Part shown: in pieces, positions 1 to 64,000 of the stretch
Position numbering within the stretch: the first letter of the stretch is position 1
Layout: every line of letters begins with the position of its first letter
From: a virus
Lineage: Duplodnaviria; Caudoviricetes
Reading direction: 5' to 3' (one strand)
Virus record (IMG/VR): IMGVR_UViG_3300017788_000018
Span: 842 to 64,841 of that record
DNA: 64,000 bases
The notes under the pieces: model-generated
Told to the model about the DNA's origin: nothing
Databases searched by the model: none
What the model saw: the letters and a program-made list of their open reading frames with translations, nothing else
Translations under genes and position numbers: made by a program

Positions 1-2
1 AC

Positions 3-1280
3 CGCAAGAACCCCAAGAACATCGTCTACAAGCATCCTCTGCTCCAGGAGGTGCTTGAGTCCACGGCTGGTCTGGTTATCTTCCAGGAGCAGCTTCAGAT
101 GATCTACAACAAACTGGCCGGTGTCCCCTTGGAGGAAACCGATGCCGTGAGAAAGGCCTTCACCAAAAAGGACCTCTCCAATAAGGAGAAGGCCGAGAAG
201 GAGCGTTTGGCAATGCGTGAGGACTTCGCCGAGAAGTGCCTGGCCGCCAATGAGATTCCGAAGAGCATCAGCTACTCCATCTTTGATGAAATGCAGAAGT
301 ATGTGGCTTACTCCTTCAACAAGAGTCATGCCGTGGCCTATGCCATTATCTCCTACCAGTGCGCCTGGTTCCTGACATACTATCCCAATGAGTGGGTTAC
401 GACCTACATCGACTACTGCTCAACCACAAAGGGAAAGCAAACCGGCAAGGAAGACCCTAAGAGTGTGGCTCTGTCAGAGGCCAAGGGCCTGGGCTTTGTC
501 ATCGGCAAGCCCGACATTAACCTCTCGGAGCGGGACTGCACCATTCAGAACAATAAGATCATCCCGAGCTTTGCCTCTCTCAAGTACGTTGGTAATTCCG
601 TACTAGGCGAAATCTCTCAGTTCCGCCCCTATCGGAATCTTGAGGACCTTCTCTTTGAGCCCAATGATTCCTGGCGTCATAGCAAGTTTAACAAGCGCGC
701 CATGAGCACCCTGGTTAAGCTTGAGGCCTTCGAGTCCATGGACCTCGTGGGCGAGGGCAAGATGTTTGCAAACTATCGGCAGCTTCATCACGTCCTGGTG
801 GATCGAGCCGATGCCCTTAAGAGGGCCGTGTCCAACAAGAAAAAGACCCACAAGGAAGACCTGCTCAAGTATATCGAGGAGGCGAAGGAGCTTCCCGATT
901 GGACGCTGACCGAGAAGGTCACGACCTCACGGGAGTTGGCCGGGTCGGTGGACCTCGCCCTGATCGTTACCCCTGAGATTTCTCAGTATTTCGACAGTAA
1001 GGGAATCGTGTCTATTGACGAGAGGGAGGATGACGACCAGTGGGTTTGGTGCATCGTTAAGACCTCTCAGGCCGCAAAGACCAAGTCTGAGAAGGCCAAG
1101 GACTATCTCCGCATGAAGGTCTACGGTCAGAGCGGCCAGGACAAGACAGTCTTCTGTTGGAATTTCAAGCCAGCCAAGGATCAGGTCATCCCTGAGAACA
1201 CTCTCATCATCGGTCGCTTCAAGGAGTCGCCCTTTGGCTTCTCGGCTTTCTTCGGTGGGCTTGAGGTTATCGGCAGTTGA
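3..1280 (+). CDS. dnaE: DNA polymerase III alpha (DnaE-type), 5'-partial
   Basis: Frame open from the window edge; TAGLVIFQEQ, YSFNKSHAVAYA and PDINLS motifs; C-terminal OB-fold-like segment. Confidence 0.92.
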   Translation, partial: RKNPKNIVYKHPLLQEVLESTAGLVIFQEQLQMIYNKLAGVPLEETDAVRKAFTKKDLSNKEKAEKERLAMREDFAEKCLAANEIPKSISYSIFDEMQKYVAYSFNKSHAVAYAIISYQCAWFLTYYPNEWVTTYIDYCSTTKGKQTGKEDPKSVALSEAKGLGFVIGKPDINLSERDCTIQNNKIIPSFASLKYVGNSVLGEISQFRPYRNLEDLLFEPNDSWRHSKFNKRAMSTLVKLEAFESMDLVGEGKMFANYRQLHHVLVDRADALKRAVSNKKKTHKEDLLKYIEEAKELPDWTLTEKVTTSRELAGSVDLALIVTPEISQYFDSKGIVSIDEREDDDQWVWCIVKTSQAAKTKSEKAKDYLRMKVYGQSGQDKTVFCWNFKPAKDQVIPENTLIIGRFKESPFGFSAFFGGLEVIGS

Positions 1281-1699
1281 GGTCGTGTGTGCACTCTAGC
1301 CTTGGAACCCTGGACTACTCCCTGAGTGACGGATACTATCGCCTGGTGGTATCCGTGGATCCAGAACTACATCGGTACTATCGGTCCAGGATTCCAAAGT
1401 ACTTTGTGTGCAATCCTCAAAGGTACCCGCCTCATATCACGGTTGTAAGGGGAGAGGTTCCTCCCCTTAAGGATCTTTGGGGTCGGTACCAGGGAAAGCA
1501 AGTCAGTTTTGATTACAGTCCCGAGATACACAACGACGAAACCTATTGGTGGCTTAACTGCTATTCTCAGGCTCTAACAGAAATCCGCCTTGAACTTGGA
1601 CTCCCTAGGAGTTACCACCTGACCCGACCACCTAGTGGAGAGGAGTGCTTTCACACCACCATAGGAAACCGTAAGACACTGGATTCTGCGAAAAAGTAA
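1277..1699 (+). CDS. 2H phosphoesterase family protein
   Basis: Two HxT motifs (PHITVV, FHTTIG) about 73 aa apart; start uncertain (TTG 1277 or GTG 1289). Confidence 0.75.
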   Translation: MRSCVHSSLGTLDYSLSDGYYRLVVSVDPELHRYYRSRIPKYFVCNPQRYPPHITVVRGEVPPLKDLWGRYQGKQVSFDYSPEIHNDETYWWLNCYSQALTEIRLELGLPRSYHLTRPPSGEECFHTTIGNRKTLDSAKK

Positions 1700-1711
1700 C
1701 CGATTCCAACG

Positions 1712-1748
1712 AAGGAGAGGGGTACCAAAAGTGCCCCTCTCTTTTTGT
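1712..1748 (+). terminator. Intrinsic terminator
   Basis: GGAGAGGGGTAC-caaaa-GTGCCCCTCTCT followed by a T run. Confidence 0.85.
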
Positions 1749-1777
1749 CTTCCCTTGTTACAAGGTCACCAGAGAAC

Positions 1778-1783
1778 TATTTA
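1778..1783 (+). promoter_or_regulatory. Putative late-promoter hexamer TA(C/T/A)TTA (representative copy)
   Basis: Also upstream of genes at 5715, 7086, 8258, 15933, 17902, 21326, 22026, 25914, 54441, 55391 (+) and 13136, 33059, 46351, 53570 (-). Confidence 0.6.
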
Positions 1784-1814
1784 TCTCTAGTTTTACTCTA
1801 GAGTCAGGTCAAAC

Positions 1815-2777
1815 ATGTCACAGAAATCGCCACTAAACCTGCATGAAATTGTCAAGTCCTCAATCAGAAAGACTCTGAGCGAGTCCGGTGTGGACCTAAC
1901 TCCCGCAGCCAAGCCACTCGCAAAGAAAGAGTCCCCAAAGGTGGCCCCGCTGACAAAGCTCAAGGAAGCCATCATTCTGACCCCGCGCTCTTTCCTGATC
2001 AAGACAGAGTTTCTGAGCGCCGGTGCAAAGCGTGCTCATGAGCTCCTTTACAACAGCTATGTGGAGGCCGTTAACAAGATTGGTGCGGCCCTGGATGCTG
2101 CCAGCACAGAGGATGCCAAGTCAACCACCTCGAGCTTCCGCTCCCTTAAGGTTGACGAGACCTTCAACCTGAATGCCGTCAAGCTCCATGAGCTTCACTT
2201 TAGCAACATTTCGGACCAGGCCTCTGAGATTGGTGTGGACTCCATTCCTTACATGAGGCTTTCCCGTGACTTCGGTACCTTCGAGAAGTGGCAATTCAAC
2301 TTCATGGCCTGTGCCCTTAGTGCTCGCAGTGGCTGGGCCGTTACCTACTTTGAACCATACCGCAATGTCTTTGTCAACACCTTCATCGATGGCCACGACG
2401 TAAATGTCCCTGTGGGTGTGATTCCGGTTTTGGTTCTGGATATGTGGGAGCATGCCTACTTCAAGGACTATGGCGATGACAAGAAATCCTACATCATTTC
2501 CATGATGAGAGAGATTAACTGGAACGTCGTGGAGGCCCGCATGACCGTGGTAGAGAAGTGCCCAATGGACATGCTCTACAGAATTGTGCCGGTTACAAAT
2601 GACGTTCCCGAGCATATGCTCTCGGCAGCCCAAGAGGCAGCAGGTCGCCCTCCCATTGTGGACGTTGTTCCTGCCGCTGGTACCCCAGCAACCTCCCAGA
2701 GCAGACCAGGCATGGTAGCACCCACAGCCCCACCTTCTCCTGCAACGCAGACGCCTTCCACCAATCCTAGGACCTGA
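1815..2777 (+). CDS. Fe/Mn superoxide dismutase-like protein with N- and C-terminal extensions
   Basis: AHELLY, LHELHF, GSGW-like ARSGW and LVLDMWEHAY motifs; Pro/Ala-rich tail. Confidence 0.85.
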   Translation: MSQKSPLNLHEIVKSSIRKTLSESGVDLTPAAKPLAKKESPKVAPLTKLKEAIILTPRSFLIKTEFLSAGAKRAHELLYNSYVEAVNKIGAALDAASTEDAKSTTSSFRSLKVDETFNLNAVKLHELHFSNISDQASEIGVDSIPYMRLSRDFGTFEKWQFNFMACALSARSGWAVTYFEPYRNVFVNTFIDGHDVNVPVGVIPVLVLDMWEHAYFKDYGDDKKSYIISMMREINWNVVEARMTVVEKCPMDMLYRIVPVTNDVPEHMLSAAQEAAGRPPIVDVVPAAGTPATSQSRPGMVAPTAPPSPATQTPSTNPRT

Positions 2778-2780
2778 AAT

Positions 2781-3752
2781 ATGCCAGTAAAGACAAACAT
2801 GTCGGCTGAGGCCTTGGCCGTTAGAATCATTACGAGAGCCATCGAGAATGACGTGGACGTTTGGAGCGCCTGCCGTGAGGTTGAGCGTTTCTTCGGCGGG
2901 CGAGGTGTGCAGATTCCTTTCTCTCTCAAGAACAAGGCTTGTGAGATTGCCGATCAAAAACTAACAGAAATGGATGAACTGGAAACCATGAACGAGGCAA
3001 AAAAAGCAAGGAAAAAGAGGCTTAAGGAACAGACCATGGTTGGTGAACAAAATCTGCCCGATCAACCTCGGCAGATGGCAGACTTCCAGGCACCTCCCCA
3101 GAAGCCGGTCAGCCTTGATCAGGTTGTGGATCGCTACATCGTCCGCTATGAGAGAGAAAGCATCCCACTAGAAAACCAGCCAAATGGACCAGGGATTGCA
3201 CCTCCCCAGGGCTCGCAGCCAGCGGGTGGTTCCCCTAGCACCCTGGAAGAGGGTACAAGGCCCCTTAGAAGCCTTTTGGAGTTTCTCCTGCTTGAGCAGG
3301 CACCTCCTCCACCCCCTGAGGACGAGCCTCCTGCCGAGGATCCCGCAGCAGACGCAGGCACCACGCCTCCAGGTATGGATGACATACCTGACCTAGGTGG
3401 AGATGAGGGCATGGAAGACCCAAGTGGCGGTGGCGGAGCAGCTCCACCCGAGGGTGCAGGCGGCGCAATTGTCAACACTCCACAGATCAACCTCAATGAG
3501 TTTGCAAGAAGCATCGCACGCATGGTAAACAACTATGATGCCCTTCTCAACCCAAAGACGATCATTCTGAATCGCGTGGAAGCCTACCTCAGAAGCAACT
3601 ATAACGAGCCCACGGCAAAACACTTTATGCAAATCATGGAACGCAACTACGGTCTCAATATCACCTCGGTTGAATACCCAGATGACACCAACTCCTTCCC
3701 GGTTGTTTACGGGGTTGGAGCCTTTGCAGGTGGTGCAGGGGGCGGCGGTTGA
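2781..3752 (+). CDS. Hypothetical acidic, Pro/Gly-rich protein (possible virion)
   Basis: 323-aa ORF, low-complexity linker, LLLEQ motif. Confidence 0.7.
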   Translation: MPVKTNMSAEALAVRIITRAIENDVDVWSACREVERFFGGRGVQIPFSLKNKACEIADQKLTEMDELETMNEAKKARKKRLKEQTMVGEQNLPDQPRQMADFQAPPQKPVSLDQVVDRYIVRYERESIPLENQPNGPGIAPPQGSQPAGGSPSTLEEGTRPLRSLLEFLLLEQAPPPPPEDEPPAEDPAADAGTTPPGMDDIPDLGGDEGMEDPSGGGGAAPPEGAGGAIVNTPQINLNEFARSIARMVNNYDALLNPKTIILNRVEAYLRSNYNEPTAKHFMQIMERNYGLNITSVEYPDDTNSFPVVYGVGAFAGGAGGGG

Positions 3753-3785
3753 ACAGCTCCCTTTAGCAAACAAGGAACAAAACTC

Positions 3786-4151
3786 ATGAGTTCAGAAGCC
3801 TCAATGCCAATGAACCCTGCCGAGGTGGAAGCTTCCCTAGGGGAAGTTAGTTCTGTCAGAAGACGTGGGCGAGGGAAGAAATCCCTTCGACTCAAGAAGT
3901 CTGCCGTTACCATTGGATTTGAGCCAGGCCAACTGCTTGAACTCTCGAGGGTGATGTTTGTCAGTGGGTTGACGTTTCATCAGTTTTTCGGCTATCTCGT
4001 CCAACAGATTATCAGCGGGGATGAGAGACTGCTCGAACTTATCAAGGAGGCACAGAACTACAAGAAACAAAGGATTCTGGAAGGAAAGGAAGAAAAGGTT
4101 GATGCCGCAACCCTCTATCGAATGATAGAGGAGCAGCTAAATGTCGGTTAG
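3786..4151 (+). CDS. Hypothetical protein
   Basis: AAGGA upstream; basic patch followed by a helical region. Confidence 0.7.
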   Translation: MSSEASMPMNPAEVEASLGEVSSVRRRGRGKKSLRLKKSAVTIGFEPGQLLELSRVMFVSGLTFHQFFGYLVQQIISGDERLLELIKEAQNYKKQRILEGKEEKVDAATLYRMIEEQLNVG

Positions 4152-4180
4152 ATATAGCTTGGAAAGATAGCGAGGTTCCT

Positions 4181-4555
4181 ATGTCACTTAAGTCGTTTAT
4201 TGAGGGTGTGTTTTTGTCTCTAGCTGGAATCTGGTGGCCAAAGGGTGAGACCCAGACCATTGCAACCCTTCCCGCTGAGACCTCCAATCAGGACAATGAG
4301 AGACTGAACTATATTGAGACCAAGCTCCACCGCATCGGCCACAGGCTTGATGAGATTGAGAAAAGGCAAGAGGAAATCGATCGCAAGTTGGATGCCCAGA
4401 TTCTTCTGTCCGAGGAAATTCTGTCGTCTCTGGCTGCTCTAGAGACCCAGAAGGCTAATCGAAAGAATGCCGCCGCCTTGGTAGATAAGGCCCCCGAGAT
4501 TAAGGTTGTGGCTCAGGTTCATCAACAAAAATCGAAGAAACAAATCCTCAATTGA
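4181..4555 (+). CDS. Coiled-coil protein
   Basis: GAGG SD; heptad pattern. Confidence 0.7.
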   Translation: MSLKSFIEGVFLSLAGIWWPKGETQTIATLPAETSNQDNERLNYIETKLHRIGHRLDEIEKRQEEIDRKLDAQILLSEEILSSLAALETQKANRKNAAALVDKAPEIKVVAQVHQQKSKKQILN

Positions 4556-4571
4556 GTCCCAAACTCAATGG

Positions 4572-5102
4572 ATGCCTGTCGATCCATTTTCACTACCGGA
4601 CGAACCGGGGACAATGCTTCCTCCCCCGGCTTCTCCACCATCTGTGCAACCCACAAAGAAAGAAGCACCTCCCCCTAGGGAGGAGTCGGCCCTTACCAAG
4701 GCCTTTTCTAGGTTGGGCTCTTTTATTCGGGCCAATTGGAAACCTGTCCTAGGACTGGTTCTGGTGGCCCTTGTGGGCTTGTTTATTTTCTTTCAACTCA
4801 GGGAACTTGAGAAGAGGAACGCCGATCTAAAGACGGACCTTGTGGCCCAGAGAGCCCAGCACATGGAAGAAATGAGGGAGCTCACCGAGAGCTTTCAGAG
4901 ACAGCAACAGGCCCAGGCCGAGATTGACCGTAAGTTTGAGGGTCGCCTTCAGGAGCTTTCCGTTCAGTACGAGGAAGCCCTGACTCGGATTGCCCAGACC
5001 AGAAGAACCCGGCAGAGACAGATTGAGGAGAACCCCTCAACCCTTCCCTCTGTGTTTGAAAACGTTTTTGGAATTCCCTCTCGGGAAGGCACCCAACCAT
5101 GA
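4572..5102 (+). CDS. Single-TM coiled-coil protein, i-spanin-like
   Basis: TM VLGLVLVALVGLFIFF then a long coiled coil; ATGA-coupled to a lipoprotein; start reassigned to ATG 4572. Confidence 0.6.
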   Translation: MPVDPFSLPDEPGTMLPPPASPPSVQPTKKEAPPPREESALTKAFSRLGSFIRANWKPVLGLVLVALVGLFIFFQLRELEKRNADLKTDLVAQRAQHMEEMRELTESFQRQQQAQAEIDRKFEGRLQELSVQYEEALTRIAQTRRTRQRQIEENPSTLPSVFENVFGIPSREGTQP

Positions 5103-5680
5103 ATACTCTCACCAAAAGAACCATTGCCCTTGTTACCACTCTCTGCCTTGTCCTGGCAACAGTGGGGTGCGGAGCCTCCTCGTCCTCGGGACCAAGCAGA
5201 ACCACCCTTGAGAACATTCGGGCTCAGTTTCCTCCACTTGAGGAAGGACCCCCGCCAGAGCCCCTAGAGGAGGTTGTAACGCCCACAAGAGAACAACCTG
5301 ATGCTGAGTCCTCTTTCTCCCAGAGAGTCCTACAGGGGCAATCTGTGCCCTTTAGCGGGCTACTCCTGAGCGATGCTGCGGCTGCCTTTGTGGCCTCGGA
5401 GTATGAGGCCCTAACCCAGAGATTCGGGGCCTCGCTTACTCAGCAACGTCAAAGGGACTTTGCTAGGCTGGTGCATCTTTCCGAGACAATGAGACTCCAA
5501 ATTAACTCTGATCGTGAGAGATTTCTGATCATTGCCGAGAATCAGGAAACCTACATCAACAGCCTGGAAAGAGCCCTGAGTGCTTCCAATGAACCCAACG
5601 TTCTAGAGATTCTGGCAATGGTTGGAATTGGAGCTCTAGGAATCCTTGTGGGTATCGTGGTTGGAATTTTGCTCAATTAA
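5099..5680 (+). CDS. Lipoprotein with C-terminal TM, spanin-like
   Basis: Signal peptide ending LVLATVGC, helical body, C-terminal hydrophobic ILAMVGIGALGILVGIVVGILL. Confidence 0.6.
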   Translation: MNTLTKRTIALVTTLCLVLATVGCGASSSSGPSRTTLENIRAQFPPLEEGPPPEPLEEVVTPTREQPDAESSFSQRVLQGQSVPFSGLLLSDAAAAFVASEYEALTQRFGASLTQQRQRDFARLVHLSETMRLQINSDRERFLIIAENQETYINSLERALSASNEPNVLEILAMVGIGALGILVGIVVGILLN

Positions 5681-5737
5681 GAACACCCCAAAAGCAACAC
5701 GGCATTTCCTAACCTATTTAGAGGTTGGAGAAAATCT

Positions 5738-6067
5738 ATGATGCTACCGATGTTCGAGCAAAGCAATGGAGAAAAGTCTGCCTCCTTCACAATGATGGCC
5801 GCAGCATTTGGTGTCATCACCATTTGGTTGCTCCTGAGCATCGTTGAGGAGATTGCTGGCGTTCCCATCAGGGAATTCAACGGTGCTGAGGCCATGGCCT
5901 ATTTCACCCCATTGGCTGCTCTCTATTTTGGTAGAAGGTGGACCGCAGACATGGGATCCGAAAGAGCTAACAAGATCCTTGAGTCCGTAAGAGGCAATCC
6001 GGTGAATTCTATTCCTCCACCTCCACCTCCTGCTGGTGGTGACGAGGAAGAGGAAGCCGAAAAGTAG
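5738..6067 (+). CDS. Holin-like two-TM protein
   Basis: Two hydrophobic segments, YFGRR, charged C-terminus; next to spanin-like genes. Confidence 0.55.
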   Translation: MMLPMFEQSNGEKSASFTMMAAAFGVITIWLLLSIVEEIAGVPIREFNGAEAMAYFTPLAALYFGRRWTADMGSERANKILESVRGNPVNSIPPPPPPAGGDEEEEAEK

Positions 6068-6072
6068 GATTT

Positions 6073-6118
6073 CCCTTGCAAAATAATGGTTTAATGTAGG
6101 CCAGACCTGTGCTAGAAT
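6073..6118 (+). promoter_or_regulatory. sigma70-type early promoter
   Basis: CCCTTGCA-AAATAATGG-TTTAAT-N17-TAGAAT with extended -10 TG. Confidence 0.8.
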
Positions 6119-6137
6119 AAAGATTCGGGAGAAACGA

Positions 6138-7049
6138 ATGAGCGAAAATACCAAGAAGCTGAGTGCGTTCGAGGTTACGACCATGATCCAGGAGATGGTC
6201 TCCGAGGAATTGCGAAAGGCACGAGAGGACAGCCGTCCCATCCGTGAGGGCGTCAACCTTGCAACCCTGGACAAGGATGACCTAAACCCCGTTTTCACTT
6301 CGATGCGTCCAGCGGATCAGAAGGCCATGATTCAGTGGATCATGCGCTATTTCTTCACGCCTGCAAAGAAGAACCAGCCCTGGTGGAGCAACAAGATTAC
6401 CCCGGCCAACGTGCTTGCGTTCATTTCGCAGCCTCGTTCGGGCTTCCCTCTGACTCCACGAGAAATGGTGGACGACTGGAAGATCAAGAAGTCCCTCAAG
6501 ACCGATCTGGCAAAGATCAGTGATGCAGACGTGGAGAGCTTCTCTGCCGAGCCCACTGGACCTGTGAACAACACCGGGGAAAAGTCCCTTAAGGACATTG
6601 CCGCCGAGCTTGGAGGCCTTAGCCTTCCATCGATCTCTCAGACCGAGCTTGCTGGTCTTGAGAAGCTCAAGAAGCTCCTGGGTGGAAAGAACCCTATGAG
6701 CATGGACGCAGATGAGCTTGAGAACCTTCTCAAGCATGTCAAGGTTGCTCGTGAGACGACCTCTCACACCTTCGCACAGGACCTCAAGGCGGCTGGTGGT
6801 GATGTGAAGAAGTTTTTCAAGGGGCTTGTGGCCAAGGGCATCATGCAGCCAGTGGACATTTCCCTTCTCAAGCCCCGTGAGATCGAAATGCTCGTGTTCC
6901 TCATGGACAAGCCTGAGGATCAGATTGCACAGTACCTCCGAGGCGATGCCCTCAAGGCCGACAATAAGATTAAGACTTTCCAGGCAGCAGTGGCTCGCAG
7001 CCTCTCGCCGGTTCGTCCTCGTGGTCGTCCCCGTAAGAACCCCGTCTGA
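6138..7049 (+). CDS. Putative transcription regulator: sigma region-4-like HTH plus AT-hook
   Basis: KSLKDIAAELGGLSLPSISQTELAGLEKLKKLL; C-terminal RPRGRPRK. Confidence 0.6.
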   Translation: MSENTKKLSAFEVTTMIQEMVSEELRKAREDSRPIREGVNLATLDKDDLNPVFTSMRPADQKAMIQWIMRYFFTPAKKNQPWWSNKITPANVLAFISQPRSGFPLTPREMVDDWKIKKSLKTDLAKISDADVESFSAEPTGPVNNTGEKSLKDIAAELGGLSLPSISQTELAGLEKLKKLLGGKNPMSMDADELENLLKHVKVARETTSHTFAQDLKAAGGDVKKFFKGLVAKGIMQPVDISLLKPREIEMLVFLMDKPEDQIAQYLRGDALKADNKIKTFQAAVARSLSPVRPRGRPRKNPV

Positions 7050-7096
7050 TACCCTAGCCACACCAACACCCAACTGAAGGGCGCATACTTAACGGT

Positions 7097-7450
7097 ATGC
7101 GCCCTTCTTTCATTTCGGACCTGTTTCGTAGAACCTTGGGCCTCGGTGAGGGCCCTAATCCCTTACCTGCTGATGGCTGGACTCAGATAAGCGATCAATC
7201 TTCTGAGGGACCAACCTTTCAACGTCTCTATACGCCCATGGACCTAGGCCTGGATAAGGAAACACTTTTAACGAGCATCAAGCTATCTGTATTAAATGTC
7301 AAACATGGTCGTGGTATACTAATAGAAATTGAGAATCGCAATTCCTCAACTATCATTCTCAAAGTCCTAGGGGAGTCGCACCTTCTCAAGGATTGTTGTG
7401 TCGTTACCCATCACATCAATGCCCTTATCGATAGGGCCGAAAAGGCATAG
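7097..7450 (+). CDS. Hypothetical protein
   Basis: ATG 5 nt after TACTTA. Confidence 0.55.
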   Translation: MRPSFISDLFRRTLGLGEGPNPLPADGWTQISDQSSEGPTFQRLYTPMDLGLDKETLLTSIKLSVLNVKHGRGILIEIENRNSSTIILKVLGESHLLKDCCVVTHHINALIDRAEKA

Positions 7451-7460
7451 GAAATTCACC

Positions 7461-8231
7461 ATGAGCAATGACTCTACGGAAAAAGAAGCGGGCCCGAGCC
7501 TAGTCATGTCTCCCGTGGAACCTGTCGCACAGGAACCCTCCGAGGCCGTGTCAGAAGAAAAGGAAGTAGACTTGGAGTCTATGCTGGGGTCTGCCCCACA
7601 GATTCCTATGCCTCAATCTGGACCGTTTGTTCGTATCACCAAGAAATACCTAGAGGCTCGCAAAAGACGCCTCAAGGTAAAGTGGAATGGTTTTGGAGAA
7701 AAGGCTGCGTCCCTTCCTTATCCTGAGACTCTTGATGAAGAAACCGTTAATCCAGAGGATGAGGACATTGAGGAAATGAACAAGCTAATCAGCTTGAAGT
7801 ACAGTAAAGAGAAGTCTTCTAAAGTCTCAAAAGCATCGGAAGATAGAAAGCCCAAAACAATGAAACCCAATTTCGTCGTACACTTTGCGTGTCATGGCAT
7901 TAGACCAATCGCCCTGAGCGGTAGACTTAGGGTTCTCTCTGAGGACAACAATGAACTCCGCATCACCCTGAGAGTGGTTCTCGTGGATGCGGGTAAGATC
8001 CTTGGTGCCTTTGGAAACACCACGGTCTCGCGAAAGCTCTACATTCAAAGAACCTCGATTGTGGATGGATACGGAAGGCAACATACGGCCACGCCCACTC
8101 CCAATTGTGGAAAGAAGCGGCGCACCAAGGGCAACTATGAGGTCACGAGCGTACTCGTGGATACTTCTAAGGACAATGTGGACAGACTCAAGGATACGAT
8201 GCAGTTGACGATTCGAGCCTCTAGGACCTAG
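7461..8231 (+). CDS. Hypothetical protein
   Basis: AGGA SD before ATG 7461; acidic N-terminus, beta-rich C-terminus. Confidence 0.65.
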   Translation: MSNDSTEKEAGPSLVMSPVEPVAQEPSEAVSEEKEVDLESMLGSAPQIPMPQSGPFVRITKKYLEARKRRLKVKWNGFGEKAASLPYPETLDEETVNPEDEDIEEMNKLISLKYSKEKSSKVSKASEDRKPKTMKPNFVVHFACHGIRPIALSGRLRVLSEDNNELRITLRVVLVDAGKILGAFGNTTVSRKLYIQRTSIVDGYGRQHTATPTPNCGKKRRTKGNYEVTSVLVDTSKDNVDRLKDTMQLTIRASRT

Positions 8232-8288
8232 AAGTGTGTAATGCCTGGGTGAGTGCCTATTTATACTCACCTAGGAGTTACATTACGC

Positions 8289-8810
8289 ATGAGTACGGAA
8301 ATTAGAAAAGCTCTGGTTAGTGAGCGTCGGAAAAGATATCTTGAGTCCCTAATCAAGGAAGCCCTCACCAGTGCTCTTTTGGAGCAAGGACAGCCCTCGG
8401 CTGCGCCGCCTGCTCCTGCACCAGCTCCTCCTGCGCCAGCACCAGACGCCGCAGCAACACCTCCACCACCTCCTGGTGCCGATGTGGCTTCTGGTCAACA
8501 GCCTTTTACGGTAGACGACATGATCGAACGTCTCAACGTAATCAGAGGCGGCAGAAGCTTTACCGACCCTGAGGTCTATGGTCGTCTCGTGACGTACTTT
8601 AAGACCCTAGAGGATGGAGCCAAGGAAAGCCTTGAGACCTTCCTTGTGGAGCTTGGCAAGATTGTAATTGACGTTGGTAGTGAGGGAGCCGGTCAGAAGG
8701 CCGCCGATCCAAGCGCACCTCTGGCACCTCCTGCGCCTGCGGCTGCTCCACCCCCTGCTCCCGCACCGGCCACTTCGGCCGGTGCGGCACCACCAATTGC
8801 TCCAACCTGA
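8289..8810 (+). CDS. Pro/Ala-rich protein (possible virion)
   Basis: AGGAG SD, TATTTA upstream, LESLIKEAL motif. Confidence 0.7.
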   Translation: MSTEIRKALVSERRKRYLESLIKEALTSALLEQGQPSAAPPAPAPAPPAPAPDAAATPPPPPGADVASGQQPFTVDDMIERLNVIRGGRSFTDPEVYGRLVTYFKTLEDGAKESLETFLVELGKIVIDVGSEGAGQKAADPSAPLAPPAPAAAPPPAPAPATSAGAAPPIAPT

Positions 8811-8837
8811 CCTTAAAAACCCTTATTTTGTAAGGGG

Positions 8838-8876
8838 AAAATAATGGTTTAAACATTGCCCCTGGTGTGCTATTCT
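8838..8876 (+). promoter_or_regulatory. sigma70-type early promoter
   Basis: AAAATAATGG-TTTAAA-N17-TATTCT. Confidence 0.8.
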
Positions 8877-8895
8877 ATTAATAGAGGATCACATA

Positions 8896-9198
8896 ATGGC
8901 AAACAAGCCGAGACTGATGTGGGGCGACGTTCGACAGGTCATGGTTACGGGCGTTCCCGGCATGCGCTTCCTTCCTTGCATGCCCATGCCTGGTAGCATT
9001 CATGCCATCGGTGAGATTCCCAACGGCACCTTTATCACTTTTGTGCGTTCCATGCACCTAGGTGCGGGCGAGGATTCCGAAATGTGGGTTGTCGCCTTCA
9101 CGGACAAACCCTCAGTCGAGGTGTTGATCACCCCGGCAGCCTACACAAACGGCTTTCTTTGGAAGGCAGTCCGCCCCCGCAAGATCGCCCGACGCTGA
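8896..9198 (+). CDS. Hypothetical early protein
   Basis: GAGG SD directly after promoter. Confidence 0.7.
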   Translation: MANKPRLMWGDVRQVMVTGVPGMRFLPCMPMPGSIHAIGEIPNGTFITFVRSMHLGAGEDSEMWVVAFTDKPSVEVLITPAAYTNGFLWKAVRPRKIARR

Positions 9199-9246
9199 TT
9201 CCTCCGCAAACAAACATTCCCTCATTCCAAGAAAAGAGAAAAGAAA

Positions 9247-10341
9247 ATGCCGAGCCTTCACTGCGATAACACCGACCGTCACTGCTCACGTTGTGGCCTT
9301 CCTCTCACGGACGTTGCTAGTCGTGAGAGCGGCGTCGGTCCCGTGTGCCGTGCAAAGAACACGCACCTCTTCGCAAAGACCATCCCGGCCAACTATTCCA
9401 TTGCACAGGCACTTGCCTGGGGTCTGAACGAGAAGGTCTCCACAGGCATGCACCCGGACACCCGTGCGGGCTGGTCGAAGGCCTACAAGTCTCTTAACCG
9501 CATGTGCGAGCGTGCCCTTGCCGCAACCGAGGAGATTTCTTTCTCCGTGCGTGGGCAGGATCTTCGCAAGGTCGTGACCGCTCTCGACTTCATGTGCTCC
9601 TATGCGCATCCCGACTCGGACGTGCGCCGGATGCTCAACAAGCTCGTGGGGAGTCTTGGCTACGTCGGGCTGGCTGGCGTCCTCTCGGGTGAGGCCTCTA
9701 CCTCGAAGAGCCGTCTCTGGTTCGAGAATGGCCGCATTCTGATGCAGGGTCTCAATAACACGTCCGGGTGGCGTGCGATGGGCGAGATTCCCGGAATCCA
9801 GCGTCCCCTGCGTGGTCGCAAGGCTCCCTACTCGGCCCCCGCCGTCCAGGCTGAGGCCTTCGTCGCCCTTGCTCGTCGCTACTGGCCCATGTTCGAGGAG
9901 TCGGAGACTGAGGTTCTGGCCCAGGCTCGGACGTGGTGTCGTGAGAACGCCCAGGCTGCTCAGGAGGCCCAGGCTAGTGCCGCCCCGGTTCACACCTTCT
10001 CCGTGACGGTGCGCTCGGCCGACTTCCTCACGACCTTCCCGTGGGTTCGTGGTGCGAACATGGCCGGTTTCCTCACGCAGCTTAAGACGATCCCGGCTGG
10101 TGATCGTTCCTACAACCCTGCAACCCGTCAGTGGTCGTTCCGCACGGCCCACCTCCAGACCGTGCTGGGCATGGCCCGTGCCTCTGGCATCTTCCCCAAC
10201 GTGACCGAGGTTCAGTCGCAGGATGAAACCCCTGCCGGAACCTACCGCACCCAGGCAGAGCGCACCCAGGCTGCCCGTGCCATCGGGCGCTACAATACTT
10301 GGCACAGTGCCGGGCGTGGATGGCGTCGTGGCGGGTGGTGA
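9247..10341 (+). CDS. DUF6011-like zinc-finger protein with C-terminal HARP-like segment
   Basis: CSRCGLPLTDVASRESGVGPVC; IPAGDRSYNPATRQWSF; RG-rich tail. Confidence 0.65.
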   Translation: MPSLHCDNTDRHCSRCGLPLTDVASRESGVGPVCRAKNTHLFAKTIPANYSIAQALAWGLNEKVSTGMHPDTRAGWSKAYKSLNRMCERALAATEEISFSVRGQDLRKVVTALDFMCSYAHPDSDVRRMLNKLVGSLGYVGLAGVLSGEASTSKSRLWFENGRILMQGLNNTSGWRAMGEIPGIQRPLRGRKAPYSAPAVQAEAFVALARRYWPMFEESETEVLAQARTWCRENAQAAQEAQASAAPVHTFSVTVRSADFLTTFPWVRGANMAGFLTQLKTIPAGDRSYNPATRQWSFRTAHLQTVLGMARASGIFPNVTEVQSQDETPAGTYRTQAERTQAARAIGRYNTWHSAGRGWRRGGW

Positions 10342-10369
10342 TTCCTAAACGCTAGAAAACGAAAGAAGC

Positions 10370-10400
10370 AAGGCCTGGCTAACGCCAGGCCTTTTCCTTT
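10370..10400 (+). terminator. Intrinsic terminator
   Basis: AAGGCCTGG-ctaacg-CCAGGCCTT-TTCCTTT. Confidence 0.8.
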
Positions 10401-10411
10401 GGAGAAAAGAC

Positions 10412-11028
10412 ATGAGTACCCGCAATAGCAATAACGACCTTGAGCATCTCGGTTCAAGACATTTTCCTTCATTGAGGAGAGTCCTATGAACCTGGGGCCG
10501 AAGGCGTATTCTAATGCTCCGATTACATTGCCTAGGGTCGGTGACAAGCATTTGCCATGGTTTGCGAGGTTCTTCAAAACGACCGTGATCACCTCTTGCT
10601 TGGGTGGTGAGCAAACCTCTCAAACGGTAAAAAGCGGCATTCGGCCCGGTGACCTTGTTTCGTTCAACTACTTTGTGGACAGAGAGGTGTGCGCCACAGG
10701 TCACCCTAGGGTGTATCTCTCTGCCTTTGACTGCTCCAACGAACTTCCACTTCGAGACCTCGTGACCGGTACCGAACACATGAATTTTTTGTGCGAAGAC
10801 ACTCACCTGGAGAATGCACTGGTTCTGAGAACGGAGAATCCCCTAGCCAAAAAGAGTAGGGACCACCTTTACGTCCAGATTCTTTGGCGTGAGCGTCCAT
10901 GGTGGTTCACTTGTCGCCCCGAAGATGTTTTTGGCTGTGCCGTAGCCAGCAATCATTTCTTTGGATTTGATTTCCGAGGAAAGAGCGTTTGTCAAATGTT
11001 GCACCTTACTCGTTACGCTCAGGAATGA
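10412..11028 (+). CDS. Paralog family A copy 1, 5' frameshifted (uORF 10412-10489 plus ORF 10486-11028)
   Basis: RPGDLVSFNYF...ALVLR...YVQIL...PWWF...QMLHLTRY; homology to copy 3 extends upstream across a frame change. Confidence 0.7.
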
Positions 11029-11038
11029 GGATAGCCAT

Positions 11039-11515
11039 ATGACGGACTATTCAAAGCCAACCAAATTCTTGACTCGCCTTGTTGATCCCAATAACCTCAC
11101 AGGGAAACCCAAGATCGTCAGATCCATTCCTGTGCCAGGGGATTTGGTTTCCTATTCCTATTTCGACAAAAATGGTGAGAACCGAACCATGGTTCCTCCT
11201 CTGAGTCTTCTTCTGAGAGCCTATCCACAATCAAACGACGTGCCAGGGAGCCTGCCATTCATTGCGATGGTGCGTATTTTTGCCTATCTAGACAAGGCTT
11301 TAATTCTCAGAGTTGTGGAAACACAATACACTTACATTCATTGGGTTCAGGTGTTGTACAACAATCGTCCGTGGTGGTTTTCAACAAACACCGAGCTAGC
11401 CGAACGAACCTTATTTGACAAGTCTGTAAAGGATATGTACACTCAGATGCATCTTACCCGATATTTTGGAGTGACCGTTCCTCCCGTTCCGGCAGAAGAA
11501 AAGAAGGCACTATGA
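11039..11515 (+). CDS. Paralog family A copy 2
   Basis: VPGDLVSYSYF...ALILR...WVQVL...PWWF...QMHLTRY; GAGGA SD. Confidence 0.8.
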   Translation: MTDYSKPTKFLTRLVDPNNLTGKPKIVRSIPVPGDLVSYSYFDKNGENRTMVPPLSLLLRAYPQSNDVPGSLPFIAMVRIFAYLDKALILRVVETQYTYIHWVQVLYNNRPWWFSTNTELAERTLFDKSVKDMYTQMHLTRYFGVTVPPVPAEEKKAL

Positions 11516-12105
11516 GTACTCGTGAGGCCAAATCCCTCATTCCGATCGCATTCAAGACCTTTTCGCATCTGGAGGTCAGTCCCCTAAACATGGGACGAGA
11601 AGAATATTGCTCGGCCCCGGTAACACCTCTAAAGGTCGGGGACTATCTCTCATTGGGATATTTTGTTGGTAGGCCTTTTCAAGGTTACGATATCGTTCCG
11701 GTTCAAAAGGACGATGCTGATTTTGAACCCCAAATCAAGACCCTAGAGCGTGTGTCAAAGTTCGATGCGCGCATCGAGACCGCTTTTCCAAAGACTGGTT
11801 TTAGTCGTAGGTATGAATCCGATTCATGTCCGTTTCTTGCAGAATGCACTGATGCAAGCGACCCTCCTCGCGTCATATATAGCGAACTTCAGCTTGAAAG
11901 GAGTCTCGTGTTGCAAGTGATTCCAACGCATGTGGCAGGTAGGCCCGTTGGCGAGTGCATATACGTTCAGGTACTCACCTGCGGCCAGAAGTGGTGGACC
12001 GTGTTTGACAGCTACTTTACTGAACCACGCTATGCGAGAGGCGTCGTTCCGGCTGTCGTGAACCAAGGTATTTATGCCATGGCATATCTTCATCGACCAA
12101 CCTGA
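11512..12105 (+). CDS. Paralog family A copy 3
   Basis: KVGDYLSLGYF...SLVLQ...YVQVL...KWW; ATGA-coupled. Confidence 0.8.
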   Translation: MSTREAKSLIPIAFKTFSHLEVSPLNMGREEYCSAPVTPLKVGDYLSLGYFVGRPFQGYDIVPVQKDDADFEPQIKTLERVSKFDARIETAFPKTGFSRRYESDSCPFLAECTDASDPPRVIYSELQLERSLVLQVIPTHVAGRPVGECIYVQVLTCGQKWWTVFDSYFTEPRYARGVVPAVVNQGIYAMAYLHRPT

Positions 12106-12175
12106 GACCAATGTCAACCCAAACCGGTTATGCAGCGCACCACTACCTGACATATCTTGCCCGATCGACAAACCC

Positions 12176-12697
12176 ATGAGCCATATTAACACATCACTCC
12201 CACCCTCACTGCCACACGGGCACGTCTGGTTCAACACCTACACCTATCCACAAGAGCCAAAAGCTGGCATAAAGCCAGAGAAAACTTTGATGCGCCCCGG
12301 GGATTTAATATCCATGGGCTATATCCGCTTGGATGGAAGCATAATTGACACTTTTGCTCACCCGCCACGCATTCGTTGTTACGAACACGTCCGCAAGACT
12401 ATGACAGGAAATTTCACAGTAGGCGCAGAGAACCCCATTCTTCAGGCGAATGGGCATCGTTTAAGCATCACTCGTGCTCTCGTTTTGCAAATACTCAACG
12501 CAGATGTGACCGGTGAGGATCTTGTCCAAGTGCTCATTGGTGTGACACCATGGTGGTGTTATGTAAGGGTGAGAGATGCCGAGGGCATCTCTTATCATAT
12601 GGCGTCGGAACTGGAGCCTTATAACTTCTGCAGGCAGCTCTACATTACACGCTACCCTAGAATTCCACAGGAAACAGTTGCGTCTCAAGGCTTGTAA
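12176..12697 (+). CDS. Paralog family A copy 4
   Basis: RPGDLISMGYI...ALVLQ...LVQVL...PWW...QLYITRY; start uncertain. Confidence 0.75.
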   Translation: MSHINTSLPPSLPHGHVWFNTYTYPQEPKAGIKPEKTLMRPGDLISMGYIRLDGSIIDTFAHPPRIRCYEHVRKTMTGNFTVGAENPILQANGHRLSITRALVLQILNADVTGEDLVQVLIGVTPWWCYVRVRDAEGISYHMASELEPYNFCRQLYITRYPRIPQETVASQGL

Positions 12698-13130
12698 CGA
12701 GCATGAAGGCATCCAGGTGGTGTAGCCATCCCACCTGGACGATTATCTCTTCTCCTGCATTGTCAAGCTCCTCAAGCTCGGTGTCATCCAGAAAGATGAT
12801 TGTACCTGAGGCCTGGATTGGCTTTACGGCATAATAGCTGACAATGCAGTGAACCCACTCATTTTTCTCGGAGATTTGACCAGTCAAGATGATGCTCGTC
12901 ATTAGCGTGTTGGCTATCCTGATAAAGCTTGCATTGGTGGAACGAAACCAATTCGTCTTAGGAGGGTTTGCGCTATTGAAAAATAGGCAAACCAAATTGC
13001 CGGACTTCTCTGAGGCCTTACGGATATTGTCCTTGAGAAAAAGTCGAGGACGTGTCATGTCCCCTCCGCAGTCTATGAAGTCTTGCAGTTTGGAGGTTAT
13101 CTTGACATCGGTATCGACCGGATCCACCAC
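12657..13130 (-). CDS. Hypothetical protein
   Basis: GTG 5 nt after TACTTA; 41-nt convergent overlap with the neighbouring gene. Confidence 0.55.
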   Translation of the reverse strand: MVDPVDTDVKITSKLQDFIDCGGDMTRPRLFLKDNIRKASEKSGNLVCLFFNSANPPKTNWFRSTNASFIRIANTLMTSIILTGQISEKNEWVHCIVSYYAVKPIQASGTIIFLDDTELEELDNAGEEIIVQVGWLHHLDAFMLVTSLETQLFPVEF

Positions 13131-13156
13131 TCTTTTAAGTAGGGATTCTCTGGGCG

Positions 13157-13939
13157 TTACTTATCGATGATTTTGTTGAGGGAGTCTGTTATGTCCACGC
13201 CGGGCTCCACTCCATCCCCAATGCAGTCCCAGCCTGTCATGGTATCCCTGGCGAATACCTCGAGGCGGTTTGTGGAGCCAGCGGGAAATGCCTTTTCAAT
13301 GAGGGAGTGGAAAATCTTGGGCTTCGAGGAGTGTCCCTTGGGAGCGCGAGGTTCCACAACTATTTGTGGAATGGCACTATCGAGCAACTTAAGTGGACGA
13401 CCCTTCTTTGAGGTCGTGGCCACAAGAAGTAGCTCCGAGGTGGGCTTGCTGTAGGTAGGCGGAATTCCTTGTCCATTGATGATTTTGCCTGCCTTGTTGG
13501 CCTTTACCCAAACGTGTGCCACGCCTCGGTAGTGAAGGCCCCAGGCCTTGAGGGTAGCAATGGCTAGGTCCAGTTTTGGACATGTGGCCCAGAGGAATAC
13601 ATAGGCTCCGTTCTTGGCCAGGACGCTCTTGATGGGGAGGGCCTGAATTTGGGCATCCGTCATCAAGGAGTAGTGTTTTCCTGCAGCAGCATTCTTGTTG
13701 GCATCCCCGTAGTAGGACCAGGGAGGGTCTGCCAATAGTACCTCATAGCGTTTCCCGGCTAAGGGATGCTTCGGTGGGGGCGGCAAAGGCAAAAGAACCT
13801 CAATCTGTTCCTGGGTGGTGATTGCTGTAACCGGAACTTCTGAGGCGTTTTCTTCCTTGGGAGCGTCCAAAGAAAAATGTGCAGGGAGGTCACTCACCTG
13901 CACATTATCTGGATAATCCAGTGGTTGTCTAAGGGGCAC
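13157..13939 (-). CDS. MT-A70 family amino-methyltransferase
   Basis: LLADPPW, HYSLM, VFLWAT, WGL.Y, HSSKP, RLEVFAR. Confidence 0.92.
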   Translation of the reverse strand: MPLRQPLDYPDNVQVSDLPAHFSLDAPKEENASEVPVTAITTQEQIEVLLPLPPPPKHPLAGKRYEVLLADPPWSYYGDANKNAAAGKHYSLMTDAQIQALPIKSVLAKNGAYVFLWATCPKLDLAIATLKAWGLHYRGVAHVWVKANKAGKIINGQGIPPTYSKPTSELLLVATTSKKGRPLKLLDSAIPQIVVEPRAPKGHSSKPKIFHSLIEKAFPAGSTNRLEVFARDTMTGWDCIGDGVEPGVDITDSLNKIIDK

Positions 13940-14764
13940 TCACTCCATGGAGATGAAATCCGTCATCCTGGACCAATGTTCGTCCTTGGGATCCAAACAC
14001 AGCCTCCACTTTCCGAAGTACAAGGCCAACCCATCCTCACGCCATGGCTCGATGTTCGGATTTCTGCGACAGTCCTTTGCGTTCTGGATTTTATCGGCGA
14101 GGAGCATGAGATGGAGCTCCTTCACCTTTACCTCGGGTACCTTATCCCTAACATTGCGTGGAAGGTAGGAATTGGCCGTTTCCCTATAGGCCATGGCCAT
14201 CATAACCACTTCCATGTCCAGTTTGAGGCCACCGTAGTTTCTCTTGTGGAAATTCTCTAGGTCCACCTGAAAGAGAGGATGGAGCATCCAGGCCTTGAGC
14301 ACATAATCCTCCACGCCAAACTTTCGGAGAATCGCGATTCCCTCGTCAATGTGATTCATGTAGTAGAGCCCCGACCTCTTTGCACGGGCATCGCCATAAT
14401 GCCTAGTAATCTCCTCATATTCCGGCCAGGTCATCCAGGCACCTGCCACCCTATAGGGGATCTTGTGGTTTTCTAGAAACAGCTCGAGTCGGCAATCGGG
14501 TGCCGTAAGGATCCTCCCTGTGGCCTCGGTTTCCAGCCAATGACTGTAATTCATGTTGCCACGGCCGCTCTTTAGGACATAGAGGCTGTCATAGACCTCC
14601 TCGGTCTCAAGGTCACGAAATTGAGCACTGCATCCATAGTCAAAGTGCCGAAAGGAATTCGGTACCAGGGCAATGTTGTCACCCCGAAGTTGAATGGAGC
14701 AATTTCGGAAATACTCCTCTGCCTCCTCGTGGGTTTCACAATCGGGGCTGAAGCGTTCGTTCAT
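13940..14764 (-). CDS. GNAT-like N-terminus fused to a RelA/SpoT-hydrolase-like (HD-degenerate) domain
   Basis: SLYVLKSGRG; RSGLYYMNH, AWMLHP, LADKIQN; AAGGA SD before ATG 14764. Confidence 0.55.
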   Translation of the reverse strand: MNERFSPDCETHEEAEEYFRNCSIQLRGDNIALVPNSFRHFDYGCSAQFRDLETEEVYDSLYVLKSGRGNMNYSHWLETEATGRILTAPDCRLELFLENHKIPYRVAGAWMTWPEYEEITRHYGDARAKRSGLYYMNHIDEGIAILRKFGVEDYVLKAWMLHPLFQVDLENFHKRNYGGLKLDMEVVMMAMAYRETANSYLPRNVRDKVPEVKVKELHLMLLADKIQNAKDCRRNPNIEPWREDGLALYFGKWRLCLDPKDEHWSRMTDFISME

Positions 14765-14781
14765 ATGACTACCATCCTTTT

Positions 14782-15573
14782 CTAGGAAGACTTTGGTTTG
14801 GCTGTGGTAATGACTTCCAACAGAAGCTCTGTTGGATTGAGAAGCTGCCTTGGCTGGCGGTGTCCATTTTCCCACCAGACACTCTTTCGGGCACCCTTGC
14901 GATATAACTCCAGGTGAAGCATCGAGGTGCCGTTACCCTTGTTCTTCTTAAGGACGGGCAAGACCGTTCCAATAACCTCACCCGCCTGGAGGGTAGTTCC
15001 AATGTTCAGATCAGACCTGGGATTGATTTCTCCGTAAAGAACGACCCCTGACTTGCCCTCAACCAAAACGGCCATGGTGGTATTATAGAAAGGACTGGCT
15101 GCCTCTGGCCCGGTGAAGTATTCGATAGCCACGACCTTTCCCGTTTCCACCAGGGCAACTTCCTGACCAATGGGGCAATAGAGGTCAACTCCGGTATGGA
15201 TGCTGTGCTTCCGCACAAAAGCAAAACCTCCTGGGTGATACTTCCCGATAGGGACACTCCAAGAGGCGTTGGGTAGTGGATTCTTCCACATTGTTCTATT
15301 TTTTGGCTGACCTAGATTCGGATCGAGGGCCAAGGACTCGGTAAAGTCCTTATTGCGATAGACAGTAATGTTAGGTCGTGAGTAGGTGTTTCTAGATGGG
15401 GTTTGCAATTCTGTTCTCTTGGTGACTTTCTTTGGCGCAGCGGCCAAAGGCTTTTCTGGCTGTGGGACTCTCCGCACAACGTAAGGTCTGGTCTCTCCTG
15501 CGGGCCTTGGGAGATTACCTACATCCTTCTGGTCTGATTCCTCAGAAGGTGAATTAGGTAGTGGCTTTGACAT
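14782..15573 (-). CDS. M23 family peptidase
   Basis: HTGVDL, MLHLE, LLNP; disordered N-terminus. Confidence 0.85.
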   Translation of the reverse strand: MSKPLPNSPSEESDQKDVGNLPRPAGETRPYVVRRVPQPEKPLAAAPKKVTKRTELQTPSRNTYSRPNITVYRNKDFTESLALDPNLGQPKNRTMWKNPLPNASWSVPIGKYHPGGFAFVRKHSIHTGVDLYCPIGQEVALVETGKVVAIEYFTGPEAASPFYNTTMAVLVEGKSGVVLYGEINPRSDLNIGTTLQAGEVIGTVLPVLKKNKGNGTSMLHLELYRKGARKSVWWENGHRQPRQLLNPTELLLEVITTAKPKSS

Positions 15574-15974
15574 GGTGAGATGGCATTACTTGTACGGATG
15601 GACAGAGGGTTTACCACACAAGGTGGTCTGGGACGTATTCATCCGTTTGAGAAGTCATCCAGCCTCATTGGAGGCAAAGGGAAGGTTCTAAACGGGTTTG
15701 TCTCCAGGCAAGGGGTGGAGAACCGTGTCATCTACGGCTTAAGTATGATGCCCAGGCATCGACTTGGATATCCTTTCCATCTTTTTCCCTGAGGCCTCGA
15801 CAAGTATCAGTATTGCAAGGAAAAGAGTGAATGCGGTGGTAAAGTCAGTAAAACCTGGTCTTTACCCCTAGGTATAGGGTAGCACAACCCAAGATTGTTT
15901 TGAAGCAATATGAGAAGTTGTTGGGTTGCCCCTATTTAGAAGGGAACCAAGTTGGGGAAAACAGGAGAAATAAC

Positions 15975-16382
15975 ATGGGTATCAGAAACAAGGTAACAAA
16001 CAAGGGTTGGATCAGCGAAGACGTTACTGGCACAGCAGTTGAGCTTGACATGGGCGCTGCCACAGTAACCACTCCTACACTTAACAAGGTGCAGGTTGTT
16101 GTTTCCGGCGCTGCACAGACAGCAGGCGCACCAGCGATCCTCCTGGCGGGTGCAAGAGTTCACGTTACGGCGGCACTTCCAGCGATCTCCAATGCAATCG
16201 TTGGCAGAACCTTCATGATCGTGACCACGGGTTCTAACCCAACGCTACTGACCGCATCCAATGCGATCAACCATGGTCTTTGGACCCGCACTCTTTTCAC
16301 GCCAAATGCGATTGTGTCCTGCGTTGCCGCAACCACAGATTTCGGCTTCACTTGGCTCGCATCCTCGGGTTCTGCAATCTGA
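15975..16382 (+). CDS. Putative virion protein
   Basis: AGGAG SD, TATTTA upstream, T/A/G/V-rich, own terminator. Confidence 0.65.
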   Translation: MGIRNKVTNKGWISEDVTGTAVELDMGAATVTTPTLNKVQVVVSGAAQTAGAPAILLAGARVHVTAALPAISNAIVGRTFMIVTTGSNPTLLTASNAINHGLWTRTLFTPNAIVSCVAATTDFGFTWLASSGSAI

Positions 16383-16407
16383 GTTCACCGTAGTTCTCCC
16401 TAACAAC

Positions 16408-16451
16408 GAAGAAGGACAGGTTTCCAACCGGAACCTGTCCTTCTTCATTTT
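16408..16451 (+). terminator. Intrinsic terminator
   Basis: GAAGAAGGACAGGTT...AACCTGTCCTTCTTC-ATTTTT. Confidence 0.85.
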
Positions 16452-16484
16452 TGCTAACTGGTATTTAGGCAAAGCCCACTAGGG

Positions 16485-17138
16485 TCACTTAGAAAGGCTG
16501 CCAGGAATAAGCCAATCAAACTTGTGGTCGAGCTTGATGTTGACTGTAAATTGTGGAATGGCAACGTGGTTGGCAAGGTTGTGCTTCATGCACTCATTGG
16601 CATCCAAATACCAATCGGCGTGCTTTTTCTCGTGCACGATATCCGAGAAGTAATTGTCCTTCTTGCCACAGTTGCGAGCCATGAGACTCATGATGCGGGT
16701 GTTGAGACGGTCGGTCTCCACGGCACTGGCCTTGATTTCCTCATTCTTACCGAAGTTGAAGCTGGAGACCTCGTGGATCATTACCGTGGCATTCGGGGCC
16801 ACGAATCGATAACCCTCGGCTCCGCAGGTAAAGAGAACCGCTCCGCAACTCATGGCTTTACCTTCCACGATGGTAGCAATCTTGACCTTGCATGCATCAA
16901 TCATGTCGATCATGGATAGGAGAGCATACACGTCTCCGCCATAGGAATCGATTACGATTGGGAGGACTTCCTGTCCACTCTTCATGCAAAGGTCCTCTGC
17001 CTGTTGAAGATCCTCACAGAATTTGACGGCACTCTCCTCTGAGAATGAACCTCCAAACCTGACGTAGATGGGCATCTGACAACTGTTCTCAATGTCCTTG
17101 ATTTGGATTCGAGGATCAACGTTGACTGTATATCTCAT
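16485..17138 (-). CDS. clpP: ClpP-family protease
   Basis: IDSYGGDV, AMSCG (Ser), MIHE (His), DWYL (Asp). Confidence 0.9.
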   Translation of the reverse strand: MRYTVNVDPRIQIKDIENSCQMPIYVRFGGSFSEESAVKFCEDLQQAEDLCMKSGQEVLPIVIDSYGGDVYALLSMIDMIDACKVKIATIVEGKAMSCGAVLFTCGAEGYRFVAPNATVMIHEVSSFNFGKNEEIKASAVETDRLNTRIMSLMARNCGKKDNYFSDIVHEKKHADWYLDANECMKHNLANHVAIPQFTVNIKLDHKFDWLIPGSLSK

Positions 17139-17174
17139 TTATGACTCCGATTGTGGTAAGGTTAACCAAAACTG

Positions 17175-17756
17175 TTATAGACTGCGAAGTTTCTTGTAGA
17201 GTTGCAAGGTTGCTCGGGCATCGCCCTTGGCAGTATGTCTTTCTCTTGCGCCAATTGCTATCTCAAAATGCTTAAGCAGGGATCCCAGGCTCCCGATGTT
17301 TTCGGGAAGCTTCTTCTGTTCCTGCAAGAAACGAACGATTGTGGCGGTATCCAGTGTCCTATAGGAAACGTACATTGGGAAGTCTTGCATCAGGTGACTT
17401 GTCACAACCCTTGCGTCAAAGCTGACGTTATGACCCAGGAGAGTCATCTTGCTCTCCGCTGAATAGCTGAGGCATACACGAGCCCCCGTAATGAAGCTGC
17501 GAAGCTCTCTACCGGCCTGGGAACATGTAATGGCGGTCTTGTCATGCTCCACGAGGTTAATCCCATTGACTTCCAGACCCTCGGCCTCCACTCGGTAGAT
17601 GCCGTCGTCCGGCTTGATTTTCAAGTCAAGGCTCCAGTCAAGGCTCCTGTGTGGCTCAAGGTTTTCGTCCAAAACCTCTGCGTAGAGACTTAGGGGTGTA
17701 CACTTCTCGGGAAAGCGACCGCCTGTCTCGGTGTCAATTAGGAGGTATTGTGTCAT
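17175..17756 (-). CDS. DEDDh 3'-5' exonuclease
   Basis: IDTETGG, GHNVSFD, LDT, HTAKGD. Confidence 0.9.
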   Translation of the reverse strand: MTQYLLIDTETGGRFPEKCTPLSLYAEVLDENLEPHRSLDWSLDLKIKPDDGIYRVEAEGLEVNGINLVEHDKTAITCSQAGRELRSFITGARVCLSYSAESKMTLLGHNVSFDARVVTSHLMQDFPMYVSYRTLDTATIVRFLQEQKKLPENIGSLGSLLKHFEIAIGARERHTAKGDARATLQLYKKLRSL

Positions 17757-17919
17757 ATGGATTTTTGACTCTCTACAAGTAACCTAGCCCATAGTGACAC
17801 ACCAGGGTTTGCTTTTTAAACGCTTAGATTATTCACTTACTCTAGGGATGCGTGGAACCCTACCAATTAAGGGAGCAGAGGGGGTTATCATTTGGAGACG
17901 CTAATTACCAGTTATACCA

Positions 17920-20169
17920 ATGGCACGCAAATCCCCCAAAAAACCTAAGGGCTCAGGTAAGTTGGCCGAGCAGGGTCCGAACATGCATGGCACTGCCACA
18001 TTTTCTGGTACTGGCAACCTGGGTGTGGGCGGTTACAAGCAGTTGGCAACCATGCATCTGAATCCTGCCACGCAGGATATGGCCGACCAGGAACAGAACG
18101 AACTAGAGAAGAACCTTCAAAGACAGGATTGGTCTGTGGCCGGTAAGAGTTACATGGGAAATGCAAAGCCTGTGGATCCTCCTATTCCTCATTGGGATGG
18201 AAGAAATGGTACCAGGGAAACGGCAGTGGAGGAACAGCTTAACCCTATTTATCCTGCGGCCACCAGACAGAGAGACCTTCCTGGCTTTCCTCAGGTGAAT
18301 GCCCTGGTTAACCCGAAGGCACATGTGCCGGCCAATGATTCCCCTAAGAATGAGGACCCTGTGACAGGCAAGAAAATCCAGTACCTAGGCCCAACTGTCA
18401 ACGGAGTCGAGCTAAATGACCTTCCTCCAGAACGTAAACAGGAGCTTGAGGCAGAACTTCTTGAGACCATTGAGAATGCTCGGTCAATGAGGCCAGATCG
18501 CCAGGGATGGAACAATACCCGCATAAACTCGCTTGCAAGACGAAGAAATCACATCAATCCAGATCGTCCGCCACCAGATATGTGGCGTCCGCTTTTCCGA
18601 GATCCAACCGGGGAACACAACCCGGAGAACCTAAGGGATGAAACCGAAAACATGAACTCCCCAGCAAAGAACTCTCTGTTTGCTCGCAACTCCAGCACTC
18701 CTGCACACTCTGTTGGGGCAATTGGGTTTCCAAAGGTATTTGTCCCTGAGGACTATGAACAAGTCCAGCCTGAGTATGACGACATTGTAAAGGATCCCAT
18801 TGGTTCCAGACGCCTCCAGATTCCTCAGGACAATGCTCAGCCCATGGCAAAGGAGAGCCTCGAGACTTTTGACTCGGGTTGTGAGTGCAAGAAGGCTAGC
18901 TGCTCGGGGTGCCATGGGAAGGGCCGTAGGGATTCCGTAAAACCCGTGTACGGCTCCAAAGTACCCGATGGCATGGGTGGAGCCATTGCCTTTGACAAGA
19001 GTCGCCAAAAGGCTCTCAGGAATATTATCGAACTCTTGGTCCGTGAGGAGCTTGAGGGAATAGGAAATTATGCCTACCATGTAACGCTTCGCAAGTTCCT
19101 AAGGAGCATCCTTGAGAATGGTCTCCTGCCACAGGAACATGAGTCCCTGGATGAACCAGGGATCTTTTTCGAACCCGATGAGGAAGGGGCGGCAATCTAT
19201 CACGAACCTCCTAAGACGGTTATGTTGAGATGGAAGCTCTCGGGCACCCCTACCTCTTCTACTCCTGATGGAGAGTATGCACACTACAGTCCTGTACCTA
19301 GTGAGCAACTGGAGATTCGTAGCAAAAAGGGTTGGGTGCCGCTTCGAAAGCTTATCCAAGAACAAAACACCGTGGCACCAAGAAGGCGTGGAGGAGCTGG
19401 TGCAGCCCAACAGGCTGCTCAGGCAACCGATCCAGGTCTTACCCTTCCTCAGCTAAGGCAGTTGCTTGCAAGCAAGGCACCCGAGGCCTTCAGCCGTCAG
19501 GAAGTCAGCTCTGTCATTGACTATGTGCACAGAAGACCTGATCTCAAACAGGACTTCCAGCACATGGACGAAAAGGAGATTCAGAGCCTTGAGACCGTTC
19601 TGGATAACAATATCGACAATGAAAAGATCGGTCCCTTTGCCAGCAAGATCGAAATGGCCAGGGGCAGCAAGCACCTGGCCCAGCTAGGAAATCAACCACA
19701 AGCTGCTGGTGCCCCTCAAGGACGTACTCCTCCAAAGAGAGTTACCACAAGCCCTGGTTCAGGCCCGGCTCAGAAGATTACCCTTCCAAAGCAGGCTTTG
19801 TCCAAACAGTTCACGGATACCGTTCAACAAAAATACAACCAGATTACATCTGCCGCAGGTCTTTCCAAGGATCAGAAGGAACGTCTAGTAAGTCAGCTTG
19901 GACGCATTCAACTTGAACCAGACAGCTCTGAGGCCTCCAAGCTTAAGCGCATTGATGATCTTGTGAGGGTTGGTGTTGGTACTCGTGTGGACTTCGGTGG
20001 CGATCAGCCCCAGGGCAAGAAACCAAACCCTGCCCAACAGGTTGCAACAACTCCACCAAAGTCAAGTGGTGGCGGCTTCATCGGCTCGGCAAAGAAGTTC
20101 CTGGGTCTCAACGAGACTCTTGAGTACCTTCTTGACGAGGAAGACGAAGATGAAAAGGAAGAATCATGA
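17920..20169 (+). CDS. Large low-complexity (virion-type) protein with an embedded ART/Tpt1-like domain
   Basis: YHVTLRKFLRSILENGLLP...GIFF...VMLRW...VPSEQL; Cys cluster CECKKASCSGC. Confidence 0.6.
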   Translation: MARKSPKKPKGSGKLAEQGPNMHGTATFSGTGNLGVGGYKQLATMHLNPATQDMADQEQNELEKNLQRQDWSVAGKSYMGNAKPVDPPIPHWDGRNGTRETAVEEQLNPIYPAATRQRDLPGFPQVNALVNPKAHVPANDSPKNEDPVTGKKIQYLGPTVNGVELNDLPPERKQELEAELLETIENARSMRPDRQGWNNTRINSLARRRNHINPDRPPPDMWRPLFRDPTGEHNPENLRDETENMNSPAKNSLFARNSSTPAHSVGAIGFPKVFVPEDYEQVQPEYDDIVKDPIGSRRLQIPQDNAQPMAKESLETFDSGCECKKASCSGCHGKGRRDSVKPVYGSKVPDGMGGAIAFDKSRQKALRNIIELLVREELEGIGNYAYHVTLRKFLRSILENGLLPQEHESLDEPGIFFEPDEEGAAIYHEPPKTVMLRWKLSGTPTSSTPDGEYAHYSPVPSEQLEIRSKKGWVPLRKLIQEQNTVAPRRRGGAGAAQQAAQATDPGLTLPQLRQLLASKAPEAFSRQEVSSVIDYVHRRPDLKQDFQHMDEKEIQSLETVLDNNIDNEKIGPFASKIEMARGSKHLAQLGNQPQAAGAPQGRTPPKRVTTSPGSGPAQKITLPKQALSKQFTDTVQQKYNQITSAAGLSKDQKERLVSQLGRIQLEPDSSEASKLKRIDDLVRVGVGTRVDFGGDQPQGKKPNPAQQVATTPPKSSGGGFIGSAKKFLGLNETLEYLLDEEDEDEKEES

Positions 20170-20714
20170 GTGATGACGATGAATTTGGTGGCTCCGATTG
20201 GGAAGCCAAGTATTGGGCCAACAGACAGAGGCAGTTGGATGCCGCAAAGCACGCTGGGCCGGCCCACCAGCAGCACACCCCGTCTGCCCCTAGACCATTT
20301 TCCAACGTGCCTCAGCATCAGATGCGTGATATTGACCCCATGCAGCTCCTTCAGCAGCAGATGATGATGGGCCAGGGTCCATCCTCATCGGGACGCCCCG
20401 TGTTCCTCAGAGAAGGGGCTGATTACTTCAGGCACATTCAGGGTGCTGATGGTTTTGGCAATGTGATTCCCTTGGTTCGTAACATGGGCAAGCTCTCTGG
20501 CGTCGTCGGAAAGGAGTTTGCTTTCATGGGAGAAACACGAGGAATTTGCGTGGATGGTATGCAAATGGTTGACATGAGCAAGGTAAATGAAGACCCAAGC
20601 CGGGTTGGCATGTATGTTCGTGTGCGTGCTCCCTTTGTCGGTGACATTCTCGTTGAGAGAAATGCCGTCATAGAATTGCAGCAAAATGGCCAGCGTCAAA
20701 TCCTGCGCGGCTGA
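20166..20714 (+). CDS. Hypothetical protein
   Basis: ATGA-coupled to the upstream gene. Confidence 0.7.
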   Translation: MSDDDEFGGSDWEAKYWANRQRQLDAAKHAGPAHQQHTPSAPRPFSNVPQHQMRDIDPMQLLQQQMMMGQGPSSSGRPVFLREGADYFRHIQGADGFGNVIPLVRNMGKLSGVVGKEFAFMGETRGICVDGMQMVDMSKVNEDPSRVGMYVRVRAPFVGDILVERNAVIELQQNGQRQILRG

Positions 20715-20849
20715 AAAACAGAGTTAGAAATTCTTGCCTCAAATTCGTATACTTTGTACGAATTATGGATTAATTTTGCAACATAGTTACACTAGGTAGC
20801 CGCAAAGTATGCGTCCCGAATAGTTTACGTTTCCTTACGCTAGGTACTA

Positions 20850-21320
20850 ATGCCCACGAATTTTCCCAGCGGGTTAGACTCACTTCCTAATCCCACAGCA
20901 GCAACAGTACTCGATCAACCTGGGTTAACCCATGCTGATCAGCACATCAACTCTAATGATGCCATTGAGGCTCTAGAGACGAAGCTGGGAATTGATCTTA
21001 GTACGGCCACAACTACTATAGACTACATTGCCCGTCTTTTCCTTCTCACAAACACGGAGCACCCCAACGGACACTATGCAGAGTGTGAAATGGTGCCAGG
21101 CAAGGTGTTCCCTCTGAGAGTCACTTGGTATACCAACTCCGGTAAGACCATCAAACTTGTGGAGAAGGAATTTACCTATGGGTCCTCGATTCCTGTTCCA
21201 ACGGTCATTACCATGCGACTCTACAATGGAACCGTGGCCAACACCATTCTGAGGACAATCACCGACACCATTACCTACAACCAAGTTTTCGAGGTCTCAA
21301 GAACAAGAGTTGTGGTGTGA
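20850..21320 (+). CDS. Tail/fibre-associated structural protein
   Basis: TNFPSGLD...HADQH..SNDAIEALETKLG N-terminal pattern typical of phage fibres. Confidence 0.6.
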   Translation: MPTNFPSGLDSLPNPTAATVLDQPGLTHADQHINSNDAIEALETKLGIDLSTATTTIDYIARLFLLTNTEHPNGHYAECEMVPGKVFPLRVTWYTNSGKTIKLVEKEFTYGSSIPVPTVITMRLYNGTVANTILRTITDTITYNQVFEVSRTRVVV

Positions 21321-21409
21321 ATACATACTTAAGGTAGATTGTTCCGTTTCACAGAAGGCAAAGAAAGCATAAGCGAACAGCGTTTCTAACACCAAAAGGG
21401 TAATAAATT

Positions 21410-22003
21410 ATGGCATTTGAATCTCCAGTCTCAGTCCTATACAATGGTGAAGGCCTTGAACTTGCGCTGAGCGCATCGCAATCCCTTTCGAACGCCTCCC
21501 AGGGCGGATTGATGATCATGGGTTCCGGCTCTAACGGAACCGCACAGTTCTTCAGGCTCGGTGGTGACGGCTCTCTCTTCATCACTGGTTCTGTAACCAC
21601 AAACGTCGCGACCGTGGCAACTCAGTCGGTGTTTGTTGGCGGCTGGGCTAACGGTGTAACCGGTTCCTTTGTCCTTGGTGGCATTGCAACCGCAGTTACC
21701 CAAAGCACCAGAGAAATTGGTGCAAGCACCGCCACTGTGTCGGCAACCATTGCAGCCAACGGTCTCGTGGGCTTCACACTTCTTGCAGCAAGCAACACAC
21801 GCAAGGGCGCAGTTCTCTTCCTGGAAGGCAACCGTATCGCCTTCGTTAAACTCGGTACCGGCGCTGATACAAACACCTTCACCACTCGTTTGACTAACGG
21901 TGCCTACTGGGAAATCCCAGGCAACTACACCGGTCCTGTTACCGTGAGCTTCCAGTCCGGCGCAGCCGTTGCTCGTCTATACACAACTAATATAACAGTC
22001 TGA
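21410..22003 (+). CDS. Putative virion beta-rich protein
   Basis: S/G/T-rich; RKGAVLF...FVKLG...YTGPV. Confidence 0.65.
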   Translation: MAFESPVSVLYNGEGLELALSASQSLSNASQGGLMIMGSGSNGTAQFFRLGGDGSLFITGSVTTNVATVATQSVFVGGWANGVTGSFVLGGIATAVTQSTREIGASTATVSATIAANGLVGFTLLAASNTRKGAVLFLEGNRIAFVKLGTGADTNTFTTRLTNGAYWEIPGNYTGPVTVSFQSGAAVARLYTTNITV

Positions 22004-22069
22004 TACAATAGCTGGCTGATCAGCATACTTATGTGGTGGGTTTCCCTAAGGAGACTCACCACATTTTTT

Positions 22070-22420
22070 ATGCCGCTTTTCGACCAAATAGCAACATTCT
22101 ACTCTGGAACGCAAGGTGCAAGCAACAACACGACCCCTGTGACGGTCGTTCCTGATCCGGGCACTGGAGCGCCGGTTTTTATCATTGAGCCCGAAAACCT
22201 CTCGGTACTCAATCGAGATACGGTGAATGCCACTGTCATTCTGACTTTGACTGCTCCCTCTACAATCATCGAGAGAGTGACCCTTACCACGGGCGACAAG
22301 TGGACGAACAACAGCAAGGTTATTGTGGGGCCGGGCCAAACTCTTACCCTAGAACTTGCCGGTTCCGTGACCACCAACCAAGTCACCTACAATACTGCCT
22401 TCTTCCAGGTATCCGGTTAA
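22070..22420 (+). CDS. Putative virion protein
   Basis: TACTTA and AAGGAG upstream; T/V-rich. Confidence 0.65.
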   Translation: MPLFDQIATFYSGTQGASNNTTPVTVVPDPGTGAPVFIIEPENLSVLNRDTVNATVILTLTAPSTIIERVTLTTGDKWTNNSKVIVGPGQTLTLELAGSVTTNQVTYNTAFFQVSG

Positions 22421-22423
22421 TCT

Positions 22424-22966
22424 ATGCCCATGTATGACAATAGCGGAAGCCTAAAGGTAATAGGCGACCGAGCTGGCAACATCGCCATTCAGGACCCAAC
22501 TGGTGCCACGGTTAACTCCACAGCATTCTTCATTCAGTTCAGTGGCAGTGCTGTCAGCAGCGTAACAACCGCCACCTCTGGTGTTATTGTCAACTTAGTT
22601 TCGGGTTCTGGTGGTTCTAGCGGTACTGGCAGTTCTGGTGGTGCCTTCAACAAGGGCGCTCTCTACAACTGGCCGGTGTTCCCTAGAAATACCATTGTGT
22701 GGCGCTCGGAGGGTACTCATACCCTAGGCAGAATCAGAGCCCTGATAAGCGGTTCCACAGGTGCCACGGCAAGCTGTCAGGCGTTCCGAAACAGCACCAA
22801 CCCTCATCTCAGTGCGACCCTGGTGGCAAACGCAAACAACACCTGGTTTGATGGCGGCACCGTGGCAACTTCCTCCTATGTGCTTGGTGACTACCTACAG
22901 TTTAGACTTCTGGGCGTGAGCGGCACGATCGAATATGCCATTATACAGGCCGACTTCACGGCCTAA
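22424..22966 (+). CDS. Putative tail-fibre protein
   Basis: GS linker; C-terminal beta domain (LGDYLQF). Confidence 0.6.
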   Translation: MPMYDNSGSLKVIGDRAGNIAIQDPTGATVNSTAFFIQFSGSAVSSVTTATSGVIVNLVSGSGGSSGTGSSGGAFNKGALYNWPVFPRNTIVWRSEGTHTLGRIRALISGSTGATASCQAFRNSTNPHLSATLVANANNTWFDGGTVATSSYVLGDYLQFRLLGVSGTIEYAIIQADFTA

Positions 22967-22990
22967 ATTGGACATAAGGAATCTCTAGAG

Positions 22991-24976
22991 ATGGCTCTCC
23001 GCATAAAAACCATAGAGTATGGGTTTACAAGTGTTACGGCCTCGTCGTTCACTCCACCGGACTATGCGGCGCATCCTGCCCAACTCATCAGTATCCCAGA
23101 AAGAACCAGCAGGACTTTCAAGTCGGTCTTTCTGTATCAGTATGCCCAACAGAATGTTGGTGCTGCTGCCACACCCACCAACTTGACAGCCTCTTTCAGG
23201 CTTTTCGGCGCAGATGCAACCACGCCAGGCGTACAGCGAACCACCGTAACGGCTTCCACCATGACCAACTCCGGTGAATCCCTGAGTTTTTCCTGGATAA
23301 CGGATCTCACTGCCTACTTCACAACCAACTTCTCTGCCTCCTATCAGAACGTTTCGGCTGCTTTGTCTGGTGGCATGAGCGTTAGTGCTTTCTCCAACTT
23401 GTCCTCGAAACTCATCATCACCTACCAATTTGAGGACAGCACGGTCACCGGAAGCAACACTCTCATCAAGACTGTGAGAATTCCTCAGGACGGTAGAAAC
23501 GGAAGCCTGACCACGGCTCTTACGCTGGTGGATGCCATTCCTCGTCTAGAGGGCTTCTGCCCTGAGGCCAATAAGACGTTCCGCAATATATTCTTCCAGA
23601 TCGAAGGTCAAACCGGTACCACGGCCGCTGTGGCTCCTGATCCTGCCCTGAGCATGAGTCTGGATACCGAGCCTGGGCAGCCAAACTTCGGTATAAACGA
23701 TACCCTGATCTCGGCACAGTATTACTACGGAATTTGGAACCGTAACAACATGGTCACCAGCTCCATTCACTGGCTGAGTGCCTCTGTGACTAACACAGCA
23801 ACCCCATATCCTTCCCTGACAACCGTTCTCTACGCAACCTATGAGTATACTCCAAGCGGCACTACCAGTCTTCTCAACTCCATAATGCTTCCTCTGCGGC
23901 CGGATGGCGGTATCATTGGCGGAAGTACAACCGCTCTCAAGACTCGTTTTGCAACCTCCATTCCAATTGTGGACAGAGGTCCAATTTTGTTGATGTCCTC
24001 TGCTGTACAGTTCCACTATTCGGACGGAGCGGCGCTCGCCGTTGACATTCGGAACGGAAGCCAGGCCTCCAGGGTTTACTCCATTCCTGCCACCGTAAGA
24101 GCCGGTGGCTGTGTGTCACAAAGAAGATTTGACGGTGGTGCCATCGGTGGCGCTGGTATGACCCTGAACAGGGGAATGAATACTTTGATAACTGATGTGT
24201 TCAGAACCGGCACTGCGGCGGGCAGCTTGGGCACCGGTCTCAATGGGGTGATCTTCCTGAACTACACCTCAAGCGTAAATGGTGCAGGCGCAGAGTCGCA
24301 TCCAAAAACCATCCTGACGCTTCTTCAGGAAACTCCGCCCACCGTATCTACTCCTCTGATCATCGTTTCTTCTTCTACCAATGCCAGGGGTTTGTCGATT
24401 CCTGAGTCCTACTACTACCTCTATTGCCATGGTGGCTATCTGCCAATTGTTTGGCGCAACACGGCCCATGCCGATGTGTTCCAGGAGTTGCACTGCTCGG
24501 TCGAGGCCAATGAGGCCGAATTGGGTGGCTGGAGAAGGCTTACGACCCAGACCCTGGTGGGTGACTCTGAGACTGGCGTGTATCCTATGTATTACTGTCC
24601 TCCAGAGGGAACCTGGAGGAATGCTCCAAACCTTCCCGATCTAAAGTCAGGTTCTCTTAACCCCACGCAGAACAGACAGTACAGGCTCACGGGCTTCCCG
24701 GCCTCTGCTGCAAGTCCTCAGGGTTGGCACGTTACAACCTACCACTCCAGACAATTTGCGAAGACTGGCTCTGTCTATCCAAATCCTGGTGCGGGTGTAA
24801 CCGTCAGAACCTATAGAGACGACACCGATGAGTTGATCAGCAGCTCCAGCACGAATGCAAACGGGCAATACTTTGTGACCTTCCATGATGACACAGTGGA
24901 TCTCTACTCAGAAACCCGGGTGTCTGCCGTGCTGGCCGGGCGTTCAAGTCTGTTCAGAGTTACGGCCTCGATCTAG
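22991..24976 (+). CDS. Large putative tail/virion protein
   Basis: 661 aa, T/S/G-rich; C-terminal GVTV...STNANGQY beta-sandwich-like end. Confidence 0.65.
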   Translation: MALRIKTIEYGFTSVTASSFTPPDYAAHPAQLISIPERTSRTFKSVFLYQYAQQNVGAAATPTNLTASFRLFGADATTPGVQRTTVTASTMTNSGESLSFSWITDLTAYFTTNFSASYQNVSAALSGGMSVSAFSNLSSKLIITYQFEDSTVTGSNTLIKTVRIPQDGRNGSLTTALTLVDAIPRLEGFCPEANKTFRNIFFQIEGQTGTTAAVAPDPALSMSLDTEPGQPNFGINDTLISAQYYYGIWNRNNMVTSSIHWLSASVTNTATPYPSLTTVLYATYEYTPSGTTSLLNSIMLPLRPDGGIIGGSTTALKTRFATSIPIVDRGPILLMSSAVQFHYSDGAALAVDIRNGSQASRVYSIPATVRAGGCVSQRRFDGGAIGGAGMTLNRGMNTLITDVFRTGTAAGSLGTGLNGVIFLNYTSSVNGAGAESHPKTILTLLQETPPTVSTPLIIVSSSTNARGLSIPESYYYLYCHGGYLPIVWRNTAHADVFQELHCSVEANEAELGGWRRLTTQTLVGDSETGVYPMYYCPPEGTWRNAPNLPDLKSGSLNPTQNRQYRLTGFPASAASPQGWHVTTYHSRQFAKTGSVYPNPGAGVTVRTYRDDTDELISSSSTNANGQYFVTFHDDTVDLYSETRVSAVLAGRSSLFRVTASI

Positions 24977-25009
24977 TTAATCGCATGGGGGAAAGGACCC
25001 ACGTCTAAC

Positions 25010-25105
25010 ATGAATCCAGAAGACATTTACCTTCACACAATTTTGCCAACCGGCAACGATGCAGACATTTTCTTGGTTGAGTCTGACATTGTTCTCATCA
25101 ACTAA
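25010..25105 (+). CDS. 31-aa micro-protein with three DIxL repeats
   Basis: MNPEDIYLHTILPTGNDADIFLVESDIVLIN; GAAAGGA upstream; below the ORF-track cutoff. Confidence 0.55.
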   Translation: MNPEDIYLHTILPTGNDADIFLVESDIVLIN

Positions 25106-25118
25106 ATAAAGGCTGCAG

Positions 25119-25889
25119 ATGACCCAATACGATTCAAATGGAAGGTTTAAAATTTCATTTAGCTCAACCGGTGGCCCCCCATCCGTCACGACGATCGAGG
25201 GCTTTTCCGCGACGGACTACTACGAGGCGGCCCCCGGTGTGGCGCAGGGGGGTGCTACCTTTGCCGCCATTTGGTACGGCTATTTCATCGATTTCGTGGA
25301 TGGCGCTGGACAATTCCTGATGGGCCAAACTTCCGGTGGCCTTACCGGCGGATGGGGATTGCAAGTCGGCGGTCGTGTTGCGAGCGGCGGTGTGACTCCG
25401 GTGGGGGTTTTTGCGGTAGAGGCAGGGCCGTCGTTTATCGACATCAACGAGTCTATAGATCAATCAACGGTCTGGCATCGAGCGGCGCCCGTTCACTATG
25501 CGATGTCGTATGTCAGTGCGGGACCGGGGCTGGAGTTGTGGGTCAACGGCGTGCGCGCCCGGTTTTCGCCTAATGCATCGGTAGCGGCGTTTCTGCCTTC
25601 TCCAACTGGCCAGTTTCGCCTGGGTCGTGGAGGACTTTTTGGTTTTGAACACGCACAGCATCAGGGCTTCATTGGGGCTGGGTATCTGACGAGCTCCTTG
25701 AGCGCATCAGACGTGCAGGAGCACCTCCAGGCGTGCCGCGACGCAGGGTTCGGGTTTGCGGCGGGTGCGTTGCCGTGGGTGCATCGCTGGGATGCCTCGG
25801 GTGGAGCCCTTGCAACGCTCCCAGACCAGGTTGGGACGGGTTCTCTGACCCGTGTCGGAACACCAACGTTTCGAACTCGTAGGATCTGA
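25119..25889 (+). CDS. LamG/ConA-like putative receptor-binding protein
   Basis: GGWGLQ, VHYAMSY, LELWVNG, FRLGR, LSASDV. Confidence 0.65.
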   Translation: MTQYDSNGRFKISFSSTGGPPSVTTIEGFSATDYYEAAPGVAQGGATFAAIWYGYFIDFVDGAGQFLMGQTSGGLTGGWGLQVGGRVASGGVTPVGVFAVEAGPSFIDINESIDQSTVWHRAAPVHYAMSYVSAGPGLELWVNGVRARFSPNASVAAFLPSPTGQFRLGRGGLFGFEHAQHQGFIGAGYLTSSLSASDVQEHLQACRDAGFGFAAGALPWVHRWDASGGALATLPDQVGTGSLTRVGTPTFRTRRI

Positions 25890-25944
25890 TCCAAGATGGG
25901 CCTATACCATCTATACTTACACACACAATCCCATGTGAGGCCCA

Positions 25945-26865
25945 ATGTCAAAAAGAATTCTGGTGTTGTCTGGAGGCGGTAGTAAGGGAGCCTATCAAGT
26001 AGGCGCAATCCAGGCACTTCTAGAATCTGGTAGCACTTGGGATGGTGTCTATGGAATATCCGTAGGGGCTCTAAATGCAGGATGGCTAGCCATGTTTCCA
26101 AAGGAACTTCAGGCAGCCAGCTTTGGAGGCCTTAGGGAGATATGGGACAAGGTAAGGAAGACCGGGGACATTTACGAACCCTGGGCTCCCTTGGGCCTAA
26201 ACTACATCGCCTCTCTGTGGAAAGGTTCTCTCAACTCTGGCAAGCCACTGAGGAAACTGGTTGAGCAGTTTTTCGACATTGAGCAAGTGAGGAAAAGCGG
26301 AACCAAGTTGGTCGTGGGCTGCTGCTCCCTGAGCACCAGCCGCTATCACTCTTTCGACCAGGACAATGAATTCATCAAGGAGTATATCCTGGCCTCCTCA
26401 CACCTTCCAGTGATCTTCGAGCCTCTGGAGGTAGAGGGTCAGCTCTGGATTGATGGAGGGGTCCGCCATCAGATTCCCATCCTGGACGCTCTTAAGGACG
26501 ACCCGGATGAAATCGACGTTATCGTTACCCAGCCCATCACCAACTACGAAAACTCTGTCATCCCAAATGAGAAGATGAAAAGCGCCATTCAGGTAAGCCT
26601 TAGAGGGGCTAGCATCTTTTCGGATCAGGTCTACTTTGAGGATTGCATGAACGTTCTTCGAATCATCAAGGGCGAGGGAAAGAAGAACAACGTCAAGCGT
26701 GTGAGGTTTTTTGTTCCCTCGGCCATGCCGAACGAGGACAGCATGAACTTTGACGGTGACATGATTCAACGTGTCATTGCAATGGGCTATGAGGAAACAA
26801 AGAAGAAGCTTGAGGCCGAGTCTTCTGAGTCGGATGCCGTATACTCTCCTGACCTAGCGAAGTGA
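25945..26865 (+). CDS. Patatin-like phospholipase
   Basis: GGGSKG, GISVG (catalytic Ser), ASS, IDGG. Confidence 0.93.
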   Translation: MSKRILVLSGGGSKGAYQVGAIQALLESGSTWDGVYGISVGALNAGWLAMFPKELQAASFGGLREIWDKVRKTGDIYEPWAPLGLNYIASLWKGSLNSGKPLRKLVEQFFDIEQVRKSGTKLVVGCCSLSTSRYHSFDQDNEFIKEYILASSHLPVIFEPLEVEGQLWIDGGVRHQIPILDALKDDPDEIDVIVTQPITNYENSVIPNEKMKSAIQVSLRGASIFSDQVYFEDCMNVLRIIKGEGKKNNVKRVRFFVPSAMPNEDSMNFDGDMIQRVIAMGYEETKKKLEAESSESDAVYSPDLAK

Positions 26866-26871
26866 CCTGAA

Positions 26872-27516
26872 ATGCCCCTTCCCTCGCCTCCATATACCTA
26901 TGACGATCCTCGTCTGACCTACAACGAGCACTGTTTCTACTACAACGGTGGCTATGACTCGGTGTGTCTCATCATTGGCTTTGACCGTAAGCGAAGGGTG
27001 GGTGTGGGTGGAGGAACAGCCTCTGGTGGAAAGAGACGTGATGAGGAGCTCCCGCCGCTTCCGTGGATCGACATTACGGTCTGCGCCCAGCTTCTCCAGG
27101 CCAACGAGGAAGAGGTTGAGGACAGTCTTGTCGTGACACAGGGAGCCAAGGGCGAGCTAGCTCCTGGTACCATTGCCCTGTTGGCGAGCCGTACAGACTC
27201 TCAGGAGCCTCAAATCAACTATCTGGCACAGAGAATCGAACCAGAGGCTCCTGAGCCTCTGAGCCCCGGCGTGGAGGTTGTGGCAGACCCAATTTTGGCC
27301 ACGCAGGCTGGGAAAAACATTCCCTTGGGCAATCTCAGGTCGTCTACCAAAACATCGAGTATCATATTTAGAACAGAGGTCACGAGTTCAAAGGGTTCTT
27401 CTTCCGAGGAACCAAAGGTTACCAAGTCCCAGAAGTCCGTAGAAATCCCAAGCAATATCTCGGTCAATGCCGCTGTGATCCTCAAGAATCCTTCCGATAA
27501 CAAGCCAAAAGAGTAA
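26872..27516 (+). CDS. Hypothetical protein (possible virion)
   Basis: Tyr-periodic N-terminus YTYDD..LTYN...YYNG. Confidence 0.65.
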   Translation: MPLPSPPYTYDDPRLTYNEHCFYYNGGYDSVCLIIGFDRKRRVGVGGGTASGGKRRDEELPPLPWIDITVCAQLLQANEEEVEDSLVVTQGAKGELAPGTIALLASRTDSQEPQINYLAQRIEPEAPEPLSPGVEVVADPILATQAGKNIPLGNLRSSTKTSSIIFRTEVTSSKGSSSEEPKVTKSQKSVEIPSNISVNAAVILKNPSDNKPKE

Positions 27517-27524
27517 CGACGACG

Positions 27525-28241
27525 ATGAGTAACGACAAGAAACTAGACCTCAAACTGAATGACGACAACGAGTTGTCCTTCAAGCTTTCCATTGAGGGAA
27601 CCGTTAGCGACCCAGAGTTGGCCTCGCCTCGTTACCGGTTTACCATCACAGAGCTTGGTGAGGAAGAAAAGGGCTGGATCTTTCCTGCTAGGAAAGAGGC
27701 TGATGACATTGTTACGGTTTCCATCCCGGCTCCTCTCAAGTCTGGCTTCAAGGCAAAGCGTGTATACAAGGGTACCCTCGAGGTTATCCTTGGCCGTCTT
27801 TACTTCTCGCCTGCGGAATTGCAGTTGGAGTTCTCGACCCCATTGGAAATCCAGGCCGAGATTGCCTCTGCCACAGGCCTAAAGACTCAGGAGCCCAAAC
27901 CGCTTCTTTCAGAGGAAAGCCCCTCTGCCGAGCCCTCGGCTCTAAGGGAAAAAAATGACATGTACGATGAGGAGGAGATCCTTTCTGTTATTTCCGAGGA
28001 GAAGAAAGCTGCTCCACCACCAAGAAAAACCGCTCCTCCTCGAATTGTTCAACAGCCTTCGCCTGTCAAGAAGTCTGTTCCTGCTCAGAGGGTTCCTGTT
28101 CCTGGGGCGGTTGCCAAGAAGGCCCCAGCAGTAGCCAAGCCCACAACAAAAGAAAAACCAGCCCCTCTAAAGGAAACGGACGAGAAGAAGCTCTTTAAGG
28201 CAAAGCTCCTCAGCATGTTCAAGTCAGCCCTTAGTGACTGA
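27525..28241 (+). CDS. Hypothetical protein
   Basis: Beta-rich N-terminal half, Lys/Pro-rich tail. Confidence 0.7.
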   Translation: MSNDKKLDLKLNDDNELSFKLSIEGTVSDPELASPRYRFTITELGEEEKGWIFPARKEADDIVTVSIPAPLKSGFKAKRVYKGTLEVILGRLYFSPAELQLEFSTPLEIQAEIASATGLKTQEPKPLLSEESPSAEPSALREKNDMYDEEEILSVISEEKKAAPPPRKTAPPRIVQQPSPVKKSVPAQRVPVPGAVAKKAPAVAKPTTKEKPAPLKETDEKKLFKAKLLSMFKSALSD

Positions 28242-28276
28242 TACCGTTCCACGCCAGCGAGCTGATTCGGTTATTC

Positions 28277-28438
28277 TTATAGGCCTTGTGGCCAGCCTTG
28301 CATCGTGTGTGAAAAAATAGTGTTGTTGAACATCTCTGTGTCTAGAACCATGCCAGTCTGGCCTCTCAGACCCATGTAGTCGGTGTCAACACAAACACTG
28401 TCTCCAACCTGATATTTTCTATACTTGACGTAGTTCAT
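28277..28438 (-). CDS. Family B (KOW/SH3-like) copy 9, degenerate C-terminus
   Basis: YQVGDSV...GLRGQTGMVL; lacks the YxVLL-P motif in frame. Confidence 0.55.
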   Translation of the reverse strand: MNYVKYRKYQVGDSVCVDTDYMGLRGQTGMVLDTEMFNNTIFSHTMQGWPQGL

Positions 28439-28458
28439 GGTGAATTTACAGGTCTCTG

Positions 28459-28743
28459 TTATGGCACTTCCTCGTTCTTTGTGCATTCCACGGAGTCTTT
28501 AGGAGTCAACTCGGTGGCATAGAACGCCACAACCTCTGGTTGTTCTTTGTGTAGTGGAGAGACCAATACACTGTATATGTTGGGAATGTTGTCAACCCAT
28601 GGGAAATTCACCTCAGGGAATTCAACTTCCTCAAGAATGATTCCTGAACTTTCATTGTACTTGCCGAGATAGGTGTTTTCACACCTGACAATCACCAGAT
28701 CGCCAATCTTGAATTGGGTATTCTTCTTTTCTGTTTTCGTCAC
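28459..28743 (-). CDS. Family B copy 8
   Basis: FKIGDLV...GIIL...YSVLVS...EQP. Confidence 0.8.
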   Translation of the reverse strand: MTKTEKKNTQFKIGDLVIVRCENTYLGKYNESSGIILEEVEFPEVNFPWVDNIPNIYSVLVSPLHKEQPEVVAFYATELTPKDSVECTKNEEVP

Positions 28744-28961
28744 CTAACCAACTCCAGTTGCGGTTCAATGGCCCAATAGTACACGGGCTTATCGCTGTCT
28801 GTCCTCGACAAGAGGACGCAATACTCAATCATTGTACCAGCGTATGGCTCTTTCTCTACTTTCAGAATTACGGCTGTGTCCCCGGAAAAGGCCTTGCCGA
28901 ATCTATGGATTTCGTAGAAATACACAAGGTCACCGACCTTGAATTTAGGCTCGGGTCTCAC
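28740..28961 (-). CDS. Family B copy 7
   Basis: FKVGDLV...AVIL...YCVLLS...DKP; GGAGG SD. Confidence 0.8.
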   Translation of the reverse strand: MRPEPKFKVGDLVYFYEIHRFGKAFSGDTAVILKVEKEPYAGTMIEYCVLLSRTDSDKPVYYWAIEPQLELVR

Positions 28962-29160
28962 TGTCCCTCCTTAGAGCAGTTAGAAGGTAGCCCCAGAAAG
29001 CTCGAATGATGGGAGCTTCCTTGTCTGGGTGTGTCACCAACACAAAGTACAGAAAGCCATTGTAGTTGTCCTCAACCTCATCTACCACCACACCTATTGC
29101 GCTGGGATCTCGGTTGATAGACACAAGGTCACCGACCTTGAATTTGAATTCGGGGTTCAT
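28945..29160 (-). CDS. Family B copy 6
   Basis: FKVGDLV...GVVV...YFVLVTHPDKEAP. Confidence 0.8.
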   Translation of the reverse strand: MNPEFKFKVGDLVSINRDPSAIGVVVDEVEDNYNGFLYFVLVTHPDKEAPIIRAFWGYLLTALRRDSETRA

Positions 29161-29240
29161 TCTTCCCTCCCTGTATCAGGGACAAGATCCATAACATCCA
29201 CTTTGCGAGGGGCAGGAGTCTCTTTGGAAAAGAAAGTCAT
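29157..29240 (-). CDS. 27-aa mini-ORF, family B C-terminal remnant
   Basis: MTFFSKETPAPRKVDVMDLVPDTGREE; ATGA overlaps at both ends. Confidence 0.55.
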   Translation of the reverse strand: MTFFSKETPAPRKVDVMDLVPDTGREE

Positions 29241-29494
29241 GGTTTTGTGGTGGTTAGGGTGCGAATAAGGTCGGATCTAAAGAAGGTTTCGAGAAAAGGC
29301 ACCTCTTTGCTTGGCATAGTCAAGAGCACCTCACATTGCTCAAAGCGGAGAGTGCCATCCCTGGCGATTCCGTGGTCACGAACCACCATACCAACGGCCT
29401 CTCTGTAAACAGGAAAGAAGTCGCACAGTGATGGTGCAGGTCTTACGATATCGCCTATTTCTAGCCTGATAGGGTTCTTAGCCTGTGAGGTCAT
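29237..29494 (-). CDS. Family B copy 5
   Basis: LEIGDIV...GMVV...CEVLLTMPSKEVP. Confidence 0.8.
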   Translation of the reverse strand: MTSQAKNPIRLEIGDIVRPAPSLCDFFPVYREAVGMVVRDHGIARDGTLRFEQCEVLLTMPSKEVPFLETFFRSDLIRTLTTTKP

Positions 29495-29706
29495 GTTGGT
29501 ATCAGTATCAGATAGGTGGTGCTGAAATACTCAAGTCTAGGTGTTTCATAAAAGGGATGAGTGACAAGCACCGTGTAGTAGTATTCCTCCATTGCCATTG
29601 GATTGTTCCGTTCGATGCCTACAATCAAACCGGTAGAATTGTGATAATGAAATAGGGCTGTGTTGAAACTAACGAGGTCACCCACCCTGAAACCAGGACC
29701 TGTCAT
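29491..29706 (-). CDS. Family B copy 4
   Basis: FRVGDLV...GLIV...YTVLVTHPFYETP. Confidence 0.8.
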   Translation of the reverse strand: MTGPGFRVGDLVSFNTALFHYHNSTGLIVGIERNNPMAMEEYYYTVLVTHPFYETPRLEYFSTTYLILIPT

Positions 29707-29918
29707 TTCTTCACCAAAATGAGACATACGGCGGGGATGTTCATCATCACAGGTTCCTCTCTGTTAGGATAGGTGGTGAGAATGTCGCAGTGCGGGAGGC
29801 GATCGGCCTCGTGCACGGCCACGACAATAGCCTTTGCCCCTCGGAGGCCAGTGAAGTACATCATACTTGTCGGTTCAGCAAACTCCACAATGTCGCCAAC
29901 TTGAAAATTGTTCTTCAT
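29703..29918 (-). CDS. Family B copy 3
   Basis: FQVGDIV...AIVV...CDILTTYPNREEP. Confidence 0.8.
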   Translation of the reverse strand: MKNNFQVGDIVEFAEPTSMMYFTGLRGAKAIVVAVHEADRLPHCDILTTYPNREEPVMMNIPAVCLILVKK

Positions 29919-30199
29919 TCTGGCAACCATCGGCTAAGTTCAAATTCCCAATAGCTGTGCACAACAGGAGCTTCTAAGTCTGGAATGGACATTAGTATCC
30001 TATAGTTCCACCGCTGCCCTCGAAATTCGGCCCAATCTGATTTCCGACAAGTACAGGTAAGCACCATTCCCCTGACCCCTTCGTGTCTTAGGATGCTGCC
30101 CATGTTAAGGGCAGACTTAAAGTCTAGGCTCAGGATTACCATGTCCCCAACCTGGAACTTTTGCTTCTTCGGCGTAGAGGAGTTTGCATTTTCAGTCAT
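29915..30199 (-). CDS. Family B copy 2b
   Basis: FQVGDMV...GMVL...YRILMSIPDLEAP. Confidence 0.8.
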   Translation of the reverse strand: MTENANSSTPKKQKFQVGDMVILSLDFKSALNMGSILRHEGVRGMVLTCTCRKSDWAEFRGQRWNYRILMSIPDLEAPVVHSYWEFELSRWLPE

Positions 30200-30410
30200 T
30201 GTGCACCCGTCTAAGATTGCATTCTCTGAATATATGGAGACGGGGTTCCTCAGCCTTTTGCATAGAGAGGAGTACGGTATACCGTTGCGACTCCCCAATC
30301 CAAGGGTCGTAGATGACATCCACAATCATTCCCCTGGACCCAACGAAATCATGATGTGGGAGATTGCAAGGTTCCACAATGTCTCCGACCTTAAAGAATG
30401 GCACTGTCAT
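30192..30410 (-). CDS. Family B copy 2a
   Basis: FKVGDIV...GMIV...YTVLLSMQKAEEP. Confidence 0.8.
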   Translation of the reverse strand: MTVPFFKVGDIVEPCNLPHHDFVGSRGMIVDVIYDPWIGESQRYTVLLSMQKAEEPRLHIFRECNLRRVHND

Positions 30411-30616
30411 GGGTCTACCTTTGCCGGTACAAGCTCATCCTCGAAGAAAACTCTCAATGTCGGTGTTTCAAGGTGTGGCTTGGTCAGTAGCACCTTGTAA
30501 TACAAATCGTCTCGATCGTAGCCAACCACGATATCAACTGACCCTTCCAAGCCTCCGATAATTCTTTGAAGGCGAGCATCCGGTTCAACACGGTCTCCAA
30601 TATTGAATCGTCTCAT
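30407..30616 (-). CDS. Family B copy 1
   Basis: FNIGDRV...YKVLLTKPHLETP. Confidence 0.8.
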   Translation of the reverse strand: MRRFNIGDRVEPDARLQRIIGGLEGSVDIVVGYDRDDLYYKVLLTKPHLETPTLRVFFEDELVPAKVDP

Positions 30617-30671
30617 GGTACACTCGTTGCTTAAAGCCTACCATATTCACAAAGAGAGAATAAAGGAATTC

Positions 30672-31049
30672 CTAGCCAACCCGAATGATCGGGCAAATCT
30701 TCACGGAATCCTCGTAGTGGGACTTTCGCTTCTTTGCCGGGAGGGTGTCCCTTGACTTGGAGTGGTAAGGATGCGTGCGGCGAATCATCGGGCTTTCCGG
30801 CTGCACCATGGAGATATAGACTTTGTTCTCTTCCATGAAGTTCTCGTACCAATCAAGCTCTCGATGGAGATTTTGGATTTCGTATGTGGTGTAGTCCACC
30901 CCGTTGAACACAACGGCTTCCTTTTTTGACAAGAGCCTTTCCAGCTTCTCTAGGGCATTCAGATAATCCGAACGGACCTTGTTGAGTCTCTCCTTGGTCA
31001 GGGGTAAGGAGGCACCCACAGTGATTTTAGCTTTGCTCATATGTGCCAT
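30672..31049 (-). CDS. Hypothetical protein
   Basis: GAGGGG SD before ATG 31049. Confidence 0.6.
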   Translation of the reverse strand: MAHMSKAKITVGASLPLTKERLNKVRSDYLNALEKLERLLSKKEAVVFNGVDYTTYEIQNLHRELDWYENFMEENKVYISMVQPESPMIRRTHPYHSKSRDTLPAKKRKSHYEDSVKICPIIRVG

Positions 31050-31072
31050 CCCCTCTCTCTCTCTCTCGGACC

Positions 31073-31104
31073 AAAATAAATAGGCGAGCCCACAGGGGCT
31101 CGCC
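31073..31104 (-). terminator. Intrinsic terminator
   Basis: GGCGAGCCC/GGGCTCGCC stem with TATTTATTTT on the minus strand. Confidence 0.7.
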
Positions 31105-31113
31105 AGGGTTGGC

Positions 31114-31935
31114 TCACAGAGTCCGCTCAAAAATTGTTGCTGGATCTACTTCTGAGCTTAGGCAGTATCGGCTGACCTTACCGTTAACGAGGAAGTCCAC
31201 ACGATAAGTCTTTCGTGCACTTAGGACCGTATATGTAACGAATTCCTTTAGCTGCTGCGCTCGGGCGGAGAGTACGGGGGGAGGTCCATGGAAACGAATG
31301 GTACCATTGGGCTCAAACCCAAATCCAAGCTCCTGGAGTGTGGTTCCGTTAGATCCAAATTTGAGCTTTTCGAAAATCTTGTTCTTCTCACGCAGACGCG
31401 TCTCCATGAAATTCCGAATTTCTGCTGTTCGATTCGAAATCTTCCGACCTCCGGCGTCTTCCGTGAGCCCAAGATACAGAAGTTGGTCGTATACTACTCG
31501 ATAAAACCCGGACGTGGGTCGAATAACCTTGGCTGCGGGCGACCAGTATAGGTTGCTTGACAAGTTCGCAGCTAGCTCTGGGAGCTTCACTACCGGCAAA
31601 TTCCAGATTGGATTGCTCAGAAGAAGCATGTTATTGAAGTCATGGAGTTGACTGGCCTCTGCTCCTCCACGTCGAAGGGTGGCTTCAGACGAATTGACTT
31701 TGTTGCAGAATCGATAGACCTTTCCCTTTTGCAGGAAAAATCTTCCTTTCGTGCTGTTAATGCGCTTTTCTGACTTGGGCCATGGAATGGCCTGGGCCTC
31801 ACGGGCCCATTCCATGAAGAGTTTCGTGAGCCCTCGGCGCACAGCCGTCGCTCGTGCCCCATTTTGCACAAACTCGTTGCTCATTGTTCTCTTTGCGAAC
31901 GAGTGTTGCTTCGGTCGGTTCTTTTTGGATCTCAT
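31114..31935 (-). CDS. Hypothetical protein
   Basis: 273 aa; C-terminal VDFLVNGKV resembles other small beta families here. Confidence 0.7.
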   Translation of the reverse strand: MRSKKNRPKQHSFAKRTMSNEFVQNGARATAVRRGLTKLFMEWAREAQAIPWPKSEKRINSTKGRFFLQKGKVYRFCNKVNSSEATLRRGGAEASQLHDFNNMLLLSNPIWNLPVVKLPELAANLSSNLYWSPAAKVIRPTSGFYRVVYDQLLYLGLTEDAGGRKISNRTAEIRNFMETRLREKNKIFEKLKFGSNGTTLQELGFGFEPNGTIRFHGPPPVLSARAQQLKEFVTYTVLSARKTYRVDFLVNGKVSRYCLSSEVDPATIFERTL

Positions 31936-31962
31936 AGGGGGGAGTGCTTTGGGAAACGGAAT

Positions 31963-32427
31963 TCATTTGACAATGTTGATCGGAATCAGAGGGCCCTTGG
32001 GTCCGTGAACCTTGTTGTCCGCAATGTCATACATTTCCCGCTGCTGCTCCGACAAGGTCCAGTAGGAACCGGTGAGCTTATGGCGGAACACGAGCCAGCC
32101 CACGAGCATGTCAGGAAGCATCACGTTGTAAAGCGTGTAACAATCTGCGATCCCAATGCGCTTACCGAGCGACACAACGGAGGTGTCCACAGGAAGGGAG
32201 GCATGGTGCTGGGTTGCCGTATTGTTTGGGGCTCCTGACAGGAGGTGTCGATATAGTGCGGTGTTACGGTACTGCGATAGAAAACTCTCCCATCTCACTT
32301 CCCATGGAGCACTAGACTTAGCGCCAAACGATGAGGGTGAGGGCCCGCATGTGCAAGCCAACGGAAGATTGGTGAAAGTAATCCGTTCAGAGGTAACGAA
32401 AAGCCCCATGGGCAAACGATCGTACAT
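31963..32427 (-). CDS. Hypothetical protein
   Basis: Fills the gap in a minus-strand run. Confidence 0.55.
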   Translation of the reverse strand: MYDRLPMGLFVTSERITFTNLPLACTCGPSPSSFGAKSSAPWEVRWESFLSQYRNTALYRHLLSGAPNNTATQHHASLPVDTSVVSLGKRIGIADCYTLYNVMLPDMLVGWLVFRHKLTGSYWTLSEQQREMYDIADNKVHGPKGPLIPINIVK

Positions 32428-32464
32428 GGTTCTGTTCTGTGAGAGAGTTTACTGGAAACCAAGC

Positions 32465-32674
32465 CTATTCGGCCAGGTCGTTCTTCCACTCGGTCTTGCG
32501 GCGCTTCTTTCGGCGCTTGTCCTCATGGGTACCGGCACCAGTACGAAAGGAAGCCTGGACGATCATGTCCGACTTGGCACCGATCACGAGATCAACGGTT
32601 GAGGGCAGCGACTTGCGTGCCTTCTTGCGGTTTCGGTTGCGGGCCTTGCGGCTATTCTTTCGAGACTTGCTCAT
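32465..32674 (-). CDS. Small very basic protein
   Basis: K/R-rich, GAGTHEDKRRKK; first gene after an early promoter. Confidence 0.7.
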   Translation of the reverse strand: MSKSRKNSRKARNRNRKKARKSLPSTVDLVIGAKSDMIVQASFRTGAGTHEDKRRKKRRKTEWKNDLAE

Positions 32675-32713
32675 GGTCAGACCTATAGATATGGGAGAAA
32701 TCCCAACAATACC

Positions 32714-32758
32714 AGTATAACCCATTTCCGAGCCACTTTAAACCCTTATTTTGCAAGG
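32714..32758 (-). promoter_or_regulatory. sigma70-type early promoter
   Basis: CCTTGCA-AAATAAGGG-TTTAAA-N17-TATACT. Confidence 0.8.
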
Positions 32759-32779
32759 TAAATTGGCTATTCATCAACG

Positions 32780-33049
32780 CTATATTTGTCGTTGAAGAAT
32801 TGCCTTGATTCCGTATCTAGCTGTTTGTCCAGACTTGGGTTGCGAACAAGGTTCTCTTTGTGTTGATTGAGAAGAGTCGCCAGGGCGGGGCCTTCCTTTG
32901 CCGTGGCAGGAGCAGGCACCAGGAAGGAGGGCAAGGGCAAGGTTTTGACTCCTTGCCATTGGAGCATTGATTGCTGCCTCTGGAAGGCTCTCTGTGTCAC
33001 TGTTCATCGCCTCCCTGAGGGAGAACCTGGGCTTTCGTTGAATCGTCAT
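32780..33049 (-). CDS. Hypothetical protein
   Basis: ATG 9 nt after TATTTA; the overlapping 32767-33000 frame is an alternative. Confidence 0.45.
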   Translation of the reverse strand: MTIQRKPRFSLREAMNSDTESLPEAAINAPMARSQNLALALLPGACSCHGKGRPRPGDSSQSTQREPCSQPKSGQTARYGIKAILQRQI

Positions 33050-33094
33050 ACTGAGCCTTAAATAGCCACCGGCTCGAGGCCCTTACGCAGGGAC

Positions 33095-33131
33095 AAACGA
33101 AAAAGGACAATGGATTTATGTCCATTGTCCT
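33095..33131 (-). terminator. Intrinsic terminator
   Basis: AGGACAATGGA/TCCATTGTCCT 11-bp stem with a T run on the minus strand. Confidence 0.85.
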
Positions 33132-33172
33132 CTTAAGGAAACAACCTAGGTCTTAGGTTACTTCAACTTACT

Positions 33173-33430
33173 TCACTTCCACTTACGAGCAGGAAGCTTG
33201 ACGCTTGCGAGACCCTTGATGTGGCGCTGGAACGAACGACCAGCGTTCAGGGTTGCGGCATCCAGAAGGAACTCAGCCATGCGTGCACGACCAATGCGGT
33301 ACTGGTAGGTTGCTCCGTTGCTGAAACGGATGCGGAGGGTTCCGGTGCCGTTCGAGGTGGTGGGCGCAAGGAAGGAGCAGCTACGAACGAAGGAGTTGTC
33401 GGCAAACTGGCGGTAATAACGTGCGGTCAT
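33173..33430 (-). CDS. KTSC domain protein
   Basis: LRIRFSNGATYQY...AGRSFQRHIKG. Confidence 0.7.
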   Translation of the reverse strand: MTARYYRQFADNSFVRSCSFLAPTTSNGTGTLRIRFSNGATYQYRIGRARMAEFLLDAATLNAGRSFQRHIKGLASVKLPARKWK

Positions 33431-33551
33431 GGTTGTATCTTTCTTTTGATGGTGAATCACTTTTGGTTCACCTGATCCGGTTTGTTGCCTATTCCTGCCA
33501 TCATTGGCAGGCTCTCGGCTTTCCTAACCGGGGAGTCATCTGACATATATC

Positions 33552-33583
33552 AATGTATCACAGCATCTTTGAACTTTAAACCA
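33552..33583 (-). promoter_or_regulatory. sigma70-type early promoter
   Basis: TGG-TTTAAA-N17-TACATT with extended TG. Confidence 0.7.
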
Positions 33584-33596
33584 GTTTCGTTTCTTC

Positions 33597-34100
33597 TTAA
33601 CCCAGCTCTTTTTGGTAAAGAGCAACGTCCGCAGCACGACGCTTCTCCATTTCTTGGAGAGCCTTGCGGCCCTCCAGCAGCAATTGCTGAACCTGCTCAC
33701 GAGTAAGCACTACTCCACGGTTCTTGGGTTGGTGGGGTGGCTGCTGGTGGATTGAGACCTGCTTTTCACCTTCTTCCTTCAAGGGAAGCTCAGGGTAAAC
33801 ATTCCCGACCTTGTCGGTTTCCATGAGAACAATGGAAAGGTGAGAATTGGCCTCATCCGTGGCTTTCTGGTTTGCCTCGGCCCGCTCGGGATCGGTTGTG
33901 CCAGACTCCCTGGCCAGGGAGAGATAGGCGACCGTGGCAGCCTCGTGGAGGCGGGAAAACTGAGCCCTTAGACGATCAATCTCGGTCAGCAGGTTGCGAA
34001 GGATGACACGTTGCGTGTTGTTTTTCCGCTCTCCCGCCATGAATTCCCTGTCGAGTTCTACTAATTTCTCACGGAGAAGCTTTTCTGTGTGTTTGTCCAT
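33597..34100 (-). CDS. Hypothetical helical protein
   Basis: 167-aa ORF; LLTEIDRLRA. Confidence 0.7.
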   Translation of the reverse strand: MDKHTEKLLREKLVELDREFMAGERKNNTQRVILRNLLTEIDRLRAQFSRLHEAATVAYLSLARESGTTDPERAEANQKATDEANSHLSIVLMETDKVGNVYPELPLKEEGEKQVSIHQQPPHQPKNRGVVLTREQVQQLLLEGRKALQEMEKRRAADVALYQKELG

Positions 34101-34112
34101 GTGTGTGGGTAC

Positions 34113-34703
34113 TCAGTGCTTTCTATGGTTGATTTCTGGGGCATAGGACTTGAGGCTCGGGTCACCTTGGGCAATAACCTCAGGAAGGTTGCTTGGATAC
34201 GAGAATGCGGACCAGCCAATCCTACCTTCTCTTAGAAACTGAAAGTTCCAAACTGTCGTGGCTTCCTGCACCCACTCATTGCGATTCCGCTTCTTAACAT
34301 AATTGATTTCCGAGGACACAAAGGAGCGGAGGACAATCATTTTCTCGTCAGCCTCCACTCTGATTTCCTTGCGGTTTCCGAACATCGTAAATACGCTCCC
34401 GGCGCTATCTCTGTAGAGATTCCACGGCGGCCATCGTGAGTGGAAATCCAGAGCAATTCCTCTGTGCTTAAAAGACTCTAGAGGCTCCAACTCATGCATG
34501 AGGCAGTATTGAGAGCCGGGCACGCACACCAGAGAACCAGGAGGATATGTGTAGTCCCCCGTTTCAAGCAGATTCGACTGCAAGGCCTCGATGTAGATTG
34601 TTTCAAGGGTCTGGAGAAACCTCGGATATTCCTCGGGGAGGTTTTTCCGAAGGTCATAGATTTCCCTGAGAGCATGCTGCAACTCTGTGGATTCTGTGGA
34701 CAT
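34113..34703 (-). CDS. Paralog family C copy 2
   Basis: NLPEEYPRFL...PPGSLV...WPPW...REGRIGW...LPEVIAQGDP. Confidence 0.75.
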   Translation of the reverse strand: MSTESTELQHALREIYDLRKNLPEEYPRFLQTLETIYIEALQSNLLETGDYTYPPGSLVCVPGSQYCLMHELEPLESFKHRGIALDFHSRWPPWNLYRDSAGSVFTMFGNRKEIRVEADEKMIVLRSFVSSEINYVKKRNRNEWVQEATTVWNFQFLREGRIGWSAFSYPSNLPEVIAQGDPSLKSYAPEINHRKH

Positions 34704-34776
34704 ATTTTCCGTGGACACGTTGGCGCTCACAACGAAATGGGTGGGAGAAAGGTAGGATTGACTGGCAACAACAGAT

Positions 34777-35334
34777 TTACCGGTATGGATTGAAGTTGGG
34801 ATCGCCCAAGGTAACAATTTCAGGCATGTCCGTGTCGTCGGCCCAAATCCAACCGAGGGAGCCATTCCTCATAACCTGAATTTCGATGCCGTGGTCGTCC
34901 TCGGGCATAATCAGAGAGCGAGTAACAAGCAGGGGCTCAGAGGAGCAGTCAACATCTTCACTATATTGGCAGAGATATTTCATGTGAAGGTTGAAATAGC
35001 TAATACCCTCAGATATGGGCCACAGAGGCCACTTTGCAAAGAAAGCCGAAATTTGGGCACCGAACTGGTCCTCGGGCACAGTTAGAAATCCAATTTCCCG
35101 TATCCATGGTTTCCGTAGATTATCAGGCGACAGCGGCCACCGGATCATGGAACCAGGCGGGATCTGAGGACAGAGAGACACGACTCCCGTCTCTAGATCG
35201 AGGAGATTGAGAGTCTCGGCACGATCGAGAAAGCGGGGAATGTCCTCGGGGAAATTTTCTGAGGCCTGCTGGGCTTCCCAGATAATTTGTTCCCTGTATT
35301 TTGGATTGAATGGCGAGCGGTCGGAGGGGTGCAT
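34777..35334 (-). CDS. Paralog family C copy 1
   Basis: NFPEDIPRFL...PPGSMI...WPLW...RNGSLGW...MPEIVTLGDP. Confidence 0.75.
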   Translation of the reverse strand: MHPSDRSPFNPKYREQIIWEAQQASENFPEDIPRFLDRAETLNLLDLETGVVSLCPQIPPGSMIRWPLSPDNLRKPWIREIGFLTVPEDQFGAQISAFFAKWPLWPISEGISYFNLHMKYLCQYSEDVDCSSEPLLVTRSLIMPEDDHGIEIQVMRNGSLGWIWADDTDMPEIVTLGDPNFNPYR

Positions 35335-35370
35335 GGTCGAACCGTGTCCTTTGTTGCTCTCTATGGGAAT

Positions 35371-35413
35371 CAGAAAAGACCAAGGCTCCCTCCGTGGCGG
35401 GAGGGAGCCTTGG
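35371..35413 (-). terminator. Intrinsic terminator
   Basis: 14-bp stem CCAAGGCTCCCTCC/GGAGGGAGCCTTGG followed by TCTTTTCT. Confidence 0.85.
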
Positions 35414-35419
35414 GAGCTT

Positions 35420-36211
35420 TTACTCCTCAAACTTGTTGTAAGAGGCGTACTCCTCAAGTGCATCCACCTGAACGAAACGCAAGGTCTCACGCTCCGAGAG
35501 AACCTCATCCTTCTCAAGGAGAACAGCGGTCAGCTTGCCGCCGAACACGCAGCCGGTGTCGATTCCGTGGCAGGCACCACGGGAGTTGGAACCGTTCCAG
35601 GTCTTAGGCTCACCACGACCCACAACGTTGTGTCCGAAGAGAACGTCCTCGGGACCATCGTAGACTTCTGCCCAATAGACAGACTGAGGTGGCTGGCGGA
35701 AACCCGGCATAAGGAGCGGAAGCATCATATGCTTCGACTCGCTGATGAACCGGACCATGGTGAGGATCTCCAGGGGCAGAGTCTCAGGGTCACGGCCGGG
35801 AGTCATGCCAGCATGAACGATGATGGCATTGTTCTCAGGAAGGCGGATAAGCCCCGGAAGCTCCGAAAGCCAGTTAAGGTCATCCTGACTCAAATTCTGA
35901 ATCGTGTACTCCTGATCCAGATCGGGCTTCATGGGATTGCGGTAATTCTTGTCCCTACGGGCACGAGCAAGGTGACGAGCCCTGCGAAGGAGCTTGCCCT
36001 CATGGTTTCCTAGGACGCACTCACCATGCTCCCGAACGAAACGAACCACGCCCGCACTGTCGGGGCCTCGATCCACAAGGTCACCGGCCACGATGAGACG
36101 GTCTGCACCCGGATCGAATTGCACCTTATCGAGCAAGGCCTTAAGCTCCGTAAGGCAGCCATGCACATCGCCCACGACGATCGTTCGCTTGAATTGCGTA
36201 TTTTTGTCCAT
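35420..36211 (-). CDS. PPP/ApaH-like metallophosphoesterase
   Basis: GDVHG, GDLVDRG, GNHE, VHAG, FGH, IDTGC. Confidence 0.92.
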   Translation of the reverse strand: MDKNTQFKRTIVVGDVHGCLTELKALLDKVQFDPGADRLIVAGDLVDRGPDSAGVVRFVREHGECVLGNHEGKLLRRARHLARARRDKNYRNPMKPDLDQEYTIQNLSQDDLNWLSELPGLIRLPENNAIIVHAGMTPGRDPETLPLEILTMVRFISESKHMMLPLLMPGFRQPPQSVYWAEVYDGPEDVLFGHNVVGRGEPKTWNGSNSRGACHGIDTGCVFGGKLTAVLLEKDEVLSERETLRFVQVDALEEYASYNKFEE

Positions 36212-36216
36212 AACCT

Positions 36217-36261
36217 ATAATAGCACGTTTTGCACAGCCTTTAAAGGCTTAAATTGCAAGG
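36217..36261 (-). promoter_or_regulatory. sigma70-type early promoter (likely leaderless transcript)
   Basis: CCTTGCA-ATTTAAGCC-TTTAAA-N17-TATTAT; ATG 5 nt downstream. Confidence 0.8.
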
Positions 36262-36301
36262 AAAACGTCGCTATAAATAGGGCTGGACCTGCGAATCTAG
36301 C

Positions 36302-37174
36302 TCAGAATTCCAGGAACGAATCGACCTTAGGGAGCCCGTAGTGGGCTTCTCCGGTGATGCAAGTCAGGTTGGTTTTTCCTGCTGTGAAGTGAGCCTTGCC
36401 GTGCGAGTGACCGCAGAATACCTCAAAGCTTACCTGAGGATTGCCATCGGCCAAACGAAGAATGGCGTCGCCCATGAGCTTGCTCGAAAAGAACGGAAGC
36501 CAGTCCCCGTCACTCTGCTTTCCATTGTAGAGGGAATTCTGAGGGAACGGAGGAATGTGGGTTCCGATGACGATCTTGGTGTGACCCGCCACAATAGCGG
36601 CTCGGGCACCATCCTCGACATGCTTTGCCCCTTCCTTGGCAAGCTCCTGGAGCTTCTTGTGCAACTTTCCGTTCAACTCGTGCTTAACCGAGTACACGTT
36701 GAGGCTATGAAGGCTTTTCAACTCTCTGATGATCAGAAAGTCGTTCATCATCAGCCTCGACTTACGGATATCCGAGTAAAGGGCATCGTACCAACCATCA
36801 TGCCCGACCAGGGCTGTGGTGGTATTGAGACTCACGAATGGGAGGTTGTTAAGGTGCCTAAGATTGGGCATGGCAGTCTCAAGATCCTTGAGCTGCTGGC
36901 GAACATCCTGAATCCCGTTGTTGTAGTAGTCGTGATTGCCGAGAATGTACCAAATCGGAAAGTCTGGACCAAGGCCTTTTTGGAGGGCCACAAGATGATC
37001 CCTGATGAATACACCACTCGATATGTCGCCGGTCAGAAGAAGCCCCTGAGCACCCTGCCTCTGAATGCTGTTAACAAATCCAGTCAGGAGCCAGGGCTCG
37101 TTGATCGTGTGATCAAAGTGAGTGTCCGTGGCCCAGGCAAGTAGGAAAGGAGTGGGTGTGGGGTTGGCAGTCAT
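36302..37174 (-). CDS. Icc/CpdA-like metallophosphoesterase
   Basis: TDTH, TGDI, GNHD, THIPP, GHSH. Confidence 0.9.
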   Translation of the reverse strand: MTANPTPTPFLLAWATDTHFDHTINEPWLLTGFVNSIQRQGAQGLLLTGDISSGVFIRDHLVALQKGLGPDFPIWYILGNHDYYNNGIQDVRQQLKDLETAMPNLRHLNNLPFVSLNTTTALVGHDGWYDALYSDIRKSRLMMNDFLIIRELKSLHSLNVYSVKHELNGKLHKKLQELAKEGAKHVEDGARAAIVAGHTKIVIGTHIPPFPQNSLYNGKQSDGDWLPFFSSKLMGDAILRLADGNPQVSFEVFCGHSHGKAHFTAGKTNLTCITGEAHYGLPKVDSFLEF

Positions 37175-37191
37175 GTCTCTAGCCTAACACA

Positions 37192-37575
37192 TTACCAACC
37201 GAATTTAAAGCTTTTCTCTCGATTGAGATTTCTTCGGAGATTTTCATGGAGCATGTAGCGCCACGTCGGTTGGGGAAGGGTGGGAAGCTGGCAAATGAGA
37301 TTGCCCTGAGCCATGCCCTCAAGATAGGCCTTGGCGGCTTGGTTTGCTCTGTCCAACAGAATGTCAGAAACATTCTGGTTTACAACCATGGAGTTGATCA
37401 GAATTCCAAGTTGGACCTGCACGACCACAGCATCCTCAGGATATTCCCATTCCTCTGCATTCAGAGAGACTTCAATGGCTTGTTGACGAAGCGTCGTGAA
37501 GTCCTCGTGAAGTATATGAGTTGGAATAGGAGTCACGGGAGCAAAATAGGTCTCAACGCTAGGAATGGCGATCAC
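37192..37575 (-). CDS. Hypothetical protein
   Basis: Coupled ORF (GTGA overlap). Confidence 0.6.
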   Translation of the reverse strand: MIAIPSVETYFAPVTPIPTHILHEDFTTLRQQAIEVSLNAEEWEYPEDAVVVQVQLGILINSMVVNQNVSDILLDRANQAAKAYLEGMAQGNLICQLPTLPQPTWRYMLHENLRRNLNREKSFKFGW

Positions 37576-37793
37576 TTTTCAGTCTCCTTGAGCTTTTCCT
37601 CAAGTTCAGATACCAGAATCTTGAGACGTGAGGAGTCAAGAAAGGCAGACATTCCCAGATAGAAATACGCAATTTCCATGGAATCAAAAGCCCATCCCGC
37701 ACCCAAGACGATGAGAGCAGTCACGAGGCCAGGGAAATTATACTTGGCGTAGTTCTTGAGAGTTTGCATAACGGTGCTTGAGGTCGTATTCAT
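37572..37793 (-). CDS. Small membrane protein
   Basis: Hydrophobic segments followed by a coiled-coil end. Confidence 0.65.
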   Translation of the reverse strand: MNTTSSTVMQTLKNYAKYNFPGLVTALIVLGAGWAFDSMEIAYFYLGMSAFLDSSRLKILVSELEEKLKETEK

Positions 37794-37813
37794 GGTTTAC
37801 AGGCCCCTCTTGA

Positions 37814-38539
37814 TCAGTACGTTGATGTTCTCATCGGTTGCTTCAACTCATTTTGAAGCTCTGCGAGTTTCTCTTGGGCCTCATTACGTTCCCTCACAAC
37901 CCTTTCCACGGCTGCCAGGGTCGAGTCGTCGGTTTCCACTTCCCCTACAACCAAAGAGATTTTGGCGATGTACTCTCTAAGGGCATCGGATCTTTCTCGA
38001 AAGATTGCGAGATCGGCTTTGGTGGTTTCGAGGGCCTTCTCTGCCTTGGTGGCACGCTCAATCAGCGTACCAACGTTATTCTGGGCCGTTGAGAAGTCTG
38101 TTCCCTCAAAACCAGCCTCATTGAGAGCGGCAACCAGAGGATAGACATGCTCAGACCAGTTAACTCTCTGAGACCCGATAATGCTGTTCCGAATGCCGTT
38201 GATCTTGTTGAGGGCCCTGAGAGCCATGTCGGTTCTCTCAAGTTCTTTCTCTGCCTTCTCGGCTCGGGCACGTTCAATCCCAATTTGGGTTTTGCAAGCC
38301 TCAAGCAATTGATTTGCATCTTCCTGAATGCGGATTTCTTCAGCGGTGGCAGGCTTGGCTGCAATTCCACTGGAATCAGTCTCTCCAGGAAATGGAGGCA
38401 TGGATTCGGTATACTGTCCTTCCATAATGGAATGGAGTACACCCGCCCATTGCTCTGCATTTCGGGGACGGAACATAAGCTGACCGTCTCGCTCGTTCAA
38501 ACGCTCCGCAAGAGCCAGGAGCCATTCATCTTTCGTCAT
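37814..38539 (-). CDS. Coiled-coil phage protein
   Basis: GGAG SD; IRNSIIGSQRVNWSEHVYPLVAAL core flanked by RAEKAE repeats. Confidence 0.7.
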   Translation of the reverse strand: MTKDEWLLALAERLNERDGQLMFRPRNAEQWAGVLHSIMEGQYTESMPPFPGETDSSGIAAKPATAEEIRIQEDANQLLEACKTQIGIERARAEKAEKELERTDMALRALNKINGIRNSIIGSQRVNWSEHVYPLVAALNEAGFEGTDFSTAQNNVGTLIERATKAEKALETTKADLAIFRERSDALREYIAKISLVVGEVETDDSTLAAVERVVRERNEAQEKLAELQNELKQPMRTSTY

Positions 38540-38541
38540 GT

Positions 38542-38820
38542 TTACTCTCCATCCTTGGCGGGGCAGTAAAGGTCGCAGGTGTTGATGATCGTGTTCATGG
38601 CGAACCAAGCCCTGGTATCAATGCAGTCCAAAATCTGCCCAGCATACCATTCCACCTGTTGCTCGGGCGTCATCGACTTGTTGCCTAGATGGCAACCTGC
38701 GACCAGGCCACGCTCGGCAAGGGCATGCCTAAGGGTTTCAGCGACCATCATGGCCTCCGTAATGTGCCCATTGTCAAGATCCTGGATTGCCTTGCGAACG
38801 ATTGTGCGTAGGGAAGTCAT
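38542..38820 (-). CDS. Hypothetical protein
   Basis: GAGGA SD. Confidence 0.65.
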   Translation of the reverse strand: MTSLRTIVRKAIQDLDNGHITEAMMVAETLRHALAERGLVAGCHLGNKSMTPEQQVEWYAGQILDCIDTRAWFAMNTIINTCDLYCPAKDGE

Positions 38821-38833
38821 GTTTCCTCGTTTA

Positions 38834-39106
38834 TCAAATTGTTTCCGACCAAGTGTCCTCTCGGGAGCGAAACTCGGCCTCATCGAGGACTTCCTCGATT
38901 ACATGCCAATCCCCGCCACGCCAAGTCCAGCCATTCGTCTTCCAATGTTCCCTTACGGACTGCTCCCTAGGAGCCACAGCAGCCTCGGCAGAGGCACGGT
39001 CTGCGAACAGATAGGCCTCGGGATGCTTGCCTGTCTCTGTGTTGCCAGAGGCGTCAGCCCAATAGAGAATGGTCTGATCGGCAGGTGCTAGAACGGCGTA
39101 TTTCAT
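38834..39106 (-). CDS. Hypothetical protein
   Basis: Tightly packed in a minus-strand run. Confidence 0.65.
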   Translation of the reverse strand: MKYAVLAPADQTILYWADASGNTETGKHPEAYLFADRASAEAAVAPREQSVREHWKTNGWTWRGGDWHVIEEVLDEAEFRSREDTWSETI

Positions 39107-39123
39107 ATGTTTCTCAACAGTCC

Positions 39124-39564
39124 TTAGATGGACTTGGTTTCCCTGTCTGTTTCGATTTCCGAAACAGTTGACGCGGCAGCCTCTAGAGCAGCATCCAGCT
39201 TTGCCACAAGGTCACGCCATCCACCACCAGAGCTGTTTGGCGCATGATCAGGCTGAATTTCATCGGGGTCCAAGCCCCATCGCACATGCTGTGCGGCCTC
39301 ACGGAGGGCAGCTAGCTTTGCCTCGGCCTCCTCAGCCCGCTCCCTCAACTCGTTCATTTCGAGTTGGGTGGGAGACTGCGTTAGGATATGATCAATCTCT
39401 CGGTTCCACCACTTGTAACGCTGGATCACTCCAACGCCCACAGGCCAGAAGTCACCGCAGGCAGAGGGACCAACATGCTGTCCGCCCTTTGGCTTCTCAA
39501 AGGAACGAATAGAAGCCTCAAACTGGCCCCTGAGGGCCTCAAGTACGTCTCTCTCGGTCTTCAT
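39124..39564 (-). CDS. Hypothetical protein
   Basis: ERAEEAEAKL coiled coil. Confidence 0.65.
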   Translation of the reverse strand: MKTERDVLEALRGQFEASIRSFEKPKGGQHVGPSACGDFWPVGVGVIQRYKWWNREIDHILTQSPTQLEMNELRERAEEAEAKLAALREAAQHVRWGLDPDEIQPDHAPNSSGGGWRDLVAKLDAALEAAASTVSEIETDRETKSI

Positions 39565-39567
39565 GGC

Positions 39568-39651
39568 TTAGGACCTTCTCCAAAAAATCCACCAAATCGC
39601 AATTACGGCCAATGCCGAAATAGCGTTATTTACAACATCAGGCCAAGTCAT
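39568..39651 (-). CDS. 27-aa single-TM peptide
   Basis: GGAGGT SD; MTWPDVVNNAISALAVIAIWWIFWRRS. Confidence 0.55.
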   Translation of the reverse strand: MTWPDVVNNAISALAVIAIWWIFWRRS

Positions 39652-39652
39652 A

Positions 39653-40072
39653 TCACTTACCTCCACTAGTGGGCCAGAAATAGGTCTGACCCGGACTTTC
39701 ATTCCAATTCCATCGTGAATACCAATCAGGGAGCTTTTCAAGCAAGCGTGAGCGGTGAGAGGAATGAACCCTCTCGTCCCCAATCCAATGGGGTCTGGTT
39801 CCGTCGTGATTTGTCAATGCCTGAAACTTAGGCAAAAGGGTATCCTTGTATCCCCTGGAGCGCCATTCCTCACAAATGGCAGTTCCGTACTCAGCCAGGG
39901 CAGGAACATGACCTTGCCACATTTTTGTGGCAGGGTGGTTCTTCCATCCATAACCGGGCACCGTGAGAGCCTGGATAATCTGCCAGGTCTCTACTCGCTG
40001 CTTGCCAAGCCGCATTCTATCAAGCCACTTTGCACTTTGGGCAAAGTCAGGAGAAGGCAAAAAAGTCTGCAT
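39653..40072 (-). CDS. Pyrimidine-dimer DNA glycosylase-like (MSMEG_6728-type) protein
   Basis: MQTFLP, RLGKQRVE, HPATKMW, HSSHRSRLLEK, YFWP. Confidence 0.85.
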   Translation of the reverse strand: MQTFLPSPDFAQSAKWLDRMRLGKQRVETWQIIQALTVPGYGWKNHPATKMWQGHVPALAEYGTAICEEWRSRGYKDTLLPKFQALTNHDGTRPHWIGDERVHSSHRSRLLEKLPDWYSRWNWNESPGQTYFWPTSGGK

Positions 40073-40080
40073 GGTTACCT

Positions 40081-40437
40081 CTAGTCGTCCAGGGACGGGT
40101 CATAGTGCCAAGGGGTTAGAAACTCTTTGTCAATGCAGAAAAACTTGAGATCCAGGAGAATGATTGCCTTGCGACCAATCATTTTTATCACAAGCCCGAC
40201 CTCATCACGTTGCAACACTCGGAAATAGAGCTTTGTGAAACTGGTGTCGAGCGGTAGTTTGTCAATACCTTGCAATTCCTCTTTGGTGATTTCGAAAATG
40301 AAGGGACCGAGCGCCTCAGGGAGATAAGGTTTCCATCGTGGCCTTACCAGCATACCGATTTCGATTATCGGATGGTGTCTCTCAAGAAACGAGGCAGTTT
40401 CGATTTCGTCCATGTGCACCCACCCAAGGGGATGCAC
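40081..40437 (-). CDS. Hypothetical small beta protein
   Basis: IEIGMLV...VGLVI. Confidence 0.6.
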   Translation of the reverse strand: MHPLGWVHMDEIETASFLERHHPIIEIGMLVRPRWKPYLPEALGPFIFEITKEELQGIDKLPLDTSFTKLYFRVLQRDEVGLVIKMIGRKAIILLDLKFFCIDKEFLTPWHYDPSLDD

Positions 40438-40455
40438 ATAAATATCCTGCTCTGG

Positions 40456-40782
40456 TCAGTCCCTAGACGGGAAGAGGCTCGGGTTGTCGAAGTCTAGATA
40501 GAGAATGTTCTCGGCTTCCCAATCCTTCTGGATATCCAACTGGAGCTTAGGAGTGGGGCTCACTCCATCAATCTTGACAACCAAGGGAAACGTCCACTCG
40601 GGAACCATAGGTTCCTGCTGGTGCTTCTGTCCGAGCACCCGACCCAAAATCTGCTTTGTCTTTTCGTATCCTGCCGGGGTACGAGGGTCGATGTGATTGA
40701 TCATCAGATCCATTACGACCTGCTCTGTCAACCAATTGAGCATCGAGTTAATCCTACGCCGGTAGGTTCGAATCTTGTTCAA
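40456..40782 (-). CDS. Hypothetical protein
   Basis: Coupled ORF. Confidence 0.6.
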   Translation of the reverse strand: MNKIRTYRRRINSMLNWLTEQVVMDLMINHIDPRTPAGYEKTKQILGRVLGQKHQQEPMVPEWTFPLVVKIDGVSPTPKLQLDIQKDWEAENILYLDFDNPSLFPSRD

Positions 40783-41240
40783 GTTGCCTCGCCTTCTGAG
40801 TTTTCCTCAGGATTCGGGGGCGTGAGGGCACCAGGAATGGGCACGACACCAGGCATAGCCAGCACCTTCACGAAGGTACCGCCGAAAAGGTTGTCACCAG
40901 CCTGGTGAATCTTCTGGTAGTTGTAGTGAACCACGATTCCATCATAGAGGAAACGCAGATAGACCCAGCTACTCCAGTGATCGTAGGCCGGACCAAGATA
41001 GGTCACCATGCTCTGACCCTCAATGGTGATGTACTCGGTCTCGGCGGTCTCCTTGGTGGAGGGAACCGGGTCACGCTCGATCATCGTCTGTGCGTCCACG
41101 GTATGAACGACCTTGACGATATCGCCCACGTTGAGGCTGTGCTTAGCGGCCATCTCAAACTTCACGTCCAGAAGGCGACGATTGATAATCGCCTTAGGGG
41201 CCGGGCCTGCCCGTCTCTCTCTACGTTCCTCTAGAGCCAT
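40779..41240 (-). CDS. Hypothetical SH3-like early protein
   Basis: LNVGDIV...TYLG...RFLYDG; GAGGA SD after promoter. Confidence 0.7.
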   Translation of the reverse strand: MALEERRERRAGPAPKAIINRRLLDVKFEMAAKHSLNVGDIVKVVHTVDAQTMIERDPVPSTKETAETEYITIEGQSMVTYLGPAYDHWSSWVYLRFLYDGIVVHYNYQKIHQAGDNLFGGTFVKVLAMPGVVPIPGALTPPNPEENSEGEAT

Positions 41241-41280
41241 ACGATTTCCTCACAAAGGGGTTGTGCGTTGTGTCTATTCC

Positions 41281-41318
41281 ATTATAGACCGTTTTCGTTC
41301 TGGTTTAAACCATTTATT
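41281..41318 (-). promoter_or_regulatory. sigma70-type early promoter
   Basis: AATAAATGG-TTTAAA-N17-TATAAT. Confidence 0.8.
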
Positions 41319-41743
41319 CTGGGCTCAATTTTTACTAGATAGGCCTCAGGCGTCAACAGAGCGAAGGTATGATAGACTTTTCCATCGAACAAAATTCTGA
41401 TCTCAAGAGCTCCACTGATCTTTTCTACGGAGGAAAGGAATACCACGACGAACCCTCCATGGAGGGTTCGTGAGGCGGATCTTGGGCGGTATCTAGGGCT
41501 GGAGGGGTAGTAGATGGCATACAGGCCTTCATGAATTGGTCGAAATTCCTGCAAGTCATTGGAAGCTAGTTCTGACACGGGAGCCCAAAGCAAGGGTTCC
41601 TTAACGGCTGCCATGTCACCTGCCTGCAACTTTACATATGGCCTCTGAACCCAGAGCGGCCTTGCGGTCTCTGGGTTGGAGTCGTCATATGGCAGAAGAT
41701 CATCAAACGATGTTTTTTTCTTCGTCATCGGGAATTTCTTCAT
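41282..41743 (-). CDS. Hypothetical SH3-like protein
   Basis: LQAGDMA...VFLS...RILFDGKV. Confidence 0.6.
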   Translation of the reverse strand: MKKFPMTKKKTSFDDLLPYDDSNPETARPLWVQRPYVKLQAGDMAAVKEPLLWAPVSELASNDLQEFRPIHEGLYAIYYPSSPRYRPRSASRTLHGGFVVVFLSSVEKISGALEIRILFDGKVYHTFALLTPEAYLVKIEPRINGLNQNENGL

Positions 41744-42095
41744 CTATCGGGGTCGCAGGGGATGCCTTCGAGGCCTTCGAGGCCTTCTTCCTAGGACCCA
41801 CGGGTGCATGCTCCTCTAAAAGCTGGTCGATCGTATCCTTTACCTCTTGATCGGGCTCCATGTCACAAAAGACCTCGAAGGCACGGGCAAAATCCGTATC
41901 ATACGAAATCTGATCCTTTTGAAGTCCGGTCAGGAAATCCAGGGCATTGCTCTTGGTTACACTCTTGCTGCGAAGAAAGTCCTCGGTGGTCTGCCTGCGC
42001 CGCCTGAGAATGTCCGTGATGTTCGGAAAACCAGGCTTCACAAGGCTTTCAAGGGCAGCGATCAGTCTTTCGCGAAAGGAAGGGCTCTTACTCAT
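41703..42095 (-). CDS. Hypothetical protein
   Basis: ATGA-coupled to the HTH gene. Confidence 0.65.
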   Translation of the reverse strand: MSKSPSFRERLIAALESLVKPGFPNITDILRRRRQTTEDFLRSKSVTKSNALDFLTGLQKDQISYDTDFARAFEVFCDMEPDQEVKDTIDQLLEEHAPVGPRKKASKASKASPATPIDEEIPDDEEKNIV

Positions 42096-42409
42096 TTTCT
42101 CTTACCTGCCTGGTCTTCCTCATGGACAACATGCAGAATGTCAGCCAGGGCATTGTGGACCGTTTGATTCTGAAGAAGCTTGGATAGCTGCGCCTTGGAG
42201 AGCTTTGCCCCGGCCTGCTTGGCCACATCATCCAGGAGCTTCGTGAGGGCAATCATAAGCTGATTGCGTGCGGTGGCATGATTCATCTGGTAGCCAGCCT
42301 GAGTCATAACCTCAGCAATCTTACGGAAGTCAACACCACTCTCGAGGGTGATGTACTTCCTGGATGAGGTGGTCTCCGTGGATGCAGTTGTTTTCTTTGG
42401 GGTTTTCAC
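42092..42409 (-). CDS. Stand-alone sigma region-4.2-like HTH protein
   Basis: GVDFRKIAEVMTQAGYQMNHATARNQLMIALTKL. Confidence 0.55.
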   Translation of the reverse strand: MKTPKKTTASTETTSSRKYITLESGVDFRKIAEVMTQAGYQMNHATARNQLMIALTKLLDDVAKQAGAKLSKAQLSKLLQNQTVHNALADILHVVHEEDQAGKRK

Positions 42410-42879
42410 TTCTGTTTCTCCTTCTTGGGCTCTCCATCCTCAGAGAGGTCGGACTCAATAGAGCCGCTCAGAGAGGATCCCGATGGGATAAAGCCCTTAA
42501 GCAATTGGGTGACGAATTGTAGCTTGGCTTCCTTGGACTCCATCTCGGTGTCCAACCCGGCCCTCTTTTTCTCTGCCTCTCGTGCCTTGACCTTAGAGGA
42601 AATGTAGGCTGTGAGAAGGTCGGAATACATGGCAGGGGCACGGCTGGTTGCAACGTATTTTGTGAGAGAGGCACAGTCATTTCTGCTGGCCACGTCCCTT
42701 GAGAACAAATCTGGAAAGGCTCCACCCTCTCGGTCGAAATAGTTTCGATAACTACCAGACTCTCCCTTTGTAACCGTCTCCAGGGGTTCAATGATGGACT
42801 TCTTCGGAGGCACCGAGGAAGAAGTGGATTCTTCAGAAACGGAAGGAGAGTCGTTATCTAGGGAAATGTCTTTTGTCAT
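42406..42879 (-). CDS. Hypothetical protein
   Basis: Ser-rich termini with a central helix. Confidence 0.65.
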   Translation of the reverse strand: MTKDISLDNDSPSVSEESTSSSVPPKKSIIEPLETVTKGESGSYRNYFDREGGAFPDLFSRDVASRNDCASLTKYVATSRAPAMYSDLLTAYISSKVKAREAEKKRAGLDTEMESKEAKLQFVTQLLKGFIPSGSSLSGSIESDLSEDGEPKKEKQK

Positions 42880-42912
42880 AGAGAGATTCTTTCACACCAA
42901 GGGAAATGGGTC

Positions 42913-43755
42913 TCAAACGGATTGGATGATGTCGAAACGGAGGAGCAATACAAGTCTTTCTCTTTCCGAAAGCTTGTCCAAGGCATTTTTCACTAGGTCG
43001 CTTACGGCGGCCCCAGAAAAGAGCATTTCTGTGTTGAGTTCTCGCTCATCTGGAATGGTCTCGGCCAGGGTAGGCTCTCCGTGCTTGGATGGTTCATCAA
43101 AGGAAACGATATTCTTTGTCTGGCCAGCCCTGGTAATGGACTGCATCATCTTCTCGGAAAACTCCGAGGACTTATAGTCTGCTAGTACGCCGCCCAGCGT
43201 TCTGTTCTCAGCGGTGAGCTTTTTGGCTAGCTTGCCCTTTGCAATCCTGACATGGCTGGGTACATGAATCATGGGCTCGACATTGAGCAGGAAGCTGTTA
43301 ACGGACTGTCGAATCCACCAAGTGGCATAGGTTGAGAAACGAAAGCCAAGCTCAGGCTTGAAACCCTCGATAGCTGACATTAGACCAATGAGACCTTCCT
43401 GCATGAGGTCTTCCTTGAGGAAAAGGAAGGAACGATCATTGGCATAGAATTTTGTGACAATGTAGGAGACGAGAGGGGTGTTCCTTTTGATCAACTCATT
43501 GCGAGTCTTCACAAGCCGATTGGCCGAGTATTCGAAGAACAGTGGATCAATTTTCTGCTTGGTTGCAGGACCGGCCTGGGTGGCCTCTGCATTGAATTCG
43601 GCCACAATCTCACTGATTTCGACTCTCTCCTCTGAGGAGAGACCATTTAGATTGTCAGCAGGTGGTGACTTAAGAGGACCGGCACGTTCGATATGGGGCG
43701 TAGGAACATGAACAGACGAACTAGAAACTTTCTGGGTGGTTAGGTGGGCTTTCAT
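42913..43755 (-). CDS. sigma-70 family factor lacking region 4.2
   Basis: RNELIKRNTPLV, DLMQEGLIGL, GFRFSTYATWWIRQ, IHVP, VSFD, LSERERLVLLLRF then stop. Confidence 0.9.
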   Translation of the reverse strand: MKAHLTTQKVSSSSVHVPTPHIERAGPLKSPPADNLNGLSSEERVEISEIVAEFNAEATQAGPATKQKIDPLFFEYSANRLVKTRNELIKRNTPLVSYIVTKFYANDRSFLFLKEDLMQEGLIGLMSAIEGFKPELGFRFSTYATWWIRQSVNSFLLNVEPMIHVPSHVRIAKGKLAKKLTAENRTLGGVLADYKSSEFSEKMMQSITRAGQTKNIVSFDEPSKHGEPTLAETIPDERELNTEMLFSGAAVSDLVKNALDKLSERERLVLLLRFDIIQSV

Positions 43756-44308
43756 TTGTGAATTCCTTGGGAAGCGGCAGCTTTACCGGCGTAATCGCAA
43801 TGTGATTGGTCGAGGGGGTAACGACCAGACTCGACGTGGGTCGATCGGGCTCGGCAGGGGCCTGTGCCTTTTTACTGGTGCGGCGTGAGGCCCATGCTAT
43901 GTATGTCATAGCATACTTTGACTTCACTTTCTCGTAGTTTCGACGGTTGACTTTGAGATTAAGCCTAAAACACAATCGAAGACCTGTCCGCCAAGCCTCA
44001 AGTTCTTCCTCAATGCGTGCAATGCTTACTGGTTGGGTACCTCCTGTAAACTCATCAAACACGGCTTCGTATTTTGAAGAGTAAGCTCGGTTGTTCTGAA
44101 ACATGAGCATATGACCTAGCTCATGCAGGAAGACATAAAAAAGCTCCTCTTTGTTGGTCCTCTCCTTGAGGCGCACGCTCTTACGAGCCCAATCAGCCCA
44201 ATCATTCTTTGCTTTTGCACGGTAAATGACAGACCATTTTTTGGAAGCAGCGTATTCCTCAAGCAATTCCAGTTGTTTTTTCCAGTTGATTTTCCGATTT
44301 CGAGCCAT
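43721..44308 (-). CDS. HExxH zinc metallopeptidase (ImmA/IrrE-like)
   Basis: FLHELGH and downstream EEELEAW. Confidence 0.7.
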   Translation of the reverse strand: MARNRKINWKKQLELLEEYAASKKWSVIYRAKAKNDWADWARKSVRLKERTNKEELFYVFLHELGHMLMFQNNRAYSSKYEAVFDEFTGGTQPVSIARIEEELEAWRTGLRLCFRLNLKVNRRNYEKVKSKYAMTYIAWASRRTSKKAQAPAEPDRPTSSLVVTPSTNHIAITPVKLPLPKEFTNESPPNHPESF

Positions 44309-44394
44309 ACAACACCGAACCTGCTATAGGTAAGTGTATCACAGCAGACAAAATCGCCTATTGTATTTTTCTCAACCACACCATTTTGCGAGCC

Positions 44395-45336
44395 CTAGGT
44401 TTTTCGCCTCAAAAGAAGCCTGAGACTATCGGGCTCATACACGCAAGAAAGCCGATTTCCGTAAGAAAATGGGAAACTTAGAGAGTCTCCATCGGGGCTT
44501 ACCAGACCTTCTCTCATGTAGGAGCTAATCCAGATCGGGGCATAGCTATTCGCAAATCCCTCAACAAGGTCGGTGGAGCGAAACTGCGTGGCGACGCCGG
44601 GATGAGTGAATCTCTCTCTGACCCGCCACTGCATACGATTGTCCAAGTCGGGTTGGACATAGCCTCCTGCCGAGCGCATCGCCGCATGAGAGCCCAGAGG
44701 GGTACAGAGCCAAATGCCGCTGCTGATGTGAGCGGTGCCCTTTCCATCGTGGCCGATCCAATACTTGGAAACAGCGGCAGGGTGAGCAGCCGATACCAGA
44801 ATGTCGTTGACAGCCACGCCTTCCTTGAAAAGCTCTGTGTCCCTGTAGACGTAGTAACGGATGACGCCCAGGCTCTCGAAGGCGAAGGAGCTTAGATTTC
44901 CACTTAGAAGGCCCTGCTTGCAGTAGTGTTCAAATTCCGTCACGCTTCCGCAGGAATAGAAACCCACCGAGGTCAGTGGCGAGGAGTTGATTGAAATGAT
45001 GGGCTGACCAAACCTGAGGTGTCGGGCTCCCCACAAATAGGTGCCGTCACCACCGAAGGCGATAACGAGGTCGGCCATCTGGTACTCAACAAGTAGTTCG
45101 GGCTCTGAGAGATTTTCTCTACAGAAGTAATCCACCGTGATGAATGGCTCGCGAGCCTCAAGAATGGCCCGGAGACGACCTAGGTCTCGGGTGTGCTCAT
45201 TATGAGCCAGCAGCATCGTGGCGGTCTCAGGCACCTGAGCATGAATCTTATCCTGCACAAGAGAATTCTCGTGCAGAATTGCCATCTCGTACTGAGAGCG
45301 TTTCGCAAGCAACGCCACACGCATCTTTGTTTGCAT
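44395..45336 (-). CDS. nadK: NAD kinase
   Basis: FGGDGT, VNDI, SSGIWLCTPLGS, RSAGG, DG. Confidence 0.88.
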   Translation of the reverse strand: MQTKMRVALLAKRSQYEMAILHENSLVQDKIHAQVPETATMLLAHNEHTRDLGRLRAILEAREPFITVDYFCRENLSEPELLVEYQMADLVIAFGGDGTYLWGARHLRFGQPIISINSSPLTSVGFYSCGSVTEFEHYCKQGLLSGNLSSFAFESLGVIRYYVYRDTELFKEGVAVNDILVSAAHPAAVSKYWIGHDGKGTAHISSGIWLCTPLGSHAAMRSAGGYVQPDLDNRMQWRVRERFTHPGVATQFRSTDLVEGFANSYAPIWISSYMREGLVSPDGDSLSFPFSYGNRLSCVYEPDSLRLLLRRKT

Positions 45337-45429
45337 AACCGGTATCCGATATCCAGGAGTTGAACCTGGCACGCTAAGCTTATAAGGCTCGGCAGCCCAA
45401 CCGGGGTCTCATATCGGGCTTTCTTTCTA

Positions 45430-45462
45430 ACTATAGCACACCCTACTTGAGAGGATAAACGG
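45430..45462 (-). promoter_or_regulatory. Possible early promoter
   Basis: TTTATC-N18-TATAGT with extended TG. Confidence 0.55.
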
Positions 45463-45468
45463 TTATCA

Positions 45469-45678
45469 TCAAGGAATAGAAATGCACCGATAGTCCTCAT
45501 CCTCGAAGGCACAAGCCTCAAAGGTTGAGAACGAACCCCAAATATCGCTTACCTGAAGCGTCCAGGCAAGATCCCAGGCTGAGTCGGATATCGGAGCGAC
45601 CGGTTGGTACCCGCAAGAAACCTGATTGCAGGCACCCAATAGGAATACCGGCAAAAGAATCCAGGTCTTACGGGACAT
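45469..45678 (-). CDS. Small lipoprotein
   Basis: MSRKTWILLPVFLLGAC lipobox. Confidence 0.6.
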   Translation of the reverse strand: MSRKTWILLPVFLLGACNQVSCGYQPVAPISDSAWDLAWTLQVSDIWGSFSTFEACAFEDEDYRCISIP

Positions 45679-45679
45679 G

Positions 45680-46027
45680 TTACTCGGTCTCAACATACTC
45701 AGTTAGAGCCAGTGGCAAAGCTGCACAGAAGGCCCGTGCATCGTCCGAGGGCTCAAGGGCAACTGCCGTGTAGGCCATGCCAAGGTCAGGCTCTTGGAAA
45801 GAGGCCCATCGAAACTTCTTCTCGATAGCCTGCTGCATGATCAGCACCAGAGCCTTCTCATTCTCAACAGAGAGAAAGCAAAGGTGGTTGCTCCTGGAGA
45901 ACCACTCGGCTTCAAGCTCAGAGTGTCGAGCAATGAATTCACGAAACGCATGACAGGCCTGCACAGCCTGCGAACCAGGCGGAAAATCCCTCCGTGAGAT
46001 CAGATAGAGCTTTTGGTTGAAACGCAT
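45680..46027 (-). CDS. Peptidyl-tRNA hydrolase 2 (PTH2)-like protein
   Basis: KLYLISRRD...GSQAVQACHA...W...FQEPD...TAVALEP...LPL. Confidence 0.8.
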   Translation of the reverse strand: MRFNQKLYLISRRDFPPGSQAVQACHAFREFIARHSELEAEWFSRSNHLCFLSVENEKALVLIMQQAIEKKFRWASFQEPDLGMAYTAVALEPSDDARAFCAALPLALTEYVETE

Positions 46028-46062
46028 TGAGCATTTCCCTTCAAAAGGGGTAAATGTTGCTA

Positions 46063-46344
46063 TCAGAGGTAATAACCGAAACGTCTGAGGTGTTCGTTCA
46101 CTTCCTCAAGGGAATAGCCCATTGAGGTTTTGCCATTGTCGTCAACTGTTTTCATTGCGGCCAACATTTCCCTTAGATACATAAGGTCGGAGCAGGCCGA
46201 GGCCACATCGACAACCTTTTGATAGTTGAGGGAAACTGCTGCAAAGGCAATCTGAACAGCTAAGTCCTTGTCGAGATTGGAGAGAACGACACTCAGCGCA
46301 TCTTTCGATTTCTTTATCTGGGAAGCAGCATCATCAGTTGCCAT
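46063..46344 (-). CDS. Hypothetical protein
   Basis: ATG 6 nt after TATTTA. Confidence 0.65.
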   Translation of the reverse strand: MATDDAASQIKKSKDALSVVLSNLDKDLAVQIAFAAVSLNYQKVVDVASACSDLMYLREMLAAMKTVDDNGKTSMGYSLEEVNEHLRRFGYYL

Positions 46345-46646
46345 ATTGCCTAAATATGGCGATGAAAATGAGACTTGTGTCTCATGTTAAACCTGGCGTG
46401 GGTTTGCGGCCAAGTGAAGTCGAACACCTATAGCCGCAAACCCACTTCCCCTAATGGCATTCCCGATATGCGTTGGGGCGTGTGTGATGGCTGGTCTGAT
46501 TTGCAGTCAGGGATTTCATCGCACGACATATCAGTATTTAGAGCCTAGACACCGTAGAGACAATACATGCGACTCTAAAAAACATGTATTGTTTGACTTA
46601 CCCCTACAGAAATTTGCGTTGCGGTCGTTGGGCTCGATCGCGCAAC
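46340..46646 (+). ncRNA. Candidate structured non-coding RNA or cis element
   Basis: At least six consecutive stem-loops; G-U pairs form on the + strand; no convincing ORF. Confidence 0.5.
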
Positions 46647-46661
46647 ATGGAAGCTTTGATA

Positions 46662-47366
46662 TCAGGTGAAATCGGGAGCAACCTCAACGCTCCCCCGACC
46701 GTACATTTCAAATTCGCTTTCTCGCCAGCTAAGCTCCTCAACGAGGACCTTCTTAGCAGCACCAGAAACATTCTTGTTGGAAACGGCGTCCTTAAGGACT
46801 GCCAGGAGAATGGCCTGGTGGCCTCCTCGCAGTGTTTCATCGCTCAACTTGAATGCGTGGGGATCCGAGGCAAGTCGGCCCGTGGCAATCTTTCGCCCAA
46901 TGTCACGGGAGAAGCGATCACCCTTGTTGACGGCGTAGCCTCCCATCAATTGGACCTTGCTGGGATGACAAACGGCCATCTGGTACTCCAGGATATTCTG
47001 GTCACCATTGATTCGGGTGGCCAGAGTGATCACTCGATCCGTACCCTGAGCATAGGTGGGCCAAGAGGCCCGGTTCTCCATCGTGAACCGGGAAAGGTCT
47101 GCATGCTGCGTGATGTAGAGGAAATGCGTTCGTCCAACCGAGGGGCTGACGGCCGAGGTCCAACCCTCCCTCCGAGAGGGGAGATTGGGTTCGATGGCCT
47201 CACCAGGAGCCCTGCGCTTTGTGACCGGAAGCGACTTGGACTTGCTGCCCATCTTCTTGGGCGCAACAGGCTCCTTGGTCTTTACTGCCTTGGACACAGC
47301 CTTGGTGACTGCCCTGACAGCCTTCAGGGCCTTCTTTTCCTTCTTATCCTTGTTCTTCTTGGACAT
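46662..47366 (-). CDS. Protein with basic N-terminal tail and C...DxFxRxxGRxIA domain
   Basis: AVCHP...GDRFSRDIGRKIATGRL. Confidence 0.65.
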   Translation of the reverse strand: MSKKNKDKKEKKALKAVRAVTKAVSKAVKTKEPVAPKKMGSKSKSLPVTKRRAPGEAIEPNLPSRREGWTSAVSPSVGRTHFLYITQHADLSRFTMENRASWPTYAQGTDRVITLATRINGDQNILEYQMAVCHPSKVQLMGGYAVNKGDRFSRDIGRKIATGRLASDPHAFKLSDETLRGGHQAILLAVLKDAVSNKNVSGAAKKVLVEELSWRESEFEMYGRGSVEVAPDFT

Positions 47367-47439
47367 GACTTTTTGTGACTTTCTCTTTAGGAGGACTGTT
47401 TGACACTTGCGGAAGTTTGCGTGCTCCTTGGATTACCTT

Positions 47440-47468
47440 ACCCTAGCACACTCACTTTACCCTTTAAT
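47440..47468 (-). promoter_or_regulatory. sigma70-type early promoter
   Basis: ATTAAA-N17-TAGGGT with extended TG. Confidence 0.6.
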
Positions 47469-47474
47469 TGAATT

Positions 47475-47509
47475 CGGGGCGGTCCCGAAAGACCGCCCCG
47501 TTTTCTTGT
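47475..47509. terminator. GC-rich hairpin, probable terminator
   Basis: CGGGGCGGTC-ccgaaa-GACCGCCCCG; the T run is on the + strand. Confidence 0.7.
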
Positions 47510-47540
47510 TACTTTACCCTAGCCGGTAAATCAACTCCTA

Positions 47541-48827
47541 TCAGCGACGAGCACCTCGGGTGCGGGGAGCCGGGGCTCCACCAGCCGCCCCGGCTGCTGC
47601 TGCCTGGGCAGCGGCCTTCGTTGCCGCCTTGGCCTCTGCCGAACGGCGCTCGGGCTTCGGAAGGTCTGCCACCGATGCGCCCGTGGCTGCACGAACGATC
47701 AGGGGCATCACATACTGGTGAATCATTGCCTGATTCTTGCTCGACTTCTGGATGTGCTGCCAGAGCGTCATGCGGGGCTCGGGAGCCAGGTCGTACATGC
47801 AAAGAGCAAGCTCGATTGCCTGGTCCTGGTCGAGAACGTTCTTCTTGATCCAGTCGCCGAGCTTGGCCGTGATCTCCACGAAAATCTCGTTGGAGGTCTT
47901 GCCGAGCTTCACAAGGGCCTTGTCCCAATCCGCAAGGATCTCGGCGGCCGAAACCTGACGGTCACGCTCGGCACAGAACTTCTTGAAGAGACCAGCGGCG
48001 TTGATTCCGACGAAAGCGCCCGTGAGAACGTAGAACATCGGATCTTCCACGTTGTCATAGAGCTTGTGCGAGCGAAGCTCCTCGTCAAGGGCCACCCAGG
48101 CACGACGATCGGGATACTTCTTGTTCGACTCGAACGGACCCTCGTGCTCGATCTGAGCCTCGTTCTGACGGCAGAATTCCACCAGGGCTCCATCGCAACG
48201 GGTCGAAATGTAGTCGATCCACTCCGCACGGGAAGGGTTCAACTCCACGATCGCACCACGGCTTACCTCGGCAGGATCGGACTGGTTCACCGTGTAAGCG
48301 TCGCCGATGTTCTCAGCGATGGCGATGAACGTCTCGTCGTGGAGACGGTTGCCGTAGAAGGCCTTGGAATCGGCAAGCTGGAACACGGCCTGCTTGACGC
48401 CCTCAAGCGCCCGGTTGCGCTCGTCAAGGAAGAGAACCACCGGAAACTCGCATGCCTGAATCAGCCAGTCAACCGGCTTGAACATCGTGGACTTGGAGTT
48501 GCCGTCGAGCATGGGGAGACCGATGATATCGCCCTCCGTCATCTGCGAAAGACGGCGCTCGATCACGGGCACGCCCATTTCGTACTTCCATTCCGTGACC
48601 TGATTCTTCGCACGAAGGTACGGAAGCGACCCACCAAGGGCCTTCACCATACGTGCGCAATACGAGGGATCCTTGTAGGCCTCGCAACGTCGGGTGCTGG
48701 CACCCTGGTAAATGCCCTCCGACTTACCCACGGCGTGACGCCCACGCACCACGAGCGTGCGATCGGGAGAGAGCATCGTCATAAGACGCTGCATGTTCTT
48801 CATGGAAACGGGAAGGGAAAGACTCAT
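47541..48827 (-). CDS. MoxR/dynein-related AAA+ ATPase
   Basis: GRHAVGKS (Walker A), GDIIGLP, LFLDERNRA (Walker B), DPAEVSR; AAGGAG SD. Confidence 0.88.
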   Translation of the reverse strand: MSLSLPVSMKNMQRLMTMLSPDRTLVVRGRHAVGKSEGIYQGASTRRCEAYKDPSYCARMVKALGGSLPYLRAKNQVTEWKYEMGVPVIERRLSQMTEGDIIGLPMLDGNSKSTMFKPVDWLIQACEFPVVLFLDERNRALEGVKQAVFQLADSKAFYGNRLHDETFIAIAENIGDAYTVNQSDPAEVSRGAIVELNPSRAEWIDYISTRCDGALVEFCRQNEAQIEHEGPFESNKKYPDRRAWVALDEELRSHKLYDNVEDPMFYVLTGAFVGINAAGLFKKFCAERDRQVSAAEILADWDKALVKLGKTSNEIFVEITAKLGDWIKKNVLDQDQAIELALCMYDLAPEPRMTLWQHIQKSSKNQAMIHQYVMPLIVRAATGASVADLPKPERRSAEAKAATKAAAQAAAAGAAGGAPAPRTRGARR

Positions 48828-48936
48828 GTTGGAAACTCCTTTGAACGGGTTGTTTGTGGATTGCTAGGGTAACTCGGTTTGCCCGTCCAGCCAGAGAAGC
48901 CAGCCAGGCGGTTTATCAACCTTTGTTCGATATCTA

Positions 48937-48982
48937 ACTGTAGCACGGCCTGGGGCAACATTTAGCTATTATTTTTCAAGGG
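48937..48982 (-). promoter_or_regulatory. sigma70-type early promoter
   Basis: CCCTTGA-AAAATAATAG-CTAAAT-N17-TACAGT. Confidence 0.65.
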
Positions 48983-49225
48983 AAAACGCATGTTTTTGGG
49001 TCGGTCCCCTTGCCTTCCAAGGGGGAAACAAAATTCGTACTAAGGGAATTTCCCTAATTGAAACAAAAACGTAATCCCCTAGGTCTCCCCTAATTGGTAG
49101 GGTTCCACTCTTCCCTGGTTTCTGGAATAAATGCCCAGAAAAGCAGAACAAAATAATCGGACAAAGCTCTCTGGCCGATTATACTTATGGAACGGGTACT
49201 TAGTGTTCGAAAACTGGCCGTTTTT

Positions 49226-49270
49226 CCTTGCGAAAAATGTCTTTAAAGTGCAAGTGAAGTATGCTAGGAT
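49226..49270 (+). promoter_or_regulatory. sigma70-type early promoter (likely leaderless transcript)
   Basis: CCTTGCG-AAAAATGTC-TTTAAA-N17-TAGGAT; ATG 6 nt downstream. Confidence 0.8.
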
Positions 49271-49276
49271 TTTCCA

Positions 49277-50632
49277 ATGACCACCAACACCGCTAATTCG
49301 CCCGCACCGAACGCTCCCACGACGGAGGAAGCCTCTGCTGAATCTCGTGCGCCGGCGATCGATCCCGAAAACTACCTGCGCCGCTCGGACGAATTCGATG
49401 CGGATTTCCTTGCGCTCTACATGTGGGATCCATTCCTGGGTGCCGTGAGCATGGACGTAACGAAGTTTGCCGATCCCAAGTGCCCAACGGCCTACATCGG
49501 TATCCGTAAGAACGGAGCACGTTTCGACGTTGTGATGGGCTACAGCCCCAAGTTTTTCCGTGGCCTTTCTTCCAACGAGCGCCAGGGCGTGATCAAGCAC
49601 GAGCTTTATCACATGATCTTCCAGCACATTTTCTCTCGTGCAGTGGCCGAGGGTTCCGACCAGAAGCTCTGGAATTGGGCGACTGACATGGCGATCAACT
49701 CGCTCATTGGCGCTGAGAACCTTCCCCGCATGTGCCTGATTCCGGGTCAGAATCCGATCGACCCCAAGACGGGCAAGCCCATTGAGGGTCCTTACGCAAC
49801 CTACATGAAGTCGGCCGCAAAGCTTCAGGCCAGCGACCACTACTATGATGAGCTTCGCAAGATCCGTGATGAGAATGGCGAGAACACCGACGACTTCGCC
49901 ATCCTGAGCAGCATGGACAACCACGACGAGTGGGCGGACATTGATCCTGAGGTCATGGAAGAGTTGCGTGACAAGGTGAAGGGAATGATCGCCAATGGCG
50001 CTCGTCGTGCAGACCGGGACAACTCCTGGGGCACCGTGAGCCACGCCATTCAGGAGTACATTCGCAAGCTCCTGTCCAACGAGGTTGACTGGCGCTCGAT
50101 CATCCGTAACTTCGTGGGCCGTGCTCGCACGCTGGAGCGTTACTCCACGATCAAGCGAATCAACAAGAAGTTCCCCTATGTGCAGCCCGGCGTGAAGCGC
50201 CCGATGCGTGCCAACTTTGCGTGCTTCATGGATCAGTCGGGCTCCATGAGCGACGAGGACATTGCCCTTCTGTTCAGTGAGCTTGGCAACCTTGCGAACC
50301 TCACGACCCTGGACGTGTACCACTTCGACACGGAGATTGACGAGAAGAGCCATCACGTTTGGAAGCGTGGAGACAATACGCCCAAGCAGCTCCGCACCCG
50401 TGGTGGTGGCACGGATTTCCAGGCAGTTGCGGATTTCTGCAATCGTCAGGAGAATCGCCATCGCTGGTCGGGTGTCATCATCCTCACGGATGGTTACGCC
50501 CCGAAGATGGGCGCAATCAACGGAGCCCGAACGCTTTGGGTGGTGACGCCCACGGGCACCTTGGAGCACGTTCGTCCCGGCGACTTGTGCTGCCAGATGA
50601 AGAAGGACAACGGTCAATTCAAGCGGTACTGA
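49277..50632 (+). CDS. DUF2201-type zincin metallopeptidase plus vWA protein
   Basis: KHELYH, WNWATDMAIN, DQSGSM (MIDAS), GGGTDF, ILTDG. Confidence 0.9.
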   Translation: MTTNTANSPAPNAPTTEEASAESRAPAIDPENYLRRSDEFDADFLALYMWDPFLGAVSMDVTKFADPKCPTAYIGIRKNGARFDVVMGYSPKFFRGLSSNERQGVIKHELYHMIFQHIFSRAVAEGSDQKLWNWATDMAINSLIGAENLPRMCLIPGQNPIDPKTGKPIEGPYATYMKSAAKLQASDHYYDELRKIRDENGENTDDFAILSSMDNHDEWADIDPEVMEELRDKVKGMIANGARRADRDNSWGTVSHAIQEYIRKLLSNEVDWRSIIRNFVGRARTLERYSTIKRINKKFPYVQPGVKRPMRANFACFMDQSGSMSDEDIALLFSELGNLANLTTLDVYHFDTEIDEKSHHVWKRGDNTPKQLRTRGGGTDFQAVADFCNRQENRHRWSGVIILTDGYAPKMGAINGARTLWVVTPTGTLEHVRPGDLCCQMKKDNGQFKRY

Positions 50633-50636
50633 CAAA

Positions 50637-50702
50637 AGGCCCCGAAAGGGGCCTAGCGTCGAGTAAGGCCTGCCCAAGGAAGGGACCAGGCCTTTTCTTT
50701 TG
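50637..50702 (+). terminator. Tandem hairpins / terminator
   Basis: AGGCCCC-gaaa-GGGGCCT, then AAGGCCTG...CAGGCCTT-TTCTTTT. Confidence 0.8.
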
Positions 50703-50725
50703 ACCTCAAACTCAGAGTATAGAGC

Positions 50726-51268
50726 ATGCTAGCACCTCTTGATGAATTCGAAAACTATGGTCAGGTGTCTGTGAACGCCCAGGACTATTGCGCTCGGTGG
50801 CAAGACAAGGTTGGCATGCTTTATACTCCGAAGGGCATAGATGAGATTGTTCCAGCCGTGCTAGGTGAATCTCAGCACGGTTTGGGATTTGCAAAATCCG
50901 TTACGGTCGAGTACTCCAAGGCTTGGTCCTTTGGGAAACAGGACGACGAAGACGACGATGACTTAGAGAATGAGGAGGATCGCCCGATCGGGATGTTCCT
51001 GGGGATGTTTCCAACAATTGTTTCAGGGGCATTCTCACAAAGTGTCTATCGCAGCTACTTCCTTCCCGTTTTTTTGCTCATGGATAAGACCGTGGTAATG
51101 TATCCTAGCGGTTACTACTTCAACCGGTTCACATCCGACAAGGATTCGTGGTTTTGGGAGAAGTTTACTCTTGTCCAACAATGGAGCAGGTGTACTTCAT
51201 CCCACACTTGCAGCGTGGGAATCACTCAGTTTGCATGGAAGCAGATGTACCATGAGGTACGCCCATGA
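50726..51268 (+). CDS. Paralog family D copy 1
   Basis: NAQDY..RW...GMLYT, SQHGLGFA, GMFLGMFP, PVFL. Confidence 0.75.
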   Translation: MLAPLDEFENYGQVSVNAQDYCARWQDKVGMLYTPKGIDEIVPAVLGESQHGLGFAKSVTVEYSKAWSFGKQDDEDDDDLENEEDRPIGMFLGMFPTIVSGAFSQSVYRSYFLPVFLLMDKTVVMYPSGYYFNRFTSDKDSWFWEKFTLVQQWSRCTSSHTCSVGITQFAWKQMYHEVRP

Positions 51269-51828
51269 GACGCTATCCCTATTGGGAAGCCAGTGTTTAC
51301 GCTGTTTTTGAGCGAAACGCCATGGACTACCTAAAGAAGTGGGAACCCATGATTGGTAAGCTCTACACCATTAGGCGAAGCCTCAATGATGTCAACCTGA
51401 CGCAAGTTAAACTTGTGGACTCGGAACACGGCTTGGATTTTGCGCATAGTCTACGCGTGCTTGAAGACAGGGGCAGTCTGGGGTTGTTTGGACCTGAACC
51501 ATGCCCAGCGGGCATGTTCCTAGGTCTCTTTCCTTCGTTTGACTATACAGGCGCTGATGAGGTGGTTTTTAGACCGGTGTTTTTGCGTGATGAAACGCTT
51601 TGCACTATCAGCCTCGATCGACGACCTCACGCACCCGGTCTGGGCAGGCGTGGTGCCGCTGCGCCCCGGTCGCGAGCAGCGTTCACAGAAACCGACTCTG
51701 ATAAATGGCAGGTCTTTGATTTGGCTTGCCGCTTTAGCAAAAACACCTCAGTCACGCATGTGGCCTTCGGCCCAACCATGGTTGCCTGGAATGAAGTTTT
51801 TTGCGAGCTTCCCACAAATTCCCCTTAG
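51265..51828 (+). CDS. Paralog family D copy 2
   Basis: NAMDY..KW...GKLYT, SEHGLDFA, GMFLGLFP, PVFL. Confidence 0.75.
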   Translation: MRRYPYWEASVYAVFERNAMDYLKKWEPMIGKLYTIRRSLNDVNLTQVKLVDSEHGLDFAHSLRVLEDRGSLGLFGPEPCPAGMFLGLFPSFDYTGADEVVFRPVFLRDETLCTISLDRRPHAPGLGRRGAAAPRSRAAFTETDSDKWQVFDLACRFSKNTSVTHVAFGPTMVAWNEVFCELPTNSP

Positions 51829-51868
51829 GGAATAATGCCTTTAAAGGCCCTCGCATTCGTGCTATACT
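51822..51868 (+). promoter_or_regulatory. sigma70-type early promoter
   Basis: AATAATGCC-TTTAAA-N17-TATACT. Confidence 0.8.
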
Positions 51869-51904
51869 AAATTGATCAGAAATTCGCAGAGAAACAGGTT
51901 CAAA

Positions 51905-52402
51905 ATGATGAAGCACAACAAGACCAGCATCGAAGCCCAACTCAACCCGAAGTGCGTGATCCTCCGAGGAATCTCTGGCTCGGGGAAGAGTACCTTCATC
52001 GCCAAGAATCTTCAGGGTGCGGAGGTGTGCTCGGCCGATAACTTCCCGGACCTTTACGAGGGACCGGACAAGGTTTTCAACCCCAAGAAGCTCGGGGATG
52101 CTCACCGATGGTGCATGCAGAAGTTCATCCGTGCCACGACGCACCTCGATCCCATCGGTCGAGCAAACCTTGTGGTGGTGGACAATACCAACCTCATGCT
52201 TTGGGAGTTCATGGGCTATGTCCAGATTGCTGGGGCCATGGGGTATGAGGTCCAGATCATTCAAATGGACACGCCAGTTCACATCGCTGCAAAGCGCAAC
52301 GTGCATGGCGTTTCCATGAACAAGGTCGAGGACATGAGCCGTCGTTTCCAGCGAATCCCACCTTTCCTTGGTTTGAACGAGAAGATCGTCAAGGGCGTCT
52401 GA
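51905..52402 (+). CDS. N4BP2/AAA_33-like polynucleotide kinase
   Basis: LRGISGSGKST, CSAD, VVDNTN, RNVHGV. Confidence 0.85.
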   Translation: MMKHNKTSIEAQLNPKCVILRGISGSGKSTFIAKNLQGAEVCSADNFPDLYEGPDKVFNPKKLGDAHRWCMQKFIRATTHLDPIGRANLVVVDNTNLMLWEFMGYVQIAGAMGYEVQIIQMDTPVHIAAKRNVHGVSMNKVEDMSRRFQRIPPFLGLNEKIVKGV

Positions 52403-52443
52403 GACTCACTAACCAAGAAACTCTCTAGTAAGGAAACAGGAAA

Positions 52444-52773
52444 ATGGGTTACATCGCACATCACGCCATGGTCATCACCGGTTGGGACGACGACACCACC
52501 GAGCGGGCTCACTCCTTCTGTACGGAGCTTGGGCTTAAGCCCGGTCCGATCACCGAGGTTCAGGTGAACCTCTATCGGAGTTTCTTTGTGCCCCCGGATG
52601 GTTCCAAGGAGGGCTGGGAAACGAGCGATGAGCGTGATGAGGCTCGTCGTGAGTTTCGGCGGTATCTTCGAGCCACTCGGGGCCTGGATTGGGCCGAGGT
52701 CCGTTTCGGAGGGGACAATCCTGAGTGGGCCCAGCTAGAACACTTTTCTAGCAAGGAAGATGACGAAGACTGA
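52444..52773 (+). CDS. Phage hypothetical protein with PDGSKEGW motif
   Basis: AGGA SD; SFFVPPDGSKEGW. Confidence 0.75.
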   Translation: MGYIAHHAMVITGWDDDTTERAHSFCTELGLKPGPITEVQVNLYRSFFVPPDGSKEGWETSDERDEARREFRRYLRATRGLDWAEVRFGGDNPEWAQLEHFSSKEDDED

Positions 52774-52854
52774 CCGCTTCTCGGACAGCCGCAACGATAA
52801 TCGAAGGGTGCTCGGATATTTAGTCCAAGCACCCTTTTTCATTTCCACAAACCA

Positions 52855-53226
52855 ATGTCACAACAGCAAGACATACACGCCAGGATTCGAGACCTTCAGA
52901 GAAGGAATGAGGCTGTGCGCCATGGCATGCGAGAGGCCACGGATGACACCAAGGGCTTCTGGAAGGATCCCAGGACCATCTTCGGCATTCTTCTGACCTG
53001 CGTGTTCTCTGCTGTGTGGGTGGTGGCGAGCTGGGAAATTCGAGACGCTGCCTTTGAGTCAGGGAGGCGCTCGGTCTATGAACCTGCCTGTGTGGCCTCG
53101 TGCGAGAGACGCCTCAGCGGCATGGACGACCTTCGGTTGACGAGGGGCACCTTCACTTGCTTCTGTGAGGATGGTACCCGTCTTCAACCGGTTCAGTCCA
53201 GATTGTTTACCAACTTTGAGGACTAA
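52855..53226 (+). CDS. Single-TM protein with Cys-rich C-terminal domain
   Basis: TM IFGILLTCVFSAVWVVA; CVASC...CFC. Confidence 0.65.
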   Translation: MSQQQDIHARIRDLQRRNEAVRHGMREATDDTKGFWKDPRTIFGILLTCVFSAVWVVASWEIRDAAFESGRRSVYEPACVASCERRLSGMDDLRLTRGTFTCFCEDGTRLQPVQSRLFTNFED

Positions 53227-53561
53227 CGGGAGCTTGAGAAGAACACCTGATGAGGAATCATCTTAAGGGTGCGCTCAATCATTCCAAGGGTTAGTTCAAC
53301 GTCGGCCATCTCAGCCTCAAGGCCCACTGAGTTCCTCTGAGAGGTATCCACGGCCTGAATGGCCTGACTTACCAACTCAACAAACTCGGCCTGAGAATTA
53401 ACGCCGTCTGGTGCCAGTTCCAGAATGGTGTCCTGAACAGCCTTCATCAGGGTTTCTTTCCAGAGATAGGCCTTGCCTATCTCGCCTCGAGAAACTTGCT
53501 CCCAAAGAGAGTTGAGTTGCAACCAGCCGACTAGGCGTTCTTTTTCTGTGATTGTGGACAT
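53223..53561 (-). CDS. Hypothetical protein
   Basis: TAATTA 8 nt before ATG. Confidence 0.65.
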   Translation of the reverse strand: MSTITEKERLVGWLQLNSLWEQVSRGEIGKAYLWKETLMKAVQDTILELAPDGVNSQAEFVELVSQAIQAVDTSQRNSVGLEAEMADVELTLGMIERTLKMIPHQVFFSSSR

Positions 53562-53572
53562 GCAAAGGGTAA

Positions 53573-54331
53573 TTACGTACCCAAAACCTTCTTGTGTATG
53601 AGCCGCAGTCTTTCTCTGAAATCGGCCGGATAGGACTGATCACGGAAGGGTTCGAGCCACTGAGGCAAAACCCATAGAAACTTGGGCAGGGTATGCTCGT
53701 TGACTAGCTGGACATTTTCTGAATTGTCCCAAACGCCTAGGCTGCATTTCCAATAGGTCTTGCTGGACAAGACCATCTTGGTGCGCCTTATCTGCCTATA
53801 GAGCGTCTTGGAAAAGAGAGGGACGAGACTAAGCTTTGCCTGCTGCGGCTCTGTAAAAGAAGGATGGTAGGGAAATGGTGACCACTTCGGGAAGCCCTTG
53901 AGCATGGAGTAGGGCATGTTTGTGTCCCAGGGATCCTGGTCTAGGTACTTCATGTTATGAGCCCCGCGGCTCCCAAAGACAGAGGTTACCTCATAGGGAT
54001 CCTTTGGATTCGAGACCACTGGATAGTAGTGGCCGTAGGCATTGTTGCGATATGCAGGAATCTGAAAGGGCGAGTTGCCTTGCGGTGGAGCAGGATAGCC
54101 AACCGGATACGCTACGTCCTGTTCCTTTGGAGCCAAGTGATTTCGGGCAAGATACTCATCCGAGATAAAGACGGGCAACGCAGGATCTTGCTTCAGAGAT
54201 CGGCTCATGGCATACAGAATTGCTGCATGTTTGTCCTGAGGATAGTCGGTAGCAATGAACATTCCGTTGAAGTGTTCCTTGTACTGATACATGAGGCCCG
54301 CTGTAATTTCGTGGTCGGTTGTGTTGCTCAC
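53573..54331 (-). CDS. Hypothetical protein
   Basis: 252 aa, Pro/Tyr-rich; promoter-like TTTAAG-N18-TATACT at 54390-54419. Confidence 0.65.
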   Translation of the reverse strand: MSNTTDHEITAGLMYQYKEHFNGMFIATDYPQDKHAAILYAMSRSLKQDPALPVFISDEYLARNHLAPKEQDVAYPVGYPAPPQGNSPFQIPAYRNNAYGHYYPVVSNPKDPYEVTSVFGSRGAHNMKYLDQDPWDTNMPYSMLKGFPKWSPFPYHPSFTEPQQAKLSLVPLFSKTLYRQIRRTKMVLSSKTYWKCSLGVWDNSENVQLVNEHTLPKFLWVLPQWLEPFRDQSYPADFRERLRLIHKKVLGT

Positions 54332-54451
54332 TATAGTTTGCTTTCAGCAAGAGGTTATTGTTTTTGAGACCCGCCTGGGGCCTCTTCCAAGTATACACGA
54401 AACCCGGAAGGCGCTTAAACAGATAGGCGATTTTCGGGTATACTTACTCGT

Positions 54452-55138
54452 ATGACCAACCAACCAGAACACCCTCCGCTTTCGCCCTTGGTGCAAAAAT
54501 TCATTAACGAGTTTGCCCGGAAGTACAGTCCAAATTTCACCATTCGCAATAAGGCCCACAAGGATGGGCTTTATGCCGTTGCCAGCTTCTTCGGCAAGAT
54601 TTTCAACCCCGAGATCGACACTCGCTACCTTACTCAGGTGCTCCATGAGTGCTGGCTTCCTCCTCACATGTTTGAGAAGGATGACATCTCTTTGATCACG
54701 ACCCTGGCCCATGAGACCATGCACGAGAGAGACCGCAAGGAGTGGACCTCGGTGGGGACTTTACTCCTTTATGGCTTTCCTCAGATTCTTGCCGTCTTTT
54801 CCCTTTTGTCAATTCTGGCCATTTGGTTCGGCCTGGGCTGGTTGTTCTGCCTAGGCTTCCTTCTGTTCCTTCTTCCGTTTCCTGCACCTGGCAGAATGTG
54901 GATGGAACTCAGGGCCTATAGAGTGAACATGTTGTTTATCCGTGAGGTTCTAAAGGCAGACGAGAACTATCAGAGAGGCATGGCTGTCCACTACTCACAG
55001 CAGTATACTGGCCCAGCCTACTTCTTCATGTGGCCCTTCAAGAACCACATCATTCATCTCCTTCTAACACAGAAGCCTCATCCCTACTATGATGACCTAA
55101 GGGCCTGGCTCAGGGCGAACGGAGTGCTCATCCCTTGA
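54452..55138 (+). CDS. Membrane-associated HExxH protein
   Basis: LAHETMH, two TM segments, ELRAY. Confidence 0.7.
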   Translation: MTNQPEHPPLSPLVQKFINEFARKYSPNFTIRNKAHKDGLYAVASFFGKIFNPEIDTRYLTQVLHECWLPPHMFEKDDISLITTLAHETMHERDRKEWTSVGTLLLYGFPQILAVFSLLSILAIWFGLGWLFCLGFLLFLLPFPAPGRMWMELRAYRVNMLFIREVLKADENYQRGMAVHYSQQYTGPAYFFMWPFKNHIIHLLLTQKPHPYYDDLRAWLRANGVLIP

Positions 55139-55355
55139 GGACCGATGGCTTCTTCTCGGTTTTCTCGAGGCGGTCCACGATGGCATCCAGGTGAGAGGAA
55201 ATCTTTTCGAGCTTCTGATCAATGTCAGAAAGCATCTCCGGGATGCTTCTCTCATCCTTGACCTCAGACTCCCCTTGGGCGGCTTCTCTTTCGGCCTTCA
55301 TAAGGGCGTCTTCTAGACGAACCTGGGCCTCGTAACCTGAAATGGTGTTGCTCAT
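55128..55355 (-). CDS. Small coiled-coil protein
   Basis: Heptad pattern. Confidence 0.55.
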   Translation of the reverse strand: MSNTISGYEAQVRLEDALMKAEREAAQGESEVKDERSIPEMLSDIDQKLEKISSHLDAIVDRLEKTEKKPSVLKG

Positions 55356-55408
55356 ATAGGTTCATTCTATGCAAAACCCCTTGGAATGGATAATTACGAG
55401 ATAGCCGC

Positions 55409-56470
55409 ATGACTCAGGAAAACACTAAAAAAGCCCTGTCTCTACTGATCATTTCCCAGATTGGACGTGTTCTCAGGGAGCAGGCCGCTGACCCCGCTGG
55501 GAGTTCCAAGAAAGCCCCAGAACCCTCCGGGGCACCTGCACCTAGCCCAGCACCCTCCGGTGACTCCGGTGGCCCTGTGGAGCCTCCTGCGAGCGCAGAT
55601 AATGACCCCTCCTCGGCAGGCGACACCAGTGGTGCCGATGCGTCCGCAGACCTTGGTGGAGACATGGGCGGCACAGGTGGAGACCCAGGCGGTGACATGG
55701 GTGGAGAAGGTCTTGATGACTCTGAGGGTGGAGACCTTGGAGGAATGGGCGGCGGCGGAGGTGGCGGCTTTCTTGGCTCTGGCGGATTTGCTGGGGGAGG
55801 AGGCGGTGGAGGAGGTTTCTCCGACTCAGGCGGTGACGGAGACTCTGAGGACGAGGGTGGAAGCGGTGAGATAACCCCGCCAGGAGAACCCGAAAAGGAT
55901 CTTGAGGATCCGGTGGGGGCTGCTCTTAGAGAAGCCGAGAAGGTCGCCGGGGAAACCACAGAGGTTCAGAAGATCCTAAATGCCGTCAAGGCCTCCATTC
56001 AGGTTAATTTCTCAGACTACCGAGAAGCCTGGCCTTTGGTTAATCGCCTAGAACAAACGGAAAATAAGACTCTCCAGGCAGTTGCTCAGAGATTGGCACT
56101 ATTTATCGCAGGTGTTCTGCAAGAAAGAGGACGAGTTATGAAGATCACAAAAGAAGAGCTAAGAAAAATGGTTAGAGAGGCTGTGCGTCAGAAACTCATG
56201 GCCGAGAACTCCAACTATGTGGAGCAGGAAAGGATGCGCCAGGAAGTGAACATGCTTGCCCTGGAGTTCCTTGAGAAGCTCACCCAGAAGCTTAACATTG
56301 ACCCTGCAACTCTTTCTCCTGAGGCACTGGAGTCCTACAGAAGGACGCACAAGGGACTTGAGACTGCCATCCGAATGTCGGCAGCCGAGCTATTTCAGCT
56401 TGGAACGGTTCTTGCGGCTGCTGGCGGCGAGGGCCAGGGCAACAGTGGCAGCGGCGGCTCCTCTGACTGA
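55409..56470 (+). CDS. Gly/Asp-rich putative head-associated protein
   Basis: TAATTA upstream; internal MKITKEELRKMVREAV. Confidence 0.7.
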   Translation: MTQENTKKALSLLIISQIGRVLREQAADPAGSSKKAPEPSGAPAPSPAPSGDSGGPVEPPASADNDPSSAGDTSGADASADLGGDMGGTGGDPGGDMGGEGLDDSEGGDLGGMGGGGGGGFLGSGGFAGGGGGGGGFSDSGGDGDSEDEGGSGEITPPGEPEKDLEDPVGAALREAEKVAGETTEVQKILNAVKASIQVNFSDYREAWPLVNRLEQTENKTLQAVAQRLALFIAGVLQERGRVMKITKEELRKMVREAVRQKLMAENSNYVEQERMRQEVNMLALEFLEKLTQKLNIDPATLSPEALESYRRTHKGLETAIRMSAAELFQLGTVLAAAGGEGQGNSGSGGSSD

Positions 56471-56504
56471 TTCTCTCCCCTAGAAGGACAAAGGCACACA
56501 CACC

Positions 56505-57350
56505 ATGGCTACCTCAAAAGAAAAACTGCAACATCAGAGAAACCTCCGTCTCCTAAGAGAGAACAGGGCGCTTGACTTTCTAAAGAAGAAGGACAAACCA
56601 ACCCCATCCTCCTCGACTCCTACTCTCAAGGAGGCTGACTTTAAGTTTGACCAACAGACCGAGACGTTCTCCGATCGAACCGATCTTCTGGATTGGCTCG
56701 ATGACCTCGTTAATGAGTGGGGCGTGGAGCCAACCTTTGATGACATTTGGGCAGCTATGCAGAAGGAGCCCCGTAAGTTGGCTGGCTTCGTTGACAGCAT
56801 GGGCATGACGATGCTCAAGCACTCCGTTCGTCAGGAGGCTGACATTCGTGCTGCTGAGTCCAATCACCCCTCTTCCGCAGGTTGGGATGAGGATCCTATG
56901 TTTGAGGGTCTCGCAGAGGAAGAGGACACCTGGGAGAAATCCAAGGAGCGCCGTGAGGAGCACCAGAAAGAAATCCAAAAGGGAGTTCTGGAGGAAGGCG
57001 AGGGAATAGAGTCGCCCACGAGTCTTGCAAGCCAGGCACTTGCAAGTGCCCTTGGTGCCAAGGTTTTGATCGACCGTCTTTTTGAGGCCGTTGGCAATGA
57101 GGATGCCGTGTTTGAGGTTCGGGCCATCGGCCTGAGGGATCCTCACAAGGTTAAGCAAGTTGTGAAGTTTGCAAGAAGAGACGCAATGGGTTTGGTCGCA
57201 ACCCTAAAGACTCTTGTTCAACTACTTCCATCTGAGGTGGTTGCCGAGCAACAGGTAGCTCTTACCACTCAGGAGGAATGCGGTCCAAAATCCAATCTGG
57301 ACAAGGTTCTTGAGGCTTGCAGCATGGATGAAGAAGAGGAAGCAAAATGA
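56505..57350 (+). CDS. Acidic putative head-associated protein
   Basis: Glu-rich, several LxE motifs. Confidence 0.7.
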   Translation: MATSKEKLQHQRNLRLLRENRALDFLKKKDKPTPSSSTPTLKEADFKFDQQTETFSDRTDLLDWLDDLVNEWGVEPTFDDIWAAMQKEPRKLAGFVDSMGMTMLKHSVRQEADIRAAESNHPSSAGWDEDPMFEGLAEEEDTWEKSKERREEHQKEIQKGVLEEGEGIESPTSLASQALASALGAKVLIDRLFEAVGNEDAVFEVRAIGLRDPHKVKQVVKFARRDAMGLVATLKTLVQLLPSEVVAEQQVALTTQEECGPKSNLDKVLEACSMDEEEEAK

Positions 57351-57721
57351 AGATTTCGAAAGACGAGCTAACCAAGTTGATCAAGGAAGCAATCGCCAAT
57401 AGGCTTGCGCCCTCCTCAGAGGCTCCAATCAAGGAGGCTGTGGCTTCCTCGATTGAGAAGGAAATTCTGCCTGGCAGCGGTAAGCTGGCCGACTTGGCCG
57501 GTGAGGTAGACAAGTTCCTCATGGACACGGCTGAGAAGGCTCGTGACCTCTGCACAAAGATGGAAGAGGAAATGAAGGTTGACGTTCTGGGTGGGGACAA
57601 CCCAAGCCTGGCTCCTAGAGTTGGCGAGCGCAACCGTATGCTTTCCACCCGCATTGGCACCCTCAAGAAGCTAGCGGCCAACTGCGTGTCCATCTTTGAG
57701 TTCATTCGCAGAGAAGGCTGA
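57347..57721 (+). CDS. Putative head-associated protein
   Basis: MKISKDELTKLIKEAI; ATGA-coupled. Confidence 0.7.
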   Translation: MKISKDELTKLIKEAIANRLAPSSEAPIKEAVASSIEKEILPGSGKLADLAGEVDKFLMDTAEKARDLCTKMEEEMKVDVLGGDNPSLAPRVGERNRMLSTRIGTLKKLAANCVSIFEFIRREG

Positions 57722-57746
57722 GTCCTTTCTCTGAGATGCCGAAATA

Positions 57747-57792
57747 GAAAAGCTCCCGATCCTCCTTGGGGGGATGGGAGCTTTCCTCTTTT
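57747..57792. terminator. Bidirectional terminator
   Basis: AAAGCTCCC-g-ATCCTCC / GGGGGAT-GGGAGCTTT between convergent genes. Confidence 0.8.
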
Positions 57793-57811
57793 CCGTTAGA
57801 GGATGACTTGA

Positions 57812-58738
57812 TTAGGGAGTATTCTTCTTTTTCCTAGGAGTCTTGGCAGCAGCCTTGGCTGCACGAGCAGCTTCCTTTGTGGAACGCTTCTCCTCGGCCG
57901 CAACATTCTTGGCAATGGTCTTTGCCGCAGGAACCTTGAAGGACTCAACCAGGACACGCTCATTCTTGTTGACCATATTCCTTAGAGTTTCATAGTCGTT
58001 GCAAAGGGCCCAGTTCGCAGCACGAAGACGCTTAAGATTATCCTTGTTGCTGATGACGTTCTTAAAGGTCTCGAGGTTGTCCTGGAGTTTCTTGATCTTG
58101 AGAAGAATGTCAACTACGGCGTTATCCCTTGCCAGCGTTTTGGACATGTGGAAGGCTTCAATGTCCTCGGTTCCAAGGTTCTTTCTGGCTTTCTTGAGAA
58201 AGTTACGACGAATATCAAGGAGAGCCTTGACCCACTCATGGTATGCCGAGTTCAGCATTGATCTCATCTGCGAGGAATGAGGCGAATTCCAGGAGCGACT
58301 AGGAAGACTTGTTTGGGTGGCCTCAAACTGATACCTGGCTGTCTTCATCCCGCCAGCACTGGCGTTAATGGTGGCGTTAATTGGAGATGGACGATTTCTA
58401 TCGTCGGGCTTGGAGTTGTAAATTTCTAGGTCAGCCTTAAGGCAAGGGTATGCCACCCAATATCTCGCCTGCCCGTTCTCAAGGGTCTTGGAGATTTCGA
58501 GACAGTTGTCCTCGGAAAGGTACGACAGAGCGGTCTCGAATTTGAGAACCGACTCACCGCAGTCATTGAGAATGAATTTTATGGTATCATAGGTCAGTTC
58601 CCTAGACCACCCCAGCTTGTTAACAACACCCCGCGACAAAGAAATACGACTAAACTTCTGATAGGCCTCTAGAGGAGAGAGGGATTCGGCGAGCTTTTCA
58701 AATTCCTGTTCAACAAATGTGGACTTGGCTAACTTCAT
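57812..58738 (-). CDS. Hypothetical protein
   Basis: 308 aa; Lys/Ala-rich tail. Confidence 0.7.
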   Translation of the reverse strand: MKLAKSTFVEQEFEKLAESLSPLEAYQKFSRISLSRGVVNKLGWSRELTYDTIKFILNDCGESVLKFETALSYLSEDNCLEISKTLENGQARYWVAYPCLKADLEIYNSKPDDRNRPSPINATINASAGGMKTARYQFEATQTSLPSRSWNSPHSSQMRSMLNSAYHEWVKALLDIRRNFLKKARKNLGTEDIEAFHMSKTLARDNAVVDILLKIKKLQDNLETFKNVISNKDNLKRLRAANWALCNDYETLRNMVNKNERVLVESFKVPAAKTIAKNVAAEEKRSTKEAARAAKAAAKTPRKKKNTP

Positions 58739-59253
58739 GACGATTCAGCTTTCCTTGCAAGAGAGCACCCGAAGGTGACTTGAGTGTTGGTGGCGCTACA
58801 CTTTAGGTCTGTGACTGTTCCCTGTACAGGGATACGAAAACTCTCGACCGAGAACCTTTTGATATCGTCCGCTCTGGCGGATTCACCCTCAAGGTGTCTA
58901 ACCTCTTCGCAGTGAGCAACTGCCACAAGAAAGAAATTGAACGAACGGCCTTGCCGTCCCTGAAGGAGTTGAACAATTTTGAGCGGTGCCTCTGGCCTGT
59001 AATCAGATTCTTCCGACCAGCCTGTTAGATGAATATTGAGCGTGATTTGTACTGTCTCGCTCCATTCTTGGTCGTTACCCTGAAGAAATTGAATGGGTGC
59101 GAGATCGGTGCCCAGGCCGATCATTGCGCTTTTATCAATTTCCTGAATCTCAGGAAAGATTGCTTGCCACGAGGCGCTACTACGCCGGACCTTTCGAACC
59201 ATCTTGAGTTCGGGTTGGCGTGAGTTGGGAGGTGCTCGATACATGTAGGACAT
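58735..59253 (-). CDS. Hypothetical protein
   Basis: Follows promoter-like TTAACT-N17-TAGGCT (59298-59326). Confidence 0.6.
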   Translation of the reverse strand: MSYMYRAPPNSRQPELKMVRKVRRSSASWQAIFPEIQEIDKSAMIGLGTDLAPIQFLQGNDQEWSETVQITLNIHLTGWSEESDYRPEAPLKIVQLLQGRQGRSFNFFLVAVAHCEEVRHLEGESARADDIKRFSVESFRIPVQGTVTDLKCSATNTQVTFGCSLARKAESS

Positions 59254-59403
59254 GCCTTTGAAAGAGGTAGAAAGGTGAACGTGATACGTCAATCCCCAGC
59301 CTAGCACGTCTCGGATTACAAGTTAAACCCGTGGCCAGAGCCGGTAACGAAAGGCCAGAAACCCTAGGGTTCCGAGCCCTAGGCCCGCATTCCCTTGTTT
59401 TCT

Positions 59404-59447
59404 AAGGGGAAATAATGGTTTAAACGCCTGAGTATTGGTGCTATAAT
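59404..59447 (+). promoter_or_regulatory. sigma70-type early promoter (likely leaderless transcript)
   Basis: AAATAATGG-TTTAAA-N17-TATAAT; ATG 6 nt downstream. Confidence 0.85.
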
Positions 59448-59453
59448 AGAAAT

Positions 59454-59843
59454 ATGGGAATTCACGTCACGCAGCCCTCCGAAACCGCTTGCAAGCCCCG
59501 TGGGCGCAAGCGCCGGAACGATCGTAATCACCTGATCTATCGGCTCACCGATACGATCACGGGCGAGAAGTACATCGGTCTCACGGTCTGCAAGGGTCGG
59601 GCCTATTGGAAGAGCCTTGCGACTCGTTGGCAGAAGCACGTCTATCATGCTGTCGTGGAAAACCGGCCGCATCTGTTGCAGCAGCGCATCCGTGCCCACG
59701 GTGAGGGGGCTTTCGAGTATGAGATCCTTTTCATCGTGCGTGGAAAGCCTGCTGCTCACGAGCTTGAGCGTTCTCTGATTCGGAAGCACGCCCCGGCTCT
59801 GAACGTGGAATGCACCGGCCGCAAGGCTACTCGGAAGGCGTGA
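59454..59843 (+). CDS. GIY-YIG nuclease family protein
   Basis: LIYRL...KYIGLT...RWQKH...AHELERSLI...LN. Confidence 0.85.
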   Translation: MGIHVTQPSETACKPRGRKRRNDRNHLIYRLTDTITGEKYIGLTVCKGRAYWKSLATRWQKHVYHAVVENRPHLLQQRIRAHGEGAFEYEILFIVRGKPAAHELERSLIRKHAPALNVECTGRKATRKA

Positions 59844-59845
59844 GA

Positions 59846-60232
59846 ATGTCCACGACCAATCGCGATCTGGAATCCATGATCGGAGAGACTTTTGTGACGG
59901 TGGACGACGGGGCCCGGTACGGCCTCGCCCGCCCGTTTCGATTCTTTACGATTAGTCCGGCGGACATCGCAAAAGTCAAGGTGTCAGGCAAAAATGTCGT
60001 TGCTAGCAGATTCGAATACGTTTTTGGCAATCAAAAGATGACGGTGGTGGGCGTAAGCGATGCTAGCATCACGTTTATTCTCGACAGGAAGCGCCCCCTC
60101 CCCGGCCCAATCAAACGGATCGTGCTCCACGGCGTGGTGTATCTTCTGTATAACGAAAAGGTGCTGTGTTGCACTCAAACGGATTTCAGACTCATTTTCC
60201 TCCGAGGGAGCATCCGAAAAGGAGAGGAATAA
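59846..60232 (+). CDS. Paralog family E copy 1
   Basis: KMTVVGVSD...VVYLLYNEKVLCCTQTDFR. Confidence 0.7.
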   Translation: MSTTNRDLESMIGETFVTVDDGARYGLARPFRFFTISPADIAKVKVSGKNVVASRFEYVFGNQKMTVVGVSDASITFILDRKRPLPGPIKRIVLHGVVYLLYNEKVLCCTQTDFRLIFLRGSIRKGEE

Positions 60233-60234
60233 GC

Positions 60235-60609
60235 ATGCCCGACCACTACCGAAATCCTGAGATCGGCGAATACTGGCGTGTAACCGTGCCGAACGCACGG
60301 GTGTTTGCAGCTCCTCCGAGTGTGATCACTCGAATTGGAGAAGGTGGCTACAAGGAAATTAACTCCACCTATCATTTCGTTGTCGAAAATGACAAAGCAA
60401 TGATTGTGGGTAGGAGCGATTCCTTTGTCGTGGCTCACCTTGCAGATCCCTTGGGTTATCATGGCTCGATAAGGCGAATTTATAACAGTGTCGTCTATTT
60501 TCTTGTTGGCAACAAGGTAATGGCCTGCGGCACCTCAGATTTCCGGCATTCCTTCACACCGATAGACCTTGCCAAGGAGGCATCAAAAGCATGGTCGAGC
60601 GTGCCCTAA
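60235..60609 (+). CDS. Paralog family E copy 2
   Basis: KAMIVGRSD...VVYFLVGNKVMACGTSDFR. Confidence 0.75.
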   Translation: MPDHYRNPEIGEYWRVTVPNARVFAAPPSVITRIGEGGYKEINSTYHFVVENDKAMIVGRSDSFVVAHLADPLGYHGSIRRIYNSVVYFLVGNKVMACGTSDFRHSFTPIDLAKEASKAWSSVP

Positions 60610-60776
60610 AGAAGATTGTCGAAATGACCGTTCTATCTCCATGCCGAAATCCTGAGGTGATCGCAGCCATTGGCAACCTAGGTTATGTCGAAATCCAGTC
60701 TACCTTTCATCACCTCGAAAAGGGTGATGAGTTTTATTACTTCGAGTCTGTTGCTCTCTCAGAGGGGAAACCATGA
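60591..60776 (+). CDS. Family E internally deleted fragment
   Basis: RNPEVIAAIGNLGYVEIQSTFH matches RNPE...ITRIGEGGYKEINSTYH of copy 2. Confidence 0.55.
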   Translation: MVERALKKIVEMTVLSPCRNPEVIAAIGNLGYVEIQSTFHHLEKGDEFYYFESVALSEGKP

Positions 60777-61210
60777 GCGTCAAGAATTGGCTTGAGGAGT
60801 GGCACGCCAGACAAGAAAGTATTGCAAATAAGCCGCCACCGCCCATTGGCACCATTTGTTGGCGAAGTAAGTGGGTCAAGACTTGGGTGGTCACACCCGC
60901 TTCCATTGCTGAGATCGAGGCCTTTGTGCCGTCGAGCGCCAAGCCGATCGTAAGCGTCGTAGGAAGCCAAGTATTCGGGAAATCCGGCTGTTCAGGTGAG
61001 TGGAACGAGCGTAAGGGCACGATTGTTGGCATGACAGACAAGCCAGTCACGATCATCCTAAACGGTCCCCATGGGAATTATGAGGAAACAATACCAGATG
61101 GCTTGGTCTATGTCCTTTTCAATGGATCTCTCATTGTTCATCCAAAGAAGAAATTCTGGTTCTACTTCTCCCTATGGGATGACGAATTGACAAACGAACT
61201 AGAAATCTAG
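60773..61210 (+). CDS. Paralog family E copy 3
   Basis: KGTIVGMTD...LVYVLFNG. Confidence 0.7.
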   Translation: MSVKNWLEEWHARQESIANKPPPPIGTICWRSKWVKTWVVTPASIAEIEAFVPSSAKPIVSVVGSQVFGKSGCSGEWNERKGTIVGMTDKPVTIILNGPHGNYEETIPDGLVYVLFNGSLIVHPKKKFWFYFSLWDDELTNELEI

Positions 61211-61211
61211 A

Positions 61212-61514
61212 ATGATCAAAGTCGTGAAACGTTTTCTCTACTTCTCCTTCCTTACAGTGTTCTATGCGCTGTGGGGTTTCTTGCGTGATTGCATTGTAGT
61301 TCCGCTCAGGCTTCTCCTGAGCCTCTATAGAAAGTTGAGACACAAGGTTATGGAAAAGACGAAACCCACCATTCAGAAAGATCCCGAAACCGGCGAGGAA
61401 AAGGTGCTCCTCGATGGACGGCTCTACACAACCTCGGAGGTTTTCGAGGCCTATCACCTGGCCCTAGATATTCGGCTGCGAGCCATGCGGTCCAGGAAAG
61501 GACCGAAGAATTAG
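61212..61514 (+). CDS. Hypothetical membrane-associated protein
   Basis: Hydrophobic, basic N-terminus. Confidence 0.65.
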   Translation: MIKVVKRFLYFSFLTVFYALWGFLRDCIVVPLRLLLSLYRKLRHKVMEKTKPTIQKDPETGEEKVLLDGRLYTTSEVFEAYHLALDIRLRAMRSRKGPKN

Positions 61515-61530
61515 CCCATTTTTTTGGGAT

Positions 61531-61567
61531 TATAATGGTTTAAATGTGGTCGGAATCGTGCTATCCT
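61531..61567 (+). promoter_or_regulatory. sigma70-type early promoter
   Basis: TATAATGG-TTTAAA-N17-TATCCT. Confidence 0.8.
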
Positions 61568-61587
61568 ATTAATAGGAGAAAAACACC

Positions 61588-61839
61588 ATGTCCCGCACCA
61601 AGATCACCGTCAATTCCACCGTCGTCCTTCGCAAGGGTGAGGATCTTTCCGATCGCTATGAGCCTTGCTCTTCTCGACCCCTTACGGGCTGGCAGCCTGC
61701 GGGCATCCGTGGCACGGTTCTGGAGGTCGATTCCGAGTTGACCGACCGTCCGATCCAGGTTCGTTTCGATACCACGGGCGTGACGGCCTGGTTCTCTCGT
61801 CGGAACCTCCGTGTCATCAAGGTCGATGAGCGGCGCTGA
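61588..61839 (+). CDS. Small SH3-like early protein
   Basis: AGGAG SD; GIRGTVLEVD...PIQVRF...WFSRRNL. Confidence 0.75.
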   Translation: MSRTKITVNSTVVLRKGEDLSDRYEPCSSRPLTGWQPAGIRGTVLEVDSELTDRPIQVRFDTTGVTAWFSRRNLRVIKVDERR

Positions 61840-61870
61840 AAGCCTCGAAATCAGGCCAGGGCCTAAGGCC

Positions 61871-62131
61871 ATGGAAAACATCGAAAAGCTCGTGGCAGTC
61901 TCGCATCCCACAACTGGTGAACGGTTGTGGGTTCCTGCTTCTTGTCTCCGTCCAGGCTGGGGGGCGATCGTGGATCGCCCCTTGACCTATCCCTTCTCTC
62001 GATGGGCCGTCAGTCCGAGCGGCTATCTCATGGACGCCCAGGTCTATCGTCTTAAGACCTGCGTCATGGGCGTTCTCAGCTATCCAACACAAAGGAACCG
62101 TGTGTCATGCAATACCGAATCCGATTCGTAA
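61871..62131 (+). CDS. Hypothetical protein
   Basis: Fills the gap; start uncertain. Confidence 0.45.
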   Translation: MENIEKLVAVSHPTTGERLWVPASCLRPGWGAIVDRPLTYPFSRWAVSPSGYLMDAQVYRLKTCVMGVLSYPTQRNRVSCNTESDS

Positions 62132-62310
62132 CCGAGGCCAGTGGATGGGACAAGGCTCACAATGTCACGCTCCAGCGTGAGTGGACGCTCAAGGAATTCC
62201 GCAAGGATACCAATCGAGCGGCCCTTGTGGATGAGGCCCTTGCTACTCTTGGCCTGGCGGAGTCTGAGGTGCGTGCGTATCGCATCGATTTGCTTTCGGA
62301 GGTAGAATAG
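62107..62310 (+). CDS. Hypothetical protein
   Basis: AAGGA upstream. Confidence 0.6.
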   Translation: MQYRIRFVTEASGWDKAHNVTLQREWTLKEFRKDTNRAALVDEALATLGLAESEVRAYRIDLLSEVE

Positions 62311-62350
62311 AGCTTGGTTCCATCACAGACGACGCCACTGAAAACGAGCA

Positions 62351-62623
62351 ATGAACATTCCGGCCCATATACCTGAACCCACAAAGCCTCATCGATTCCA
62401 GATTGGTGATCGGGTGACGTTCCATGCGCAGGTGGGCAGCGTTGGAATGATCGTCGGGTCCAAGTGGGGCTCCACGCACCTTAAGATTGATGGCCAAATT
62501 CGGCTAACGCACTATTCGATCTACAATGTACTTTTGACATACCTAGATGAGGAAATTCCCTGTCTCAGGAATTGCCTGGAGTACGAGATTGACCTCTTTC
62601 CGTTCAAGTCAGAGAAGACATGA
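62351..62623 (+). CDS. Family B dispersed copy
   Basis: FQIGDRV...GSVGMIV...YNVLLTYLDEEIP. Confidence 0.75.
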   Translation: MNIPAHIPEPTKPHRFQIGDRVTFHAQVGSVGMIVGSKWGSTHLKIDGQIRLTHYSIYNVLLTYLDEEIPCLRNCLEYEIDLFPFKSEKT

Positions 62624-62976
62624 AATTCCGAAAGAAAATTCCGCAGGAAGGTGAGCTTTGGAAACTCAGGCTTCACCATTTCCTTTACGCAGGTGAACAA
62701 GACCGCATGCGGACCATTGGTCCGCGGACCATTTGGAGCAACGGCGAAATTAATTTCCTGCTGATCCTGAATCCCACGGAATGTCCAGAGGGCTTCAGGG
62801 GTTATCGTTGCGAAAACGGAGTTTGGTGGCACAATGAAAACAACGATTACGTCAATCGAAACATGTATCGAGTCGTTTGGTTTCTGTATGATGGCAAGAT
62901 TCTCTGGTCTTACTTGGACCATTTTTTGTTGAATGCTCAGTTGGTTGACATTGAACGGGAGAAACCTCGGCCATGA
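62620..62976 (+). CDS. Paralog family F copy 1
   Basis: PQEGELW...FLLIL...VWFLYDGKILW. Confidence 0.75.
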   Translation: MKFRKKIPQEGELWKLRLHHFLYAGEQDRMRTIGPRTIWSNGEINFLLILNPTECPEGFRGYRCENGVWWHNENNDYVNRNMYRVVWFLYDGKILWSYLDHFLLNAQLVDIEREKPRP

Positions 62977-63338
62977 ACAACTTCCCCAAAGAAGGCGAAA
63001 TCTGGGCTGTGAATCAGGACCGCATGGTAACCTTTTACGTCAAAGCCGGTCATCGTACGCTCGACTGCAACACAACTCCGTTCGTAATCCTGCATATGCG
63101 AGTTAAGCCCGATTGGTTTCGTGGCTTTTTCCAGAGTGGTAGATGGTTCAAAGGGAAAAGTGCGTATGGTGGCGCTGGTACAGATTCACACGGCATTGAC
63201 AGGCCACATAACATGGTGACCTGGGTTTTGCAAGAGGGACAGGTTGGTTGGATTTGGACCGACGTCTTCATAGATGTGTTCTGCTATCGGATCAATCTAG
63301 AGCCATTTGACCCCTGCGAGACGAAGGTAGGGCCATGA
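62973..63338 (+). CDS. Paralog family F copy 2
   Basis: PKEGEIW...FVIL...TWVLQEGQVGW. Confidence 0.75.
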   Translation: MNNFPKEGEIWAVNQDRMVTFYVKAGHRTLDCNTTPFVILHMRVKPDWFRGFFQSGRWFKGKSAYGGAGTDSHGIDRPHNMVTWVLQEGQVGWIWTDVFIDVFCYRINLEPFDPCETKVGP

Positions 63339-63682
63339 CCAAAGAACAAAAGTTCATTGAATACAAGAAGCCCAAGGAAGGCGAGATTTGGGTCGCCAAA
63401 AAAGGTTACCTTCATCCACTTCTCGATGAAACGGGTCAACCCTTTAACCCAACAGGAAAAAACCTTAGATACCTTGACCGTCCAGAAACTCCCTATCTTG
63501 TGTGGGCGCATCGGCCTGATAACGCAGTTTCTATTTGCGAAGGCGAGACGGTGCTCATACTGAATTCCAAGGCTGCCTTCGATCGGGATATATATCCCGA
63601 GGACCCGAACAATATATGGGTGCTCCACCGCGAAGCGGTCTGCAGTGTGTGGCATGACCACTTTGTCCGCATCGTCCTATAG
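63335..63682 (+). CDS. Paralog family F copy 3
   Basis: PKEGEIW...VLIL...IWVLHREAVCSVW. Confidence 0.75.
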   Translation: MTKEQKFIEYKKPKEGEIWVAKKGYLHPLLDETGQPFNPTGKNLRYLDRPETPYLVWAHRPDNAVSICEGETVLILNSKAAFDRDIYPEDPNNIWVLHREAVCSVWHDHFVRIVL

Positions 63683-63683
63683 G

Positions 63684-63721
63684 AATAAAACACTTTAAGT
63701 GTGTCCTGTTTGTGCTACCCT
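63684..63721 (+). promoter_or_regulatory. Possible early promoter
   Basis: AATAAAACA-CTTTAA-N17-TACCCT with extended TG. Confidence 0.55.
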
Positions 63722-63731
63722 AAAGAAAGCC

Positions 63732-64000
63732 ATGACCAAACCGAGTAAGCAGCCCCCAATCATTTGCATTGGCGACATTTGGGAAGTTGGGGATCCCCGC
63801 CTCTGGCTGAAACTCCGGCCGTCTGGTGCGGTTGAAATTCCGCCGACGCTGAGAGGCACAGGCTTCGTGCACATCGAGCCTTCTAGGGAAATCTGGAAAT
63901 CTCCATATCGGCCCGCAGAAAAGGATGTATTTTGGGTTTTGATTGACGGCCGTGTTGGCTACTTGACCTTAAGTGCGTTCTATATGCTCGCTGATCCGCA
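63732..64000 (+). CDS. Paralog family F copy 4, 3'-partial
   Basis: Hand translation: CIGDIWEV...FWVLIDGRVGYL; open to the window end. Confidence 0.65.
   Translation, partial: MTKPSKQPPIICIGDIWEVGDPRLWLKLRPSGAVEIPPTLRGTGFVHIEPSREIWKSPYRPAEKDVFWVLIDGRVGYLTLSAFYMLADP

Follow-up and report, generated by a model that had tools for sequence, protein, structure and literature searches.

Array architecture and gene copies

The minus-strand block running from 30616 to 28277 of the window (the whole 64,000-nucleotide stretch of DNA analysed here) is organized into ten small ORFs of 53–94 aa, and one further member of the same family is dispersed on the plus strand, giving 11 members in the 64.8-kb record (Table 1). 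An original prediction made from the sequence had placed ten such ORFs and a single dispersed copy at this locus, and all coordinates were reproduced. The array is carried by an uncultured freshwater phage whose genome probably amounts to several hundred kb. The copies have neutral to acidic pI values (4.6–7.8) and net charges of −7.4 to +0.7, and the G+C content of the array is 47.3% versus 51.8% for the rest of the window. The last copy, c10, ends where the conserved proline equivalent to that of PxxExP falls and thus lacks strands 4–5, the last two; since one copy is truncated, some decay happens. For c5, the 71-aa and 78-aa forms are both present among public gene calls.

Table 1 Copies of the family and associated features at the array (c1–c10, array copies in transcription order; c11, dispersed copy)
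Feature	Coordinates	Strand	Description
Terminator-like hairpin	31083..31104	-	9 pairs, 8 G-C, T-rich tail
125-aa basic protein	30672..31049	-	pI 9.4; first gene of putative unit
c1	30407..30616	-	69 aa, pI 5.0; AF2 model pLDDT 89.4, five strands
c2	30192..30410	-	72 aa, pI 6.0; overlaps c1 via ATGA
c3	29915..30199	-	94 aa counted from internal ATG, pI 7.8; first loop is the longest
c4	29703..29918	-	71 aa from ATG overlapping c3 stop; 75 aa if start is 29930
c5	29491..29706	-	71 aa from ATG overlapping c4 stop; 78 aa if start is 29727
c6	29237..29494	-	85 aa, pI 6.6
27-codon bridging ORF	29157..29240	-	c6 to c7; ATGA at each end
c7	28945..29160	-	71 aa, pI 4.9; GGAGGG precedes ATG; carries 25-nt identical patch
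c8	28740..28961	-	73 aa, GTG start after AGGAGG; carries second copy of 25-nt patch
c9	28459..28743	-	94 aa, pI 4.6, GTG start in GTGA overlap; second loop is the longest
c10	28277..28438	-	53 aa, truncated; weakest profile match (E 1.6e-14)
c11	62351..62623	+	90 aa; profile E 3.4e-22; nearest copy c1, 41% identity

Junctions and the putative transcription unit

Neighboring genes are mostly chained by start/stop overlaps, as had been proposed. Read from the sequence, ATGA overlaps occur at c1/c2, c3/c4, c4/c5 and c5/c6, those at c3/c4 and c4/c5 on the assumption that c4 and c5 begin at internal ATGs at 29918 and 29706; a GTGA overlap occurs at c8/c9. The c2/c3 and c7/c8 pairs overlap by 8 nt and 17 nt, and c9 and c10 are separated by a 20-nt gap. 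The 76 nt separating c6 from c7 are occupied by the 27-codon ORF, whose sole role may be to hand ribosomes on. An origin of this ORF from a lost copy was rejected for want of support, as it scored 0.8 bits with the family profile and its shuffles up to 4.5. Because start and stop codons overlap, the array genes should be translated in a coupled manner from one transcript. The hairpin, located directly after the stop of a 273-aa gene (31114–31935), may mark the start boundary of the transcription unit holding the array, a scan of 27000–34000 yielding 10 such sites versus 7.8 ± 3.0 in shuffles, which is weak evidence. For the first gene of this putative unit, a homologue search returned the protein itself alone, with no Pfam or NCBIfam family.

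We also considered whether the block encodes one long protein through frameshifting or another genetic code, and rejected both. Consecutive ORFs lie in different frames, every ORF has its own ATG or GTG start, no slippery heptamer is common to the junctions, and long ORFs elsewhere in the window are normal in table 11.

Start/stop overlaps are usual for subunits produced in equal amounts, and the tight coupling is no less compatible with the components of a single complex than with binders acting independently. The ten proteins could accordingly be parts of one putative hetero-oligomer, the split-gene equivalent of proteins with 2–17 fused repeats, with coupled translation setting fixed proportions. 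The ATGA/GTGA chaining favors this arrangement, as does the ring-forming habit of small β-barrels, which often assemble into rings, e.g., the seven Sm paralogues. We nevertheless hold it to be unlikely, although deserving of weight: one copy lies 32 kb off on the opposite strand, and one array copy is truncated.

A conserved scaffold with two variable loops

The 11 copies were aligned (alignment A1), and a profile was built from A1, in the manner suggested with the original prediction. Run against the whole 64,841-base record, it recovered exactly 11 places (E 3.5e-26 to 1.6e-14) and no twelfth at E ≤ 1. In a six-frame scan, the next best ORF reached only E 0.39, so that the family matches lie far beyond chance. 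The previously noted common motif reappears in A1, with no variation at the G, D and V of FxVGDxV or at the final P of PxxExP, and with T/S in 11/11, L in 10/11 and E in 9/11 copies. The barrel core and the strand 3–4 loop ([ST]xPxxExP) are kept in all full copies, and the whole fold signature is present in 9/10 array copies and the dispersed one. Variation in length and sequence is concentrated in two loops, one after strand 1 and the other after strand 2. The alignment contains no conserved stretch of 7–10 columns, and the C-termini have nothing in common.

Predicted fold

AlphaFold2 (AF2) models of c1 (pTM 0.74) and c9 (pLDDT 80.6, pTM 0.69) display an identical five-strand order and the same barrel, so that two models agree with the KOW/SH3-like fold, fixed scaffold and variable loops proposed for the family. 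Both predicted structures present the five-strand, strongly bent antiparallel barrel of ~60 residues that defines the SH3-like small β-barrel class (KOW, Tudor, PWWP, NdhS, HspQ), and assignment of the copies to this class is supported at the level of the models. Foldseek against the PDB placed an Spt5 KOW domain first for c1 (E 7.8e-3, TM 0.64), followed by NusG, HspQ, eL21 and YorP, with best matches at TM 0.59–0.71, all of the SH3-like barrel class; for c9 it returned eL21, nitrile hydratase β, NusG, NdhS and YorP. Tudor/PWWP domains, among them an ssDNA-bound PWWP, were also included in the best matches of the two models. No Foldseek match, in the PDB or in BFVD, reached E ≤ 1e-3. VIA-align of c1 gave NdhS at Z 8.7 (rmsd 2.0, 60 aligned), DSIF KOW6-7 at Z 8.4, HspQ at Z 8.0, YorP at Z 7.6 and R67 DHFR at Z 7.3. 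For c7, the structural neighbors of the ESM Atlas model include DUF2158/YodC and YccV/HspQ (TM 0.68–0.74). As many as 513 of 992 chains reached Z ≥ 5, indicating that the structural matches are generic, and the fold held in common with known barrels carries no functional information.

KOW, Sm-like, Cren7/Sul7 and PWWP barrels often bind nucleic acids, and the top structural matches (NusG/Spt5 KOW, eL21, ssDNA-bound PWWP) could be taken to mean that the copies are nucleic-acid-binding regulators. This appears decidedly doubtful given the neutral to acidic charge of every copy and the outcome of the Pfam KOW model, for which the 11 copies gave no match at E ≤ 1. KOW domains have as their context an NGN domain or a ribosomal-protein setting and a basic surface contacting RNA or the ribosome; the copies stand alone as small proteins with the pI range given above, and no such context was found.

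Divergence, age and stability of the array

Pairwise identity among copies ranges from 14% to 41% for protein and from 35% to 49% for DNA, and synonymous sites are saturated at this DNA identity. Adjacent copies share a mean identity of ~28%, versus ~27% over all pairs, and are thus no closer than distant ones. In the copy tree, good support is found for 0/8 inner branches, and end branches have a median length of 2.4 changes per column. The sole long identity between copies is an exact 25-nt match (28922–28946 and 29121–29145) lying within a 54-nt stretch at 78% identity. This match, previously cited as a sign of recent duplication or conversion, is real but belongs to the seventh and eighth copies in transcription order, not to the sixth and seventh. 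Confined to a short patch of the best-conserved motif, it would amount to no more than a micro-conversion; recent duplication is not supported by the pairwise identities or by the tree, which lacks well-supported inner branches.

The proposed accordion-style expansion fares no better. Tandem copies of a gene accordion are expected to be near-identical, and those of the array are not. The stretch is carried by 8 sequencing runs, among which no RNA run was listed. In 4 other metagenome runs the contigs covering the array are ≥99% identical, with no indel and no joint, although short contigs and low depth mean that rare variants could escape. In one of them (X2), two contigs span the entire array with 0 differences. 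A difference in copy number between populations was therefore not seen in the contigs of the 4 runs, and the single SNP found in the other samples is synonymous.

Such divergence raises the question of whether the copies are mostly neutral remnants of an ancient amplification, most of them without present function. The lower G+C of the array, the truncation of c10 and the lack of relatives of the family elsewhere are consistent with this. However, 10/11 copies retain an open frame, the core motif and overlapping start/stop codons despite saturation, which would be unexpected without selection, and the lone SNP, being synonymous, also speaks against neutrality. We consider neutral remnants improbable.

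Sequence relatives and lineage restriction

Searched against 1.84 billion representatives (of 15 billion proteins), the A1 profile matched 348 proteins at E ≤ 1e-3. The best 150 of these 348 comprise 11 from the window itself and 139 others, which are 209–2985 aa long with 2–17 matched stretches each; no small single-domain relative was found among these best 150. A Pfam scan of 21 remote repeat proteins identified NHase_beta_C in 16/21 and SH3_15, SH3_12 or KOW in others, with P0010 matching SH3_15 at E 7.1e-71. Single units of P0045, P0055, P0058 and P0091 align over the full domain. An hhalign comparison of A1 with 53 repeat units from 12 remote proteins gave a probability of 97.2% (E 3.5e-11, A1 positions 9–78), a partly circular result as the units were taken from the A1 profile's own matches. 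That all 139 non-window proteins are multi-repeat, and that single units correspond to the entire domain, again favors subunits of one assembly, but repeats inside a long protein do not prove mutual binding of separate copies.

Known families offer little more. Against the PDB, the A1 profile detected MIB1 SH3 repeats (E 6.6e-4; first-strand motif, 17–20 residues) and SPT5 KOW (E 0.01, ~34 positions). Pfam and PHROG models gave nothing meaningful for the 11 copies (best E 0.017–0.45; PHROGs best E 0.072): SH3_15 (Mind bomb SH3 repeat, PF18346) matched 0/11 copies, and NCBIfam 0/4 scanned copies. PADLOC, whose models describe defence proteins and not their inhibitors, gave no significant match; its AriB hit in 1/11 copies (E 0.034) was taken as chance. 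A search of 5.8 billion proteins returned the window's own proteins and two weak two-repeat proteins, and nothing else. Protein clusters of the copies have 1–2 members and span at most 6 contigs.

The family was found in 0/77 viral and 0/69 metagenome loci of relatives (146 loci) and in 0/10 whole relative records, 7/10 of them at least 90% complete; the relatives examined are distant ones, with a marker protein 23–43% identical. A tblastn search of 50,697 phage records with c1 hit 4 records (best E 0.4), and searches of viral and metagenome contigs with c9, and of viral contigs with P0045, returned nothing. No viral relatives were found for the neighboring genes at 31114–31935 and 25945–26865, and a PDB profile search with the 661-aa neighbor family returned nothing. 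On these sequence comparisons, both marks of a lineage-specific expansion are present, namely many paralogues and absence from relatives, albeit distant ones.

Two further roles are suggested by individual relatives. The remote repeat protein P0017 combines repeats with a glucosaminidase domain, and Drexlerviridae lysis modules include a stand-alone SH3 gene (PMC13164509); with an M23 peptidase gene in the window (14782–15573), the copies might be cell-wall-binding or lysis-accessory SH3 modules, like endolysin SH3b or the SH3 of T1-like lysis cassettes. We regard this as very improbable, since translations read by eye show no hydrophobic N-terminal export stretch, no holin, endolysin or spanin was recognized beside the array, and the M23 gene belongs to another block, 13 kb off. 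The second role, that of peptide-ligase substrates or carriers, is modeled on Citrobacter phage CVT22, in which at least 12 small genes encoding SH3-like proteins of 67–81 aa with a common C-terminal SLENE lie among ATP-grasp and amidoligase genes. Seven of these small proteins are hit by the general repeat-unit profile (E < 0.01), and three CVT22 proteins are found in the top 50 BFVD matches of c1. The unrelated C-termini of the window's copies, and a Pfam or PHROGs scan of 109 window ORFs that detected no ATP-grasp, amidoligase or amidotransferase, make this extremely improbable.

An old expansion of putative binding modules

We favor, with a probability of about 0.5, a reading in which a stand-alone SH3-like protein underwent an old, lineage-specific expansion and its copies act as binding modules. 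Ancient amplification of a KOW/Tudor-type small β-barrel would have produced eleven paralogues, ten of which stay in one block. Each copy appears to have been retained by selection, as suggested by the whole fold signature persisting, despite saturation, in all but one of the array copies and in the dispersed one. The loops after strands 1 and 2 would be the counterparts of the RT and n-Src loops, which in classical SH3 domains lie on either side of the ligand groove. This position of the variable loops makes cytoplasmic protein-binding modules with differing specificities most likely, and the conserved loop might then provide one contact common to all. Possible partners include proteins targeted in host takeover, defence proteins and proteins of the phage itself. 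The variable loops could also reflect relaxed constraint instead of diversified specificity.

An extension of this binding-module reading, which we judge quite improbable, is a panel of phage adaptors, in which the conserved loop docks on one machine and the variable loops each catch a different host protein. The [ST]xPxxExP loop and the two variable loops would occupy opposite ends of the barrel, and docking candidates would be the phage ClpP-like enzyme (16485–17138) or a host AAA+ protease, as for HspQ with Lon. In this way, about ten host proteins might be disposed of or retargeted by one scaffold.

Function aside, the finding is a solid description of a family new to science, borne by an uncultured phage. 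Genes for small SH3-like proteins that stand alone rank with the commonest unexplained ones in phages (many PHROGs and BFVD entries). In the array, ten natural variants of one scaffold are gathered in a single operon and differ in two loops while sharing a conserved third, i.e., a ready comparison set for what such proteins bind. Diversified binders or adaptors would illustrate how very large phages assemble repertoires against their hosts and could be a source of compact binding scaffolds; subunits of one assembly would make the array an example of a repeat protein split into individual, coupled genes.

Comparison with known systems

Poxvirus accordions, such as K3L amplification, are recent, comprise near-identical copies and vary in copy number within populations. 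The array resembles them in the tandem multiplication, in a virus, of a small gene for host interaction, a putative role in its case, but differs in its 14–41% identical copies and in being unchanged in four other samples. HspQ (YccV family, PDB 5ycq), a specificity-enhancing factor of Lon protease, has the size and fold of c1 (rmsd 2.2, 59 aligned at the Z-score above; Foldseek rank 3), whereas no sequence similarity was detected and its score is tied with many unrelated barrels.

Bacillus phage G carries ~35 copies of a zinc ribbon, a lineage-specific expansion in jumbo phages (PMC7824862). The likeness lies in a very large phage multiplying one small domain, with relatives without the expansion; the zinc ribbon is a different fold from the array's barrel. 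Nip of phage phi3T is a counter-defence protein for which a Nip–SpbK–YonE complex is reported (PMC11984713), a precedent for phage SH3-like domains in a protein directed against a defence protein. Nip differs in its length of 279 aa and in combining two SH3-like domains with an HU-like dimerisation domain.

Closer in size are other small phage proteins. YorP (PDB 2heq), encoded by the SPbeta prophage of B. subtilis, is a five-strand barrel like the copies (Z 7.6, rmsd 2.7, 64 aligned), uncharacterised BFVD proteins of 55–100 aa are likewise single domains (TM 0.6–0.74), and the small PHROGs 10201, 17722, 22674 and 7571 are stand-alone SH3-like/KOW-like phage proteins of a similar kind. The FKVGD-type first strand also occurs in PHROGs matched by the remote relatives. 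Compared with these small proteins, we found no counterpart of the [ST]xPxxExP loop or of an array of ten coupled genes. Among the matches listed, the sole sequence relatives are tandem FKVGD-type repeat proteins (SH3_15, NHase_beta_C-like, SH3_12), in which 2–17 units are fused in one polypeptide, whereas the array has 10 units, each encoded by its own gene.

Mini-gene array and its surroundings

Ten small minus-strand ORFs of 53–94 aa (c1–c10, in transcription order) and a dispersed plus-strand copy (c11) form one genuine family. In the 11-copy alignment, FxVGDxV keeps its G, D and V and PxxExP its closing P in every copy, with T/S in 11/11, L in 10/11 and E in 9/11 copies. A profile built from this alignment recovered these 11 places and no others in the whole record (E 3.5e-26 to 1.6e-14), the best other ORF in a six-frame scan reaching E 0.39; BLASTP by itself connects nine of the copies.

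The array genes are tightly coupled, with ATGA overlaps at c1/c2, c3/c4, c4/c5 and c5/c6, GTGA at c8/c9, and overlaps of 8 nt at c2/c3 and 17 nt at c7/c8. The 76-nt c6–c7 gap is bridged by a 27-codon ORF with ATGA at either end, and 20 nt separate c10 from c9. Shine-Dalgarno sequences are good for c7 and c8 and absent for several other copies, a pattern that fits re-initiation at the start/stop overlaps. A terminator-like hairpin precedes a 125-aa basic ORFan gene, which is followed by the array, so these eleven genes may form one unit; the suggestion is weak because terminator-like sites showed no excess over shuffles (10 versus 7.8 ± 3.0). Between the end of the array and the stop codon of a convergent gene are 35 nt; c10, the last copy, terminates at the conserved proline and is missing the final two strands. 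The array region is also the G+C minimum of the window (ten genes, 47.3% versus 51.8% overall; GC3 52.9% versus 60.3% in eleven large genes).

The window covers nearly all of the 64,841-base source record, which CheckV rates 14% complete. For the two nearest relatives that turned up, the ratings are 21% (89 kb) and 12% (44 kb); on these figures the phage genome is probably several hundred kb. Beyond the genes tabulated, the majority of window ORFs are without any match. Two further small paralogue families occur. One comprises three chained ORFs (118, 121 and 115 aa) directly downstream of c11, with 34–35% identity to the first member, common motifs P(K/Q)EGE(I/L)W, DR, W(V/F)L and D(H/V)F, and no Pfam match for any of the three. 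The other, three genes of ~180–207 aa related by BLASTP (E ≤ 1e-3), likewise has no Pfam match.

Features of the window (positions in window coordinates)
Feature	Position	Strand
Array c1–c10	30616–28277	-
c1	30407–30616	-
c6	29237–29494	-
c7	28945–29160	-
c8	28740–28961	-
c9	28459–28743	-
c10	28277–28438	-
c11	62351–62623	+
Palindrome copies	28925–28941; 29124–29140	
G+C minimum	28001–30000	
Terminator-like hairpin	31104–31083	
118/121/115-aa family	62620–63682	+
~180–207-aa family	10486–11028; 10961–11515; 12074–12697	+
661-aa protein	22991–24976	+
Protein with Fe/Mn superoxide dismutase C-terminal domain	1815–2777	+
M23 peptidase	14782–15573	-
ClpP-like protease	16485–17138	-
NAD-kinase-like protein	44395–45372	-
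PTH2-type peptidyl-tRNA hydrolase	45680–46027	-
Recognisable: DnaE-like polymerase fragment		
Recognisable: sigma-70-like factor		
Recognisable: ATPase		
Recognisable: patatin-like lipase		
Recognisable: metallophosphoesterase (n=2)		
Recognisable: DenV-like glycosylase		
Recognisable: MT-A70 methylase		
Recognisable: tRNA-Ile(TAT)		

Age of the copies

The accordion-style expansion proposed in the original prediction did not hold up: the copies are deeply diverged, their tree lacks a well-supported inner branch, and the array is the same across the four runs compared. Pairwise identities span 14–41% (protein) and 35–49% (DNA), and arithmetic on the identity matrix places neighbouring copies no closer to each other than distant ones; the copy nearest to c11 is c1 (41%). 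The maximum-likelihood tree contains zero well-supported inner branches, and its end branches have a median length of 2.4 changes per column. The stretch is present in eight public runs; their labels are freshwater or freshwater sediment, and none is recorded as RNA. Across the four compared, every contig was at least 99% alike with zero indels and zero joints, although rare variants could escape such contigs; a single SNP was seen (28630 C>T, synonymous), and in run X2 two contigs spanned the whole array with 0 differences. Public assemblies also contain c7 with one residue changed (P0006, G to D before strand 2) and c11 with three changed (P0016), so a slightly different strain exists.

The exact 25-nt identity taken as a trace of recent duplication is real and lies in c7 and c8, spanning eight codons within the most strongly conserved motif. 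Where residues are identical, the same codon is used at a rate of ~0.36 on average across pairs (our average), at which an eight-codon run would arise by chance in ~1–2% of data sets this size (our estimate); a small conversion is plausible. Within the 25 nt lies a perfect palindrome with a 7-bp stem, CAAGGTC-ACC-GACCTTG (plus strand); it specifies part of KVGDLV, a few codons past the start of c7 and c8, and occurs in no other copy.

Ten of the 11 copies, all but the shortened c10, retain frame, motif and coupled starts although saturated, which we take as a sign of purifying selection on each copy; neutral decay is left as a minor alternative.

Fold and sequence relatives

AlphaFold2 models, with the eleven paralogues as input alignment, gave five strands in identical order for c1 (pLDDT 89.4, pTM 0.74) and c9 (80.6, 0.69); the first loop of c1 holds a short helix, and the second loop of c9 is long and of lower confidence. 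Foldseek against PDB returned zero matches at E ≤ 1e-3 for either model, and both top lists comprise a single fold class (c1: Spt5 and NusG KOW, HspQ, eL21, YorP, NdhS/Ssl0352, PWWP; c9: eL21, nitrile hydratase beta, NusG, NdhS, YorP, PWWP). By VIA-align, c1 matched NdhS (Z 8.7, rmsd 2.0, 60 aligned), DSIF KOW6-7 (Z 8.4), HspQ (8.0), NusG (8.0), YorP (7.6) and R67 DHFR (7.3), with Z ≥ 5 in 513/992 chains; the model resembles a very common small barrel rather than any single family. An ESM Atlas model of c7 (pTM 0.66) has DUF2158/YodC, YccV/HspQ and SNF2 N-terminal neighbours (TM 0.68–0.74). The predicted KOW/SH3-like character is thus borne out as a fold by AlphaFold2, Foldseek and VIA-align but not as sequence, where no library family fits: no copy belongs to a Pfam, PHROG or PADLOC family, nor any of the four copies scanned to an NCBIfam family.

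A profile search of 5.8 billion proteins found nothing beyond the window's own proteins, or variants of them with one residue changed, and two weak two-repeat proteins; clusters of ten copies hold 1–2 sequences each, on at most six contigs. An exhaustive search of 1.84 billion representatives gave 348 proteins (E ≤ 1e-3). Among the best 150, 11 are the window's own and the other 139 are proteins of 209–2985 aa with 2–17 matched stretches, mainly at profile positions 5–42. Twenty-one long repeat proteins were scanned: 16 carry NHase_beta_C-like matches, several SH3_15, SH3_12 or KOW, one additionally a glucosaminidase domain, and two no domain match. In some, individual units align to the entire domain, and 12/12 scanned against PHROGs match small phage families whose function is unknown. 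When the family was aligned by hhalign with 53 units from 12 repeat proteins, the probability was 97.2% (positions 9–78), a partly circular value as the units are the profile's own hits. By the profile matches and hhalign, the family is a divergent stand-alone branch of FKVGD-type SH3-like repeat domains. The main rival reading, assembly of the copies with one another, draws on these repeats being fused in one protein in relatives and on the tight gene coupling; we regard it as unlikely.

The 661-aa neighbour protein has at least 75 metagenomic homologues (identity down to 26%). An alignment of 26 homologues was used to retrieve related loci, 77 of them viral and 69 metagenomic, each with flanks of at most 10 kb per side. 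With the window as positive control, these 146 loci contained no family member (best E 0.07 and 0.38), nor did any of ten whole relative records, including seven of 161–219 kb and ≥90% complete; all are distant relatives. The nearest of them shares 43% identity and keeps gene order up to the homologue of 27525–28241, beyond which its genes are unrelated. These absences indicate an expansion specific to this phage's lineage. The 661-aa protein itself has no sequence match in Pfam, PHROG, NCBIfam or PDB and shows 29 invariant columns across 26 sequences; its loci include phage records of 161–219 kb (≥90% complete). A structural role in a large, unexplored group of phages is likely for this protein.

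Proposed function

On the models, the five strands and the strand 3–4 loop, [ST]xPxxExP, are conserved, and the loops after strand 1 (columns 32–50) and strand 2 (columns 58–79) and both tails are variable. In classical SH3 domains, the RT and n-Src loops at equivalent positions flank the ligand groove and determine specificity, and the strand 3–4 loop sits at the opposite barrel end. No export signal was seen by eye. We propose, with a probability of roughly one half, that the copies are putative cytoplasmic protein-binding modules: one transcript would yield all array copies together, variable loops would give each its own specificity, and one contact would be common to all. Nucleic-acid binding is a minor alternative, against which the neutral to acidic charge argues (pI 4.6–7.8, net −7.4 to +0.7). 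Cell-wall binding, also minor, recalls the stand-alone SH3 gene in Drexlerviridae lysis modules (PMC13164509).

Phages commonly carry unexplained stand-alone SH3-like mini-proteins, and small-domain lineage-specific expansions are already known in jumbo phages, such as the zinc ribbon in phage G (PMC7824862). What is new here is a sequence family outside every library searched, its conserved loop motif [ST]xPxxExP, and a ten-gene array of deeply diverged, translationally coupled copies; full-text literature searches, covering main texts, turned up no comparable array. For the predicted host or defence targets, an anti-defence role is an idea by analogy, its precedent being the SH3-like phage protein Nip (PMC11984713). 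Another minor possibility is that the copies are ligase substrates, as in Citrobacter phage CVT22 (KP774835). Its minus strand carries, at ~34552–42614, a minimum of 12 small genes (67–81 aa) among ATP-grasp, amidoligase and amidotransferase genes; all end in ...SLENE, except one ...SLINE and one ...SLENK, and seven match the general FKVGD-type SH3-like profile (E < 0.01). The CVT22 set looks like a group of small SH3-like proteins that share one C-terminal tail and are encoded next to peptide-ligase enzymes.

Follow-up and report, generated by a model that had tools for sequence, protein, structure and literature searches.

The element lies in a 322-nt spacer of the window (the whole 64-kb stretch of viral DNA that was analysed), between an upstream gene encoding a 234-aa protein and a downstream gene encoding a 93-aa protein. 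Both genes are read from the minus strand, as is the tRNA-Ile(UAU) gene beyond them (Table 1). This was the only tRNA detected by ARAGORN in the window; neither a tRNA nor a tmRNA was detected in the spacer. A gene for peptidyl-tRNA hydrolase is also part of the module in the window.

The core of the 234-aa protein weakly resembles the dsRBD and the N-domain of uS5 (VIA-align, Z 4-5.3; feature search, 0.80), and a Foldseek search with the protein fold returned no match. The dsRBD likeness is a hint, since a Z of about 5 is below the level that VIA-align calls meaningful. The AF2 model of the 93-aa protein (pLDDT 80.5) consists of four helices; it gave no PDB match at E ≤ 0.001 and no Pfam or PHROG match, and its atlas leads all scored below 0.8. 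Contigs from four DNA runs over 45600-47500, three of them with partial cover, differed only at 46998. This sole variable site is outside the element, and population variants therefore give no covariation. Among eight sequencing runs, no RNA run contained the stretch.

Table 1. Coordinates of the spacer RNA, its helices and the neighbouring genes in the window.
Feature	Position	Strand	Composition	Evidence or remark
Upstream gene, 234 aa	46662..47366	-	lysine-rich tail and conserved ~110-aa core
Stretch between 234-aa stop codon and S1, 52 nt	46610..46661	-	hairpin at ~46618-46646	outside the conserved core
RNA core, ~221 nt	46389..46609	-	read from 46609 to 46389	models built from relatives only; constrained fold
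S1/S2 extended hairpin	46552..46609	-	S1, 46601-46609 with 46552-46560 (9 bp, 3 G-U); S2, 46583-46591 with 46561-46569 (9 bp; 10 bp as repeat 46560-46569/46583-46592); 8-nt bulge 46592-46600 on the 5' strand	repeat scan, 5' domain model, constrained fold
P1	46537..46579	-	46573-46579 (UUUAGAG, in the S2 loop) with 46537-46543 (CUCUAAA), then junction AAUAC	repeat scan (I9) and model alignment; pseudoknot with the S1/S2 hairpin
P2	46463..46534	-	46526-46534 (CUGAUAUGU) with 46463-46471 (GCAUAUCGG), 9 bp including 2 U-G; encloses a 54-nt insert with its own hairpin (model insert 36 nt)	model alignments, constrained fold
Pk2, second pseudoknot	46448..46478	-	CCCC 46475-46478 with GGGG 46448-46451; crosses the 3' arm of P2	constrained fold; covariation in relatives
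Conserved single-stranded motif	46442..46450	-	GGGAAGUGG, leads into P3	homologous place in relatives
P3, perfect 13-bp hairpin	46398..46445	-	46433-46445 with 46398-46410, 22-nt loop	repeat I1
Hairpin AUGAGAC/GUCUCAU, 7 bp	46368..46385	-	followed by UUUCAU	weak terminator-like 3' end; repeat scan and fold
Palindrome or hairpin, 8 bp, over the 93-aa start codon	46340..46360	-	contains ATATTTA (46351-46357)	repeat I6
Downstream gene, 93 aa	46063..46344	-	conserved small helical protein	alignment A7
tRNA-Ile(UAU)	45345..45417	-		ARAGORN; downstream member of the conserved module

Folding energy and inverted repeats of the spacer

The minimum free energy (MFE) of the 322-nt spacer was -107 kcal/mol on the minus strand (z -4.28) and -112 kcal/mol on the plus strand (z -4.01), and none of 100 shuffles equalled it on either strand, a comparison that had been proposed in a preliminary description of this DNA. 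Forty-eight control strand-windows of equal length from the same 64-kb stretch had a mean z of -0.79 (sd 1.13, minimum -3.91), which places the spacer at the extreme of the control range, with one of the 48 nearly equal to it. Since this control reaches z -3.9, folding energy by itself would not single out the spacer; the comparative evidence, drawn from related sequences, is decisive for the case of a spacer RNA.

The repeat scan detected inverted repeats where stems had been placed earlier, with perfect copies of 13 bp (46398-46410/46433-46445) and 10 bp (46560-46569/46583-46592), an 8-bp copy (46340-46347/46353-46360) and a 10-nt copy of 90% identity (46365-46374/46379-46388). The GATATG/CATATC stem and its nested stems were present in the computed folds, and the hairpin nearest the 234-aa gene was present in the minus-strand fold. 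A terminator scan of 45000-48000 detected no intrinsic terminator within the spacer; it requires a G+C-rich stem and then a U run, and the hairpin before UUUCAU does not reach these criteria. A repeated-motif explanation was rejected, as the P3 13-mer, GGGAAGTRG (two occurrences, equal to the chance expectation) and ATATTTA (only four matches) were each no commoner in the 64-kb window than expected by chance.

Conservation, architecture and strand of the RNA

Relatives were gathered via the neighbouring ATPase gene, which yielded 113 loci (L002-L114), and covariance models R1 and R3 and a 5' domain model (R2) were built from them without the window copy. R1 matched 19 of the 113 loci at E ≤ 1.1e-6, in all 19 on the strand of the ATPase gene, and the conserved RNA of the relatives was ~210-220 nt long and located at the homologous position. 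The ATPase search also showed closer relatives, at 70-76% identity (proteins P0003-P0007), beyond the loci used here. With E-values that are rough because the calibration was shortened, R1 matched the window at 46389-46577(-) with 16.6 bits (E 8e-4 in 5 kb, 0.016 in 98.8 kb), and R3 matched the same interval with 20.7 bits (E 0.0054 in 44 kb), 11 bits above the runner-up at 9.7 bits. The best match of R2, 46526-46614(-), was top-ranked and in the right place at only 8.4 bits (E 1.1), and R2 reached 17.4 bits in L044 and 24.7 bits in L063. Neither R1 nor R3 picked up the window copy with default filters. The unfiltered R1 search of 98.8 kb gave 11 matches at E ≤ 0.05, all of them the expected ones and none false. 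These scores are modest, and the window copy is a divergent member of the family.

Other searches returned no further members. A blastn search with 45600-47500 gave no match in 50,697 phage records, and no relative emerged when IMG/VR was scanned with each of three proteins alone (234-aa, 93-aa and ATPase). The 234-aa protein retrieved nothing but itself in a word-based search. The pattern GGGAAGTRG-N35-60-CTGCGAGCT occurred in 30 IMG/VR stretches, of which 5 were already known; the 25 new ones are regarded as chance matches because none matched R1 at E ≤ 0.01. R1 did not match four distant huge-phage records (183-320 kb). No Rfam 15 family (among them riboswitches, ribozymes, RNase P, SRP, 6S, T-box, ROOL and GOLLD) reached its gathering score anywhere in the window, and at E ≤ 10 the only match within 46000-47000 was a miRNA hairpin model, which scored 21 bits where 90 are required. 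The RNA had no match at gathering scores in six related loci either, and strong members (L003 and others) matched nearby tRNAs only. The preliminary view that the spacer carries no tRNA, tmRNA, SRP, RNase P or hammerhead signature agrees with ARAGORN and Rfam.

From 5' to 3', the family has the order S1/S2, P1 pseudoknot, junction AAUA, P2, Pk2 (GCCCY/RGGG), invariant GGGAAGU and P3. In the model alignments, the window copy shows P1, P2 and P3 in this order, the AAUA and GAAU junctions and the GGGAAGU motif, and S1/S2, P1 in the S2 loop and Pk2 can all be drawn in it. Fitted to alignment A9, it shows 31 Watson-Crick, 7 G-U, 0 A-C, 3 other and 10 gapped positions among the 51 modelled pairs. 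Constraining the window copy to the family architecture gave -103.9 kcal/mol compared with an MFE of -107.0 kcal/mol. Small helices modelled earlier (a 4-bp hairpin within the loop of P1, GGGG/CCCU closing a 3-nt loop, and AAG/CUU) gave way in the interpretation to S1 and Pk2, which were preferred because they use the same nucleotides and form more pairs.

Covariation was analysed in 14 distinct sequences with 51 modelled pairs (690 cells). Paired cells made up 95.8%, compared with 76.8% after shuffling and 34-47% with slid partners, and none of 500 shuffles reached any of the measures. Compensatory changes on both sides were observed in 40 of the 51 pairs, a count that is inflated for the modelled helices because the model guided the fitting of alignments A6 and A9. 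By helix, covarying pairs amounted to 7/7 in P1, 10/11 in P2 and 13/15 in P3, whose closing GURG/CUGC has G-U on the gene strand. Pk2, which was absent from the model to which the alignment was fitted, was paired in 91.2% of cells and changed on both sides in 3/5 pairs, indicating that it is a pseudoknot. The alternative hairpin at 46449-46478, described earlier as suggesting a switch or pseudoknot, is real and crosses the GATATG/CATATC pairing; the pseudoknot is borne out by this covariation, while a switch could not be demonstrated. S1 and S2 are mostly invariant in the main group (1/9 and 1/11 pairs covary), and their support comes mainly from by-eye comparison of three lineages; the two-tier hairpin also occurs in L044 (7-nt bulge) and in the L003-like group (8-nt bulge).

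In the same 690 cells, G-U was present in 119 and A-C in 10, and pairing fell from 95.8% on the sense strand to 80.0% on the antisense strand. Together with the model matches on the gene strand in the 19 loci and in the window, this indicates that the RNA is sense to its flanking genes, contrary to its initial placement antisense to them. The best plus-strand match of the family model in the window was a partial one of 1.6 bits to the palindromic 13-bp hairpin. Mismatches had also been said to resolve as G-U on the plus strand only; however, S1 (three) and P2 (two) hold G-U pairs on the minus strand that become A-C on the plus strand, and only the stem in the P2 insert has C-A on the minus strand that becomes G-U on the plus strand. 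With the strand corrected, probes, reporters and transcript searches must target the minus strand. The spacer is very probably a conserved, structured RNA of the sense strand.

Genomic context and possible function

The order ATPase, 234-aa homologue, RNA, 93-aa homologue and tRNA-Ile(UAU) is conserved in relatives, and the window RNA has the strand and position of the family relative to the 234-aa, 93-aa and tRNA-Ile(UAU) neighbours. A 234-aa homologue precedes the RNA in 13/13 loci with enough downstream sequence; in the L007 group the RNA is placed after tRNAs and no 234-aa homologue was found in the locus by tblastn. The succession of RNA, 93-aa-like gene and tRNA-Ile(UAU) was observed in ten relatives (L003, L004, L007, L013, L016, L046, L047, L048, L050 and L063). 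The 93-aa-like gene begins ~20-60 nt after the RNA in 11 of 15 distinct members, and ATATTTA lies 3-14 nt before its start codon in 10 of the 11 sequences with the gene directly next (L003 has TATTTA). A hairpin over this start codon is present in the window, L003, L013, L016 and L048. The next gene is unrelated in the other four members, L044 (116 aa), L055 (87 aa) and L005/L052 (HNH-type, called by eye from CxxC/HH motifs), and L044 carries the 93-aa-like gene farther along that gene string, 1.7 kb beyond the RNA. In L005, L052 and L055, loci in which no 93-aa homologue was found, the RNA persists with scores of 135-170 bits. L044 and L005 have clear terminators after the RNA; in L007, L063 and L005 it is preceded by tRNAs whose ends lie 20-55 nt away; and in L052 a tRNA-like sequence, recognised by eye and not by ARAGORN, starts ~2 nt after the conserved tail. 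In the L003-like group, S1 begins 5-6 nt past the upstream stop codon and no terminator was detected between the RNA and the 93-aa-like gene.

A plus-strand RNA that is antisense to the genes on either side would account for the plus strand folding as well as the minus strand and for the G-U pairs of the P2-insert stem, but it is highly improbable given the model matches and G-U bias above, the five G-U pairs of S1 and P2 that exist on the minus strand only, and the closest relative, L044, in which the spacer folds 29 kcal/mol more weakly on the antisense strand (-71 kcal/mol, z -3.0) than on the sense strand (-100 kcal/mol, z -5.2). The plus-strand reading frames 46454-46669 (71 aa) and 46375-46548 (57 aa) are both open, and the chance that either is a real small gene is negligible, as neither has a Pfam or PHROG match and the stop-free antisense runs of relatives (35-63 codons) show no conservation; for 46454-46669, whose conservation as a protein would have spoken against an RNA, as for the other frame, tblastn against the 113 loci gave a best E of 0.42 and nothing at the homologous place. 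A DNA-level element, whether a replication origin, a packaging site or palindromes bound by a protein, would explain the several perfect inverted repeats, and the palindrome around ATATTTA could be an operator. However, G-U accounts for 17% of the paired cells, and does so on just one strand, while DNA hairpins gain nothing from G-T, and the pseudoknotted pairings covary. No iterons or tandem repeats were detected, two weak direct repeats being all that was found, and composition does not shift at the site. A DNA-level role can hardly be credited; the origin or packaging element proposed earlier is unsupported, since covariation that depends on G-U pairs of a single strand argues for RNA and not for a DNA hairpin.

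The spacer might also be an ordinary intergenic spacer or 3' UTR with no function of its own, its hairpins serving just to terminate or stabilise the upstream mRNA. Long spacers are frequent along the gene string (174 nt from the ATPase gene to the 234-aa gene), one of the 48 controls folds nearly alike, and the L003-like RNA, which starts 5-6 nt after the stop codon, must at minimum share a transcript with the upstream gene as its 3' UTR. This explanation is nevertheless very unlikely, since it leaves unexplained the invariant single-stranded motifs, two pseudoknots and fixed helix order at 53-72% ATPase identity, and the L007 group, in which the RNA follows tRNAs instead. More weight is due to a cis-acting leader, riboswitch-like or protein-binding, in which the fold would act as a sensor. 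The downstream hairpins, whether terminators (the window, L044, L005) or start-codon hairpins (the window, the L003-like group), would be its expression platforms and would control the 93-aa gene together with the tRNA and translation genes that follow. Such a leader is possible, if rather unlikely. The 93-aa-like gene close downstream in most members, often with a hairpin over its start codon, suits such a leader no less than a processed RNA. The leader would also fit the place of that gene 1.7 kb away in L044, the complementary changes of the start-codon hairpins between lineages, the lack of a terminator before the gene in the L003-like group, and the invariant junctions beside covarying stems and two pseudoknots, features that are typical of ligand-binding RNAs. 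Against it stand the unrelated next genes of L044, L055 and L005/L052, the tRNA-like sequence next in L052, a context that suggests no ligand, and the ATATTTA of the palindrome, which at 3-14 nt before the ATG could be a DNA-level promoter or operator. Inspection for alternative pairing between sensor and downstream platform revealed none, although terminators or start-codon hairpins follow the RNA.

We favour a stable RNA derived from a tRNA-operon transcript over a cis-acting leader, on the basis of the terminators in L044 and L005, the tRNA-like sequence in L052, the upstream tRNAs and the retention of the RNA in loci with no 93-aa homologue found. The RNA would be transcribed within the operon that comprises the genes for the 234-aa and 93-aa proteins and for tRNAs, and released as a discrete, stable RNA. 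Its 5' end would be set by a preceding tRNA or by the region of the upstream stop codon, and its 3' end by the terminator-like hairpin or a downstream tRNA. It would then act in trans within the tRNA and translation module, probably bound by a phage protein, for which the dsRBD-like product of the upstream 234-aa gene is a candidate. This stand-alone, processed mechanism is plausible while falling somewhat short of probable, and the overall proposal, a ~220-nt minus-strand RNA that belongs to the family as a divergent member and is released as a stable trans-acting RNA, may be right or wrong with about equal likelihood. It is a more speculative, and unlikely, idea that the RNA forms the core of a phage ribonucleoprotein or catalytic RNA on the translation apparatus, which senses or processes tRNA or, with the dsRBD-like protein, reprograms host translation. 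The first role is suggested by tRNA-Ile(UAU), which is always part of the module, and by the peptidyl-tRNA hydrolase of the window; if true, either role would define a novel class of functional RNA.

Genes for tRNAs and translation are numerous in huge phages, and their regulation is largely uncharted. A doubly pseudoknotted RNA of ~220 nt in such a translation module, kept despite divergence of the ATPase to 53% identity, is a concrete and testable candidate for a new functional RNA, be it a stable RNA, a ribonucleoprotein part or a sensor.

Comparison with known RNAs

As far as the sequence comparison reaches, the RNA family is an uncatalogued one, found beside tRNA genes in a subclade of very large (~350-460 kb) freshwater phages. 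The suggestion of a new phage ncRNA is upheld by the covarying conserved structure, the lack of a conserved reading frame and the lack of an Rfam match. A published set of like origin comprises 8495 candidate 'DNAVirus_X' motifs, which are 29-151 nt long with a median of 65 (PMC10690425). They share with the spacer RNA their source, intergenic regions of IMG/VR, and the type of evidence, covariation, and they are shorter. Part of the spacer RNA may be among them. Full-text searches of the literature, in which PMC10690425 was compared through its text, gave no description of the spacer RNA.

A T-box-like tRNA sensor was considered because of the tRNA-Ile neighbour, the junction AUA and UGGA in two main-group loops. 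It was rejected, as no T-box match was obtained in Rfam and the window copy is without UUGGA loops; the discriminator base of the window tRNA-Ile is A, and a T-box pairing would need UGGU. The sequences GGGAAGU... and ...GCUUAU presumably recall P4 of RNase P, a resemblance that was also rejected as it had no Rfam support. With riboswitches and protein-binding leaders more generally, the family shares a conserved, covarying fold that could serve as a sensor, invariant junctions beside covarying stems, pseudoknots, a recurring gene downstream and a terminator or start-codon hairpin. It differs from them in that no known aptamer class was matched, no switch could be demonstrated and unrelated genes lie downstream in 4 of 15 members.

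Stable RNAs encoded among tRNA genes offer another comparison. Species 1 and 2 of phage T4 (rnaC and rnaD) are stable non-tRNA RNAs that are co-transcribed with tRNAs and cut from a shared precursor; they are shorter than the spacer RNA and are not known to be pseudoknotted, and by description the likeness would lie in a stable RNA placed among tRNA genes. ROOL and GOLLD are large structured RNAs of phages and prophages, ~500-800 nt long, which adjoin tRNA genes on the same strand, and both families are included in Rfam. The spacer RNA is much smaller (~220 nt) and has no Rfam match, but it resembles them as a many-helix phage RNA located beside tRNA genes of the same strand.

Gene neighbourhood and folding of the spacer

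The genes surrounding the structured RNA were all on the minus strand. The IMG/VR virus record is 64.8 kb long, nearly all of it covered by the window, and its completeness estimate of 14% implied a genome of roughly 460 kb. Near-identical DNA was present in runs labelled freshwater and freshwater-sediment metagenomes.

Features of the window in and around the structured RNA, with genes in minus-strand order
Feature	Coordinates	Strand	Remark
532-aa gene		-	First in order, upstream of ATPase
ATPase gene	47541-48827	-	PHROG 1297
G+C-rich hairpin	47475-47500		Perfect, 10 bp, between ATPase and 234-aa genes
234-aa gene	46662-47366	-	Directly upstream of spacer
Spacer		-	317 nt, between 234-aa and 93-aa genes
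Structured RNA core	46389-46609	-	~221 nt
Palindrome	46340-46360		Centred on conserved ATATTTA
93-aa gene	46063-46344	-	Directly downstream of spacer
PTH2-like peptidyl-tRNA hydrolase gene	45680-46027	-
tRNA-Ile(UAU)	45345-45417	-
NAD-kinase-like gene	44395-45372 (longest ORF)	-	Downstream of tRNA-Ile(UAU)
Metalloprotease-like gene		-	After NAD-kinase-like gene
Sigma factor (sigma-70-like) gene		-	After metalloprotease-like gene
Short ORFs	28277-29930	-	At least 7, of 69-94 aa

The stems listed in the preliminary description were all found in the sequence. Folding of a 322-nt stretch gave -112 kcal/mol (z -4.0) on the plus strand and -107 kcal/mol (z -4.3) on the minus strand, with 0 of 100 shuffles as good in either case; the proposed comparison with shuffled controls therefore marked the fold as better than chance on both strands and did not tell the strands apart. 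Folding 48 length-matched control strand-windows from this window gave a mean z of -0.79 (sd 1.13) and a best value of -3.91, indicating that fold energy marks the spacer as unusual, not unique. The control windows 35300-35621 (-) and 32700-33021 (-) reached z -3.9 and -3.3 with 20 shuffles each.

Several further features were observed. Genes connected with transcription and translation (42913-46027, minus strand; sigma-70-like, metalloprotease-like, NAD-kinase-like and PTH2-like) cluster beside the RNA. The tRNA-Ile(UAU) gene and the start of the longest NAD-kinase-like ORF overlap, so the NAD-kinase-like gene must truly begin further downstream. The hairpin between the ATPase and 234-aa genes has its T run (TTTTCTTGTT) on the plus strand and thus resembles an intrinsic terminator oriented opposite to the genes; possible roles are halting antisense transcription, or bidirectional action via the A run on its opposite side. 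The short ORFs are tightly packed or overlapping, with no long ORF or tandem repeat among them, which is typical of a block of small early genes.

Relatives, covariation and strand

Searches with DNA or with single proteins yielded no close match to the window. ATPase homologues numbered 427 at E <= 0.001, and an alignment of 26 of them led to 42 IMG/VR loci and 71 metagenome-contig loci. By tblastn, the nearer loci keep the order 532-aa gene, ATPase, 234-aa homologue, long spacer and 93-aa homologue, with the metalloprotease-like gene and sigma factor further along. The spacer behind the 234-aa homologue was long in all cases (150-656 nt). The closest relative is L044 (72% ATPase identity). 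Behind its PTH2-like gene, the place of tRNA-Ile(UAU) in the window, it carries a CUA-anticodon tRNA of the amber suppressor type (6803-6873; ARAGORN label 'Pyl'), which might reflect stop-codon reassignment in that phage.

The spacers of L003, L004, L013 and L016 were mutually alignable and carried compensatory changes, for example TTAACCCTT/AAGGGTTAA versus TTAGCCCTT/AAGGGCTAA versus TTAGTCCTT/AAGGACTAA. RNAalifold predicted 51 pairs from eight relatives, with double changes in 21. A covariance model built from those eight sequences, with the window left out (R1), matched 19 of the 113 loci at E <= 1.1e-6, including the previously unaligned lineages L047, L050, L055, L063, L044 and the L007 group. 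Across the 14 distinct sequences, pairing was seen in 95.8% of 690 cells versus 76.8% in shuffled controls and 34-47% with slid partners, and 40 of the 51 pairs changed on both sides, in an alignment made by the model and so biased towards the modelled helices. This bias alone does not account for the size of the strand asymmetry and of the changes from lineage to lineage. Collecting homologues and scoring covariation, as the preliminary description had proposed, thereby bore out its structured element.

The orientation it had proposed, antisense to the flanking genes, was wrong: the R1 matches all lay on the ATPase strand, and G-U cells numbered 119 against 10 A-C cells (of 690), so that on the opposite strand the same helices would have only 80% of their cells paired. 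The L044 spacer folded to -100 kcal/mol in sense (z -5.2) versus -71 in antisense (z -3.0). Since pairing relies on G-U on one strand, a DNA hairpin array was excluded, and the suggested origin or packaging element falls with it. A repeat family or general promoter motif was also ruled out. Nor is the element a coding region: ORFs 46454-46669 and 46375-46548 matched no family, and tblastn in related loci gave nothing below E 0.42; protein-level conservation of the former, which had been named beforehand as a refuting outcome, was not seen.

Architecture and membership of the window's copy

Conservation reached ~40 nt upstream of R1. This segment and the former 'P1 loop' are predicted to form a two-tier hairpin, S1/S2, with 9 bp in S1, 10-11 bp in S2 and an 8-nt bulge on the 5' strand. 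P1 would be a pseudoknot, as its 5' arm sits in the S1/S2 apical loop. Both-side changes were found in 1 of 9 S1 pairs, 1 of 11 S2 pairs and all 7 P1 pairs of the main group. The S1/S2 sequences are wholly different among the L003-like group, L044 and the window; the same design can be drawn in all three, with a bulge of 8, 7 and 8 nt, respectively. A second predicted pseudoknot, Pk2, pairs GCCCY with RGGG just 5' of GGGAAGU, crossing and enclosing the 3' arm of P2; it was not in the model used to fit the alignment, and was 91.2% paired in the relatives, with both-side changes in 3 of 5 pairs. With the S1/S2 extension and Pk2, the full RNA is ~212 nt long in L003, against ~221 nt for the window's copy, and would hold two pseudoknots.

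The window's copy was not detected by the models under default filters. With filters off, the best R1 match was 46389-46577 (-) at full model length (16.6 bits, E 8e-4 in 5 kb), and a 98.8-kb search gave 11 matches at E <= 0.05, namely the 10 known members plus the window and nothing else. A model from all 14 relatives (R3) scored the copy at 20.7 bits (E 0.0054 over 44 kb; runner-up 9.7 bits). The top match of the 5' domain model (R2), 46526-46614 (-), was weak (8.4 bits, E 1.1). In the model alignment, the stems noticed from the single sequence found their places: TTTAGAG/CTCTAAA is P1, GATATG/CATATC plus two U-G pairs is P2, the perfect 13-bp hairpin is P3 and the perfect 10-bp hairpin is S2. 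The 'alternative hairpin' CCCC/GGGG, which had raised the suspicion of a pseudoknot, corresponds to Pk2. Imposing the family architecture on the window cost only 3 kcal/mol above the minus-strand minimum. Membership of this divergent copy is regarded as established by the combination of score, strand, order of helices, conserved motifs and a shared pair of flanking genes.

Genomic context, proposed mode of action and known RNAs

Wherever a 234-aa homologue was followed by sufficient sequence, the RNA was present (13 of 13 loci); three further loci with that homologue end too early to be scored. The RNA was single-copy in two related virus records searched whole and absent from four more distant huge-phage records (183-320 kb), so the family marks a subclade. 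In the L003-like group, S1 starts 5-6 nt past the stop codon of the 234-aa homologue, a gap too short to hold a promoter of its own. The L007 group, L063 and L005 have a tRNA whose end lies 20-55 nt before the RNA, and L044 and L005 show a clear intrinsic terminator behind the RNA. In L052, a tRNA-like sequence begins ~2 nt past the conserved tail (by eye; not called by ARAGORN). The RNA would be transcribed within a tRNA-containing operon transcript, which would then be trimmed to a discrete, stable RNA working in trans.

The main rival to such a trimmed, trans-acting RNA is a cis-acting leader, a reading well matched by the recurrence of one downstream gene and by hairpins covering that gene's start codon. 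Of 15 distinct members, counting the window, 11 have a 93-aa-like gene within about 20-60 nt downstream; this gene is followed by tRNA-Ile(UAU) in 10 loci. In L005, L052 and L055, whose loci contain no 93-aa homologue, the RNA is retained and scores 135-170 bits. L005 (8726-9034) and L052 (5222-5590) carry a CxxC...HH...CxxCH gene, HNH-endonuclease-like by eye, immediately after the RNA, in the place taken by the 93-aa gene in the other relatives; it may be a mobile insertion.

The palindrome over the start of the 93-aa gene recurs in homologous places in L003, L013, L016 and L048. ATATTTA stands 3-14 nt before the start codon of this gene family, a spacing that would suit a -10-like promoter element, with the mRNA leaderless or nearly so and the palindrome acting as operator; an RNA hairpin is the alternative reading. 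The 93-aa protein is predicted to have four helices (pLDDT 80.5) and had no informative match in structure and protein atlas comparisons. In the 234-aa protein, the core at residues about 73-174 is similar to dsRBD and uS5 N-domain folds, which make up many of its best 50 structural-comparison rows, and the nearest named atlas cluster was 'dsRBD fold-containing'; both tools place these values (Z only 4-5.3; atlas score 0.80) in the range where chance likeness can occur, and they offer only a hint that the gene product is a candidate binder of the RNA.

Rfam 15 held no family matching the window's copy or the strong members at gathering scores, and gave only a spurious miRNA hairpin over the element at E <= 10. 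With tRNA and tmRNA ruled out as well, the earlier impression that no tRNA, tmRNA, SRP, RNase P or hammerhead signature is present was upheld. A 2023 survey (PMC10690425) reports 8495 structured motifs of 29-151 nt predicted from IMG/VR, which may include all or part of the new RNA; no description of the RNA was found in the literature searched. Judged from sequence comparison, the element represents a new RNA family from huge freshwater phages, supported by covariation and with two predicted pseudoknots, in keeping with the new phage ncRNA first proposed; the finding holds up as real, and comparison with relatives strengthens it beyond the single-sequence view. ROOL, GOLLD and the T4 stable RNAs are phage-borne RNAs adjoining tRNA genes, and the new RNA is like them in kind, being phage-borne beside tRNA genes; its other closest analogue by kind is the riboswitch-like leader.
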